From NCBI RefSeq assembly GCF_000014265.1, contig NC_008312.1:5370001-5402000 (forward strand): a stretch of DNA of 32,000 bases, written 5' to 3'. Position 1 is the stretch's first letter. The number at the start of each line of letters is the position of its first letter. Both the position numbers and the translations under genes were made by a program. Shown here one piece after another: positions 1 to 32,000 of the stretch. The stretch comes from Trichodesmium erythraeum IMS101. GTDB lineage: Bacteria; Cyanobacteriota; Cyanobacteriia; Cyanobacteriales; Microcoleaceae. The notes beneath the pieces are model-generated. The model made no database searches, had not been told where the DNA came from, and worked only from the letters and a program-made list of their open reading frames with translations.

Positions 1-2069
1 ACAGCGACATCTCTGCTGACGCTGAAAAAGCATCTGGAGGCCAAGTCGACATCACCGCAGCAGGTATATTCGGCATAAAATTCCGTCCTGAAAAAACAGA
101 AAGAAGTGATATCACAGTCACCTCAGAATTTGACAGAGATGGAGAAGTCAATATCAACACCCCCGATGTAGATCCTAGTGACGGACTAGTAGAATTTGAC
201 GATACCATCCCAGATATCTCCAACCTCCTCGACCAAAACCCTTGCCGAAAAGGACAAAACAGCAAATTCATCATTACAGGAAGAGGTGGCTTACCACCAA
301 CTCTCGAAGATCCCTTTACTCCCACCCACATCTGGCAAGGCTCAGAAACCTCAGTTACTCCTCCAAAAGCCATCACTCCATCAGAGCAAGAATTCATTGA
401 AGCACAAGGTTGGATCTCTAATTCTCAAGGTATTGAACTGATCACCAACCCCGAAACTGCTACTCCCACCTCCCCTTGGTTAATACCTCCCAACTGCAAA
501 CAATTAGACGCCTTTGAACCCCCACCCTATCTACTCGCTAGCAGTAAGGGAAATATTCCCACCTCAACTTCTGAACCTCTAAAAGTTACTATCAAACAAT
601 TCAACTTTGAGGGTAACACAAAATTTAGCAACCAAGAGCTACAACAACAACTCACACCTTATCTAAATAAACCCATTACCTTTGCTCAACTCATAGCAGC
701 ACGCACTGCTATTACAAAATATTATACCAAAAACAACTACATCACATCGGGAGCATTTATTCCTCCCCAAACTATGTCTGACAATGGCACAGTTACCCTC
801 CGAGTAGTAGAAGGAAAAGTTGGTGAAATCAACGTCAATATCCAAGGTAGATTAAATGAAAATTATATCAAAAGTCGGTTAGAAAAAGCTACCACAGCTC
901 CTCTGAATCAAGAAAAATTGGTGTCTGCCCTACAACTATTACAAATAGACCCTTTAGTCAAAACTATATCTGCGGAACTTTCATCCGGAGTCCGCCCAGA
1001 TACAAGTAGGTTAGACATAAGAATAGAAACAGCTAACCCCTGGCAAATAGAAACTATCAGTAATAATGGCAGGGCACCAAGTGTGGGAACATTCAGGCGA
1101 GGGGTAGAAGTAGGTCATAGGAATGTTACAGGTATTGGAGACAGTTTAAATGCTCTCTACACGAATACTGATGGCAGCGACATGGTAGAAGTATCTTATG
1201 CTATTCCTGTGAACTCCAGTAATGGTCGTATCGAACTATTTTATCGCCACAGAGATAATAAGGTAGTAGAATCACCTTTTGAAAGACTCGATATTGAGTC
1301 AAATTCAAATACTTACAAGTTATCATTTAGTCAACCAATAATGCAAACACCCTGGCAAACTTTAACTTTGGGTTTATCTGCAATAAAGCGAGATAGTCAA
1401 ACTTCCATATTAGGAGAGAATTATCCATTATCTGAGGGTGCAGATGAAAATGGGGAAACGAAATTATCAATTTTGCAGCTTTTCCAAGATTATGAACTAC
1501 GGGGAAAAAATCAAGTTTTGGCGTTTAATTCTCAGTTGAATGTAGGGTTGGGAATATTGGATGCCACAAAGAATAGTAGTGAACCGGATAGTCGATTTTT
1601 GTATTGGCGGGGTCAGGGACAATGGGTGCGTGAGTTAGCCAAAAATACTTTGTTGGTGGTTGGAGCAGATCTACAGTTATCTCCATTTGATTTGGTGCCT
1701 AAAGAGCAGTTTGGTTTAGGAGGTTATCGAAGCGTGAGAGCCTATCGTCAGGATACTCGTTTAACAGATAATGGAGCGTTGGGAACAGTGGAGTTGCGCT
1801 TGCCGCTGCCCTGGATATCTGGAAAAAATAGATTATTTCAGGTAGTGCCGTTTATTGATGGGGGGGTAGCATGGAATAGTGATGATGAAGAGGTAGAAGG
1901 AAGTAAGGCTTTGGCGGCGGCCGGGGTGGGGTTGCAGGTAAATTTATGGGAGAAGATAAATATGCGCTTAGATTATGGAATTCCTTTAGTGGATGTGGAC
2001 TCGCCAGATAAAACGGCTCAGGAGGAAGGGTTTTATTTTTCTTTTTCTACTACTCCTTTTTCTTTTTGA
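1..2069 (+). CDS. 5'-truncated (window edge) paralog of the fused TpsA-passenger/TpsB-transporter protein: end of the beta-helical passenger, Pro-rich linker, 2 POTRA, ShlB/FhaC-type beta-barrel
   Basis: The frame starting at nt 3 is open to the stop at 2067-2069. My translation reads SDISADAEKASGGQVDITAAGIFG...NPCRKGQNSKFIITGRGGLPP...EAQGWISNSQGIELI...KVTIKQFNFEGNTKFS. The ORF-track entry 774..2069 is only the part after the first ATG. It is collinear with about aa 703-1391 of the 5265..9440 protein at a constant 7371-nt offset. It ends in FSF, an aromatic OMP beta-signal. Confidence 0.8.
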   Translation, partial: SDISADAEKASGGQVDITAAGIFGIKFRPEKTERSDITVTSEFDRDGEVNINTPDVDPSDGLVEFDDTIPDISNLLDQNPCRKGQNSKFIITGRGGLPPTLEDPFTPTHIWQGSETSVTPPKAITPSEQEFIEAQGWISNSQGIELITNPETATPTSPWLIPPNCKQLDAFEPPPYLLASSKGNIPTSTSEPLKVTIKQFNFEGNTKFSNQELQQQLTPYLNKPITFAQLIAARTAITKYYTKNNYITSGAFIPPQTMSDNGTVTLRVVEGKVGEINVNIQGRLNENYIKSRLEKATTAPLNQEKLVSALQLLQIDPLVKTISAELSSGVRPDTSRLDIRIETANPWQIETISNNGRAPSVGTFRRGVEVGHRNVTGIGDSLNALYTNTDGSDMVEVSYAIPVNSSNGRIELFYRHRDNKVVESPFERLDIESNSNTYKLSFSQPIMQTPWQTLTLGLSAIKRDSQTSILGENYPLSEGADENGETKLSILQLFQDYELRGKNQVLAFNSQLNVGLGILDATKNSSEPDSRFLYWRGQGQWVRELAKNTLLVVGADLQLSPFDLVPKEQFGLGGYRSVRAYRQDTRLTDNGALGTVELRLPLPWISGKNRLFQVVPFIDGGVAWNSDDEEVEGSKALAAAGVGLQVNLWEKINMRLDYGIPLVDVDSPDKTAQEEGFYFSFSTTPFSF

Positions 2070-2096
2070 GCAGGGAGGTAAACTGATAGGATGAAG
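1..2096 (+). repeat. Copy A of a 2.1-kb direct repeat (3' part of the fusion gene plus 26 nt past the stop)
   Basis: It aligns with 7372-9467 with no net indel: stop codons 2069 versus 9440 and alt-frame ORFs 196 versus 7567 both differ by 7371. Similarity ends after ...ggtaaactgataggatgaa. Confidence 0.9.
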
Positions 2097-2194
2097 CTTA
2101 GGTAATTATGACACGCCAGTTGAAAGTAATTGAAAGTAGAAGGAAGTGAAACCCAATACACTCTTTATTGTTTAGACATTTATATATATTTATT

Positions 2195-4717
2195 ATGAAG
2201 ATCATAAAATTGCTCGCTATTACTCTATTAAGTTTCTGTATCACTGTGGGAATTAATATTTTACCTCCCACTTTAGCTGAATCTTCTGCCACTCATCTAG
2301 TTCAAGAAGGAACTCAATTATTACAACAAGGAAAGGCAGAAGCAGCATTAGAAATTTGGCAAAAAGCAGAGGAACTTTATCGCCAAAATCAAAATCAAAC
2401 TGGTATTATCGGTACCAAAATTAATCAAGCTCAAGCTTTAACCAGTTTGGGTTTTTATGGACGTTCGTGTAATACTGTCTTACAAGCATTTGGCAATGAT
2501 TTAGAATGCGCTCGCTTAACTGAAAATGACTTAGAAAATGTTCTGGAAAAGTTTCAAACATCAAATACTAGCCTAAATTTTCAGGGATTACAAATTTTAG
2601 GAAATGGACTGCTGGCGTTCGGTAAATTGGAGTTATCTGAAAAGGTATTAGAAGCAAGTTATAAGTGGGTAAATTCTAACAATACTAAAGCTCAATTGTT
2701 GATAAGTTTAGGTAACAATAGGCTTTCTCAAGCTCAAAATATTGCTGTCGATCGTAGAAGTGGAAAAGATGAACGAGCGCTTCGAACCCTAGTTGATCAA
2801 AGTTTATCTAATTATCAAGAAGCTGCCAGTATTTCTACTGACAAATCAGTTCAAATTCAAGGAACTATTAATAATCTTAGTTTGCTAGTCAAATTTACTA
2901 AAGAAATTGGTGATTTAGATACTTATGTACAATTTCAGATTGAAACTTTACCCGAAATTATTGATTTTTTAAATCAAATTAATCCTACTCCTAAATCAAT
3001 TAGAGCCAGAATTAAATTAGCAGAAATTTTTACAAATATTGAGGAAATTAAAGATCAATCAGCTTTTGTTGAATTTCAAACTAATATTACTAAGTTAACT
3101 CCACCTAGCGAATTATTAAATCAGGCAATTGAAGAAGCAAAAGATATTAATAATTTCCGTTTAGAAGCTTATGGACTTAGTACCAAGGCAAAATTGAATC
3201 TCAAAAAAGGAAACCTAGAAGAAGCACTTAAATTGACAAATAAAGCATTATTGACTGCTCAAAAAGTATCTGCTTATGATATTGTTTATCAACTCCAAGA
3301 ACAATTAGGAGATATTTTTATTAAGCAAGGAAATTATTCAGAGGCACTCTTAGCTGACAAATCTGCTTTTAATACTCTCCAAGTTTTACGACAGGATTTA
3401 GTAGCATTAAATAGAAATATTCAGTTTAACTTTCGTGATAGTATTGAACCTTTGTATAGAAAATTACTAGACTTATTACTTCAACCTGAACTCGGCTCAA
3501 ATCAACCCAATGTGGAAAATATTAAAGTTGCTGTTGAAGTAATTGAATCTCTACAATTGGCAGAATTGGATAATTTTTTCCAAGATGCTTGTGTGAATGC
3601 TCAGGATATTAATATTGATGAAATTGATGAGAATGTAGCTGTTATTTATCCAATCTTATTCAAGGATAGATTAAGTGTAATTCTTAAATTGCCTGGTACT
3701 GATAGTTTTCGTTATGCTACCGTGAGTGAGAATGACTTTCAAGCTAAATTTGAGAAAAACCTATTGGGACTCAGAGTTAATATTACGAGTCTAAAGCGAA
3801 AACCAAGACTAATAGGTGAAGTCAAATTCCAGTCAAATCAACTTTACAATTGGTTAATTAAACCTTTTGAGGGATATTTGGAAATAGATCTAAAAGATGA
3901 TGCGAGTCAAATAAAAACCCTAGTTTTTGTCTTGGAAGGAAATCTCAGAAATATTCCTATGTCCGTTTTATATGATAGTAAACGGGAAAGATATTTAGTG
4001 GAACGATACGCGATCGCTGTGGCTCCCAGTTTGGAATTGCTCCCTCCCAAACCCTTATTAAAACAGCAAATACGAGTATTAACTACTGGAACAGATAAAG
4101 AAGCACCAAGTTATAGACAGAGAGGCTATGATGATTTACCTAATGTTAAACAGGAACTAGAGAGTATCAATAAAACGGCGCCACAGTCTGAGGCATTAGT
4201 AGATGAAAAATTCACAGAAATTAATATATCTGACAAAATTAATTCTGAGTCCTTTAACATCGTCCATATTGCAACTCACGGACAATTTAGCTCTAATTCT
4301 GATCAAACCTTCATTTTAGCATGGGATAAACCTATTAACGTTAAAGATTTCGATCAACTGCTCCAGAGTGAGAATTTGCAGCGATCACAGCGAGCTATAG
4401 AATTATTAATTTTAAGTGCTTGCCAAACAGCATTTGGAGATCAACGAGCAGCATTGGGTTTAGCTGGAGTTGCAGTTCGGGCGGGCGCTCGTAGTGTTTT
4501 AGGGAGTTTATGGAGGGTAGATGATGCCTCTACAGCAGAATTAATGAAACAATTTTATCAACAATTATTTCAGTCTAATACTTTACAACTGAAAAAAGCA
4601 GAAGCACTACGTCAAGTTCAAATTAAATTTATCAAAGGAGAGATTGAAACAAATTCAGAGGAATACAAGAAACCTTATTATTGGTCACCATTTATTATGG
4701 TCGGGAATTGGTTATAG
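2195..4717 (+). CDS. Exported CHAT-domain (caspase-fold) protease with an N-terminal TPR-like helical region
   Basis: The ORF opens at TTG 2168, but ATG 2195 gives MKIIKLLAITLLSFCITVGINILPPTLA/ES, a classic Sec signal peptide. The C-terminal part has the CHAT catalytic dyad context: VHIATHGQF (His codon 4277-4279) and LLILSACQTAFG (Cys codon 4421-4423), followed by LGSLWRVDD. It lies 126 nt downstream of the preceding gene on the same strand. Confidence 0.85.
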   Translation: MKIIKLLAITLLSFCITVGINILPPTLAESSATHLVQEGTQLLQQGKAEAALEIWQKAEELYRQNQNQTGIIGTKINQAQALTSLGFYGRSCNTVLQAFGNDLECARLTENDLENVLEKFQTSNTSLNFQGLQILGNGLLAFGKLELSEKVLEASYKWVNSNNTKAQLLISLGNNRLSQAQNIAVDRRSGKDERALRTLVDQSLSNYQEAASISTDKSVQIQGTINNLSLLVKFTKEIGDLDTYVQFQIETLPEIIDFLNQINPTPKSIRARIKLAEIFTNIEEIKDQSAFVEFQTNITKLTPPSELLNQAIEEAKDINNFRLEAYGLSTKAKLNLKKGNLEEALKLTNKALLTAQKVSAYDIVYQLQEQLGDIFIKQGNYSEALLADKSAFNTLQVLRQDLVALNRNIQFNFRDSIEPLYRKLLDLLLQPELGSNQPNVENIKVAVEVIESLQLAELDNFFQDACVNAQDINIDEIDENVAVIYPILFKDRLSVILKLPGTDSFRYATVSENDFQAKFEKNLLGLRVNITSLKRKPRLIGEVKFQSNQLYNWLIKPFEGYLEIDLKDDASQIKTLVFVLEGNLRNIPMSVLYDSKRERYLVERYAIAVAPSLELLPPKPLLKQQIRVLTTGTDKEAPSYRQRGYDDLPNVKQELESINKTAPQSEALVDEKFTEINISDKINSESFNIVHIATHGQFSSNSDQTFILAWDKPINVKDFDQLLQSENLQRSQRAIELLILSACQTAFGDQRAALGLAGVAVRAGARSVLGSLWRVDDASTAELMKQFYQQLFQSNTLQLKKAEALRQVQIKFIKGEIETNSEEYKKPYYWSPFIMVGNWL

Positions 4718-4967
4718 CAATACAGGGAAAAGGGGAGACCCCTGTTCCATAATGTTCTAGAAAAAAACTTTTCTACTAAAAATATAATAGCCTAACAAAA
4801 TTCCATGGCGACATTCCCTAGCCTCAGCATAATTAATAATTTATTCTCTTGTAGGTTGGGTTGCACTGACCGTTACAAACCCTTAAGCGAACACAAATAT
4901 CTATCTATTAGACATCTAGACATCTGCCTCAACTAAGTTTTTACCCACAACAAAATCAGTTATTAGT

Positions 4968-5191
4968 TCAGGACTTATAGTCATTTTACAGCAGTTTTCA
5001 TCTTGGTAGACCACAGTAGGGACGCCCTTATGCAATGTCCCTACAAAATTTTGGTTATGATGATGTAGTTCATCAATTTGAAAACTGCTATAATTTAGAT
5101 TCAGGACTTACGTAAAGGCACTACTTGTAGTGTAAATATCTAAATTTATTGTCAAAAATGCACTATATATGCCGGCACTGCGTAAGTCCTG
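4968..5191. repeat. Nested inverted and direct repeats, MITE-like small repeat elements in the intergenic region
   Basis: tcaggactta occurs at 4968 and 5101. caggacttacg (5102-5112) pairs with cgtaagtcctg (5181-5191) as a perfect 11-nt inverted repeat. cagcagttttca (about 4991) pairs with tgaaaactgcta (about 5081). A central hairpin is formed by gtagggac...gtccctac (about 5018-5047). Confidence 0.4.
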
Positions 5192-5264
5192 GAAATATTA
5201 AATTTATTTGCGAAAAATGTTTGATTATTAGATAATAATGACAGGATTATTTTAGTTAAAAAAT

Positions 5265-8200
5265 ATGAATTTTTATTTTGTTGTAACTCGTCAATATTTA
5301 CTTAAATCTCACACAAATTTTACAATAACGCTACGCCGCAAATCATCTACAATAAATCGCTATTTAAGAACAGAATCTTTAAATTCAGAAGATTTATGGC
5401 GAAATCTTACTCTTAGTGTTTTTCTCCTCTTTGGATTTTTTTCCCCCTCTGCCCTCGCTTTTTTTATTCATTTTCTCCTCTTTGGATTTTTTTCCCCCTC
5501 CGCCCTCGCTCAACTCCAACCAGATAATACATTGGGAGAAGAAAATTCAGTCGTCACACCGAATATCAATATTAAAGGGATAGAAAGCGATCGCATAGAT
5601 GGCGGGGCCCAAAGAGGGGCCAACTTATTCCACAGTTTTCAAGAATTCAACATTCAACAGGGACGAGGGGTTTACTTTAGCAACCCTGATGGAGTTCAAA
5701 ATATCCTGACTCGGGTCACAGGAAACAATGGCTCTAACATATTAGGAACCTTGGGTGTAGATGGAAAAGCTGATTTATTTTTCATTAACCCCAATGGCAT
5801 AATCTTTGGACCAGAGGCTAAACTAGATGTCCAAGGTTCATTCTATGGAGCTACTGCCGATAGTATCTTATTTAAAAATGGATTTGAATTTGCTAGTTCA
5901 GACCCTCAAGCGCCCCCACTACTTACAGTTAATGTTCCCATTGGTTTGAGGTTGCCCGAAAAGCCAGGTAGTATTCTGGTTGAGGGTCAAGGTCATAACA
6001 TAAATATGTCAGAGTACCTAGAAACATATGGATATAGAAACAGAAAAGAGGACCGGAATCTAGGGTTGGAAGTTTCCCAAGGCCAAACCTTAGGGTTAGT
6101 TGGTGGTGATATATTCTTAAGGGGGGGAAACCTCACATCAGATGGAGGACGTGTTGAATTAGGAAGTGTTCAGAATGGTGTAGTAGAAATCACTACCGAC
6201 CGTACCCTTAGCTATGATAAAAATCTGGAATTTGGCCAAATCATACTATCAGAAGCGAGTTCTATAGATATAAGTGGAAATGGAAGAGTAGAATTTCAAA
6301 TTCAAGGAGAAGAGATCAACGTGCAAGATAATTCACTAATTTTAGGAAAGATATTGGGTGATGAGGACGGAGGAAATTCAATTATTAGAGCATCTAAGTC
6401 TATTAAAATAGGACCTACAAAACCTTTTGAGAAGATTCCTGTGAAAATAAAAATTGTTAATTTTACCTATACTTTTAATAAGACTATGAGTTCTATTTTT
6501 CTAAACACTTATGGTAAGGGAGATGTCGGAGAGTTGAGGGTGAAAACAGAAAGTTTAACGCTGCAAGATGGAGCCGTTATTTATACCGGTACTGTGGGTC
6601 AGGGAAATGCAGGGAATTTAACAGTCTCTGCTAGAGACATAGAAATAAATGGTGGGAATTATGCGACTGGATTTTTTCCAACGACATTAGCAGAAGGTAA
6701 CGGAGGGAATTTGACGGTGGAAGTTGCAGAAAGTTTAACGCTGCAAGATGGAGCCGTTATGTCTGCCGGTACTGGGTATCAGGGAAATGCAGGGAATTTA
6801 ACAGTCTCTGCTAGAGACATAGAAATGAGTGGTTTTGTTGTTGTTACAACAATCACTGAAACAACAGGTAACGGAGGGAATTTGACGGTGGAAGTTGCAG
6901 AAAGTTTAACGCTGCAAGATGGAGCCGTTATGTCTGCCGGTACTGTGGGTCAGGGAAATGCAGGGAATTTAATAGTCTCTGCTACAGACATAGAAATAAT
7001 AGGCAAATCTCCTGATGGTAAATCCTTCAGTCGCTTAACCGCAGAAGCAACAAATGAATCAACAGGAGCAGCAGGAACCATAACCATCAACACCGAAACC
7101 CTCAACCTCCGGAACGAAGCCGAAATTATAGTCACCTCTGCTACCCAACAAGCTGCAGGTGACTTAATAATAAACAGCAACAACATCCGCATCGAAAACC
7201 AAGCTAGTCTCAAAGCTGAAACCAAAGGAGGTCAAGGCAGCATTACCATCAATAATAATAAAGACCTCATCCTGCGTAACAACAGCAACATCACCACTAA
7301 TTCTGAAGGCACGGCTACTGGAGGTAATATTACCATTAATACGGAAAACCTAGTTGCCCGAGACAACAGCGACATCACTGCTAACGCTGTCGAAGGATTT
7401 GGAGGCCGAGTTAACATCACCGCAGCCGGCATATTCGGCACAGAATTCCGTCCCGAACAAACCGAAAAAAGTGACATCACCGCCACCTCAAAATTAGGAG
7501 CTTCATTCAGTGGAGAAGTCAATATCAACACCCCTGATGTAGATCCTAGTGACGGGCTAGTAGAATTTGAGGATACCATCCCAGATATCTCCAACCTCCT
7601 CGACCAAAACCCTTGCCGACAAGGACAAAAAAGCAAATTCATCATTACAGGAAGAGGCGGCTTACCACCAACTCTCGAAGAACCCTTGGCTCCCACCTAC
7701 CTCTGGCAAGACTCAGAAACCTCAGTTACTCCTCCACCAGCTATCACTCCATCAGAGCAAGAGTTCATTGAAGCACAAGGTTGGATCTCTAATTCTCAAG
7801 GTATTGAACTGATCACTGACCCCGAAACTGCTACTCCCACCTCCCCTTGGTTAATACCTCCCAACTGCGAACAATTAGACACCTTTGAACCCCCACCCTA
7901 TCTACTCGCAAGCAGTAAGGGAAATATTCCCACCTCAACTTCTGAACCTCTAAAAGTTACTATCAAACAATTCAACTTTGAGGGTAACACAAAATTTAGC
8001 AACCAAGAGCTACAACAACAACTCACACCTTATCTAAATAAACCCATTACCTTTGCTCAACTAATAGCAGCACGCACTGCCATTACAAAATTTTATACTA
8101 AAAACAACTACATCACATCGGGAGCATTTATTCCTCCCCAAACTATGGCTGAAAATGGCACAGTCACCCTCCGAGTAGTGGAAGGAAAAGTTGGTGAAAT

Positions 8201-9440
8201 CAATGTCAATATCCAAGGTAGATTAAATGAAAATTATATCAAAAGTCGGTTAGAAAAAGCCACCACGGCTCCTCTGAATCAAGAAAAATTGTTGTCTGCC
8301 CTACAAATATTACAAATAGACCCTTTAGTCAAAACTCTATCTGCGGAACTTTCATCCGGAGTCCGCCCAGATACAAGTAGGTTAGACATAAGAATAGAAA
8401 CAGCTAACCCCTGGCAAATAGAAACTATCAGTAATAATGGCAGGGCACCAAGTGTGGGAACATTCAGGCGAGGGGTAGAGGTAGGCCATAGAAATGTTAC
8501 AGGTATTGGAGACAGTTTAAGTGCTCTCTATACTAATACTGATGGCAGCGATATGGTAGAAGTATCTTATGCTATTCCTGTGAACTCCAGTAATGGTCGT
8601 ATCGAACTATTTTATCGCCACAGAGATAATAAGGTGGTAGAATCACCTTTTGAAAGACTTGATATTGAGTCAAATTCAAATACTTACAAGTTATCATTTA
8701 GTCAACCAATAATGCAAACACCCTGGCAAACTTTAAGTTTGGGTTTATCTGCAATAAAGCGAGATAGTCAAACTTCTATATTAGGAGAGAATTATCCATT
8801 ATCTGAGGGTGCTGATGAAAATGGGGAAACGAAATTATCAATTTTGCAGCTTTTCCAAGATTATGAACTACGGGGAAAAAATCAAGTTTTGGCGTTTAAT
8901 TCTCAGTTGAATGTAGGGTTGGGAATATTGGATGCTACAAAGAATAGTAATGAACCGGATGGTCGATTTTTTTATTGGCGGGGTCAAGGACAATGGGTGC
9001 GTGAGTTAGGCAAAAATACTTTGTTGGTGATGGGAGCAGATCTACAGTTATCTCCATCTGATTTGGTGCCTAAGGAAAGGTTTGGTTTAGGGGGTTATCG
9101 AAGTGTGAGAGCTTATCGTCAGGATACTCGTTTGACAGATAATGGAGCGTTGGGAACAGTGGAGTTGCGGTTGCCCGTGCCCTGGATATCTGGAAAAAAT
9201 AGATTATTTCAGGTAGTGCCGTTTATTGATGGGGGGGTAGCATGGAATAGTGATGGTAAAGAGGAGGAAGGAAGTAAGGCTTTGGCGGCGGCCGGGGTGG
9301 GGTTGCAGGTAAATTTATGGGAGAAGATAAATATGCGCTTAGATTATGGAATTCCTTTAGTGGATGTGGACTCCCTAGATAAAACGGCTCAGGAGGAAGG
9401 GTTTTATTTTTCTTTTTCTACTACTCCTTTTTCTTTTTGA
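5265..9440 (+). CDS. Single-polypeptide fusion of a TpsA-like passenger (TPS/haemagglutination-activity domain plus repetitive beta-helix) with a TpsB-like transporter (2 POTRA plus ShlB/FhaC/HecB-type barrel)
   Basis: 1391-aa uninterrupted ORF. Hydrophobic signal region ...FGFFSPSALA/QLQPDNTLGEENSVV. TPS motifs GANLFHSFQEFNI, FSNPDGVQNILTRVTG and FINPNGIIFG (NPNG at 5787). Gly/Asn/Thr-rich beta-helix repeats. The conserved cyanobacterial TpsA C-terminus is present (NPCRQGQKSKFIITGRGGLPP...EAQGWISNSQGIELI). A Pro-rich linker follows, then POTRA-like KVTIKQFNFEGNTKFSNQEL...LRVVEGKVGEINV, then a barrel ending in FYFSFSTTPFSF. Confidence 0.85.
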   Translation: MNFYFVVTRQYLLKSHTNFTITLRRKSSTINRYLRTESLNSEDLWRNLTLSVFLLFGFFSPSALAFFIHFLLFGFFSPSALAQLQPDNTLGEENSVVTPNINIKGIESDRIDGGAQRGANLFHSFQEFNIQQGRGVYFSNPDGVQNILTRVTGNNGSNILGTLGVDGKADLFFINPNGIIFGPEAKLDVQGSFYGATADSILFKNGFEFASSDPQAPPLLTVNVPIGLRLPEKPGSILVEGQGHNINMSEYLETYGYRNRKEDRNLGLEVSQGQTLGLVGGDIFLRGGNLTSDGGRVELGSVQNGVVEITTDRTLSYDKNLEFGQIILSEASSIDISGNGRVEFQIQGEEINVQDNSLILGKILGDEDGGNSIIRASKSIKIGPTKPFEKIPVKIKIVNFTYTFNKTMSSIFLNTYGKGDVGELRVKTESLTLQDGAVIYTGTVGQGNAGNLTVSARDIEINGGNYATGFFPTTLAEGNGGNLTVEVAESLTLQDGAVMSAGTGYQGNAGNLTVSARDIEMSGFVVVTTITETTGNGGNLTVEVAESLTLQDGAVMSAGTVGQGNAGNLIVSATDIEIIGKSPDGKSFSRLTAEATNESTGAAGTITINTETLNLRNEAEIIVTSATQQAAGDLIINSNNIRIENQASLKAETKGGQGSITINNNKDLILRNNSNITTNSEGTATGGNITINTENLVARDNSDITANAVEGFGGRVNITAAGIFGTEFRPEQTEKSDITATSKLGASFSGEVNINTPDVDPSDGLVEFEDTIPDISNLLDQNPCRQGQKSKFIITGRGGLPPTLEEPLAPTYLWQDSETSVTPPPAITPSEQEFIEAQGWISNSQGIELITDPETATPTSPWLIPPNCEQLDTFEPPPYLLASSKGNIPTSTSEPLKVTIKQFNFEGNTKFSNQELQQQLTPYLNKPITFAQLIAARTAITKFYTKNNYITSGAFIPPQTMAENGTVTLRVVEGKVGEINVNIQGRLNENYIKSRLEKATTAPLNQEKLLSALQILQIDPLVKTLSAELSSGVRPDTSRLDIRIETANPWQIETISNNGRAPSVGTFRRGVEVGHRNVTGIGDSLSALYTNTDGSDMVEVSYAIPVNSSNGRIELFYRHRDNKVVESPFERLDIESNSNTYKLSFSQPIMQTPWQTLSLGLSAIKRDSQTSILGENYPLSEGADENGETKLSILQLFQDYELRGKNQVLAFNSQLNVGLGILDATKNSNEPDGRFFYWRGQGQWVRELGKNTLLVMGADLQLSPSDLVPKERFGLGGYRSVRAYRQDTRLTDNGALGTVELRLPVPWISGKNRLFQVVPFIDGGVAWNSDGKEEEGSKALAAAGVGLQVNLWEKINMRLDYGIPLVDVDSLDKTAQEEGFYFSFSTTPFSF
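5421..5510 (+). repeat. In-frame tandem duplication (39-nt unit, 51-nt period) inside the signal-peptide coding region
   Basis: tttctcctctttggatttttttccccctc(t/c)gccctcgct occurs at 5421-5459 and 5472-5510 with one synonymous difference. It encodes FLLFGFFSPSALA twice. Confidence 0.9.
5511..6250 (+). other. TPS (two-partner-secretion / haemagglutination activity) domain of the fusion protein (approximate bounds)
   Basis: It starts right after the predicted ALA/Q cleavage site and contains the NPxG-type motifs listed above. Boundaries are estimated by eye. Confidence 0.6.
6531..7010 (+). repeat. Three near-identical in-frame repeats (periods 180 and 171 nt) in the passenger beta-helix
   Basis: gaaagtttaacgctgcaagatggagccgttat starts at 6549, 6729 and 6900. 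The encoded unit is GNGGNLTVEVAESLTLQDGAVMSAGTxxQGNAGNLTVSARDIE. Confidence 0.85.
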
Positions 9441-9467
9441 GCAGGGAGGTAAACTGATAGGATGAAT
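7372..9467 (+). repeat. Copy B of the 2.1-kb direct repeat
   Basis: See copy A. There are 10 mismatches in the first 60 aligned nt, versus 2 in 60 nt at 841-900 / 8212-8271. Confidence 0.9.
7950..9437 (+). other. TpsB-like module: two POTRA domains (about 7950-8415) and a ShlB-type beta-barrel (about 8416-9437)
   Basis: Motif reading: FEGNTxFSxxEL, ITxxYxxxxYITSGAxIPPQ and VxLxVVEGK are typical of ShlB-type POTRA. The segment is about 340 aa with alternating-polarity barrel sequence and a C-terminal Phe. Boundaries are approximate. Confidence 0.6.
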
Positions 9468-9563
9468 GATTACAGGGAATAGTGGCTAAGTTTTTCTTTG
9501 AAGTTTAATGGTAAAATTATATTAAGCTACTTCTATATCTAATAATTTATAATTTAACCATAG

Positions 9564-9580
9564 GCGAGCTAGAAGCTCGC
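9564..9580. terminator. GC-rich hairpin between convergent genes (possible bidirectional terminator, no clear U-tract)
   Basis: gcgagct-aga-agctcgc forms a 7-bp perfect stem. It lies 12 nt beyond the clpB stop and about 125 nt beyond the fusion-gene stop. Confidence 0.25.
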
Positions 9581-9591
9581 AATTTATATAA

Positions 9592-12309
9592 TCACCTTTT
9601 TACCAATTTTCCCTCCTCTTTTTTCTTAAAAACTAAACCACTATCTACAAAATCAATGATCACAACATCCCCACAAACAAACCTATTCTCCAAAATTTGA
9701 TTTGCCAGAGGATTTTCTAATTCTCGCTGAATTGCCCGCTTTAAAGGTCTGGCTCCATAAACTGGGTCATATCCTACTTCAGTAATGTGATCTAAAGTCG
9801 CATCAGTCAACTGCAAACTAATCTTTTGTTCTCCTAATAACCGTTCAATTCTCTTGACTTGAATTTCCACAATTTGACGTAATTCACTCTTCCTTAGAGT
9901 ATGGAATAAAATAATCTCATCTACCCTATTTAAAAATTCAGGGCGGAAATGTTTTCGCAGTGCTCCCATCACCCGCTTATACATCTCCTCATACTTAGAA
10001 TCATCTCCCGCCACATCTAAAATATACTCACTACCAATATTACTAGTCATCACAATTACAGTATTACTAAAATCAATAACCCGACCCTGAGAATCAGTAA
10101 TTCGACCATCATCCAAAACCTGCAACAAAATATTAAACACATCTGGGTGCGCCTTCTCCACCTCATCAAACAATACCAAAGAATAAGGATGTCGCCTGAC
10201 TGCCTCCGATAATTGACCCCCTTGGTCATAACCCACATATCCAGGGGGAGCACCCACCAAGCGAGCAACAGCATGTTTCTCCATATATTCCGACATATCA
10301 ACTCGTACCAAAGCATCATCCCGGTCAAAGAGAAACCCTGCCAATGCCCGCGCCAACTCAGTTTTACCAACCCCAGTCGGACCCAAAAACATAAACGAAC
10401 CAATGGGTCTTCCTGGGTCTTTCATTCCTGCTCTCGCCCTTCTAATAGCTGCTGCTACAGCTGCTACAGCTTCTGACTGCCCAATAACCCTTTGATGAAG
10501 ATGTTTTTCCAGTTGTAGTAATTTCTGCCGTTCCGACTCCAATAAACGATTTACCGGAATACCAGTCCACTTAGCAACAATTGTAGCAATATCCCCATCA
10601 GTCACCTGTTCTCGGAGGAGAAAAGAACCTTGAGCTTGCACTTTTAATAACTCTGCCTCTTGGGCTTCGCGATCGCGATGAACTGTTTCTAATTGCCCAT
10701 ATTTTAACTGAGCTGCCGTATTCAGATCATAAGCTCGTTCTGCTTGTTCTATTTGTACTTTAATTTTATCTTCTTCTGCCTTCAAAGAATTAATAGAATT
10801 TAACAACTCTTTTTCCCCAGACCATTGAGAAGAAAATTTCTCCTGCTTTTGCTTTAAACTATTAATTTCATTAGTAATGCGCTCTAAAGCAGGAGATACC
10901 TTTGTAGACAGAATAGCTTCAGAATTTTTTTCCTTATTAGTACCTGACAACTCTCCCTCAATAGAAAGTTTCTCCATTTCCAACTGCATTATCCGTCTGT
11001 CAATAGCTTCTAACTCAACTGGTTTAGAAGTAATTTCCATTTTTAATTGAGCAGCAGCTTCATCTACCAAGTCGATCGCCTTATCTGGCAAAAAGCGGTC
11101 AGAAATATATCGGTTAGACAAAGTAGCAGCAGCAACCAAAGCCGCATCAGTAATTTTCACACCGTGGTGAGTTTCGTAGCGGTCTTTCAACCCCCGCAAA
11201 ATAGAAATAGTATCCTCAACACTAGGCTGACCAACCTCTACTTTTTGAAACCGACGTTCCAGGGCAGCATCTTTTTCTATATGTTTGCGATATTCATCAA
11301 TAGTTGTTGCACCGATACAACGCAGTTCACCACGAGCCAGCATTGGTTTCAACAAATTTCCGGCATCTACACCAGAACTGTTACCCCCACCAGAACCTGC
11401 TCCAACAACTGTATGTAACTCATCAATAAACAGAACTATTTGACCATCAGAATGGGTAACTTCTCGTAAAACCGATCTAAGACGTTCTTCAAATTCTCCT
11501 CTAAACTTAGCCCCCGCAATGAGACTACCCATATCAAGACTAATAAGTTGACGTTCTTTAAGAGACTCTGGCACATCACCATTAACAATACGTTGAGCTA
11601 AACCCTCCGCGATCGCTGTTTTTCCCACCCCCGGTTCTCCAATAAGTACAGGATTATTTTTTGTCCGACGAGATAGACAACTAACCACCCGCCGAACTTC
11701 CTCATCTCTGCCAATAACCGGGTCAAGTTTACCTACTTTCGCTAACTCTGTCAGGTCACGCCCATATTTAGCTAAAGCATCATAAGTAGCTTCTGGGTTT
11801 TGGTCTTCGACTTTGCTACTACCTCGAAATGCTTTAATAGTTGCCTCTAGTTCTTTAAATTCAATTTGTAGAGTAGTTTGGGGGGGAGCAAAACCAGGGC
11901 GAGTTGGTAGTTGGGGAGTTCCACCACCAATAAGTTTATTACCCAGACGTTTATCTTCGTGAAAAGCGAGTAGAAAGTGTTCCACAGCAATAAATTTATC
12001 TTCCCACTTTTCTTTAGCTTGATCAGCCAGGTCTAAAAAAGTTTCCAGACCTTGACCTAAATATAGATGTTCTATACTGCCAACTTTAGGTTGACGTCTC
12101 ACAAAAGCATCTACTTGTTGTAGGAGCTTTTCTGGTTCTATACCAGAACGGCTTAAGATTTTATTCGCTGTGCCTTGTTGTTCTAGGAGGGCAATAATTA
12201 GGTGTTCTACTTCCAGTTGTTGGTTTTGGTAGCGTTTGGCAACGTCTTGGGATTTTACTATAGCATCCCAGGCTTGTTCTGTAAATTTGCTTGGGTCAGT
12301 TGGCTGCAT
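9592..12309 (-). CDS. clpB: ATP-dependent chaperone/disaggregase ClpB
   Basis: 905 aa. It has a Clp N-domain, two AAA+ modules with Walker A motifs GEPGVGKT and GPTGVGKT, and a long coiled-coil middle domain between them. Typical ClpB signatures RRFQKV and [10 protein letters not shown] are present. Confidence 0.95.
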
Positions 12310-12587
12310 TTGAAGTATTTTAAATTTTTTCCTTTAAGGTTTTTTCTGGTATAGCACTTATAGATAATGGGGGATGACTGTAATATTTTTGTATAATGGG
12401 CATTTTGCCCATTTATTTTTTAGACTGGTATAGCAGTCCCCAAGGTACTTAGGATATTTTCCCTACACTTAAATTTAGTCTGTGCTGCGAGTTTAAGTTT
12501 TGATTTATGAGTTCTGAATTTTGATTTTAGTTATAGGGTAACTACCCCACTTATCATTCATTCTACTCCTCAGCAATATCTAACTTT

Positions 12588-13016
12588 TCAATTAGTATTA
12601 GCTGCAACTTTTTTTTCTAAGCTGCTGTTGTCACTCTTTAACTCAATTAGCTCTACTTTATATCCATTTGGGTCTTCTATAAAAGCAATAACTGTAGAAC
12701 CATGCTTCATTGGCCCTGGTTCCCTAGTAACTTTACCCCCTTGTTCTTTAATTTTTTCGCAAGTGCTATAAATATCATCAACACCCAAGGCAATATGGCC
12801 ATAAGCATTGCCTAAATCGTATTTATCAGTGTCCCAGTTATAGGTCAGTTCTAATACTGTATGGTTTAACTCATCGCCATAACCAACGAAAGCTAGAGTA
12901 AATTTGCCACCAGGGAAATCTTTTTTACGTAGTAGTTTCATGCCGAGGACATCACAGTAGAATTCTATAGATTTTTCTAAGTTATTGACTCGCAGCATGG
13001 TGTGTAAGAGTCGCAT
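12588..13016 (-). CDS. gloA: Lactoylglutathione lyase (glyoxalase I)
   Basis: [26 protein letters not shown]...LELTYNW...[10 protein letters not shown]...GYKVELIE matches the characteristic GloA/VOC motifs. AAGGAG lies about 7 nt upstream of the ATG. Confidence 0.9.
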
Positions 13017-13437
13017 GGTTTACTCCTTATTCTTTGACTATATTTATATTGTGAGGCAATTTGGTTAATATTGGGAGTAGATATAGCATAAGTCAATAGG
13101 AGGGAATAACCATTCTCTGTATATTCCCAGCGCGGACTAAATTTAATTTAAGGGTTTGAGAATGTCCTAGTCATAACTACTCTGGCGACTGCTATATTGC
13201 TGTTGAGCAAAACTAGGAGCTTTCAAGCCTCTGGTCTTAGTAAAAGAGGTAGTAATGATATGAAAGTAAGACCATAGAGGGCGGACAACTAGACAATTTC
13301 AAAGCTATTACTACCTGTAAAGTTTTGATTCAACCTGAATGCTGAATACTATTACTGATAACTGAAGATACTTATATTATTAAATTTTCAATTCTCCAAA
13401 TAAGATAACCTATAATCTTTTTTACTTCTGTTTTTTT

Positions 13438-13896
13438 TTAATACTTAAGGTTACTAATTTTCTCCAATCTAAGTTTTCTTTCAACCACAGCCTGGTCAAT
13501 TTTTTGAACTCCTTCTAGTGAGATTAGTGACTTACATTGATTAACTAAACTATTCCAATTTAATAATGTTTTAATTGAGTTTGAATTCTCTATTTTTTTG
13601 ACATAAAACTGTGCCCAAAACTTAGGTACATACTTTTGCTTTCTAGTTTTTATTCGCTTTCGCCATTTAGCAAAGTCTGCTTTTCTTGGTGGTTCTACTC
13701 CTATTACTGGTGGCATATCTGCATAACTGACAAACCTACTTTTTCCTTTTCCTACAACATGAATTACATATTTCCAACAGCTAATTTTATAAATGTTATC
13801 CCATTGAATTCCTAAATGAAATGATAGTGCATCTATAGTTACAAATCTACCTAAAGGATGAGTATAAGTATATTTATTTTCCATACTTCTTTTCAT
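13438..13896 (-). CDS. Hypothetical basic protein (orphan ORF in a very AT-rich island)
   Basis: It is the only ORF of 60 aa or more in the 1.9-kb gap between gloA and lipA. It is Lys/Arg-rich (WRKRIKTRKQKY) and contains a GKGKS motif. No recognisable domain and no clear RBS. Confidence 0.35.
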   Translation of the reverse strand: MKRSMENKYTYTHPLGRFVTIDALSFHLGIQWDNIYKISCWKYVIHVVGKGKSRFVSYADMPPVIGVEPPRKADFAKWRKRIKTRKQKYVPKFWAQFYVKKIENSNSIKTLLNWNSLVNQCKSLISLEGVQKIDQAVVERKLRLEKISNLKY

Positions 13897-14596
13897 AAAA
13901 TATACCTGAAGGTTTAATATATGATTGTGGTCTTAAATTTTTATCTATATAGTTATATATTAATATGTATTAAATATAACTTGGGTATTTTGTCAACACA
14001 CAGTTAATCAGCTATTTTTTACACAAAAAAATTATTAAGCTCTAGGCAAAATTCAAAAGACAAAAGTTATCCAAGGCATTTTTACCCTGAAATATAAAAC
14101 TATATATTTTTATTCTACCAAATACTAGTGTAAAACCTACATTCCACAGGTCAAAATCTAGTATTTTAGATTGACCATTCAAAACTTTGCTTGATAATAC
14201 TAAGAAAAATTATAGATAACAATACATACTATATAAACTATTAATAACTGACTATTAGCACTGCTAAATATGTTAAATTTAAGTAGGATTTGTTGTTTGC
14301 TGATTTTGTCTATAAAGCCAATATAGTAAGTAGTTTTGGTGGGCTTAGGTTGGGTGGTACCCAGGAGGATAAAAAATTATTGAAGTAAAAATTTATTCAG
14401 AAAAAACTAGACCAAAATCAATGGATTTTGTAGTAAGATGTCATCAGTTTGTGAATTTTTAAACCCTTAACCTAATACTTGAAACGAGATAGCTGAACTA
14501 TTAATCAATAACTAATTTTATTTTTTGTTTCTACTGGGCAGTTTAATAATAAATAATAATAGAGGGACGTAGAGGCAAGGCCATAGAGGCAAGGCC

Positions 14597-14623
14597 AAAA
14601 TACTCCCATCTAAAAGATGGGAG
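14597..14623 (-). terminator. Candidate intrinsic terminator or small-RNA 3' end (minus-strand reading)
   Basis: A perfect 8-bp stem ctcccatc/gatgggag (14603-14610 / 14616-14623) with a 5-nt loop. On the minus strand it is followed by TATTTT. It lies about 270 nt downstream of the lipA stop, so assignment to lipA is uncertain. Confidence 0.3.
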
Positions 14624-14891
14624 GGGTTCGCTGAGGGTTAGGTGCAGTAGTCTGTAAAGGGTCAACCGTGTAGGAAAATTTTGGCTTCCTAGAATTATGC
14701 CCTTCCTCAATAGCCAAGGAGGATATCAAAAGACAAATTTATGTGAGATTCTATTCTGGAATACCAATGTTTATTAGCTAAAATCTTAGGAGTCCCAAAT
14801 TTATTGTCCTTGGTTATTAGATGAATGGCAGTATATGTCTTGTGAATAGAGGCAGAATATTCTGGAAGTTATTCCCAAATAATCTTAAATA

Positions 14892-15815
14892 CTATATCTC
14901 TCCAGCATGATAGGAGCTACGAACTAAGGGGCCAGAACGAACATGAGAAAAGCCCATTGAAAGAGCGATCGCCCCAAGATGATCAAATTCTTCTGGTGTC
15001 CAATATTTTTGTACTGGTAAATGTGCCAGGGAAGGTCGCATATACTGACCCAGAGTTATGCGATCGCATCCTACCTTTCTCAAGTCTCCCATTGCTTCTA
15101 CCACTTCAGTTTCCTTTTCTCCATGTCCCAACATCAAACCAGACTTAGTAGGAATACTGGGGTTTAACTCTTTAACAATTCGCAATACATCAAGCGATCG
15201 CTGATATTTGGCCCCACGACGTACAGGCCCTTGCAACCTAGAAACCGTTTCAATATTATGATTATAACAAGCTGGTTCAGCATTTACCACAATCTCAATC
15301 CGTTTTCTTTGTCTTTGAGCTAGAGGAACAGATAACTTTTCAGCCCCCCTGACCTTCTGACCACCCCAAAAGTCAGCAGTCAAAACCTCTATTTTCGCCT
15401 CTGGCTTCCGATCCCTAATAGCCATCATTGTAGCTACAAACCAACTAGCACCACCATCAGAGAGATCATCTCTAGCTACAGAAGTCAGTACTACATACTT
15501 CAAACCCAATAATTCCACTGCTTCCGCTACTTTTTGCGGTTCTTCTGGGTCCAAAGCCATTGGAGCGTGACCCTTATCTACTTGACAAAAAGCACAAGAC
15601 CTAGTACAGGTAGGACCCATTAACAAAAAAGTAGCAGTTTTTTGGGCATAGCATTCTCCTCGGTTAGGACAGCGACCTTCCTCACAAATTGTATGGAGCT
15701 GACGCTGTTTGATAGTTTTTTGTACAGTAGAAATCTCACTAGCTTTACCCAAAGAGGGGCGCAGCCACTTTGGCATACTCTGAATTTGGGCTTTCATCTT
15801 AATTGAATTGACCAT
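14892..15815 (-). CDS. lipA: Lipoyl synthase (radical SAM)
   Basis: [12 protein letters not shown] supplies the auxiliary cluster cysteines and [10 protein letters not shown] is the CxxxCxxC radical-SAM motif. The C-terminus RSSYHAG is typical of LipA. The ORF is open up to 15947, but the N-terminal 44 aa look non-homologous. ATG 15815 ([10 protein letters not shown]...) is the chosen start; 15797 is an alternative. Confidence 0.9.
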
Positions 15816-16629
15816 TTTTTTGTAGCCTTGACATTTTTCCGAAGTTAGGTAATCGTGAAAATAAATAGAAAATTTCTCAGTTTTCTTTCTGCCTCTGGTG
15901 CACTTATCTGCAAGAGTTTGATGTACACTTTTCTGACTCTGGCGCACTTGCCTGAAGTGAGTATTACTTCTAGTATATTGACAATAACTCCATAGTAGTT
16001 AAAATATCCGACGGCTCGCCGAGTCACTACTATACCAGTCAGCTAAGGTATAATAACACGTTTAAGAATAGTGTAAGAAGTGAATGCAATGATTTTTCTT
16101 CTTATAAAACTCTCAATTGAGCTTATAGCAGGTTTTCGGCCAAAGTTATTACATGCATGCACATCTGTCAACTTGTAACCTTAGAAATAATATAAAAATC
16201 CTCATCTTGGTAAGCATTTGTAATACATATATCCTATTTATTAAAATTTTTTCAAAGTCAAATTCTCGGAAAAATATTAAACATAAATACTTGCTTAATT
16301 ACTTACTCCTATTGAATAATATAATTTTTCTTAACTTCTTTTGTTGAGAACAAATAGCTATTAGCTCCTACAACTCAAGAACCCTGATGATATACTACAG
16401 ATTATGTTTCAAAATGAAGATTATAATAGTTATGTAAAAAATTAAAAATAATAACTTTGTAGATTTTTTACATAAAAACAAGTGAGTGTAAAAACAATGA
16501 TGCTATCCTTAGCATCAAAAAGCCCAGCACAATAGAATATCGGGTGGGAGTTACTACCCGTATTTATTGCTGATCATAACAATATAAGATGAAATTAAAA
16601 ACACCAACTCATCACTAGAGGAGCAAGTT

Positions 16630-17172
16630 GTGGCAGGACATAAAATTTTAGTTATTGATGATAGTAAGGTCATTAGAGTCAGAGTCAAAGAAATGCTTCC
16701 TCAAGGAAACTTTAATGTTTTAGAAGCAAAGGATGGCCAAGAGGGACTTACAAATATTCTAAAGGAACGTCCTAACTTAATTATGTTGGATTTTTTACTG
16801 CCTAAAGTGACTGGTTGGCAGGTATTTCAAAAAATTCAATCCCAACCTCAATTAAAAAAGATTCCGTTGGTACTTATGTCAGGTCGTAAGGAAGAGGTAG
16901 CAGAAAAAATTCCTGAACCCTTTGAAAAACATTATTTTGCCTTTCTAGAAAAACCTTTTGAGAAAAAAGAATTAACAGCAGCTATTCAATTAGCTTTTCA
17001 GTTGGCCAAAAAACGTCCTACTGAGGCTCAACCTCAGAGTACAGTAGATGGGGGAGATAGTTCTGGCAAAATACAGGCATTGGAAGCTAAAGTTAAGAAA
17101 ATGGAGTCTGAAATAGTGACATTGAAAAAACAAATGACTCAACTTGTAGCTATTGTCAAAAAGTTGAAGTAG
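16630..17172 (+). CDS. CheY-like response-regulator receiver domain with a C-terminal coiled-coil tail (no DNA-binding output domain)
   Basis: KILVIDDS supplies the acidic pair, IMLDFLLP the phospho-acceptor Asp, and LVLMSG and EKPF the conserved Ser/Thr and Lys. GTG start with GGAG about 8 nt upstream. The tail IQALEAKVKKMESEIVTLKKQMTQL is heptad-like. Confidence 0.8.
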   Translation: MAGHKILVIDDSKVIRVRVKEMLPQGNFNVLEAKDGQEGLTNILKERPNLIMLDFLLPKVTGWQVFQKIQSQPQLKKIPLVLMSGRKEEVAEKIPEPFEKHYFAFLEKPFEKKELTAAIQLAFQLAKKRPTEAQPQSTVDGGDSSGKIQALEAKVKKMESEIVTLKKQMTQLVAIVKKLK

Positions 17173-17909
17173 GAAAATTAGATAACAAAGGAGTATGAAA
17201 TTGATTTAGGGTGAGTTAAGCTTTCTACCATAAACTACTGTTGAACTATCAAACATGATATTGCACTGTAAGGCACTGTTGAGTAGTGTACTCTCAAAAA
17301 TTGATTTGATACGGTAATTTATTAAATTTTTTCCATTGTGCACTTTATCCCCTTGTCTTCTGAATTTAAGTTTTAACCTATCATTTCAAAGTAGACAAAC
17401 TACGTAGATAGTTTGTAGTCGTAGTAGATTAAAATAACTAAAGTTATGTATTACAACAGATTGCTAAATACTTTGTAATATCTTTTCGCAGTAGTTAAAA
17501 TCTCCCCTTGCTACCTCAAGTCCTAGAATTAAACCCCCCCTTACTCTAACAAGGAGGCAGTTTATCTATGAAGACTTTATGGGCTCAAAACTTTGAGGAC
17601 CTTAGTAAGTTTAGGAAATTATTTCACATATATTATTATAGTTGAGTTTAAAACTATTTGTAATATTGTTTTTTTCACTCTTGGTATAAGAGTTGATAGC
17701 AGTTTTCATTAACAATGTAGGTATTTGTAGAACAAGGTGAAATCTAACACGCCCTCTATTTTCTGTGGTTAGCAACTACTAAATCTTGCTATGTCCTTAG
17801 CAAAACTTACCTTTAATTGTACTCAGATCTTAACAGTTCATATCATTCCAGTAAGGTTTTTCAAGCCATATAATTCTTATTTAGAGTATACAACGCTAAA
17901 AAATAAATT

Positions 17910-18992
17910 ATGGTACTAGACTCGGAATATCTCGCTCAACTCAAAAATTCTACCCCTCGACTAATGAACTTGCTGGCAGGTTTTTCTCAAGTTAGTGTGT
18001 TAGTGGTGGGAGACTTAACCCTTGATGAATTTATGACTGGTCAAGTTGAGCGTATTTCTCGTGAAGCACCAGTATTGATTTTACGTCATGAAACTACAGA
18101 GCAAGTACCCGGGGGTGGAGCTAATGCAGCTTATAATTTTGCTAAGTTGGGCGCTCAAGTTAGGGCTATTGGTTTGTTGGGAGAGGATGAGCAGGGTATG
18201 GCGCTACGTCAGATCCTTGAGTCTGCTGAAGTTGATACTTCTGGAGTTTTGCTTGACTCTGAGCGTCCTACAGTGACTAAAACTAGAATTTCTGGTCATG
18301 CTCGTCAGTCTGTGACTCAACAAATTATTAGGGTGGATCGAAAATCTGATAATTTGCCATCTGTTGATTTACAATTACAATTGGCGGAGTTAATTCGGCA
18401 ACAAGTTGATAAGGTTTATGCTGTTGTTTGTTCTGACTATGGAGATGGTGTTCTCACAAAACCAGCTATTGAGGCAAGTATTTCTAATTCTCACAAAACT
18501 ATTGTTGATACTCAGAAAAATTTGGAACTTTACAGGGGTGCAACTTTGTTTACTCCTAATATTCCGGAGGCGGAGAAGGCAGTGGGATATGCTATTTCTA
18601 ATTGTGATAGTCTTTATCGGGCAGGATGTGATTTGTTGGAGTTGACTGATGCACGGCAAGTTTTAATTACTCAAGGTGATGAGGGTATGAGTTTGTTTGA
18701 TCGCGAAATTCCTTCTCAGTTTTCTCCTCCTGCTTTAACTATTTATGAAAATGGGAGTTCTAATGTTTATTGTTGGCATGTTCCTGCTTTTAACCGGACT
18801 GATGTTTTTGATGTGACTGGTGCTGGGGATACGGTTGTCGCTGCTTTGACTTTGGCTTTGGGTGCTGGTGCTTCGACTTGGGAAGCTGTAGTCATAGGAA
18901 ATTTGGCGGCTAGTGTTGTGGTGCGTAAGTTTGGCACGGCAACTACTACAGTGGATGAGTTGCGGGAGACTTTGAGAGTACTTGTGGGTTAA
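17910..18992 (+). CDS. PfkB-family sugar kinase resembling RfaE domain I / D-glycero-beta-D-manno-heptose-7-phosphate kinase
   Basis: VLVVGDLTLDEFMTGQVERISREAPVLIL...GGGANAAYNFAKLGA and the C-terminal DVTGAGDTVVAAL...GNLAASVVVRKFGTA match the RfaE-kinase / ribokinase-superfamily signature. Confidence 0.75.
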   Translation: MVLDSEYLAQLKNSTPRLMNLLAGFSQVSVLVVGDLTLDEFMTGQVERISREAPVLILRHETTEQVPGGGANAAYNFAKLGAQVRAIGLLGEDEQGMALRQILESAEVDTSGVLLDSERPTVTKTRISGHARQSVTQQIIRVDRKSDNLPSVDLQLQLAELIRQQVDKVYAVVCSDYGDGVLTKPAIEASISNSHKTIVDTQKNLELYRGATLFTPNIPEAEKAVGYAISNCDSLYRAGCDLLELTDARQVLITQGDEGMSLFDREIPSQFSPPALTIYENGSSNVYCWHVPAFNRTDVFDVTGAGDTVVAALTLALGAGASTWEAVVIGNLAASVVVRKFGTATTTVDELRETLRVLVG

Positions 18993-19272
18993 GGGTCTTA
19001 GGGTTTGTCTTAGTTCTTACTTCTAAGGTTAATTTTTCCATGGGTTAAAGCTCTATTACAAACAAAAATTTTATGATCACTAATTATCTAGGTCTGTTCT
19101 AGTTATTAAAATAACCAATGAGGTTTTTTTCCCGAAATGGAGAATGGTAACCTTGATCAATTTCTGGGTAGGGCTTAGTTGGGGCGCAATTCCAGATTAT
19201 TTTTTACCATTCGGAGCAAACGAATTAGGATCTTCGGAGAAAATATCAAAGTAGGGAGGCTGCATACAACAT

Positions 19273-19314
19273 CCCAGAGTTGCTAATCATTTTTTTGATG
19301 TTGGCAACTCTGGG
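19273..19314 (+). terminator. Hairpin in the convergent intergenic region, possible terminator of the kinase gene
   Basis: cccagagttgc (19273-19283) pairs with gcaactctggg (19304-19314) in a perfect 11-bp stem with a 20-nt loop. It is followed by aactgttgtaattttt. The large loop and imperfect U-tract keep confidence low. Confidence 0.3.
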
Positions 19315-19535
19315 AACTGTTGTAATTTTTGTTATATTGTTGTTGAAAAATATACTCCAACAATATAATACAGATGTTCTTTAAAACATCTTGAATGTAG
19401 ACTTAAATATACTTGTTGTTTTCTTTACTAGTCTCTAGGATAGTTTGAATATTCTCCAGCTCTAAAATTTAATTTATGCTAGTAATTTAACTTCTAAATT
19501 TAGCTATAAATTTTGATTCCTGATTATCTAGTTTC

Positions 19536-20171
19536 TTAATCTACTAAGGCACTAACTAGAATATTTGTCATAAATTTTTCTTTGATTTTATACCATAGTT
19601 TTGTATCTACAATATCACATTTGGCACCAACTTGAACAAGGCGATCGTCAAGGTAGTTTAGATGTTCTTTTGTCACTTGATCTTCTCCTACTTGTAAAAA
19701 ACTAATTCCTAGTTCATAGCTCTTTTGTGTACCTGGAATAAAATTAATTTTCTTAGTAGCATTGATAATTAAATTAATCAGTGCTTTTTGCTCGTGAGAT
19801 ATTTTATCTACTAATACTAAAATAATATCTCCATTTTGAGTTTTCTTGGCATCTCGACGTTGAAAATAGTCGTTAATAGCGTCTTCAAGGCTAGTTACTA
19901 AATCCATTCTTTTTGGCGGGTTTTTAATCTGAAATAGTCTGGCTAATGTTATGACCTCTGTGTTTGTCTCCTTAACAAAAGGTTTTGATGCCAAGTAAAC
20001 AGTAATTCCACTATTATCTAATGATTGACAAAATTTTGCTAAGTTAATGATTTTTGTTTGGGCTGCAAGCCAATGCTCATAATGAGGATGAGAAAAAGAC
20101 CAGCTTTCATGACTTCTGGCGAAAATAAATGTGTAGTCTCTATTTTCGAGCGACAGATGGTTCTCAGCCAT
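19536..20171 (-). CDS. vWA (TerY-like) domain protein with a degenerate MIDAS motif
   Basis: The overall pattern ENRDYTFIF...GITVYL...INDYFQRR...GDIILVLVD...ISFLQVGEDQ...LNYLDDRL...CDIVDT matches, as I remember it, the small cyanobacterial vWA family (ENRDYTLIIDKSGSM...ISFIQVG...LDD...DIxDT). The MIDAS DxSxS position here reads ARSHE. Confidence 0.55.
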   Translation of the reverse strand: MAENHLSLENRDYTFIFARSHESWSFSHPHYEHWLAAQTKIINLAKFCQSLDNSGITVYLASKPFVKETNTEVITLARLFQIKNPPKRMDLVTSLEDAINDYFQRRDAKKTQNGDIILVLVDKISHEQKALINLIINATKKINFIPGTQKSYELGISFLQVGEDQVTKEHLNYLDDRLVQVGAKCDIVDTKLWYKIKEKFMTNILVSALVD

Positions 20172-20483
20172 AGATTTTTTACCTAAGATTTTAGTGAGGA
20201 ATAATGTAGCTTTTTGTTCTTAATGATCAAAATAGTGGTAATCTTAATTAATCTATGTAAATTTGAATACTAAAAATTTTTATTTGAACGGAAATTAATC
20301 TTGATTTGTTAGGATTTCTTGACTTGCTTGAAGTTTAACGTTATCAAGTGTTATCATATAATAATCATCTCAAATAATAGCCTGGTAAAATTTTTTAAAC
20401 TAAGGACAACTTCTGAAATATGTTTGATAAGTCCTGATTAATTATGAGATACTCGGGTTTTCTTAAGTAGGCGATCGCACTGT

Positions 20484-20800
20484 GAGAAATAGTCATGAGA
20501 AATAGTCAAAAGTAACTTCTTCAAAGGTGAAAGGAAGTTAAGAAAATTAAAAGTTTAAAAATCAAGTTAATAGTTAATAGTTAAGGGTAAGATTTTATGG
20601 GTTCAAAATAATGATAAATATGAGGATAGTATGATCGGAAAAGTCAAAGGTTACCTATTCAAAGGTAAGAGGAAGTTAAAGGTTAAAATTCAAAAGTTAG
20701 AAAAATTCAAAAGTTAGAAAAGGTTAAGAGTTCAAGGTTAAATGTCAGGCTTTATCCCTTCACAATAATGATAAATATGACTATAGTATTATTAGGTATA
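20484..20800. repeat. Purine-rich AGTCAAAAG/GTTAAAAG-type degenerate short-repeat array organised as two tandem units of about 130-150 bp
   Basis: Unit A spans 20504-20632 and unit B 20642-20790. Each begins agtcaaa(a)g...ttcaaaggt(g/a)a(a/g)aggaagtta. Each ends ttca(a/c)aataatgataaatatga(gg/ct)atagtat. The pair is flanked by atactcgg...gcgatcgc at 20449-20478 and 20803-20836. Confidence 0.8.
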
Positions 20801-21011
20801 AAATACTCGGCTGTTGTGAAATAGGGGAGCGATCGCTATAGTAAAAATAGAATATTTTATTGCTCAAAACATCATAAGTTAAGATCAAGTTTGAGCTTTA
20901 AAGTTGATGTTCTCCGGGGAAATTAGTGATAATTTATTGCTGATTCTGTATAATTATGGTATGATTGTTATAAAAAATCCTGTTATAATTTTTGACCCGG
21001 CTTTTGTTTTT

Positions 21012-24000
21012 ATGTTTACCAGAATCTTCAGCATCACTTATTTGGCCCAAACTTGCCTGGCAGCTATTGTTATTATCAATGGCCTAGAAGCTTTGGTTGT
21101 GCAGCCTGTATGGGCACAGACTTATGTCTTTCCACAAGAACCATCAACAACCGAAGCAACTGAGGAGCTGATAATTAATGGGACTCTCAATGAAAATAGT
21201 GAGCTGTTGGAAGATGGGAGTTACTTTCAGTGGCACACTTTTACGGGCAAGGCGGGTGAAGCTATTACTATTGAGTTGAGTAGTTCTGAGTTTGATGCTT
21301 ACTTAATGTTAGTAGACCCAAGATCCAATAAAATTGCTGAGAATAATGATGGAGGGGAAAATAATAATGCCAAAATTACAATAACTCTACCTACAACAGG
21401 AACTTATACAGTTATTGTCAATACCTATGAAAAAGGTCAACAAGGAAGTTACAAACTGAGTTGGCGACAGGCTTCAGCTAAAGACCAGTCCCTAGCTTCT
21501 GCCACAGAACTTAATGACAAAGCTATTGAACTATATAAACAAGGTAAATATGATGAAGCAGTTCCTTTATTAGAGCAGTCTTTGAAAATTAGGCAGCAGG
21601 CGCTGGGGGCTGAACATCCTGATGTTGCCGCCAGCCTCAACAATTTGGCTTTTCTTTACAATGCTCAAGGAAGGTATACAGAAGCGGAACCTTTGTATAT
21701 ACAAGCATTAGAGATGAGAAAGAAGCTCCTGGGTGCTGAACATCCTGATGTTGCCTCCAGCCTCAACAATTTGGCTTTTCTTTACAAAGCTCAAGGAAGG
21801 TATACAGAAGCGGAACCTTTGTATATACAAGCATTAGAGATGAGAAAGAAGCTCCTTGGTGCTGAACATCCTGATGTTGCCACCAGCCTCAACAATTTGG
21901 CTTCTCTTTACGAATCTCAAGGAAGGTATACAGAAGCGGAACCATTGTATATACAAGCATTAGAGATATTTAAGAAGCTCCTGGGTGCTGAACATCCTGA
22001 TGTTGCCACCAGCCTCAACAATTTGGCTTTTCTTTACAATGCTCAAGGAAGGTATACAGAAGCGGAACCTTTGTATATACAAGCATTAGATATGACAAAG
22101 AAGCTCCTGGGTGCTGAACATCCATCAGTTGCCACCAGCCTCAACAATTTGGCTTTACTTTACGAGGATCAAGGAAGGTATACAGAAGCGGAACCTTTGT
22201 ATATACAAGCATTAGAGATGAGAAAGAAGCTCCTGGGTGCTGAACATCCTGATGTTGCCACCAGCCTCAACAATTTGGCAGGACTTTACAATGCTCAAGG
22301 AAGGTATACAGAAGCGGAACCTTTGTATATACAAGCATTAGAGATGAGAAAGAAGCTCCTTGGTGCTGAACATCCTGATGTTGCCACCAGCCTCAACAAT
22401 TTGGCTTCTCTTTACGAATCTCAAGGAAGGTATACAGAAGCGGAACCATTGTATATACAAGCATTAGAGATATTTAAGAAGCTCCTGGGTGCTGAACATC
22501 CTGATGTTGCCTCCAGCCTCAACAATTTGGCAGGACTTTACAAGGATCAAGGAAGGTATACAGAAGCGGAACCTTTGTATATACAAGCATTAGAGATGAG
22601 AAAGAAGCTCCTGGGTGCTGAACATCCTGATGTTGCCTCCAGCCTCAACAATTTGGCAGCACTTTACAAGGATCAAGGAAGGTATACAGAAGCGGAACCT
22701 TTGTATATACAAGCATTAGAGATGAGAAAGAAGCTCCTGGGTGCTGAACATCCTGATGTTGCCTCCAGCCTCAACAATTTGGCAGGACTTTACAATGCTC
22801 AAGGAAGGTATACAGAAGCGGAACCTTTGTATATACAAGCATTAGAGATGAGAAAGAAGCTCCTGGGTGCTGAACATCCATTAGTTGCCTCCAGCCTCAA
22901 CAATTTGGCAGGACTTTACAATGCTCAAGGAAGGTATACAGAAGCGGAACCTTTGTATATACAAGCATTAGAGATATTTAAGAAGCTCCTGGGTGCTGAA
23001 CATCCATTAGTTGCCACCAGCCTCAACAATTTGGCAGGACTTTACAATGCTCAAGGAAGGTATACAGAAGCGGAACCATTGTATATACAAGCATTAGAGA
23101 TGAGAAAGAAGCTCCTGGGTGCTGAACATCCTTATGTTGCCACCAGCCTCAACAATTTGGCTTTACTTTACTATGCTCAAGGAAGGTATACAGAAGCGGA
23201 ACCATTGTATATACAAGCATTAGAGATGAGAAAGAAGCTCCTGGGTGCTGAACATCCTGATGTTGCCTCCAGCCTCAACAATTTGGCAACACTTTACAAT
23301 GTTCAAGGTGACATTGCTTCAGCAGTGCAATACCTTAAACGCGGCTTAGAAGTGCAAGAAAAAAACCTAACTTACAACTTAGCCGCCGGGGCTGAACCTC
23401 AAAAAAACAAATATCTCCAAACCATCTCAGGAGCAAAGGCTAGAGCCATCTCTCTCCATCTGCAAACAGCACCAAATGACCCAGCCGCGACCACTCTAGC
23501 ATTAACCACCATCCTACGCCGCAAAGGTCGCCTCCTCGAATTCTTCACCACCAGCAGACAAATACTCCGACAACAACTCGACACTCAAGGACTACAATGG
23601 CTAGACGAACTTAATAATATTTATAGTGAACTTTCCACTCTGCTCTATAACGGACCAAAAGATCTTCCTCTAGAAACCTACAAGGAAAATTTTGCCCTCT
23701 TAGAACAACAGGCAAAAGAACTAGAAGACAAAATTAGTCGCCGCAGTAGCCAGTTTCGGGCAGCCACCCAACCTGTAACCTTAGAAGCTATTCAGGAGTT
23801 GATACCCGCCAACGCTGCCTTAGTAGAATTTGTCCAGTATTCTCCTTTTGACCCCAAGACAGGCAAATTCGGTAAACCACGCTATGGGGTTTACGTTCTA
23901 AGTAGAGAGGGAGAACCCCAAGGCATGGACCTGGGAACAGTTGAAGAATTTAAAAACATCATAAAAGTGTTTAGAACTTCTCTACGAGACAAAAGCCAAA

Positions 24001-24998
24001 CTCCCCTAAAACAGCTTAAAGACACAGCCAGAGAACTTGACCAAAAACTGATGCAACCTGTACGTCAACTACTGGGGTCACAAAAACAAATTCTGATTTC
24101 TCCTGATAGCAATCTCAATTTAATTCCTTTTGAAGCATTAGTTGATGAGAATAACCGCTTTCTCGTAGAAAACTATAGCTTCACCTACCTAAGCTCAGGA
24201 CGGGACTTACTCACATTTACCTCCACACCAAGAAACACCTCACCAGCGGTATTGCTAGGATACCCTACATACTCGGAAAAAGATCAGGTAACTATTAAGT
24301 CTAAGGGTAGGTTCGGTGTCTCCGACTTAGGTCTTTCTGGACTACCAGGAACCGAAGAGGAGGTCAAAGCCATTGGTGAGTTGCTTGGAGTTGAACCTTT
24401 ACTACGAGAGGCAGCCACTGAAGAAGCCGTAAAACAAGTTCAAAGTCCTTTCATATTGCATATTGCTACTCATGGTTTATTTGAAACAATTGAAGATCCT
24501 GAGAAATATCCCACGATAAATAAAAATTCCCTACTACGGGCAAGTTTAGCTCTGGCTGGGGTTAAAGAGGAACAAATAGATGGAGATAATGGTTTATTGA
24601 CCGCTTTGGAAGCCGCCGGGCTGAATTTGCTAGGCACAGAGCTAGTGGTATTATCCGCCTGTGACACAGGGCTGGGGGGAATAAGTCCCGGAGAGGGGGT
24701 TTATGGACTTAGACGAGCATTCGCGATCGCAGGTTCCCAGAGTCAGGTAATTAGTTTATGGAAAGTTGATGACCAAGGGACGAAAGACTTAATGGTGAAG
24801 TATTATCAACGGTTGTTGGGAGGAGACATGGGACGAACAGAAGCTTTAAGGCAGACTCAACTGGAGATGCTGGGGGGGGAAGCCGGGGAAAAGTACAGTC
24901 ATCCTTATTTTTGGGCGAGTTTTATTCCCTCTGGAAATTGGCTGGCGATCCCTCCCAGGGTAGAAAGTAAAAAATCAAAAGTCAACAGTCAAAGGTAA
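21012..24998 (+). CDS. Exported PPC (pre-peptidase C-terminal-like) domain - 15x TPR - CHAT protease
   Basis: The ORF opens at TTG 20904 / ATG 20907. ATG 21012 gives MFTRIFSITYLAQTCLAAIVIINGLEALVVQPVWA/QT, which is signal-peptide-like. The PPC-like segment is GSYFQWHTFTGKAGEAITIELSSSEFDAYLMLVD...GTYTVIVNTYEKGQQGSYKLSW. There are 13 near-identical plus 2 degenerate 42-aa TPR units. The CHAT dyad is ILHIATHGLF (His codon 24471-24473) and LVVLSACDTGLG (Cys codon 24660-24662), then ISLWKVDD. Confidence 0.85.
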   Translation: MFTRIFSITYLAQTCLAAIVIINGLEALVVQPVWAQTYVFPQEPSTTEATEELIINGTLNENSELLEDGSYFQWHTFTGKAGEAITIELSSSEFDAYLMLVDPRSNKIAENNDGGENNNAKITITLPTTGTYTVIVNTYEKGQQGSYKLSWRQASAKDQSLASATELNDKAIELYKQGKYDEAVPLLEQSLKIRQQALGAEHPDVAASLNNLAFLYNAQGRYTEAEPLYIQALEMRKKLLGAEHPDVASSLNNLAFLYKAQGRYTEAEPLYIQALEMRKKLLGAEHPDVATSLNNLASLYESQGRYTEAEPLYIQALEIFKKLLGAEHPDVATSLNNLAFLYNAQGRYTEAEPLYIQALDMTKKLLGAEHPSVATSLNNLALLYEDQGRYTEAEPLYIQALEMRKKLLGAEHPDVATSLNNLAGLYNAQGRYTEAEPLYIQALEMRKKLLGAEHPDVATSLNNLASLYESQGRYTEAEPLYIQALEIFKKLLGAEHPDVASSLNNLAGLYKDQGRYTEAEPLYIQALEMRKKLLGAEHPDVASSLNNLAALYKDQGRYTEAEPLYIQALEMRKKLLGAEHPDVASSLNNLAGLYNAQGRYTEAEPLYIQALEMRKKLLGAEHPLVASSLNNLAGLYNAQGRYTEAEPLYIQALEIFKKLLGAEHPLVATSLNNLAGLYNAQGRYTEAEPLYIQALEMRKKLLGAEHPYVATSLNNLALLYYAQGRYTEAEPLYIQALEMRKKLLGAEHPDVASSLNNLATLYNVQGDIASAVQYLKRGLEVQEKNLTYNLAAGAEPQKNKYLQTISGAKARAISLHLQTAPNDPAATTLALTTILRRKGRLLEFFTTSRQILRQQLDTQGLQWLDELNNIYSELSTLLYNGPKDLPLETYKENFALLEQQAKELEDKISRRSSQFRAATQPVTLEAIQELIPANAALVEFVQYSPFDPKTGKFGKPRYGVYVLSREGEPQGMDLGTVEEFKNIIKVFRTSLRDKSQTPLKQLKDTARELDQKLMQPVRQLLGSQKQILISPDSNLNLIPFEALVDENNRFLVENYSFTYLSSGRDLLTFTSTPRNTSPAVLLGYPTYSEKDQVTIKSKGRFGVSDLGLSGLPGTEEEVKAIGELLGVEPLLREAATEEAVKQVQSPFILHIATHGLFETIEDPEKYPTINKNSLLRASLALAGVKEEQIDGDNGLLTALEAAGLNLLGTELVVLSACDTGLGGISPGEGVYGLRRAFAIAGSQSQVISLWKVDDQGTKDLMVKYYQRLLGGDMGRTEALRQTQLEMLGGEAGEKYSHPYFWASFIPSGNWLAIPPRVESKKSKVNSQR
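21603..23240 (+). repeat. 13 tandem 126-bp (42-aa) near-identical TPR-coding units
   Basis: The unit LGAEHPxVAxSLNNLAxLYxxQGRYTEAEPLYIQALxxxKKL starts at 21603 + n*126. Unit 3 (21855) and unit 7 (22359) appear identical over all 126 nt, which indicates a 504-bp (4-unit) higher-order duplication. Confidence 0.95.
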
Positions 24999-25190
24999 GA
25001 ATAGTCAAAAGTTAAAGGTTAAAAATCAAAGGTAAGAGTAGTTAGGATCAGTCAAAAGTTAATAGTTAAAAATCAAAAATAAGAGAATTCAAAAATCAAA
25101 TTTCAAAAGTCAAAAATCAAAAGTAAGAGAAGTTAAGAAAAGTCAAAAATTAATAGTTAAAAGTCAAAAGTTAAGAAGATTTGTTAAATA
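24966..25190. repeat. Second purine-rich AGTCAAAAG/GTTAAAAG-type short-repeat array, overlapping the last codons of the CHAT gene
   Basis: It contains words such as agtcaaaagttaaaggttaaaaatcaaaggtaagag, agtcaaaagttaatagttaaaaatcaaaaataagag and agtcaaaaattaatagttaaaagtcaaaagttaagaag. It ends at HIP1 25192. The vocabulary is the same as in 20484-20800. Confidence 0.8.
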
Positions 25191-25461
25191 AGCGATCGCC
25201 GCAGTAAATATAGAAGAAAAATTAGTTTCAGTAAAAATTAATCAAAGAAAAATTATCATCTCTTCATCAATTCTCAATTATAATTCAGCTCTAAAAAACT
25301 ATCTCTGGTCAATAGGTATCAGAGAGCCAGAAATACTGAAGAAACTCAGAAAAGAAACATCAAAACTCAAAAGTAGGTGATGCAAATATGCCCAGAGCAA
25401 AGTACCTTTATTCTAGTATAACTTCTCTTGAAGCAACTCATCAAAATTCATACTAAATATC

Positions 25462-25514
25462 TCTAAAAAAAACAGAAAAGCGTAGTCAAATCTCTAATAA
25501 TGATTAACTACGCT
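25462..25514 (-). terminator. Candidate Rho-independent terminator of the SdrD-like gene
   Basis: On the minus strand, an 8-bp stem agcgtagt/actacgct (25507-25514 / 25479-25486) is followed by tttctgtttttttt. It lies about 80 nt past the stop at 25593. The loop is rather large (20 nt). Confidence 0.45.
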
Positions 25515-25592
25515 AAAAATTTTACCTTTAACTTCAGCCTCAGTTTTGAGCCTGAATTCTAGTGCTATCTAAACACTAGATAAATCTAGAAA

Positions 25593-28500
25593 TTATACAC
25601 GGGCATTACCAAAATTCACATCAGAAACATTTTGACCACCAGATACGTTGATCAAACTTGCTTGACCAGAAGGGGGAGCAGTTTGATTAAAGATAGCGCT
25701 CTGCTCTGGGTTTAAGTCCTGACGAATTGTATAACCAGCATCTGCCAAACCAGGGAAGCTATAGTTACCATTGATATCACTAGCAACAAGTACTTCATTA
25801 GCATCTTGAATAGAGTTGTTATTCTGATCCAAGTAAAGAACAACACCACCAATACCAGGTTCACCAGGATCTAGCAAACTATTAGCATTGAGATCCTCAA
25901 AAGTTATCCCACTAATACTACCTGTACCTGTAGGTGGTGGTGGCGGTGCCACAGGTAATATTGGTTGTGGCGTAGTGCTATTACCAAAGTTGACAAAATT
26001 AGCATCATCCCCTGCAAACAGTGTCACAACAGGGTTTTGACCAGTTTGGAATAGACCTGGTAATGGTAACTGTTGAACTTTGTAAGTACCAGGTGGTATC
26101 TCAAAATCATATACTCCCAACGAATCTGTAACCGCCTTACGTTCCTCATTATCAAGGATTAAGTTATCATTGCGGTCAAGGAATACAGTAGCACTAGGAA
26201 TACCATTCTCTCCTGGACCTATCAAGCCATCACCATTGATATCATTGAAAACAACACCACCAAGATTTGCAGTAGTAGGCACAGCAGGCGGGAGATTTGT
26301 AGGAGCATTCGCAAGGTTAACAAACTCAGCATTGTCCCCTGCTGCCAAAGTAATTACAACAGGAGATGGAGTACTAGAGTCAGTGAAACCTGGTTGTGCT
26401 TCCTGACGAACAACATAAGTTCCTGGAGCTACAAACGGGATATCGTAGCGACCAAATTGGTCCGTTAAAGCAAACCGCTCATTACTATCTCGTTCCCCGT
26501 TCTCATTAGCATCTATGTAGATAGTAACATCAGGCAGTTGAAGTTCACCAGCCTCTGCCTGACCATCAGCGTTATCGTCTATAAATGCAATACCAGAAAT
26601 ATTAGCAAAATCAGGAGGAGGAAGAACCGGAGACTGCCCAAAGTTAATTACTATGTTAGAGTTCTCAAACGCATCAACCGTAATTGGAAGATCTGTTGGA
26701 GTTGTAGCAGTATAACTTTGTGAAACCACGTTGGGATCATTCGGGTCTGTAATAGGGTCTGGTGGAATTAGTCGTAATGTGTAAGTACCAGGCAACAAAC
26801 CAACAATTGCATAGTCTCCGTTAGTATCTGTGAACGCATTAGGTTCAATATCTCGGTTGTCAAGAATACCATTCTCATTTAGATCTACATATACCTGGAA
26901 ACGAGGTACACCCATTTCTACACGCTCATCAGGATCAAGGATGCCATTGACATTAGTATCATTAAAGTCTTGAATACCATTACTATTAAAGTCTTCAAAG
27001 ACATTTCCTGTAATTAGGGTTTGTGGTTGGTTTCCAAAGTTGTAAACAACACTACGACCACCGCCAACTGTTACTACTGCTGGTGGAGTAGTTTGCACAA
27101 ACCCTGTACGATCAAGAATTTGTAGTAGGGGAAATGATCCTTTTTTACCAGATGCATCTAGACCATAAGTACCATCAGGACCACTAAGTTGATTTGGTTC
27201 AAAGCCTTGTATTTGTCCGTCTGTGTGAGTGTCTAAGAAAACCTCAACACCAGGTAAACCTACTTCCCCTTTTAGAGGTTCAAATAGTCCGTTACCATTA
27301 TTGTCAGCAAATACAATACCACTAACAGTATCTTTCTCTGGTGATGTGACGTTAACACCCACATCAATATTAGTTACACTTTGACCAAAGGGAAGATTAA
27401 TCGAAGTTGGTGATACATTAGGGTTTGGTACCACCTCACCGACAGTAACATTAATAACTGGGCGAGTGGCAGTTAAGAATAAGTTTTCTTGCTGAACAAC
27501 ACCAATTGTATAATTAGCAGGAGTTACACCATTAAATGTATAACGACCATCAGGAGCTGTAAAAGTTGCAACTTCGTCAACATCAACTACACCATCGCCA
27601 TCTATGTCTTGTTCGCCTTCATTTATTATCCCGTCACCGTTAAGATCTTCACGGCTATCTAGTCGTCCATCACCATCTATATCTAAGAAAACTTCAGCAG
27701 TTGGAATACCTGCTTCTCCTGAATCTTGGACTCCATTGTTATTACTATCAGTAAAGATGATACCACTAATACTGGTATTCGGGTCAAAGATACTGGTATC
27801 ACCAAAATTGTATACAACAGTCTGACCGGGAACAACTGGAACTAGGGGAGTAGGAGTAGTGTTAACAAAACCTGCAGGTGGTGTTTCTAAAACTCTAAAG
27901 TTTCCTGGCTGCAATGTAAAGCGATATTCCCCGTTAGGATCTGTTCGGGTAATTGGTTCATTAGCTTCTGGGAAACCATTACCATTTTGGTCTACAAAAA
28001 CTTGAACATCTATGAGTCTTGGTTCGTCAGGACCTGCTAAACCGTCAGCATTGCGATCGTCAAATTTAACCCCAGTAATTGTACCAGAAGCAAAGGTATT
28101 CATAGGGGCATTTAGAGGAAGTGTTACTGATGCATCAACTTGGCTACCAATATTGACGAAACTAATATTGTTACCTTCAGTCAAGTTAATTACTGGATCG
28201 GGAGTAATTTGTCTGAAACCTTGTTCCTGAATTACCTTGATCGGATAAGTATTAGCTGGGATATTCTCAAAGCTATAACGACCCTCTACATCAGTCATAG
28301 ACTGAGGTTCACCCGCACTTAACTTTTTGTCATCATTAAGGTCTAGATAAACAGTGAACCCAGGAAGACCAGGCTCTTCAGGATCCATTACATTGTTACC
28401 ATTGATATCATTAAACTTAGTACCAGCAATTCTGCCTGTTCCTGTTAGTTGGCTAGCAGTTAGGTTACCGTCTTCTACTGCTTCTGGAGCAGGTGCTGGA

Positions 28501-30188
28501 AGTGCTTCTGGAGCAGGTGCTGGAAGTGGTTCTGGAGTAGTTGGCACAGAATTACCTACATTCAATATAATAGGTCGATCACCTTGTAGAAGGTTAATTG
28601 GTTCAACTATATTAATGCTCTGATCTGGAGTAGTTTTAACAAAACCAGGTTGAGGTATTTCCCTCAAAGAGTAAGTTCCTACCGGAAGAGAATCAAAGCT
28701 ATAGTCACCAGCAGGATTTGATATTGAAGCTGGTTCATTAGCGTCTAGTACATTGTTACCATTCAGGTCTAAATATAAAGTAAAATTCGCTAAACCTGGT
28801 TCTCTTGGATCTAAAAGTCCATTGGAATTAAAGTCGTTAAATTTCTTACCTCTTAATTGACCTTGAAGTAAAGGAGTGTCAGGAACTTGACCTATATTAA
28901 CAATATTAATATCTTCGCCACTTGTTACAGCAACAACTGGATCTGGAACTGTTTGAGTAAAACCAGGTTGGGGCACTACTTCGACAACGTAAGTACCTGG
29001 AGGTAAGGTATTAAAACTATATTCACCTTGATGACCAGTAATTCTAAAAGGTTCATTTTGCTCAAAGATACCATTTTGATTTAGGTCTAGATAGACAGTG
29101 GAGTTAGATAAACCTACATCTCCTGGATCAATGGCACCATTAGAATTATTATCTAAGAAATTAATACCTGAGATACCATTGATTTGAGCATTAGCAAAGT
29201 TAACCCCTGGTAAGGTTCCTCCCATAGGTACATCAACAGTCATAGTCTGAGGTTGGGTTACTACATTAAATTTTAGTTGTTGCTCTGCTTCGCGAATATT
29301 GAGGCGGGTGGCTGGCAAATTAGCTAAGAAGTAGTTACCCTCCTGGTTAGTGACATCAAATGGTTCTTTTGGATCTAGAATATTATTACTATTGATATCT
29401 GCATAGATAGTAAAGTTTGGTAAACCTTCTTCCCCCAAATCAAACATACCATTAGTATTACTGTCTAGGTATTTAACACCTTGAACATTACCTGTACCAA
29501 CAGGAGTAATGAGACCGATATCTATAGCTACGTTTGGTATTTCTTCTTCTGTTCCAGTAAAGATGATAACTGGGTTAAGAGTTGTTCTTGCTTCATTTGG
29601 TCCACGGACTACATCCACGTTTAATAGACTAGATGTAACCCCTGTAAATGAGTAAAAACCAAATTGATCAGTTACACTAGTAATCTCCCCTTCATCTAAA
29701 ACTCCATTTCTATTACTATCAAGAAATACTTCGTACCCAGAAATGATTGGTTCATTAGAATCTTGGGTACCGTTAATGTTTAGGTCTTTAAATAATACAC
29801 CACTAATATTACCGCCTGGGCCAGTTGCAGCGCTACCAAATAGAAAACCGGAAACATTAGGTTCTTCTGGGCTCAGACTAATAAATGTAGGGTCTGGGAT
29901 AGTTTGAACAAAACCAGGTTGATCAAATCCCCGAAGAGTGTAAATCTGATTTAAGGGTAAATTAGTAAAACTAAAGCTACCATCATCCCCACTAATTGAT
30001 GATAGTTCATCAGGATCTAATTGACCATTATTATTTTGATCTAAATATATAGTAATTCCTGGTAAGCCTGGTTCTAAGGCGTCCCGAAGGCCATCACGAT
30101 TAAAGTCATTGTACTTGATACCAGAAATATTACCCAGGACAGAATTTAAAGGAACTGTCTGTCCACCTATGTTGTTGTCTATACTCAC
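25593..30188 (-). CDS. Giant surface/extracellular-type protein made of 13 SdrD-B-like (Cna-B fold) Ca2+-binding repeats
   Basis: There are 13 units of about 105-120 aa. Each has GxxFxDxNxNGxxD followed by VYLDxNxNGxxDxxE...TDxxGxYxFxxLPxGxYxV...PGFxQTxP. GTG start at 30188 with GGAGGAG (30196-30202) 7 nt upstream. A Pro/Ala linker PEPLPAPAPEALPAPAPEA lies mid-protein. Confidence 0.85.
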   Translation of the reverse strand: MSIDNNIGGQTVPLNSVLGNISGIKYNDFNRDGLRDALEPGLPGITIYLDQNNNGQLDPDELSSISGDDGSFSFTNLPLNQIYTLRGFDQPGFVQTIPDPTFISLSPEEPNVSGFLFGSAATGPGGNISGVLFKDLNINGTQDSNEPIISGYEVFLDSNRNGVLDEGEITSVTDQFGFYSFTGVTSSLLNVDVVRGPNEARTTLNPVIIFTGTEEEIPNVAIDIGLITPVGTGNVQGVKYLDSNTNGMFDLGEEGLPNFTIYADINSNNILDPKEPFDVTNQEGNYFLANLPATRLNIREAEQQLKFNVVTQPQTMTVDVPMGGTLPGVNFANAQINGISGINFLDNNSNGAIDPGDVGLSNSTVYLDLNQNGIFEQNEPFRITGHQGEYSFNTLPPGTYVVEVVPQPGFTQTVPDPVVAVTSGEDINIVNIGQVPDTPLLQGQLRGKKFNDFNSNGLLDPREPGLANFTLYLDLNGNNVLDANEPASISNPAGDYSFDSLPVGTYSLREIPQPGFVKTTPDQSINIVEPINLLQGDRPIILNVGNSVPTTPEPLPAPAPEALPAPAPEAVEDGNLTASQLTGTGRIAGTKFNDINGNNVMDPEEPGLPGFTVYLDLNDDKKLSAGEPQSMTDVEGRYSFENIPANTYPIKVIQEQGFRQITPDPVINLTEGNNISFVNIGSQVDASVTLPLNAPMNTFASGTITGVKFDDRNADGLAGPDEPRLIDVQVFVDQNGNGFPEANEPITRTDPNGEYRFTLQPGNFRVLETPPAGFVNTTPTPLVPVVPGQTVVYNFGDTSIFDPNTSISGIIFTDSNNNGVQDSGEAGIPTAEVFLDIDGDGRLDSREDLNGDGIINEGEQDIDGDGVVDVDEVATFTAPDGRYTFNGVTPANYTIGVVQQENLFLTATRPVINVTVGEVVPNPNVSPTSINLPFGQSVTNIDVGVNVTSPEKDTVSGIVFADNNGNGLFEPLKGEVGLPGVEVFLDTHTDGQIQGFEPNQLSGPDGTYGLDASGKKGSFPLLQILDRTGFVQTTPPAVVTVGGGRSVVYNFGNQPQTLITGNVFEDFNSNGIQDFNDTNVNGILDPDERVEMGVPRFQVYVDLNENGILDNRDIEPNAFTDTNGDYAIVGLLPGTYTLRLIPPDPITDPNDPNVVSQSYTATTPTDLPITVDAFENSNIVINFGQSPVLPPPDFANISGIAFIDDNADGQAEAGELQLPDVTIYIDANENGERDSNERFALTDQFGRYDIPFVAPGTYVVRQEAQPGFTDSSTPSPVVITLAAGDNAEFVNLANAPTNLPPAVPTTANLGGVVFNDINGDGLIGPGENGIPSATVFLDRNDNLILDNEERKAVTDSLGVYDFEIPPGTYKVQQLPLPGLFQTGQNPVVTLFAGDDANFVNFGNSTTPQPILPVAPPPPPTGTGSISGITFEDLNANSLLDPGEPGIGGVVLYLDQNNNSIQDANEVLVASDINGNYSFPGLADAGYTIRQDLNPEQSAIFNQTAPPSGQASLINVSGGQNVSDVNFGNARV
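28481..28537. repeat. 24-bp tandem repeat (about 2.4 copies) encoding the PAPAPEAL linker
   Basis: cttctggagcaggtgctggaagtg occurs at 28481-28504 and 28505-28528, followed by a partial third copy. Confidence 0.9.
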
Positions 30189-30780
30189 GTTCTAACTCCT
30201 CCACCAAAAAATCTATACTTAATAGTGATTTGTATTTAACTAATGGCTAAAAGCCACTGAATTCAATAAAATAATATACATTTTATCAATATGATCCTTA
30301 TCATCCATGACGATTCAAGGGAAAGCGCAGACGCTGAGGATTATACCAGGTTGACTTGAATATGACAATTAGATTAGAAAATATATTGGAACAATTTACT
30401 CTTAAAACCATAAGCAAAAATTTTAAGTATTAGGTCTAGTGTAACCAGGTAAAAAAACCACCAGTTATAAAATACTCAAAGCTTTAAGAATCATTTTGAA
30501 TTTGGGATTTTTCAGTTGTGTTAACTAGTAATAGTAAGCACCCCCCCTTTTTTTTTGGGTGGGTGCTATCTGGTGTCGGGACGTTACTTATTCCTGACAA
30601 GTTCCAATTTCAGAGAAAATTTATTATCTCAACTCAAAATGCGGCAAAATTGCTAGACGGCAAATAAATATAAGCTTTTGGTATTTCCAAAACAATAAGA
30701 TATCGTACCTGAGCTGAGCTCTTGGCCAGAACTTCCTTAATAGCTTTTTGAGCCTGGACCAATTTTTTTTGACCTAAATT

Positions 30781-31284
30781 TTAATAGGCATCTTGTAATT
30801 CGTAAAATTCAGGAGAAATATAATCCTTACGTAATGGCCAACCTACCCAGTCTTCCGGCATCAAAATTCGTTTGAGATTAGGATGTCCTTCGTAGATAAT
30901 GCCATACATATCATAAGATTCTCGCTCTTGGAAATCCGCTGACTTCCAAATCCAGTAAACGGAAGGAAGTCTAGGATCATCTCTGGGTACGAATACCTTT
31001 AAGCGTATTTCTTCTGGCTGTTCTACATCGTCACTGACTTTGACCAAATGATACATACTTACCAAGTCTTCTCCAGGTCCAGCATCATAAGCACATTGAC
31101 ATTGTAAATAGTTAAACCCATAAGCATATAAAGCTGTGGCTAGAGGAATTAAAAAATCCCTATTACCTTTGATAATTTCTATTCCCTGATGATCAGGTGC
31201 TAGAAATTCATGATCAAAGCCATTGTCTGTGAGCCATTTTGAAACTTTTCCGGCTTCAATAATTGGAGCTTCAGATTCAGCCAA
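30781..31284 (-). CDS. ndhJ: NAD(P)H-quinone oxidoreductase (NDH-1) subunit J
   Basis: 167 aa. ...LQCQCAYD...DLVSMYHL...[43 protein letters not shown] is the conserved NdhJ / 30-kDa subunit signature. It overlaps ndhK by 8 nt. Confidence 0.95.
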
Positions 31285-31999
31285 GACTTACCTCCTCTTT
31301 TGGTATAGCTTGCAGTGCAGGTGATACTGGCATACCTATTGCTTCAGCTAGCTCTTTTGGCACTGCTTTACGGTCAGATGTTTGTAGATACTGACCTGTT
31401 AGTATTGGTTCAACAACTTTCATATTGTGCTTAACACAATAGTAACGATGTGTTTGCTGTAGTTGACCCCTTTCTTGCAAGGAATCATTAGCAATTTTTT
31501 TCCTCAGCTTAATGACAGCATCAATAATTGCTTCTGGACGTGGTGGGCAGCCAGGAATGTAAACATCCACTGGAATTAATTTGTCTACCCCACGAACTGC
31601 TGTTGGTGAGTCCATGCTGAACATTCCACCTGTAATTGTACAAGCACCCATGGCAATGACATATTTAGGTTCTGGCATTTGTTCATAAAGACGTACTAGG
31701 GTAGGAGTGTACTTCATGGTGATTGTACCAGCAGTAATTAGTAAGTCCGCTTGCCTAGGGCTAGACCGTGGAACTAAGCCAAAGCGGTCAAAGTCAAATC
31801 TGGAACCGATGAGAGCTGCAAATTCAATAAAGCAACAGGCTGTACCATATAATAAAGGCCATAAACTAGATAGTTTGGCCCAGTTATAAAGATCGTCAAC
31901 TGTAGTTAAAACTATATTCTCTGAAAGTTCTTGAGTAACTGTCGGAGATTCCTCAATAGGATTAATAATTTTTTGGTTTTGATTAGGACTTAAGACCAT
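31277..31999 (-). CDS. ndhK: NAD(P)H-quinone oxidoreductase (NDH-1) subunit K
   Basis: 240 aa. [27 protein letters not shown] and [11 protein letters not shown] supply the Fe-S cluster N2 cysteines of NdhK / PSST-type subunits. Confidence 0.95.
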
Positions 32000-32000
32000 T

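Follow-up and report, generated by a model that had tools for sequence, protein, structure and literature searches.

A predicted exported TPR-CHAT protein encoded between fused TpsA-TpsB genes in Trichodesmium erythraeum: a candidate protease for a conserved TpsA C-terminal module

The window, by which we mean the whole 32,000-nucleotide stretch of Trichodesmium erythraeum IMS101 DNA that was analysed (NC_008312.1:5370001-5402000), carries on one strand, in this order, a partial fused TpsA-TpsB gene, a TPR-CHAT gene and a complete fused TpsA-TpsB gene, with the following features:

3..2069, + strand, fused TpsA-TpsB paralog 1, partial (last 688 codons and stop, open in frame 3): end of the beta-helix passenger, C-terminal TpsA module, two POTRA domains and barrel
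153..503, + strand, conserved TpsA C-terminal module of paralog 1 (HMM match aa 51-167, E 1.4e-28)
2195..4717, + strand, predicted exported TPR-CHAT protein, 840 aa (100% identical to ABG52578.1, T. erythraeum)
2195..2278, + strand, predicted Sec signal peptide, aa 1-28, cleavage after TLA and before ES (hydropathy, conservation)
2288..3580, + strand, TPR-like helical repeat region, aa ~32-462 (AF2 helix pairs; Pfam TPR_12/TPR_2)
3833..4708, + strand, CHAT (caspase-fold) domain, aa 547-838 (Pfam PF12770, E 7.7e-62)
5265..9440, + strand, fused TpsA-TpsB paralog 2, complete, 1391 aa (ORF, Pfam, homolog search)
5265..5510, + strand, long N-terminal leader and signal peptide of paralog 2 (comparison of homolog N-termini)
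5508..6233, + strand, TPS secretion domain, aa 82-323 (Pfam TPS, TIGR01901; NPNGI at aa 175-179)
6234..7523, + strand, beta-helical passenger, Cys-free (homology to cyanobacterial filamentous haemagglutinin-like proteins)
7524..7874, + strand, conserved TpsA C-terminal module of paralog 2, aa 754-870, 117 aa (HMM E 4.3e-28)
7875..7952, + strand, Pro-rich fusion junction, 26 aa, aa 871-896 (comparison with unfused TpsB N-termini)
7953..8402, + strand, two POTRA domains, aa ~897-1046 (Pfam POTRA_2 aa 899-974; AF2 model)
8412..9437, + strand, TpsB/Omp85-type beta-barrel, 16-stranded, aa ~1050-1391 (Pfam ShlB; 16 strands in the AF2 model)

The original prediction of two fused TpsA-TpsB genes flanking a CHAT gene on the same strand was borne out by the open reading frames and by Pfam matches to TPS, POTRA_2 and ShlB, and HMM searches with the three proteins recovered the expected architectures (TPS, POTRA_2, ShlB, TPR, CHAT). 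The close spacing it gave for the first two genes also stands, with a small correction to the count: the CHAT start codon (ATG at 2195) lies 125 nt beyond the paralog 1 stop, rather than 126. Frame 3 is open from base 3 to that stop (2067-2069), and the 688 residues encoded match POTRA_2 (E 4e-21) and ShlB (E 9e-25). Paralog 1 shares ~96% nucleotide identity with the 3' part of the 5265-9440 gene, the homology extending 28 nt beyond both stop codons, and 91% amino acid identity with a third fused T. erythraeum paralog, P0121.

Paralog 2 combines TPS (Pfam, E 1.3e-52), POTRA_2 and ShlB in a single reading frame. Its TPS domain, which also matches TIGR01901 adhes_NPXG (E 1e-26), has the NPNG-type motif of a TpsA and stands N-terminally, behind a predicted Sec signal peptide; comparison with homolog N-termini, which end in ...AIA or ALA followed by QLQPDN, places the predicted cleavage after SALA82 and before QLQPDN. 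The leader contains a 51-nt tandem duplication (5420-5470 and 5471-5521) that doubles LLFGFFSPSALA, and the passenger holds 57-aa (171-nt) tandem repeats at 6547-6999. The C-terminal half has the build of a TpsB by Pfam, AF2 and Foldseek alike: two POTRA domains, modelled as two beta-alpha-alpha-beta-beta units, are followed by the 16-stranded barrel, with CdiB (E 1e-25) and FhaC (E 2e-22) as structural matches. Its L6 motif is VRAY (aa 1281-1284, 9105-9116), of the VRGY/F type found in TpsB proteins, the family consensus being SVRGYRQD. Paralog 2 differs from a canonical TpsA in that it is not a polypeptide separate from its TpsB, both being encoded by the single ORF 5265-9440. The fusion is real and a frameshift artefact is ruled out, because the in-frame junction recurs in paralog 1, P0121 and ~40 homologs, including fused proteins from other genera down to 33% identity. 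The fused protein is self-contained and autotransporter-like, with a signal peptide, a TPS domain, a Cys-free beta-helix, the C-terminal module, two POTRA domains and a 16-strand barrel.

A fusion of this kind was noted earlier in the same organism as Tery_3487 (Arnold, Zeth & Linke 2010, PMC2878562; Leo, Grin & Linke 2012, PMC3297439), with the same architecture of a haemagglutinin-like beta-helical passenger, two POTRA domains and a barrel. Both fused genes of the window fall into the Tery_3487 paralog family, represented in IMS101 by three or more members. Those papers note the existence of the fusion, state that functional data on it are lacking, and mention neither a CHAT gene nor a C-terminal module or Cys pair (PMC2878562, PMC3297439). 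The fused proteins are also reminiscent of type Vd PlpD, in which the passenger likewise lies N-terminal to POTRA and a 16-strand Omp85-type barrel and is released proteolytically (PMC5422565). In PlpD, however, the passenger is a patatin, there is just one POTRA-like domain and a TPS domain is lacking. We rejected a type Vd identity for the window proteins, which gave no patatin match and have a TPS domain, a beta-helix and two POTRA domains instead.

The protein encoded between the two fused genes begins with MKIIKLLAITLLSFCITVGINILPPTLA/ES, a signal-peptide-like N-terminus with a hydrophobic core reaching a Kyte-Doolittle 12-residue mean of 2.46; the call is based on hydropathy, an A-x-A-like site and conservation. 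Equivalent N-termini are present in 94 of 115 full-length homologs, the other 21 being mostly start-codon miscalls that begin within the signal peptide. Position 15 is a Cys, but this residue lacks a lipobox context and is not conserved. The CHAT profile scores 209.8 bits (cut-off 24), and the predicted catalytic residues are His695 (HIATHG, codon 4277-4279) and Cys743 (LSACQTA, codon 4421-4423), both invariant in an alignment of 25 homologs at 40-73% identity. Two earlier claims, a clean Sec signal peptide and an intact His/Cys dyad at codons 4277 and 4421, are thus upheld, the former as a predicted feature, and the protein is presumably an active protease. The AF2 model (mean pLDDT 80.7) consists of an all-helical repeat region followed by an alpha/beta domain. 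In searches of the PDB with the family profile the LGN/Pins and kinesin light-chain TPRs were found with E-values up to 5e-14, and by this profile likeness the repeat region resembles the peptide-binding TPRs of the LGN type. There is also a weak Peptidase_C25 match (E 1.4e-4). Elsewhere in the window a second, larger TPR-CHAT protein is encoded, with a PPC domain typical of secreted proteases.

The best PDB fold matches of the TPR-CHAT model are Csx29/TPR-CHAT, the periplasmic domain of DdvA (E 2.4e-10) and separase. DdvA is the only characterised extracytoplasmic TPR-CHAT protein and has a His-Cys dyad, but it is membrane-anchored, carries a cytoplasmic zinc anti-sigma domain, forms dimers and is proposed to cleave itself, whereas the window protein has neither an anti-sigma domain nor a TM helix and is predicted to be soluble once its signal peptide is removed. 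A DdvA-like anti-sigma factor was rejected, as just the 28-aa signal peptide precedes the TPR region and the match is one of fold alone. Csx29 of the type III-E CRISPR Craspase and separase are the best structural matches to the whole TPR-CHAT architecture, and both are site-specific and regulated. They are, however, cytoplasmic, and Csx29 requires gRAMP/Cas7-11. A Csx29 identity was likewise set aside, with an NCBIfam NF041237 score of 23.1 bits against a cut-off of 300 and no cas genes among the window ORFs; a PADLOC scan returned no match.

The stretch at about 7600-7950 had been taken for a linker. It is no artefact of the fusion but a complete conserved TpsA C-terminal module (aa 754-870), followed by the 26-aa Pro-rich junction. 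An HMM trained solely on unfused TpsA C-termini matches the paralog 2 module over 129 of 130 model positions. The module comprises Cys784 (7614-7616), TGRGGLP (7647-7667), a variable Pro/Ser/Thr spacer, a beta-hairpin at EAQGW (7770-7784 onward) and Cys868 (7866-7868); paralog 1 has the same order, Cys81, TGRGGLP, EAQGW and Cys165 (numbered on the partial protein). Of 120 family members, 119 carry it, at the terminus in 71 unfused proteins and internally in 41 fused ones. C784 and C868, ~84 residues apart, are the sole cysteines among the 1391 residues of paralog 2, and exactly two cysteines are present in 111 of the 119 modules, compared with 0.008 Cys per 100 aa in the passengers (130,509 residues). 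The pair probably forms a disulfide. In the AF2 model the module is a hairpin at EAQGW with low confidence elsewhere, so that it is predicted to be mostly disordered and suited to be a protease substrate. Free-standing cyanobacterial TpsBs begin with a signal peptide and a Pro-rich N-terminal extension; the junction takes the place of the former and of most of the latter. In these TpsBs the extension occupies the position where the H1 plug helix is expected; the AF2 model shows no helix between the module and POTRA1, a stretch with pLDDT <50. We infer that the module sits in the periplasm, the alternative being surface exposure, as the 26 residues after Cys868 could span the pore.

Across cyanobacteria, the predicted exported CHAT ortholog is preceded on its own strand by a TPS/ShlB ORF that ends <1.2 kb upstream of it at 43 of 68 loci. 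Where at least 5 kb is available on both sides (n=43), TPS/ShlB genes occupy the upstream same-strand slot at 27 loci, and the other three adjacent slots hold 2, 1 and 1. The synteny spans Nostocales, Oscillatoriales, Coleofasciculales, Pseudanabaena and others, in dozens of species. The original prediction had suggested that CHAT genes often neighbour haemagglutinin-like and ShlB genes in cyanobacteria, and it named a lack of co-occurrence as grounds for abandoning the idea; the co-occurrence is strong and biased to the upstream same-strand position. Fused genes outside Trichodesmium have a TPR-CHAT gene immediately downstream in all seven examined, and at four of these the called fused and CHAT genes overlap by 49 nt. 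A CHAT-TpsA Rosetta-stone fusion was absent among the best 120 matches of the CHAT search and of the fused TpsA-TpsB search. The partner of CHAT is usually an unfused TpsA, and the suggestion that tethering of the passenger to POTRA domains by the fusion accounts for the presence of the protease is not supported. Because most partners are unfused, the pairing predates the fusion and is independent of it; 'release from the barrel' therefore cannot be its original purpose. We found no published description of a link between CHAT and TpsA genes.

Most CHAT loci in relatives also hold a DUF928 gene, a CHAT-CHASE2 membrane protein gene and a DUF1822 gene. In the set of 43 loci with flanks of at least 5 kb on either side, CHASE2 proteins are encoded at 38 and DUF928 at 30; DUF928, CHAT-CHASE2 and DUF1822 occur together at six of the seven fused loci outside Trichodesmium, and at two loci they make up one co-directional operon. 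Weak Sigma70 r3/r4 matches come from flanking genes (a sigma-like gene), and in some DUF928 proteins a short motif is repeated in arrays, in the manner of a multi-copy propeptide. None of the DUF928, CHAT-CHASE2, DUF1822 and sigma genes was found in the six frames of the window at E <= 0.01, and Okeania and Dapis, the closest relatives, have no DUF928, CHASE2 or DUF1822 within reach of TpsAB and CHAT. Since Trichodesmium, Okeania and Dapis have lost the other cassette genes and retain TpsA(B) and CHAT alone, a direct relationship between these two is indicated. The window is best explained as a reduced, two-component version of a conserved cyanobacterial TpsA and TPR-CHAT cassette.

We tentatively propose, as a reading that falls somewhat short of being probable, that a periplasmic CHAT protease cleaves the C-terminal module of TpsA and thereby controls anchoring, maturation or shedding of the filament. 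The passenger would be threaded outward through the barrel, and the conserved module would stay behind in the periplasm as a stopper. There the TPR superhelix of the TPR-CHAT protein might bind the disordered module and CHAT would cleave it. The fate of the filament, continued anchoring or else maturation or shedding, would depend on this cut; for the fused proteins it would also be the sole route to detach the passenger. A cut within the disulfide-closed loop alone would leave two halves joined. That TpsA is the substrate we infer from its tail, a module that is near-universal (119/120) and kept whole in the fusions; the 25 of 68 CHAT loci with no same-strand TPS/ShlB gene within 1.2 kb upstream count against it. 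The CHAT proteases known so far are under tight control and kept inactive at rest (PMC11506125), and the locus shows no evident activator.

The proposal has a counterpart in Pseudomonas aeruginosa, where a C-terminal cysteine hook holds the TpsA protein CdrA in CdrB and the periplasmic cysteine protease LapG releases it (PMC7616799, PMC4694147, bioRxiv 10.64898/2026.07.13.738186). In that system a Cys-containing TpsA retention tail meets a Sec-exported periplasmic cysteine protease that sheds the adhesin. The window offers a similar combination, a conserved C-terminal Cys pair (C784 and C868) and a co-encoded, predicted exported cysteine protease, and by analogy the module is a candidate periplasmic retention module and protease target. 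The likeness does not extend to the enzymes: LapG is a DUF920/C93 transglutaminase-like protein unrelated to CHAT, its gene is not adjacent to cdrAB, and it is controlled by LapD and c-di-GMP, to which nothing in the window is comparable; the cleavage motif TAAG is absent as well. Neither LapG-family (DUF920/C93) nor LapD-type Pfam matches were found in the CHAT protein or in the scanned window ORFs of at least 100 aa, a ClpB-like ORF at 9592-12309 excluded. In Bordetella, the two-partner secreted beta-helix protein FhaB of the FhaB-FhaC system keeps its C-terminal part in the periplasm, where it is removed by SphB1, CtpA and DegP. These are serine proteases of other families, and the FhaB prodomain, at ~1200 aa, is unrelated to the 117-aa cyanobacterial module.

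The main rival takes the exported TPR-CHAT protein as one step of a trans-envelope signalling or conflict system, in which a surface TpsA would act through periplasmic CHAT on DUF928 and/or the CHASE2 ectodomain, and from there through a cytoplasmic CHAT on DUF1822 and a sigma-like factor. TpsA would then be a sensor or bait and not a substrate, and the Trichodesmium locus a remnant or one with unlinked partners; we regard this as possible but doubtful. The DUF928, CHASE2, DUF1822 and sigma-like set does look like a signalling pathway and offers alternative CHAT substrates. Its frequency (CHASE2 at 38/43 and DUF928 at 30/43 loci, the full set at 6/7 fused loci), the Sigma70 r3/r4 matches and the propeptide-like DUF928 arrays all argue in this direction. 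DdvA provides a precedent for a periplasmic TPR-CHAT protein that controls a sigma factor (PMC11506125), and systems of EACC2, caspase-CHASE2, DUF1822 and ECF sigma factor, described as apoptosis- or immunity-like (Kaur, Iyer, Burroughs & Aravind 2021, PMC8195603), resemble the CHAT-CHASE2, DUF1822 and sigma-like neighbours of TpsA and CHAT in related loci. That description, however, is without TPS/haemagglutinin genes, DUF928 or an exported TPR-CHAT protein, and the window, lacking CHAT-CHASE2, DUF1822 and sigma genes at E <= 0.01, was not assigned to the caspase-CHASE2/DUF1822/sigma cassette. Moreover, the window, Okeania and Dapis keep TpsAB and CHAT with no DUF928, CHASE2 or DUF1822 within reach, and the tightest and most polar linkage is that from TPS to CHAT, as overlapping or adjacent same-strand genes. 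Signalling would in any case be compatible with cleavage of TpsA. Somewhat unlikely in our view, TpsA, exported TPR-CHAT, DUF928, CHAT-CHASE2, DUF1822 and the divergent sigma-like factor would together form an undescribed cyanobacterial cell-surface signalling system, with two caspase-fold proteases, one at either face of the inner membrane. Contact, damage or phage at the surface filament could lead periplasmic CHAT to generate a cleavage product from the TpsA tail or DUF928; CHASE2 might sense that product and set off cytoplasmic CHAT together with a response in transcription or cell death. The fused TpsAB-CHAT locus of Trichodesmium would be a streamlined offshoot.

Alternatively, TPR-CHAT could serve quality control, docking on POTRA or unfolded TpsA and degrading stalled or misfolded intermediates with no specific cut. 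Precedents are BepA, which combines TPR and an M48 protease at the BAM complex, and DegP in the case of FhaB. A predicted exported TPR scaffold with a protease domain, seemingly co-expressed with an Omp85-family transporter and its very large unfolded substrate, would suit such a role, as would the close operon coupling of CHAT with TpsAB in relatives. Yet the CHAT/separase-type proteases characterised so far are highly site-specific and regulated rather than bulk degraders, and specific recognition is suggested by the TpsA tail, in which TGRGGLP, EAQGW and the Cys pair are strictly conserved. We consider general quality control distinctly improbable. Still harder to defend is CHAT as an effector or cargo that reaches the surface or medium, whether bound to TpsA via its TPRs or exported in some other way, and there works on targets outside the cell, for instance other cells, grazers or phage. 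Clan CD includes extracellular effectors, gingipains among them, the CHAT protein carries a predicted export signal and the weak Peptidase_C25 match, and the larger TPR-CHAT protein of the window bears its PPC domain; by Pfam, however, neither a TPS domain nor any other known signal for outer-membrane targeting is present in CHAT, no neighbour of toxin-immunity style was seen, and the conserved partner motif sits at the C-terminus of TpsA, which leaves the periplasm last. Chance adjacency of three functionally unrelated genes, for which only the general caveat that synteny is not function can be raised, is effectively refuted by the recurrence of the pairing in dozens of species across cyanobacterial orders with order and strand fixed (binomial P ~2e-68 for 43/68, on the assumed and probably generous figure of 1% of genes being TPS).

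To our knowledge, no substrate is known for any soluble extracytoplasmic CHAT protease. The locus gives a testable enzyme-substrate hypothesis, a TPR-CHAT protein and a 117-aa Cys-bracketed TpsA tail whose pairing is conserved in hundreds of cyanobacterial genomes, for a group of organisms in which none of the two-partner secretion systems had been studied functionally (PMC2878562). If cleavage of the TpsA tail is correct, a caspase-fold protease would join LapG and SphB1 among the few enzymes that control type V adhesins, and it would be explained how a fused TpsA-TpsB, an evolutionary bridge from type Vb to autotransporter-like types, could nevertheless set its passenger free. In Trichodesmium, it would provide a handle on surface filaments that may, speculatively, govern the aggregation of trichomes into colonies, a trait with biogeochemical consequences. 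Should the signalling interpretation hold instead, the locus would represent a new trans-envelope proteolytic pathway in multicellular bacteria. The fusion itself was already known; what we propose as new is the CHAT link and, with it, a protease-controlled variant of type Vb secretion.

The linkage is further supported by arrays of two to three tandem TpsA genes followed by one CHAT gene, at five loci, and by two convergent TPS-to-CHAT units within one locus, with divergent variants of both the module and CHAT.

Bases 1-9467 hold three genes, all on the same strand.

Genes of bases 1-9467
3-2069 (+), paralog 1: partial fused TpsA-TpsB gene (type Vb passenger joined to its outer-membrane transporter); frame 3 open, stop at 2067-2069, last 688 residues, with POTRA_2 and ShlB
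2195-4717 (+), TPR-CHAT gene: exported putative protease, ATG at 2195, 840 aa
5265-9440 (+), paralog 2: complete fused gene, 1391 aa, with TPS (E 1.3e-52), POTRA_2 and ShlB in one ORF

The ORFs, the domains and the dyad codons at 4277 and 4421 were all verified, so that the three-gene observation of the original prediction is borne out. The CHAT protein matches ABG52578.1 / WP_011612920.1 at 100% identity, and its ATG lies behind a spacer of 125 nt from the stop of paralog 1. The 547-nt spacer between the CHAT gene and paralog 2 contains no recognisable feature, and promoter scan, terminator scan and Rfam gave no signal exceeding background. Paralogs 1 and 2 share ~96% nucleotide identity across their common part, the homology (1-2097 vs 7372-9468) extending 28 nt beyond both stop codons; a third fused paralog (ABG52378.1), elsewhere in the genome, is 88-91% identical. 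Unlike Tery_3486, a gene of 60% GC whose neighbouring tag is the Tery_3487 of the literature, the window has no region of ~60% GC.

The N-terminus of the CHAT protein, MKIIKLLAITLLSFCITVGINILPPTLA/ES, has the n/h/c arrangement typical of a Sec signal peptide. Signal-peptide-like N-termini occur in 94 of 115 full-length homologs, the rest being mostly gene calls that begin within the signal peptide. A lipoprotein reading was ruled out, given that Cys15 is unconserved and has no lipobox. His695 and Cys743 are invariant in the alignment of CHAT homologs. In the AlphaFold2 model (mean pLDDT 80.7), helical repeats at aa ~32-462 are followed by an alpha/beta domain, and the top PDB fold matches are the type III-E CRISPR TPR-CHAT proteases, DdvA (a Myxococcus anti-sigma factor, matched at its periplasmic TPR-CHAT domain) and separase. 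Searching the PDB by sequence with the family profile returned TPR proteins only; the CHAT kinship emerged by fold comparison. A role in CRISPR or defence was ruled out: the protein scores 23 bits against the Csx29 family, far under the cut-off of 300, and is not a member; moreover, PADLOC gave no hit and cas genes are absent. DdvA is proof that extracytoplasmic TPR-CHAT proteins exist, and domains of its type stay inactive until triggered (PMC11506125); the window protein differs in having neither an anti-sigma nor a transmembrane part.

How general is this pairing? Scanning one genome per GTDB species with an exported-CHAT profile gave at least 595 loci, of which we used the best 80 (36-64% identity, nearly all cyanobacterial), screening the ORFs of all six frames with TPS, TpsB and CHAT HMMs. 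Where 3 kb or more of DNA precedes CHAT, 43/68 loci have a TPS/ShlB ORF on the same strand that ends no more than 1.2 kb from the CHAT ORF, and a TPS/ShlB gene lies within 10 kb of CHAT in 28 of the 35 loci that extend at least 9 kb to either side. The association is directional: among the 43 loci that extend 5 kb or more to each side, the upstream, same-strand adjacent slot is filled by TPS/ShlB 27 times, the other three slots 2, 1 and 1 times. In other genera the TPR-CHAT gene is directly downstream of every fused gene checked (7/7), with gene calls overlapping by 49 nt in 4/7 of these cases outside Trichodesmium. The association of CHAT with TPS genes mentioned in the original prediction is thus confirmed by the locus counts and the seven fused genes. 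The fusion had been put forward as the cause of the pairing, and this was not supported: the partner in almost all CHAT-TPS loci is an ordinary unfused TpsA. Judged from gene order, the association is ancestral to the fusion and not its consequence. A single CHAT gene can also follow tandem arrays of two or three TpsA genes (five loci: L069, L002, L011, L036, L045), and no Rosetta-stone fusion of CHAT with TPS was found among the top matches listed. The loci of Tolypothrix (L004) and Calothrix brevissima (L006) carry two convergent TPS(-ShlB)-CHAT units back to back, with divergent sequences; the second TpsA has the tail motif ARGW in place of EAQGW, and its CHAT paralog is divergent. This suggests, at the level of sequence, that the TpsA and CHAT variants are cognate pairs. 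Two loci are peculiar. A cyanobacterial-type locus with a CHAT ortholog of 37% identity (L056) lies inside a MAG labelled Actinomycetota, probably a binning error, and a 148-aa CHAT-domain fragment downstream of an intact TPR-CHAT gene in Dapis (L084, 13983-14429) is probably the leftover of a duplicated copy.

The fusion itself is real and, as an observation, already published. Arnold et al. (2010; PMC2878562) noted it as Tery_3487, and Leo, Grin and Linke (2012; PMC3297439) cited it as a TPSS fusion whose passenger is beta-helical; the two papers remark that functional data are absent, and survey papers that came later, on TPS systems or the Omp85/TpsB superfamily, leave it undiscussed. A frameshift or assembly artefact was ruled out: three T. 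erythraeum paralogs and ~40 homologs from other genera all keep one frame across the junction. Okeania, Dapis, Laspinema, Baaleninema, Geitlerinema and uncultured relatives share the fused architecture, at identities as low as 33%. Free-standing cyanobacterial TpsB proteins have a signal peptide and then a Pro-rich extension of 50-70 aa ahead of POTRA1; compared with these, the fused gene has lost the stop codon of TpsA, along with the signal peptide and some of the Pro-rich extension of TpsB. Its likely precursor is the gene order TPS-ShlB-CHAT, which is present in several Nostoc loci (L039, L042, L047, L064).

Features of paralog 2 (+ strand)
Long leader and signal peptide, cleavage predicted at SALA82/QLQ
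aa 82-323, TPS domain, NPNGI at 175-179
Beta-helical passenger, 57-aa repeats
aa 754-870, conserved C-module (the TpsA tail), 117 aa
26-aa Pro-rich junction, between C-module and POTRA domains
Two POTRA domains and 16-stranded barrel, L6 motif VRAY

The closest structural matches of the transporter part are the TpsB transporters CdiB and FhaC. The sole in-frame ATG of paralog 2 is at 5265, giving an unusually long leader of ~50 aa ahead of the hydrophobic core. The signal-peptide coding region contains a 51-nt tandem duplication of that core (5420-5521, +; 30 nt exact), doubling 'LLFGFFSPSALA' and creating two possible signal-peptidase sites. In the passenger, a 171-nt tandem repeat (6547-6999, +; 2.6 copies, 86% matches) encodes the 57-aa beta-helix units ('ESLTLQDGAV...GQGNAGNLTVSARDIE'), with a copy number that varies among paralogs; the third T. 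erythraeum paralog (P0121) is 58 aa shorter. GC skew inside each fused gene is negative at the Pro/Thr/Ser-rich module and positive at Gly-rich regions, strong swings which reflect amino-acid composition and not a replication signal.

TpsA proteins adjoining CHAT have a C-terminal module in common. It starts with a Cys, ~10 residues and F-x-[IV]-T-G-R-G-G-L-P, continues with a variable Pro/Ser/Thr/Gln spacer of 40-60 residues, and ends with [IV]-E-A-Q-G-W, a short beta-hairpin, ~25 residues, a Cys and the protein end. What had been taken for a linker in the fused proteins is instead this conserved TpsA tail, since an HMM built solely from unfused proteins matches the window fusions along its whole length (aa 754-870, E 4e-28). 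With this HMM the module is found in 119/120 family members; it closes the protein in 71 unfused members and lies internally in 41 fused ones. C784 and C868, both within the C-module, are the only cysteines among the 1391 residues of paralog 2. Across the 119 proteins the passengers hold 0.008 Cys per 100 residues (130,509 residues), 113 of them having none, and 111 of the C-modules have exactly two. The AlphaFold2 model leaves the C-module disordered save for the EAQGW hairpin. Type V passengers avoid cysteines, as disulfide-closed loops block translocation; the loop of ~84 residues conserved at the passenger end is therefore best read as a putative stopper that would stay out of the pore.

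The nearest functional precedent for the TpsA-CHAT pair is CdrA/CdrB/LapG of Pseudomonas aeruginosa, in which a C-terminal cysteine hook holds the TpsA adhesin in its TpsB (PMC7616799, PMC4694147) and cleavage of this tail by LapG, a cysteine protease of the periplasm, sheds CdrA (PMC7616799, PMC4694147, bioRxiv 10.64898/2026.07.13.738186). By analogy, we tentatively propose, at somewhat less than even confidence, that the exported TPR-CHAT protein would cleave the TpsA tail and so control filament anchoring versus maturation or shedding. The disordered tail would be bound in the TPR groove, given the likeness of the TPR region to LGN-type TPRs, which bind peptides. In the fused proteins, a tail cut would be the sole route to passenger release; this part of the original prediction survives as a proposal. 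The analysis shows the architectures, the export signal, the dyad, the synteny, the C-module and its Cys pattern; we infer the periplasmic location of the C-module, its disulfide state, the protease activity and the identity of the substrate. Against tail cleavage, a cut within a closed disulfide loop would leave the halves joined, and the 26-aa junction could instead span the pore, placing the C-module outside.

Food for an alternative comes from the neighbours of CHAT in relatives. De novo clustering of ORFs at the 80 best CHAT loci yielded three more recurrent families: DUF928 (exported, ~270 aa; 44/80 loci, mostly straight downstream of CHAT), membrane proteins with a CHASE2 domain (55/80) and DUF1822. 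At the 43 loci whose flanks reach 5 kb or more on each side, TPS/ShlB is found in 35, CHASE2 in 38 and DUF928 in 30, and none lacks all three. In Laspinema, Baaleninema and several metagenomic genomes the genes follow one another as sigma-like, DUF1822, CHAT-CHASE2, DUF928, fused TpsAB and TPR-CHAT, and at two loci (L086, L087) the whole cassette is one co-directional operon. Kaur et al. (2021; PMC8195603) assigned caspase-CHASE2, ECF sigma factors and DUF1822 to apoptosis- or immunity-like systems, but TPS genes, DUF928 and exported TPR-CHAT are unmentioned there. A signalling role of CHAT within this larger cassette is rather unlikely as the main explanation, and it is compatible with tail cleavage, the two not being mutually exclusive. 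DUF928, CHASE2 and DUF1822 are absent from the window in all frames, and likewise from the Okeania and Dapis loci; the Trichodesmium-clade locus is thus pared down to TpsAB + CHAT, an argument for placing the core functional relationship between these two. Quality control at the transporter, in the manner of BepA or DegP, seems improbable, and we consider it very doubtful that the CHAT protein is a surface or secreted effector. Chance adjacency of the three genes is effectively excluded (binomial P ~2e-68 for 43/68, assuming 1% TPS genes, an assumed figure that is probably generous).

Genes flanking DUF1822 in the full cassette (L081, 22222-24117; L087, 3038-3739; L086, 3063-3758) match Sigma70 region 3/4 weakly (E 2e-4 to 3e-5) or not at all, and may be divergent sigma-like factors. 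Some DUF928 proteins (L050, 9394-10839; L051, 5770-6366) start with arrays of a 16-17-aa unit 'APRSGVAGGTRGDVQF', which recall a multi-copy propeptide and might be another substrate for the exported CHAT protein in place of TpsA. A relationship of the DUF928 N-terminal motif (G..P....GG.SRG.C) to the TpsA TGRGGLP was judged unconvincing, with the order of Cys and Gly-Arg reversed.

Protease control of type Vb adhesins is an already known principle. Literature searches on CHAT with TPS, haemagglutinin or ShlB, and on DUF928, CHASE2 and DUF1822, returned no paper describing the association. In the searchable literature we found no description of the conserved partnership between cyanobacterial TpsA proteins and a Sec-exported TPR-CHAT protein of caspase fold, of the Cys-bracketed C-module as a candidate target, or of the placement of the TpsA-CHAT set in a DUF928 / CHAT-CHASE2 / DUF1822 cassette. 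The finding, built entirely on comparative genomics and structure prediction, offers a specific testable hypothesis for two data-poor fields: type V secretion in cyanobacteria, and CHAT proteases that act outside the cytoplasm.

Elsewhere in the window, a ClpB-type AAA+ chaperone gene (9592-12309, -) is convergent with paralog 2, facing its 3' end, with a terminator-like hairpin between the two (9564-9580). A second, far larger TPR-CHAT protein of 1364 aa (20904-24998, +) has an N-terminal hydrophobic signal-like segment, PPC (pre-peptidase C-terminal), ~15 TPR_12 repeats and CHAT (E 4e-81), and is probably also exported, as judged from its sequence; it has no TPS neighbour and matches the exported-CHAT family HMM weakly (E 3e-36). 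Finally, near both CHAT genes lies a large predicted surface protein of 1531 aa (25593-30188, -) with ~12 SdrD_B / CarboxypepD_reg-like repeats.

What the first reader, a model, noticed from the sequence alone, without database searches (positions are those of the whole stretch)
5265..9440. TpsA passenger and TpsB transporter encoded as one polypeptide (single-chain two-partner secretion, type Vd-like topology)
Seen in sequence: one 1391-aa ORF carries, in order, a signal peptide, a TPS domain (NLFHSF, NPDG, NPNGIIFG), a repetitive beta-helix, and the motif that normally ends cyanobacterial TpsA-like proteins (NPCxxGxxSxFxxTGRGGLPP...EAQGW). A Pro-rich linker follows (TPTSPWLIPPNCEQLDTFEPPPYLLASS). 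Then come two ShlB-type POTRA domains and a barrel ending in Phe. There is no stop, no second signal peptide and no plausible internal start at the junction. The partial paralog at 1-2069 keeps the same open frame through the junction despite many substitutions, which argues against a sequencing frameshift or pseudogene. Established knowledge: in type Vb secretion TpsA and TpsB are separate proteins. Only type Vd (PlpD-like) fuses a passenger to POTRA plus a TpsB-like barrel, and that passenger is a patatin lipase rather than a TPS/beta-helix. Inference: this would be a distinct architecture in which the TPS domain must engage its POTRA domains in cis.
Basis: partly seen in the sequence, partly recalled or inferred. 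Interest (0 to 1): 0.8.

Follow-up and report, generated by a model that had tools for sequence, protein, structure and literature searches.

The report
Fused TpsA–TpsB secretion protein, Trichodesmium
A cyanobacterial gene really does encode a secreted adhesin-like passenger and its own outer-membrane exporter as one protein; this natural fusion was already noted in this organism in 2010 and 2012 but has never been studied experimentally.

Summary
Window 5265..9440 (+) is one 1391-aa ORF of Trichodesmium erythraeum IMS101 (ABG52579.1). In order it carries a leader, a TPS domain, a repeat region, a conserved C-terminal TpsA module (CTD), a short linker, two POTRA domains and a 16-strand FhaC/CdiB-like barrel.

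It is not an artefact. About 50 protein clusters from Trichodesmium, Okeania, Dapis, Laspinema, Baaleninema and Geitlerinema share the architecture. Their transporter modules form essentially one clade, and the POTRA and barrel parts are under purifying selection.

It derives from a conserved split cyanobacterial operon, tpsA–tpsB–TPR-CHAT. In Nostoc, tpsA and tpsB overlap by 11 nt.

The novelty claim fails. Arnold et al. 2010 and Leo et al. 2012 cite T. erythraeum Tery_3487 as exactly this gene fusion. No functional work was found.

New here: these 1260–1970-aa proteins have essentially only two cysteines, both in the CTD, and split TpsA homologs end 2–17 residues after the second one. I infer that the CTD is a periplasmic stopper, which would make the fusion topologically neutral and leave the passenger tethered. 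A co-encoded exported TPR-CHAT protease may release it.

Verdict: real, interesting, but already known. Interest 0.35.

The parts
5265..9440 (+). Whole fused tpsA-tpsB ORF, 1391 aa plus stop. It is T. erythraeum IMS101 ABG52579.1 / WP_011612921.1 / Q10YU5.
   Evidence: exact sequence match
5265..5510 (+). N-terminal leader, aa 1-82. A long n-region is followed by a hydrophobic core and an AxA site. LLFGFFSPSALA is tandemly duplicated (nt 5424-5459 and 5475-5510). The predicted mature N-terminus is QLQPDNTLG.
   Evidence: orthologs have a single AxA|Q(L/I)(Q/V)PD site
5508..6233 (+). TPS secretion domain, aa 82-323, with NPDG and NPNGIIFG motifs.
   Evidence: Pfam PF05860 E 1e-52; TIGR01901; PDB sequence hits to the TpsA proteins HxuA 4i84 and EtpA 8vba
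6234..7541 (+). Gly/Asn-rich repeat region, aa 324-759, presumed beta-helix. It includes 171-nt (57-aa) tandem units at 6515-6999.
   Evidence: no Pfam or NCBIfam model matches. The beta-helix fold is inferred, not modelled.
7542..7868 (+). Conserved C-terminal module of cyanobacterial TpsA-like proteins (CTD), aa 760-868. It has block A (NPC..F.ITGRGGLPP), a variable Pro-rich spacer and block B (IEAQGW..G.IELI beta-hairpin ..PPNC). It holds the only two Cys of the protein: C784 (nt 7614-7616) and C868 (nt 7866-7868).
   Evidence: hairpin pLDDT 61-79; no curated family
7869..7955 (+). Linker, aa 869-897 (EQLDTFEPPPYLLASSKGNIPTSTSEPLK). It corresponds to the mature Pro-rich N-terminus of stand-alone cyanobacterial TpsB, including the PPPxxLL motif. 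It has no signal-peptide remnant.
   Evidence: pLDDT below 50
7956..8411 (+). Two POTRA domains, about aa 898-972 and 973-1049.
   Evidence: Pfam POTRA_2; AF2 beta-alpha-alpha-beta-beta units with pLDDT 82-91; PDB hits CdiB 6wim and TpsB4 POTRA 2mhj
8412..9437 (+). 16-strand Omp85/TpsB barrel, aa 1050-1391. The L6 loop motif VRAY is at nt 9105-9116, FIDGG is at 9222-9236, and the protein ends in Phe.
   Evidence: Pfam ShlB; AF2; Foldseek top hits CdiB 6wim E 5e-27, then FhaC 4ql0 and 4qky; motifs
1..2069 (+). 3' part of a second fused paralog (end of repeat region, CTD, linker, POTRAs, barrel). It is 92% nt identical to the finding over 2067 nt, and the same frame is open through the junction.
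   Evidence: The full-length ortholog in a Trichodesmium MAG (P0003, 1387 aa) has the TPS domain.
2168..4717 (+). TPR-CHAT (caspase-like) protein with an N-terminal signal peptide. The likely start is the ATG at 2195 (MKIIKLLAITLLSFCITVG...). It is the conserved downstream partner of the fused or split tpsA/tpsB genes.
   Evidence: The same gene order is seen in Okeania L083, Laspinema L001, Baaleninema L002 and the split Nostoc operon L028.

Best explanation
This is a genuine, conserved gene fusion of the two partners of a cyanobacterial two-partner (type Vb) secretion system.

Shown:
- One polypeptide carries leader, TPS domain, repeat passenger, conserved TpsA C-terminal module (CTD), about 29 aa of linker, two POTRAs and a 16-strand FhaC/CdiB-like barrel.
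- The fused form is a derived, essentially single-origin lineage within Oscillatoriales.
- It arose from a conserved split operon, tpsA-tpsB-TPR-CHAT, in which tpsA and tpsB can overlap by a few bases.
- The join sits exactly where split TpsA proteins end, 2-17 aa after the second conserved Cys. It deletes the TpsB signal peptide.

Inferred mechanism:
1. The whole chain is exported by Sec using the single N-terminal leader.
2. The C-terminal barrel is inserted into the outer membrane by BAM, with its POTRAs in the periplasm.
3. The still-unfolded, Cys-free passenger is captured through its TPS domain. The POTRAs of the same molecule are the most likely captors because of their high local concentration.
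4. The passenger is threaded out through the barrel and folds at the surface.
5. Translocation stops at the CTD. Its two invariant cysteines are the only ones in the protein. They probably close an approximately 85-residue disulfide loop in the periplasm that cannot pass the pore.

On this model the TpsA C-terminus and the TpsB N-terminus are both periplasmic. Fusing them is then topologically neutral, and it converts a non-covalent surface anchor into a covalent one at 1:1 stoichiometry. The result is an autotransporter-like, cell-tethered filament. The exported TPR-CHAT caspase-like protease encoded next door is the best candidate for processing or releasing it.
For: Architecture.

Not an artefact:
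- The exact protein is in GenBank/RefSeq.
- About 40 of the top 120 homologs carry PF05860 + PF08479 + PF03865, from six or more genera.
- 51 proteins have TPS + CTD + transporter by phmmer.
- Between the two window paralogs, dN/dS is 0.22 for the POTRAs and 0.18 for the barrel, and the junction has no indel.

Single origin: all 52 fused transporter modules fall in one NJ clade of 54 tips.

Derived from a split operon: in Nostoc L028 the gene order is CHASE2-CHAT, DUF928, tpsA (ends ...IQCHGS*), tpsB, TPR-CHAT. tpsB has its own signal peptide and its ATG overlaps the tpsA stop by 11 nt. About 10 further loci have a tpsA CTD immediately upstream of tpsB.

Fusion point and CTD.

Cys pair: 48 of 51 fused proteins have exactly two Cys after the leader, 74-114 aa apart. 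57 of 67 split TpsAs have exactly two, both in the CTD.

Short tether: the distance from the second Cys to POTRA1 is only 19-25 aa in several genera. That is hard to reconcile with an extracellular CTD.

Exported CHAT neighbour.

Precedents, from my own knowledge of the field: type V passengers are Cys-poor because disulfide-bonded folds block outer-membrane translocation; the FhaB prodomain and the C-terminal half of CdiA are retained in the periplasm.
Against: - There are no experimental data for any member. Only two papers mention the fusion, both in passing.
- The junction is modelled with pLDDT below 50 apart from one hairpin.
- The full-length model of a natural 865-aa mini-fusion gave an unreliable TPS domain, so it says nothing about a cis TPS-POTRA contact.
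- The disulfide and the periplasmic location of the CTD are inferred from conservation only.
- No FhaC-like H1 plug helix is predicted.
- Between the two window paralogs the junction shows dN/dS of about 0.8, though on only 18 changes.
- This particular copy has an odd, duplicated leader and is not itself followed by a CHAT gene.
- The CHAT gene accompanies split systems too, so it is not specific to the fusion.
Confidence: 0.55

Rival explanations
1. Polyprotein precursor. The fused chain uses one signal peptide only for export. It is then cut in the linker or CTD by a periplasmic protease, for example the neighbouring TPR-CHAT. This yields an ordinary TpsA and an ordinary TpsB that work as a classical type Vb pair.
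For: - The linker is disordered and weakly constrained between paralogs.
- An exported caspase-like protease is conserved next to the gene.
- The TpsB part retains the mature N-terminal PPPxxLL region of stand-alone TpsBs.
Against: - The CHAT gene is equally present in split operons, where no such cut is needed.
- No conserved cleavage motif is evident in the linker, which varies in length and sequence.
- A 1:1 precursor gives up the catalytic use of TpsB without obvious gain.
- Nothing here tests it directly.
Confidence: 0.2
2. Secretion in trans. The TPS domain of one molecule is handled by the POTRAs and barrel of a neighbouring molecule, giving chains or dimers rather than self-transport.
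For: - Nothing in the sequence forces cis use.
- The type Vd protein PlpD forms homodimers in the outer membrane (title and abstract of PMC11116518, listed).
Against: - Local concentration strongly favours the covalently attached POTRAs.
- With a periplasmic CTD tethered 19-47 aa from POTRA1, the chain emerges next to its own pore.
- No data exist either way.
Confidence: 0.12
3. Sequencing or assembly artefact, or a decaying pseudogene formed by accidental read-through of tpsA into tpsB.
For: - Split tpsA/tpsB genes can overlap by 11 nt, so a single indel would fuse them.
- The leader of this copy is aberrant.
Against: - The same junction is open in the second window paralog, in a third IMS101 paralog (ABG52378) and in about 50 clusters from six or more genera at 33-90% identity.
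- The transporter signal peptide has been cleanly removed.
- The POTRAs and barrel are under purifying selection.
- The fused proteins form one old clade.
Confidence: 0.01
4. Internal translation initiation produces a separate TpsB from within the long ORF.
For: One in-frame TTG lies at aa 808.
Against: - No hydrophobic signal sequence follows any candidate start: maximum KD(15) is 0.29 across aa 780-900.
- A barrel protein made there could not reach the periplasm.
Confidence: 0.02

Closest known systems
T. erythraeum 'TPSS gene fusion' Tery_3487 (Arnold, Zeth & Linke 2010, PMC2878562; Leo, Grin & Linke 2012, PMC3297439)
   Same: [quoted passage not shown] The gene in the window is either Tery_3487 itself or one of its paralogs. 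IMS101 has at least three.
   Different: Nothing architectural. Those papers give one or two sentences and a figure footnote. They give no distribution, origin, CTD/Cys analysis, neighbourhood or function. I could not map ABG52579.1 to a Tery_ locus tag with the tools at hand.
Classical type Vb two-partner secretion (FhaB/FhaC, CdiA/CdiB, ShlA/ShlB)
   Same: - TPS domain with NPxG/NPNGI motifs.
- Repeat passenger.
- Transporter with two POTRAs, a 16-strand barrel and an L6 VR(G/A)Y motif.
- Best structural matches are CdiB and FhaC.
- Periplasmic retention of the TpsA C-terminus has precedent in FhaB and CdiA (own knowledge).
   Different: - The two partners are one chain, so stoichiometry is fixed at 1:1 and the passenger cannot be released without proteolysis.
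- There is no second signal peptide.
- No H1 plug helix is predicted; there is a Pro-rich linker instead.
- The CTD with its Cys pair is specific to the cyanobacterial family.
Type Vd (PlpD / Omp85-patatin)
   Same: The order is an N-terminal passenger, then POTRA, then an Omp85-type barrel, all in one polypeptide. Leo et al. 2012 discuss this as 'fused two-partner secretion'.
   Different: - The passenger is a TPS/repeat protein, not a patatin lipase.
- There are two ShlB-type POTRAs rather than (mostly) one.
- The barrel is closest to CdiB/FhaC.
- It arose independently from a cyanobacterial tpsA-tpsB operon.
Split cyanobacterial tpsA-tpsB-TPR-CHAT clusters (e.g. Nostoc L028; All5110-All5116 of Nostoc PCC 7120, cited by Arnold et al. 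2010)
   Same: - Homologous TPS domain, repeats, CTD with the two Cys, TpsB module and downstream exported TPR-CHAT.
- Frequent DUF928, CHASE2-CHAT and DUF1822 neighbours.
   Different: There are two genes, TpsB has its own signal peptide and a longer Pro-rich N-terminus, and there are sometimes several tpsA copies per tpsB.

Membership tests
TpsA (type Vb passenger) | N-terminal TPS secretion domain with conserved NPNL/NPNGI-type motifs | tested here: met
   PF05860 E 1e-52, aa 82-323; TIGR01901 E 1e-26; NPDG aa 140 and NPNGIIFG aa 175; PDB sequence hits to HxuA and EtpA
TpsA (type Vb passenger) | Sec signal peptide preceding the TPS domain | tested here: inconclusive
   A hydrophobic core (KD15 2.13) and an AxA|Q site are present and conserved in orthologs. 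In this copy the leader is 82 aa with a duplicated h/c-region. No dedicated signal-peptide predictor was available.
TpsA (type Vb passenger) | Right-handed beta-helical repeat passenger | not tested
   Gly/Asn-rich 57-aa repeats are present, but there is no family hit and the region was not modelled.
TpsB (type Vb transporter, Omp85 superfamily) | Two periplasmic POTRA domains followed by a 16-strand barrel | tested here: met
   PF08479 and PF03865. The AF2 model shows two beta-alpha-alpha-beta-beta units plus 16 strands. Foldseek gives CdiB 6wim E 5e-27 and FhaC 4qky E 1e-22.
TpsB (type Vb transporter, Omp85 superfamily) | Conserved L6 loop (V/I)RG(Y/F) motif and (F/G)xDxG motif | tested here: met
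   VRAY at aa 1281-1284 (family consensus VRGY) and FIDGG at aa 1320-1324
TpsB (type Vb transporter, Omp85 superfamily) | N-terminal H1 helix plugging the barrel (FhaC/CdiB) | tested here: not met
   No helix is predicted between the CTD and POTRA1; the segment is disordered and Pro-rich. Stand-alone cyanobacterial TpsBs also show only a Pro-rich N-terminus.
Type Vb system as defined | Passenger and transporter are separate polypeptides | tested here: not met
   Single uninterrupted ORF, conserved in about 50 clusters
Type Vd (PlpD-like) | Passenger fused N-terminally to POTRA plus an Omp85-type barrel | tested here: met
Type Vd (PlpD-like) | Patatin-like lipase passenger | tested here: not met
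   There is no patatin hit; the passenger is TPS plus repeats.
Type Vd (PlpD-like) | Barrel and POTRA belong to the Omp-patatin sequence cluster | tested here: not met
   The transporter module nests among cyanobacterial stand-alone TpsBs. Its best structural matches are CdiB and FhaC.

The most novel reading that the evidence does not exclude
The fused proteins are a self-contained type V subclass with the following behaviour. A Cys-free TPS passenger is exported through its own barrel. It is held permanently by a disulfide-locked periplasmic CTD that is covalently joined to POTRA1. It is shed only when the co-encoded exported TPR-CHAT caspase-like protease cuts it.

This would amount to a regulated surface-filament system of gliding or colony-forming Oscillatoriales. 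It would also be a natural construct that fixes the C-terminus of a TpsA in the periplasm, and so could settle how TpsA chains thread through TpsB.
Probability: 0.25. Interest if true: 0.6.

Novelty: already known. Interest (0 to 1): 0.35.

Why it matters
Type V secretion reviews define subtype Vb by the separation of passenger and transporter (for example PMC5422565). A 2014 census found no extra domains on TpsB-type barrels (PMC4104836). A natural, conserved TpsA-TpsB fusion is therefore a neglected bridge between Vb and the autotransporter-like subtypes.

It offers a ready-made test system. The passenger's C-terminus is fixed to the periplasmic side of its own transporter. This bears on three open questions:
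- the direction of threading (N-terminus-first or hairpin);
- cis or trans use of the POTRAs;
- how secretion is arrested and how the passenger is released.

For cyanobacterial biology it concerns large surface proteins of Trichodesmium and its relatives. Earlier authors speculated that such proteins act in filament adhesion, gliding or sheath formation (PMC1951784).

As a discovery claim it adds little, because the fusion was published in 2010 and 2012.

Tried and rejected
1. Full-length structure of a fused protein. The window protein exceeds the 1200-aa limit, so I modelled a natural 865-aa mini-fusion (P0021). The transporter was confident, but the TPS domain and junction had pLDDT below 50. 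This gave no information on TPS-POTRA contacts. Model coordinates cannot be inspected, so I could not check contacts of the CTD hairpin either.

2. Pfam and NCBIfam scans of the CTD and the repeat region at E up to 5 found nothing.

3. Looking up the IMS101 locus around the gene by exact protein failed for P0121, P0001 and P0131. The upstream part of paralog 1 and the Tery_ locus tags could therefore not be read.

Its 80 loci are a sample, not a census.

5. Heinz & Lithgow 2014, Guérin et al. 2017 and Zhang et al. 2012 were checked for the fusion. None describes it.

6. Promoter and terminator scans were uninformative, at background level.

7. dN/dS for the 'helix end' segment is invalid, because the ungapped comparison is out of register there.

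8. I did not search for independent TPS-TpsB fusions outside cyanobacteria.

Full report
**1. What is there**

Window 5265..9440 (+) is a single 1391-codon ORF. Its product is identical to GenBank ABG52579.1 / RefSeq WP_011612921.1 / UniProt Q10YU5. That entry is annotated 'filamentous haemagglutinin family outer membrane protein' of Trichodesmium erythraeum IMS101, so the window comes from that genome (taxonomy).

Domain hits:
- Pfam TPS PF05860, aa 82-323, E 1e-52.
- Pfam ShlB-type POTRA PF08479, aa 899-974, E 3e-21.
- Pfam ShlB/FhaC barrel PF03865, aa 1037-1348, E 4e-24.
- NCBIfam adhes_NPXG, aa 122-199.
- By sequence against the PDB, the TPS part matches the TpsA proteins HxuA and EtpA. 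The POTRA part matches CdiB and TpsB4.

An AlphaFold2 model of aa 760-1391, built on 28 aligned sequences, has mean pLDDT 72 and pTM 0.69. It shows two beta-alpha-alpha-beta-beta POTRA units and sixteen barrel strands at pLDDT of about 80-94. Foldseek ranks CdiB (6wim, E 5e-27), FhaC (4ql0, 4qky) and CdiB (6wil) above all BamA and TamA entries.

The Omp85/TpsB hallmark motifs are present. VRAY in loop L6 is at aa 1281-1284 (family consensus VRGY). FIDGG is at aa 1320-1324. The protein ends in Phe.

**2. The junction**

Between the repeat region and POTRA1 lie two elements.
- A conserved module that I call the CTD, aa 760-868.
- A 29-residue linker, aa 869-897.

The junction has no stop and no hydrophobic stretch. 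The maximum Kyte-Doolittle(15) score is 0.29, against 2.13 in the leader. The only start-like codon is a TTG at aa 808, and no export signal follows it.

The second copy at window 3..2069 is 92% identical at the nucleotide level. Codons 781-897 carry 18 substitutions and no indel. dN/dS is 0.22 over the POTRAs and 0.18 over the barrel, which shows purifying selection. It is about 0.8 over the junction, on few changes.

The mature N-terminus QLQPDNTLG is preceded by 82 residues. In these, the h/c-region LLFGFFSPSALA occurs twice in tandem. Orthologs have one ordinary signal peptide ending AxA|Q.

**3. It is a conserved family, not an accident**

A search of 5.8 billion proteins returned about 40 clusters among the top 120 that carry PF05860 + PF08479 + PF03865 together. 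They come from Trichodesmium, Okeania, Dapis, Laspinema, Baaleninema, Geitlerinema and unnamed Oscillatoriales. Identity to the query runs from 88% down to 33% (taxonomy).

With the exhaustive representative search added, phmmer classification found 51 proteins with TPS + CTD + transporter.

The junction aligns across all of them, with conserved blocks.

IMS101 itself has at least three copies: two in this window and ABG52378.1.

A neighbour-joining tree of 172 complete transporter modules puts all 52 fused ones in one clade of 54 tips. Only two stand-alone TpsBs are nested among them. This indicates essentially one ancient fusion event. It is a distance tree without support values, so it should be read as indicative.

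**4. Where it came from**

The rest were ordinary 560-770-aa TpsB genes, mostly from Nostocales. In about ten of these, a tpsA ending in the CTD lies immediately upstream.

In Nostoc sp. P10160 (L028) the gene order is as follows:
- CHASE2-CHAT;
- DUF928;
- a small ORF;
- tpsA (TPS ... CTD ... IQCHGS*);
- tpsB, with its own signal peptide, a Pro-rich region and a PPPSELF motif; its ATG overlaps the tpsA stop by 11 nt;
- TPR-CHAT.

The fused genes sit in the same neighbourhood:
- Laspinema and Baaleninema: fused gene, then TPR-CHAT, then DUF928, CHASE2-CHAT and DUF1822 on the other strand.
- Okeania: fused gene, then CHAT.
- This window: paralog 1, then TPR-CHAT at 2168..4717, then paralog 2.

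The evidence on the fusion point is consistent.
- Of 78 TPS-only homologs, 67 carry the CTD. In 52 that match a two-Cys pattern, the protein ends 2-17 residues after the second Cys, most often 3-4.
- In the fused protein, the residues after that Cys (EQLDTFEPPPYLLASS...) correspond to the mature Pro-rich N-terminus and PPPxxLL motif of stand-alone TpsBs.

The fusion therefore joined a complete TpsA to a TpsB that had lost its signal peptide.

**5. A feature that bears on mechanism**

The 1391-aa protein contains only two cysteines, C784 and C868, and both are in the CTD.
- 48 of 51 fused homologs (1260-1970 aa) have exactly two Cys after the leader.
- In 50 of 51, both lie in the CTD, 74-114 residues apart.
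- 57 of 67 split TpsA homologs also have exactly two, both in the CTD.

The CTD has no Pfam or NCBIfam model. Its block B (IEAQGW..G.IELI) is predicted as a beta-hairpin at pLDDT 61-79 in two independent models. The rest of the junction is below 50.

The distance from the second Cys to POTRA1 is about 28 aa here, and only 19-25 aa in Baaleninema, Laspinema and others.

**6. How it most likely works**

The steps below are inferred, not shown.

1. The chain is exported by Sec through its single leader.
2. BAM inserts the C-terminal barrel.
3. The POTRAs bind the TPS domain, most probably that of the same chain.
4. The Cys-free passenger is threaded out and folds at the surface.
5. Export stops at the CTD.

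It is established in the field that type V passengers avoid cysteines, because disulfide-bonded folds block outer-membrane translocation. It is also established that FhaB and CdiA keep C-terminal parts in the periplasm. Both points come from my own knowledge.

An invariant Cys pair confined to the CTD, plus a tether to POTRA1 that is too short to cross the barrel and run along both POTRAs, argues that the CTD is a periplasmic, disulfide-closed stopper or anchor.

If that is right, the C-terminus of TpsA and the N-terminus of TpsB lie in the same compartment. This explains why the fusion was tolerated. Its effect is to make the passenger covalently cell-bound at 1:1 stoichiometry, which is autotransporter-like.

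The neighbouring TPR-CHAT protein has a signal peptide (MKIIKLLAITLLSFCITVG...) and the CHAT domain. It is the obvious candidate for processing or release. Because it also accompanies split systems, its role is not specific to the fusion.

Rivals:
- A polyprotein cut into two classical partners (0.2).
- Trans-secretion between molecules (0.12).
- Internal initiation (0.02).
- Artefact or pseudogene (0.01).

**7. Comparison with what is known**

It works like a type Vb system but fails the defining criterion of separate partners. It has the chain topology of type Vd, but it lacks the patatin passenger and is not related to the Omp-patatin cluster. No FhaC-type H1 plug helix is predicted, and stand-alone cyanobacterial TpsBs also show only Pro-rich N-termini.

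**8. Novelty**

The architecture is not new.
[quoted passage not shown] They compare it with Omp-patatin.

These are the only two papers in the library that mention Tery_3487. Later surveys and reviews overlook the fusion:
- Guérin et al. 2017 define Vb by separate partners.

No functional study was found. Mussmann et al. 2007 speculate that the related cyanobacterial and Beggiatoa exoproteins serve gliding, sheath or filament formation.

**9. Verdict**

- Observation: confirmed.
- Interpretation: supported.
- Novelty claim: not upheld, because the fusion is already known, although it remains neglected and uncharacterised.

This analysis adds the following:
- the lineage distribution and near-monophyly of the fusion;
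- its origin from an overlapping tpsA-tpsB pair within a conserved CHAT-containing operon;
- the exact fusion point;
- the two-cysteine CTD, with the topological argument that follows from it.

Interest is 0.35.

Noticed in passing
window 5424-5510: There is a tandem duplication inside the signal-peptide region of the fused gene: LLFGFFSPSALA occurs twice, 51 nt apart. This gives an 82-aa leader with two candidate AxA cleavage sites. Orthologs and the IMS101 paralog ABG52378 have a single ordinary signal peptide.
   Followed up: partly
window 7542-7868, and C-termini of split homologs (e.g. L028 about 8050-8369): A conserved module of about 110 aa ends cyanobacterial TpsA-like proteins (DPC..F.ITGRGGLPP ... 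EAQGW hairpin ... C). It has no Pfam or NCBIfam model. It holds the only two cysteines of these very large proteins.
   Followed up: yes
window 2168-4717: A TPR-CHAT caspase-like protein with an N-terminal signal peptide lies here; the likely true start is the ATG at 2195. It is conserved directly downstream of fused or split tpsA/tpsB genes in Trichodesmium, Okeania, Laspinema, Baaleninema and Nostoc.
   Followed up: partly
window 20904-24998: A second, larger CHAT protein of 1364 aa lies here. It has a PPC domain, fourteen near-identical 42-aa TPR_12 units (126-nt tandem repeats at 21414-23414, 85-95% nt identity) and a C-terminal CHAT domain.
   Followed up: no
window 25593-30188 (-): This is a 1531-aa protein made of about 12 SdrD_B/CarboxypepD_reg-like repeats, presumably another large surface protein.
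   Followed up: no
L001 14671-22232; L002 14452-21331; L028 890-4061: A recurrent gene set accompanies the tpsA/tpsB genes in several cyanobacterial genera: DUF928, CHASE2-CHAT and DUF1822. These genes are absent from the 32-kb window.
   Followed up: partly
L028 8355-8372: In Nostoc sp. P10160 the tpsB start codon overlaps the tpsA stop by 11 nt (…CAGTGTCATGGTAGCTAA…). A single frameshift there would be enough to create a fusion.
   Followed up: yes
P0021 (metagenomic, 865 aa): This is a natural 'mini' fused protein. The whole repeat region is deleted, but the leader, TPS domain, CTD, linker, POTRAs and barrel are intact. It would be a convenient construct for experiments.
   Followed up: partly
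L007, L025: Two cyanobacterial-type TpsB loci come from a MAG labelled 'Actinomycetota bacterium'. This is probably a binning or taxonomic-label error.
   Followed up: no
window 9592-12309 (-): A ClpB chaperone (TIGR03346, 1274 bits) lies convergent to the fused gene. A terminator-like hairpin sits between them at 9564-9580.
   Followed up: no

What the first reader, a model, noticed from the sequence alone, without database searches (positions are those of the whole stretch)
21603..23366. TPR array under concerted evolution with variation confined to predicted ligand-facing positions
Seen in sequence: 13 consecutive 42-aa units are identical at 34 positions. They vary only at 8: HP[D/S/L/Y]V, A[A/S/T]S, LA[F/S/L/G/A/T]LY, Y[N/K/E/Y][A/S/D]Q and AL[E/D][M/I][R/F/T]KK. 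Synonymous differences are very few (cct/cca Pro, ctg/ctt Leu, cct/cca in EHP). Units 3 and 7 appear nucleotide-identical, which indicates a 4-unit block duplication. Established knowledge: in canonical TPR numbering (W4-L7-G8-Y11, here L-N-N-L-A-x-L-Y) the variable residues fall on helix-A positions 2, 9, 12 and 13. These line the concave peptide-binding groove in characterised TPR-ligand complexes. Inference: the array is being homogenised while the binding face diversifies, in the style of repeat-variable residues. That would give the attached CHAT protease a programmable or multi-specific substrate-recognition surface.
Basis: partly seen in the sequence, partly recalled or inferred. Interest (0 to 1): 0.7.

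Follow-up and report, generated by a model that had tools for sequence, protein, structure and literature searches.

The report
Near-identical TPR repeats, hypervariable binding groove
A Trichodesmium gene for a probably exported caspase-like (CHAT) protease carries 13 almost identical 42-residue TPR repeats that differ only at the residues predicted to touch a bound peptide. This copies a pattern already known from fungal and bacterial immune-receptor repeats, so it is a good new example and not a new principle.

Summary
Thirteen in-frame 126-nt units (21603-23240) plus a half-homogenised 14th (to 23366) are 92.8% identical in DNA. Thirty-four of 42 codons are invariant in protein. All amino-acid variation falls at positions 7, 10, 17, 20, 21, 37, 38 and 39.

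Three corrections:
- Synonymous diversity is not low per site (pS 0.092 against pN 0.066).
- Five codons, not three, vary only synonymously.
- There is no intact 4-unit block duplication. Exact identity spans only 219 nt.

The interpretation mostly holds.
- The same six positions are the most variable in 34 independent units from another Trichodesmium genome and within 65 homologues from many cyanobacterial genera.
- Five of the eight coincide with experimentally defined cargo-contact positions of kinesin light chain TPRs, next to an invariant Asn-Asn ladder.
- dN/dS is about 2-3 at these codons and 0-0.4 elsewhere.
- Array-specific fixed synonymous variants show homogenisation, and shuffling below the unit length shows recombination.
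- DGR mutagenesis is excluded.

This is the "high internal conservation" repeat regime described for fungal NLR TPRs and noted in bacterial NLRs. Here it has no NTPase, is fused directly to CHAT, and sits behind a signal-like leader and a PPC domain. The "programmable substrate recognition" reading is untested.

The parts
21012..24998 (+). Gene for the leader-PPC-TPR(x15)-helical-CHAT protein. The mechanical ORF starts at TTG 20904 and gene callers use ATG 20907. The start conserved among homologues is ATG 21012 (MFTRIFS...).
21012..21119 (+). Signal-peptide-like or signal-anchor N-terminus (MFTR, then a hydrophobic stretch, then VWA|QT)
   Evidence: Hydropathy maximum 2.37 over 15 residues. 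Similar leaders occur in 29 of 51 full-length homologues. No dedicated signal-peptide predictor was available.
21228..21422 (+). PPC (bacterial pre-peptidase C-terminal) domain, precisely absent from several paralogues
   Evidence: Pfam PF04151, E 1.4e-9. Deletion seen in L001, L002 and IMS101 Tery_3262.
21477..21602 (+). Degenerate N-terminal TPR unit (unit 0), not homogenised
21603..23240 (+). Thirteen homogenised 126-nt (42-aa) TPR units. Hypervariable codons are 7, 10, 17, 20, 21, 37, 38 and 39 of each unit. The Asn13-Asn14 ladder is invariant.
23241..23366 (+). Unit 14, the C-terminal cap. About the first 66 nt are homogenised with the array and the rest is diverged.
21789..22007 (+). Copy A of the longest exact internal duplicate (219 nt); includes unit 3
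22293..22511 (+). Copy B of the 219-nt exact duplicate; includes unit 7
23367..24020 (+). All-helical linker region between the TPR array and CHAT
   Evidence: AlphaFold model secondary structure. The model aligns to Csx29 and separase over its whole length.
24021..24938 (+). CHAT caspase-like protease domain. Catalytic His codon at 24471-24473 and Cys codon at 24660-24662.
   Evidence: Pfam PF12770, E 4e-81. His and Cys are invariant in 35 homologues. Coordinates. Fold matches.
25218..25411 (+). Frameshifted remnant of an O-methyltransferase gene. The intact gene lies just downstream of the counterpart gene in Trichodesmium MAG_R02, which makes this a positional-orthology marker.

Best explanation
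The array is a high-internal-conservation (HIC) TPR domain of the kinesin-light-chain (42-residue) type.

Evolution. Unequal recombination and gene conversion between the 126-nt units, and probably between paralogous arrays, keep the structural scaffold nearly identical. The same processes change unit number and shuffle short 'patch' alleles. Diversifying selection keeps many different residues at six to eight positions. These positions line the inner (concave) groove of the TPR superhelix.

Binding. The invariant Asn13-Asn14 pair of every unit probably grips the backbone of an extended peptide, as in KLC1. The variable neighbours at positions 7, 10, 17, 20, 21 and 39 would read the side chains. 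Each array would then present a different, rapidly replaceable set of binding pockets.

Output. The array is fused through a helical linker to an intact CHAT (caspase/separase-like) protease, so ligand capture in the groove most likely either recruits the protein to be cut or controls the protease.

Location. A signal-like leader and a PPC domain suggest that this happens in the periplasm or at the cell surface.

Shown here: the repeat anatomy, the site-specific variability and its replication in other arrays, the homogenisation signatures, the homology to KLC and to Csx29/separase, and the intact catalytic dyad. Inferred: peptide binding, coupling to proteolysis, export and the biological role.
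For: - Anatomy.
- Pfam TPR_10/TPR_12 x15, PPC and CHAT.
- KLC1 TPR is the best solved relative (E 1.8e-73). The AlphaFold fragment has pLDDT 94.5 and matches cargo-bound KLC1 6fuz with TM 0.79.
- KLC1-JIP1 contact residues (PMC6214655) map to unit positions 10, 13, 14, 17, 18, 20, 21, 25 and 39, and every residue letter checks. Overlap with the variable set is 5 of 8 (P 0.006), and the helical-face directions are 278 and 277 degrees.
- Independent replication: in 34 units from other Trichodesmium arrays the six most variable positions are 17, 39, 20, 7, 21 and 10 (permutation p < 1e-5). Within 65 homologues from many genera the top six are 39, 17, 20, 10, 7 and 21.
- Selection: in the window dN is 0.44 against dS 0.18 at the 8 codons, and dN is 0 against dS 0.083 at the other 34. 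In other arrays, with classes fixed beforehand, omega is 2.0-3.05 against 0.29-0.37. Allele-network counts are 47 nonsynonymous to 6 synonymous against 26 to 18 (Fisher p 9.5e-4).
- Homogenisation: array-specific fixed synonymous variants, and 1.8% difference within the array against 5-7% between arrays. The terminal units are diverged.
- Shuffling: four-gamete incompatibilities between patches and a 219-nt exact duplicate. Most patch alleles are shared at the nucleotide level with another genome, yet 0 of 13 units are shared.
- CHAT: dyad invariant, and the fold matches Csx29 and separase.
- Leader.
- Precedent: PMC4986451, bioRxiv 2020.01.06.895854 and PMC13449251.
Against: - omega above 1 rests on few codons, on counting methods that ignore recombination, and on arrays that share ancestry. 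Strongly relaxed constraint is not formally excluded.
- Positions 37 and 38 are not known KLC contact positions, and position 7 is placed on the face only by helical periodicity.
- No coordinates were available, so concave-face mapping is by homology and helical wheel, not by measured solvent exposure.
- Export is inferred from hydropathy and a PPC domain only.
- No ligand, substrate or partner gene is evident in the window, and PADLOC has no system-level match.
- Unit order and number cannot be verified, because short-read contigs of the same strain break in the array and disagree at its first units.
Confidence: 0.62

Rival explanations
1. A recent tandem amplification of one TPR unit, with merely relaxed constraint at solvent-exposed positions. 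There would be no ongoing homogenisation and no selection for diversity.
For: Overall dN/dS across the unit is 0.71. The omega estimates at the variable codons (1.7-3.1) come from 8 codons and ignore recombination. The 219-nt exact duplicate shows very recent duplication.
Against: - The same positions are hypervariable within arrays of 65 homologues across cyanobacterial genera, so this is not a one-off expansion.
- Array-specific synonymous variants are fixed in 13 of 13 units, while multi-nucleotide patch alleles are shared with other genomes. That combination needs exchange, not a single burst.
- Four-gamete incompatibilities are present.
- The variable positions coincide with ligand-contact positions and not with exposed positions in general. 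Most of helix B is exposed yet invariant in the window.
Confidence: 0.15
2. The array as written is partly an assembly artefact. Unit number, unit order or patch combinations could be wrong because 126-nt repeats at 93% identity cannot be resolved by short reads.
For: All metagenome contigs of a near-identical strain end within 0 to 2.7 units of the array start. Outside repeats they carry only 6-7 mismatches over 13.6 kb. Inside the array they disagree with the window at the unit 0/1 junction and at unit 3. The MAG_R02 counterpart is split over two contigs with N runs.
Against: The window array is in frame, has 12 distinct units and has ordered unique flanks. Collapse would reduce diversity, not create it. 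The per-position pattern does not depend on unit order and is reproduced in other assemblies.
Confidence: 0.1
3. Targeted mutagenesis by a diversity-generating retroelement (or another dedicated mutator) creates the variable positions.
For: Variation is sharply localised to first and second codon positions. DGRs occur in multicellular cyanobacteria and can target CHAT-containing proteins (PMC10907252).
Against: - No reverse transcriptase or template repeat is present in the window.
- 8 of 21 variable columns never carry A, and 34 invariant columns are A, including the AAC AAT codons of the Asn ladder.
- The variable patches are a small set of discrete alleles shared between genomes, not random substitutions.
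- The target is a tandem array, not a single C-type-lectin variable repeat.
Confidence: 0.02
4. The TPR superhelix is mainly a structural scaffold or a polymer-binding element in the envelope (for example binding polysaccharide, or self-assembling). The variable residues would tune assembly and would not recognise peptides.
For: The protein is probably exported. Periplasmic TPR domains that bind exopolysaccharide exist, such as PgaA (PMC9384988, listed). Fifteen repeats make about two superhelical turns, more than a short peptide motif needs.
Against: The closest relatives by sequence and fold are peptide-binding KLC TPRs. The peptide-backbone-binding Asn pair is strictly conserved, and the side-chain-contact positions are the ones that vary. 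A scaffold role does not predict site-specific diversification.
Confidence: 0.1

Closest known systems
High-internal-conservation (HIC) TPR repeats of fungal NB-ARC/NACHT NLRs (Podospora anserina; Dyrka et al. 2014, PMC4986451; crystal structure of the 42-residue repeats, PDB 4Y6C/4Y6W)
   Same: - 42-residue KLC-type TPR units that are more than 85% identical.
- Variation restricted to a few codons that map to the concave face on a KLC model.
- Repeat-number differences between alleles or paralogues.
- Repeat shuffling together with positive selection.
- 4Y6C and 4Y6W are direct sequence hits (E about 1e-25).
   Different: - No NOD NTPase here.
- The output domain is a C-terminal CHAT protease fused directly to the array.
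- The organism is bacterial.
- The protein has a signal-like leader and a PPC domain, so it is probably not cytosolic.
- No RIP-type mutagenesis is involved.
HIC TPR/WD40 repeats in bacterial NLR-like proteins of multicellular bacteria (bioRxiv 2020.01.06.895854; PMC13449251)
   Same: The same lineage type (filamentous cyanobacteria) and the same repeat regime. CHAT is among the effector domains seen in those proteins.
   Different: Those reports concern ATPase-containing architectures and do not analyse site-wise variation in a TPR-CHAT family. PMC13449251 reports HIC in only 5.6% of repeat proteins without an ATPase, against 22% of those with one.
Kinesin light chain TPR domain bound to cargo peptides (PDB 6FUZ, 6FV0, 3ZFW; PMC6214655)
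   Same: The same 42-residue repeat, 40-50% identity and TM up to 0.79. The Asn pairs that hydrogen-bond the peptide backbone are conserved. Cargo-specificity residues fall at the unit positions that are hypervariable here.
   Different: KLC has six diverged repeats, is eukaryotic and cytosolic, has no protease, and is not homogenised.
TPR-CHAT proteases: Csx29 of type III-E Craspase, and separase
   Same: A helical/TPR region followed by a CHAT caspase-like domain. They are the best structural matches to the C-terminal 564 residues (8d9h_E, E 5e-14; separase, E about 1e-7). In both, the helical part controls the protease through a bound partner.
   Different: Only 11-15% identity. No Cas7-11 or CRISPR context is present. 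The NCBIfam Csx29 model does not hit this protein. Those TPRs are few and diverged.
TALE repeat-variable diresidues
   Same: Near-identical tandem units with variation at a few fixed positions. A TALE-inspired screen already recovered TPR proteins of this kind (PMC5472282).
   Different: No one-unit-to-one-monomer code is known or shown here. Six to eight positions spread over two helices vary, not a diresidue loop. The ligand is presumably a peptide, not DNA.

Membership tests
KLC-type 42-residue TPR (Pfam TPR_10 / TPR_12) | Pfam models matched above the gathering score, with a 42-residue period | tested here: met
   TPR_12 934.6 bits and TPR_10 756.6 bits, 14-15 stretches. Exact 42-aa spacing.
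KLC-type 42-residue TPR (Pfam TPR_10 / TPR_12) | Helix-turn-helix units forming a right-handed superhelix like the KLC TPR | tested here: met
   Model pLDDT 94.5, with helices at unit positions 6-21 and 25-43. Foldseek hits 6fuz with TM 0.79 and rmsd 3.6.
HIC (high internal conservation) repeat domains, in the sense of Dyrka 2014 | Repeats more than 85% identical over at least 100 residues | tested here: met
   Mean 89.8% amino-acid identity over 546 residues.
HIC (high internal conservation) repeat domains, in the sense of Dyrka 2014 | Hypervariable codons with an excess of nonsynonymous change, located on the binding surface | tested here: met
   omega is 2-3 at the 8 codons against 0-0.4 elsewhere. 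Five of the 8 are KLC1 contact positions. Caveat: counting methods only, and no recombination-aware model.
HIC (high internal conservation) repeat domains, in the sense of Dyrka 2014 | Repeat-number polymorphism and unit exchange between alleles or paralogues | tested here: inconclusive
   Relatives have from about 4 to at least 13 units and share no whole unit with the window. True same-locus alleles could not be compared, because short-read contigs break in the array.
NLR / STAND receptors | A central NACHT or NB-ARC NTPase domain | tested here: not met
   No NTPase family appears among the Pfam hits of the 1364-aa protein. The region between TPR and CHAT is an all-helical linker.
CHAT (caspase-like) proteases | CHAT domain with the catalytic His and Cys | tested here: met
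   PF12770, E 4.2e-81. His (ATHG) and Cys (SACDTG) are invariant in 35 homologues and located. Activity itself was not tested.
Type III-E Craspase Csx29 | Match to the Csx29 family model, and association with Cas7-11/gRAMP and a CRISPR array | tested here: not met
   NCBIfam NF041237 does not hit this protein. No cas genes are found in the 32-kb window. Only a fold-level resemblance exists.
DGR variable-repeat targets | A nearby reverse transcriptase and template repeat, with substitutions confined to template adenines | tested here: not met
   No RT in the window. 8 of 21 variable columns never carry A, and 34 invariant columns are A. The rest of the genome could not be searched.
FxSxx-COOH system TPR protein (NCBIfam NF040586) | Full-length match to the model, plus the system's partner genes | tested here: not met
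   344 bits against a cutoff of 300, but only profile positions 441-738 of 830 (the TPR part) are matched. None of the partner genes was found among the window's annotated ORFs.
TALE-like modular code | A one-to-one correspondence between the variable residues of a unit and one monomer of a polymeric ligand | not testable with these tools
   No ligand is known.
Sec-exported proteins | A cleavable N-terminal signal peptide | tested here: inconclusive
   A basic n-region, a hydrophobic stretch and a VWA|QT site from M37. Similar leaders occur in 29 of 51 homologues. No SignalP-type predictor was available, and a signal anchor is equally possible.

The most novel reading that the evidence does not exclude
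The TPR-CHAT family, with several paralogues per Trichodesmium genome, could be an extracytoplasmic hypervariable receptor-protease repertoire that lacks an NTPase. In this reading the proteins are exported. Their rapidly reshuffled Asn-ladder grooves read extended foreign or non-kin peptides, roughly two residues per repeat. Binding would trigger or direct caspase-like cleavage at the cell surface or in the periplasm of a colony-forming cyanobacterium. That would amount to an NLR-style recognition strategy working outside the cytoplasm without a nucleotide switch.
Probability: 0.15. Interest if true: 0.75.

Novelty: new member of a known kind. Interest (0 to 1): 0.42.

Why it matters
The case shows that near-identical repeat scaffolds with reshuffled hypervariable binding residues are not limited to NTPase-containing NLRs. 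Until now this regime was best documented in fungal NLR immune and allorecognition receptors. Here it operates across a whole family of cyanobacterial TPR-CHAT proteases that carry signal-like leaders.

A variable receptor-protease family is therefore a concrete candidate for phage sensing, kin recognition or bloom-collapse signalling.

There are two practical points. These arrays are natural libraries built on an ultra-stable 42-residue TPR scaffold, which could guide the design of peptide binders. They are also systematically broken or mis-assembled in short-read genomes, so their diversity is under-reported.

Tried and rejected
- DGR mutagenesis was rejected on the absence of an RT or template repeat and on base specificity.
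- An intact 4-unit block duplication was rejected. Only 219 nt are exactly duplicated, and units 4/8 and 5/9 differ at 9 nt each.
- NLR membership was rejected because there is no NTPase.
- Craspase/Csx29 membership was rejected because the family model does not hit and there are no cas genes.
- Membership of a known defence system was not found. PADLOC gives only generic TPR hits.
- The FxSxx-COOH system match is confined to the TPR part.
- I tried to fetch the IMS101 locus (P0001 and P0121, Tery_3262) to test synteny, but it is not on record.
- Two metagenome DNA scans, one with the unique 3' junction and one with the invariant 26-mer, found nothing.
- P0005 (L001) lies in an unrelated phycobilisome neighbourhood, so it is a paralogue and not an orthologue.
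- Kaur et al. 2020 (PMC7159879) was checked as a possible prior description of hypervariable TPR arrays. It does not discuss them.
- No model coordinates are returned by the tools, so direct surface mapping of the variable residues could not be done. I used homology to KLC1 contact residues and helical-wheel geometry instead.
Full report
**What is there.** The window comes from a Trichodesmium genome. The best protein match is to T. erythraeum, at 95% over the C-terminal 564 residues. Metagenome contigs of a near-identical strain match window 7910 to about 21600 with 6-7 mismatches. One large ORF (20904-24998, +) contains the finding. Homologues start at the ATG at 21012 (MFTRIFS...), which I take as the likely start. 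Pfam gives a PPC domain at residues 109-173, fifteen TPR_10/TPR_12 units at about 192-820, and a CHAT domain at 1040-1345. No NTPase domain is present.

**Checking the observation.**
- Tandem Repeats Finder reports a 126-nt period array at 21603-23308, with 13.5 copies and 93% matches. The LGAEHP motif recurs 14 times at exactly 42-residue spacing.
- Among units 1-13, 21 of 126 nucleotide columns vary. They fall in patches at columns 3, 6, 18-21, 28, 48-51, 58, 60-62, 90, 111 and 114-117.
The other 34 are invariant in protein.
- Units 3 and 7 are nucleotide-identical. Mean pairwise identity is 89.8% in protein and 92.8% in DNA.
- The 14th unit (23241-23366) follows the repeat for about 66 nt and then diverges. 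A degenerate unit precedes the array (21477-21602).

1. Five codons vary only synonymously (L1, G2, P6, A16, P30).
2. Per site, silent diversity is not low. Nei-Gojobori gives pS 0.092, pN 0.066 and overall dN/dS 0.71.
3. T at position 17 and V at position 21 belong only to the 14th unit.
4. The 3=7 identity is part of a 219-nt exact duplicate (21789-22007 = 22293-22511). It is not an intact 504-nt block. Units 4/8 and 5/9 differ at 9 nt each, and 6/10 at 1 nt.

**Is the pattern more than chance, and is it reproducible?** The decisive test was replication in other arrays.
- A 26-mer from the invariant part of the unit found several arrays of the same unit in Trichodesmium sp. MAG_R02 (L002, L004, and L005/L006, which together are one gene split across two contig ends). 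A further paralogue lies in an ALOHA MAG (L001).
- In 34 distinct units from these arrays, the six positions of highest amino-acid entropy are 17, 39, 20, 7, 21 and 10. All six belong to the window's variable set (permutation p < 1e-5).
- With the codon classes fixed from the window, those arrays give dN/dS of 2.0-3.05 at the eight codons and 0.29-0.37 at the other 34. The window itself gives dN 0.44 and dS 0.18 against dN 0 and dS 0.083.
- A phylogeny-free allele-network count over 46 distinct units gives 47 nonsynonymous and 6 synonymous steps at the variable codons, against 26 and 18 elsewhere (Fisher p 9.5e-4).
- Across 65 homologues from Moorena, Nostoc, Calothrix, Microcystis and others, units within one protein are typically 65-83% identical. 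The most variable positions within a protein are again 39, 17, 20, 10, 7 and 21.

The window array is thus the extreme end of a trait found across the family. It is not a local oddity.

**Homogenisation and shuffling.**
- At the 102 columns of the conserved codons, window units differ by 1.8% from each other and by 5-7% from units of other arrays.
- The window has array-specific fixed silent variants. Ser11 is AGC in 13 of 13 units but TCx in 11 of 12 units of L002. The third base of codon 28 is G in 13 of 13 against T in 11 of 12.
- The terminal units escape homogenisation.
- Multi-nucleotide patch alleles recur in different combinations. Examples are GCA-GGA, GCT-TTT, CCA-TTA and GAT-ATG-ACA. 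They give four-gamete incompatibilities between seven pairs of patches.
- Most patch alleles are shared at the nucleotide level with the other genome, yet not one whole unit is shared, in DNA or in protein.
- The MAG_R02 L005/L006 gene is probably the positional orthologue. Its flanks are 90-91% identical to the window's. A frameshifted remnant of its downstream O-methyltransferase gene lies at window 25218-25411. Unit content has therefore turned over completely between relatives.
- The T. erythraeum IMS101 relative (Tery_3262) has about six units, a precise deletion of the PPC domain, a 95% identical C-terminus and a much less similar leader. This suggests mosaic recombination between paralogues. 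That last point is my inference.

**Where the variable residues sit.**
- The closest solved relatives are kinesin light chain TPR domains (E 1.8e-73) and the Podospora 42-residue repeats 4Y6C and 4Y6W.
- A single-sequence AlphaFold model of eight units has pLDDT 94.5. Helix A spans unit positions 6-21 and helix B spans 25-43. The model superposes best on cargo-bound KLC1 (6fuz, TM 0.79, rmsd 3.6 A).
- The residues that Pernigo et al. list as contacting the JIP1 peptide (PMC6214655) map to unit positions 10, 13, 14, 17, 18, 20, 21, 25 and 39. Every residue letter checks against the numbering.
- Five of the eight variable positions (10, 17, 20, 21, 39) are contact positions (hypergeometric P 0.006).
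- On a helical wheel, the variable positions of helix A point at 278 degrees and the KLC1 contact positions at 277 degrees.
- In KLC1 the Asn pairs hydrogen-bond the peptide backbone. They correspond to N13 and N14, which are invariant here.
- Position 7 lies on the same helical stripe as positions 10, 14, 17 and 21. Positions 37 and 38 could not be placed.
- Model coordinates are not returned by the tools, so this mapping is by homology and not by measured surface exposure.

**The rest of the protein.**
- The C-terminal 564 residues were modelled with 35 homologues (pLDDT 81.5). The best matches are Csx29, the TPR-CHAT protease of type III-E Craspase (E 5e-14), then separase and a SAVED-CHAT filament.
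- The catalytic His (24471-24473) and Cys (24660-24662) are invariant in the family.
- From M37 the N-terminus has a basic start, a hydrophobic stretch (Kyte-Doolittle maximum 2.37) and a VWA|QT site. Of 51 full-length homologues, 29 have similar, often textbook, signal-like leaders.
- Taken with the PPC domain, which Pfam describes as the C-terminal domain of bacterial pre-peptidases and which I know mainly from secreted proteases, this suggests an extracytoplasmic protein. No dedicated predictor was available, so this stays an inference.

**Alternatives.**
- DGR mutagenesis is excluded. There is no RT or template repeat in the window. Eight of 21 variable columns never carry A, 34 invariant columns are A, and the variants are discrete shared alleles.
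- A recent amplification with only relaxed constraint cannot be formally excluded. The omega estimates are crude. It does not explain the family-wide recurrence, the coincidence with contact positions, or the mix of array-specific fixation with alleles shared across arrays.
- Mis-assembly of unit order or number is a real caveat. Every short-read contig of the same strain stops within 0-2.7 units of the array start, and these contigs disagree with the window at the first units. The per-position pattern does not depend on unit order.

**Comparison with what is known.**
- This is the "high internal conservation" regime described for the WD40, ANK and TPR repeats of fungal NLRs. In Podospora, 42-residue TPR units are more than 85% identical and repeat number is polymorphic. 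Positively selected sites map to the concave face of a KLC2-based model (PMC4986451).
- The same regime has been noted for bacterial NLR TPR and WD repeats (bioRxiv 2020.01.06.895854). It was recently surveyed across the tree of life. That survey found it enriched in ATPase-containing proteins but present in 5.6% of repeat proteins without an ATPase (PMC13449251).
- A TALE-inspired screen also recovered TPR proteins with variation confined to a few positions (PMC5472282).
- The association of CHAT with TPRs is the origin of the domain's name, expanded in the figure legend of PMC13449251.
- The differences here are the lack of a nucleotide switch, the direct fusion to CHAT, and the probable export. 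I found no paper describing this for the cyanobacterial TPR-CHAT family or for Trichodesmium.

**Verdict.**
- The evolutionary interpretation is supported: a homogenised scaffold with a diversifying binding face.
- The block-duplication detail and the 'few synonymous changes' argument are not supported.
- The 'programmable substrate recognition' function is untested.
- It is a new member, arguably a new architectural variant, of a known kind. Interest is moderate.

Noticed in passing
window 774-9440: A second, unrelated CHAT protein (2168-4717, with weak TPRs) lies between two other genes. One is a ShlB/FhaC-type outer-membrane transporter gene (774-2069). The other is a large gene fusing a TPS secretion domain, POTRA and a ShlB barrel (5265-9440). 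This looks like a two-partner-secretion-like cluster with a CHAT protease. It fits the idea that CHAT proteins in this genome act in the envelope.
   Followed up: partly
window 6547-6999 and 8063-9376: A 171-nt tandem repeat (2.6 copies, 86% matches) lies inside the TPS-POTRA-ShlB gene. Outside the TPR array, the few mismatches between the window and same-strain metagenome contigs all fall at 8063-9376, within this gene.
   Followed up: no
window 21228-21422; L001, L002, P0001/P0121: The PPC domain is precisely present or absent among otherwise collinear paralogues. It is present in the window, L004 and L006. It is deleted between '...INGTLNE' and 'KGQQGSYKLSW' in L001, L002 and IMS101 Tery_3262.
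   Followed up: partly
window 20483-20732 and 24964-25176: A-rich short tandem repeats (AAAGTCA / AAAAGTTA-type heptamers, and 13-, 17- and 47-nt periods) flank the gene on both sides, together with HIP1 (GCGATCGC) sites. The downstream repeat begins inside the coding sequence and encodes the C-terminal tail SKKSKVNSQR. IMS101 Tery_3262 has the identical tail.
   Followed up: partly
window 25218-25411: A frameshifted remnant of an O-methyltransferase gene. The intact gene lies downstream of the counterpart TPR-CHAT gene in MAG_R02 (L005 3401-4066).
   Followed up: yes
window 25593-30188 (-): A 1531-residue protein with 12 SdrD B-like / prealbumin-like domains. It contains a 24-nt tandem repeat (28479-28537) that encodes a PAPAPEAL-type linker. 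It converges on the TPR-CHAT gene.
   Followed up: no
window 19536-20171 (-) and 13438-13896 (-): Two conserved ORFs (211 and 152 aa) have no Pfam, NCBIfam or PADLOC match. The 211-aa gene is the divergently oriented upstream neighbour of the TPR-CHAT gene.
   Followed up: partly
L004 1328-1453: One unit of a MAG_R02 paralogous array carries an in-frame stop codon (ESQ*RY) and several scaffold substitutions (HINVAIS). This is either a decaying paralogue or a sequencing error.
   Followed up: no
L005 4800-4995: A second copy of the N-terminal leader region (77% nucleotide identity to window 21001-21200) lies upstream of an unrelated 357-aa ORF in MAG_R02. The leader may be a shared module.
   Followed up: no
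window 21650 (column 48 of each unit) and equivalents: The silent third base of Ala16 tracks the first base of hypervariable codon 17. GCA precedes codons starting with G or A, and GCT precedes codons starting with T. The one exception across all Trichodesmium arrays is the Val codon GTA, found after both GCA and GCT. CCA/CCT before codon 7 behaves in a similar but less strict way. The pattern is consistent with two old haplotype lineages that diversified by single steps. A mutational cause was not excluded.
   Followed up: partly
L007-L009 against window 21595-21630 and 21857-21915: Same-strain short-read contigs read KIRLQILGAEHPDVATS at the array start, where the window reads KIRQQALGAEHPDVAAS. 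L007 also shows a unit-4-like unit in place of unit 3. This is either real population polymorphism or chimeric short-read assembly.
   Followed up: partly
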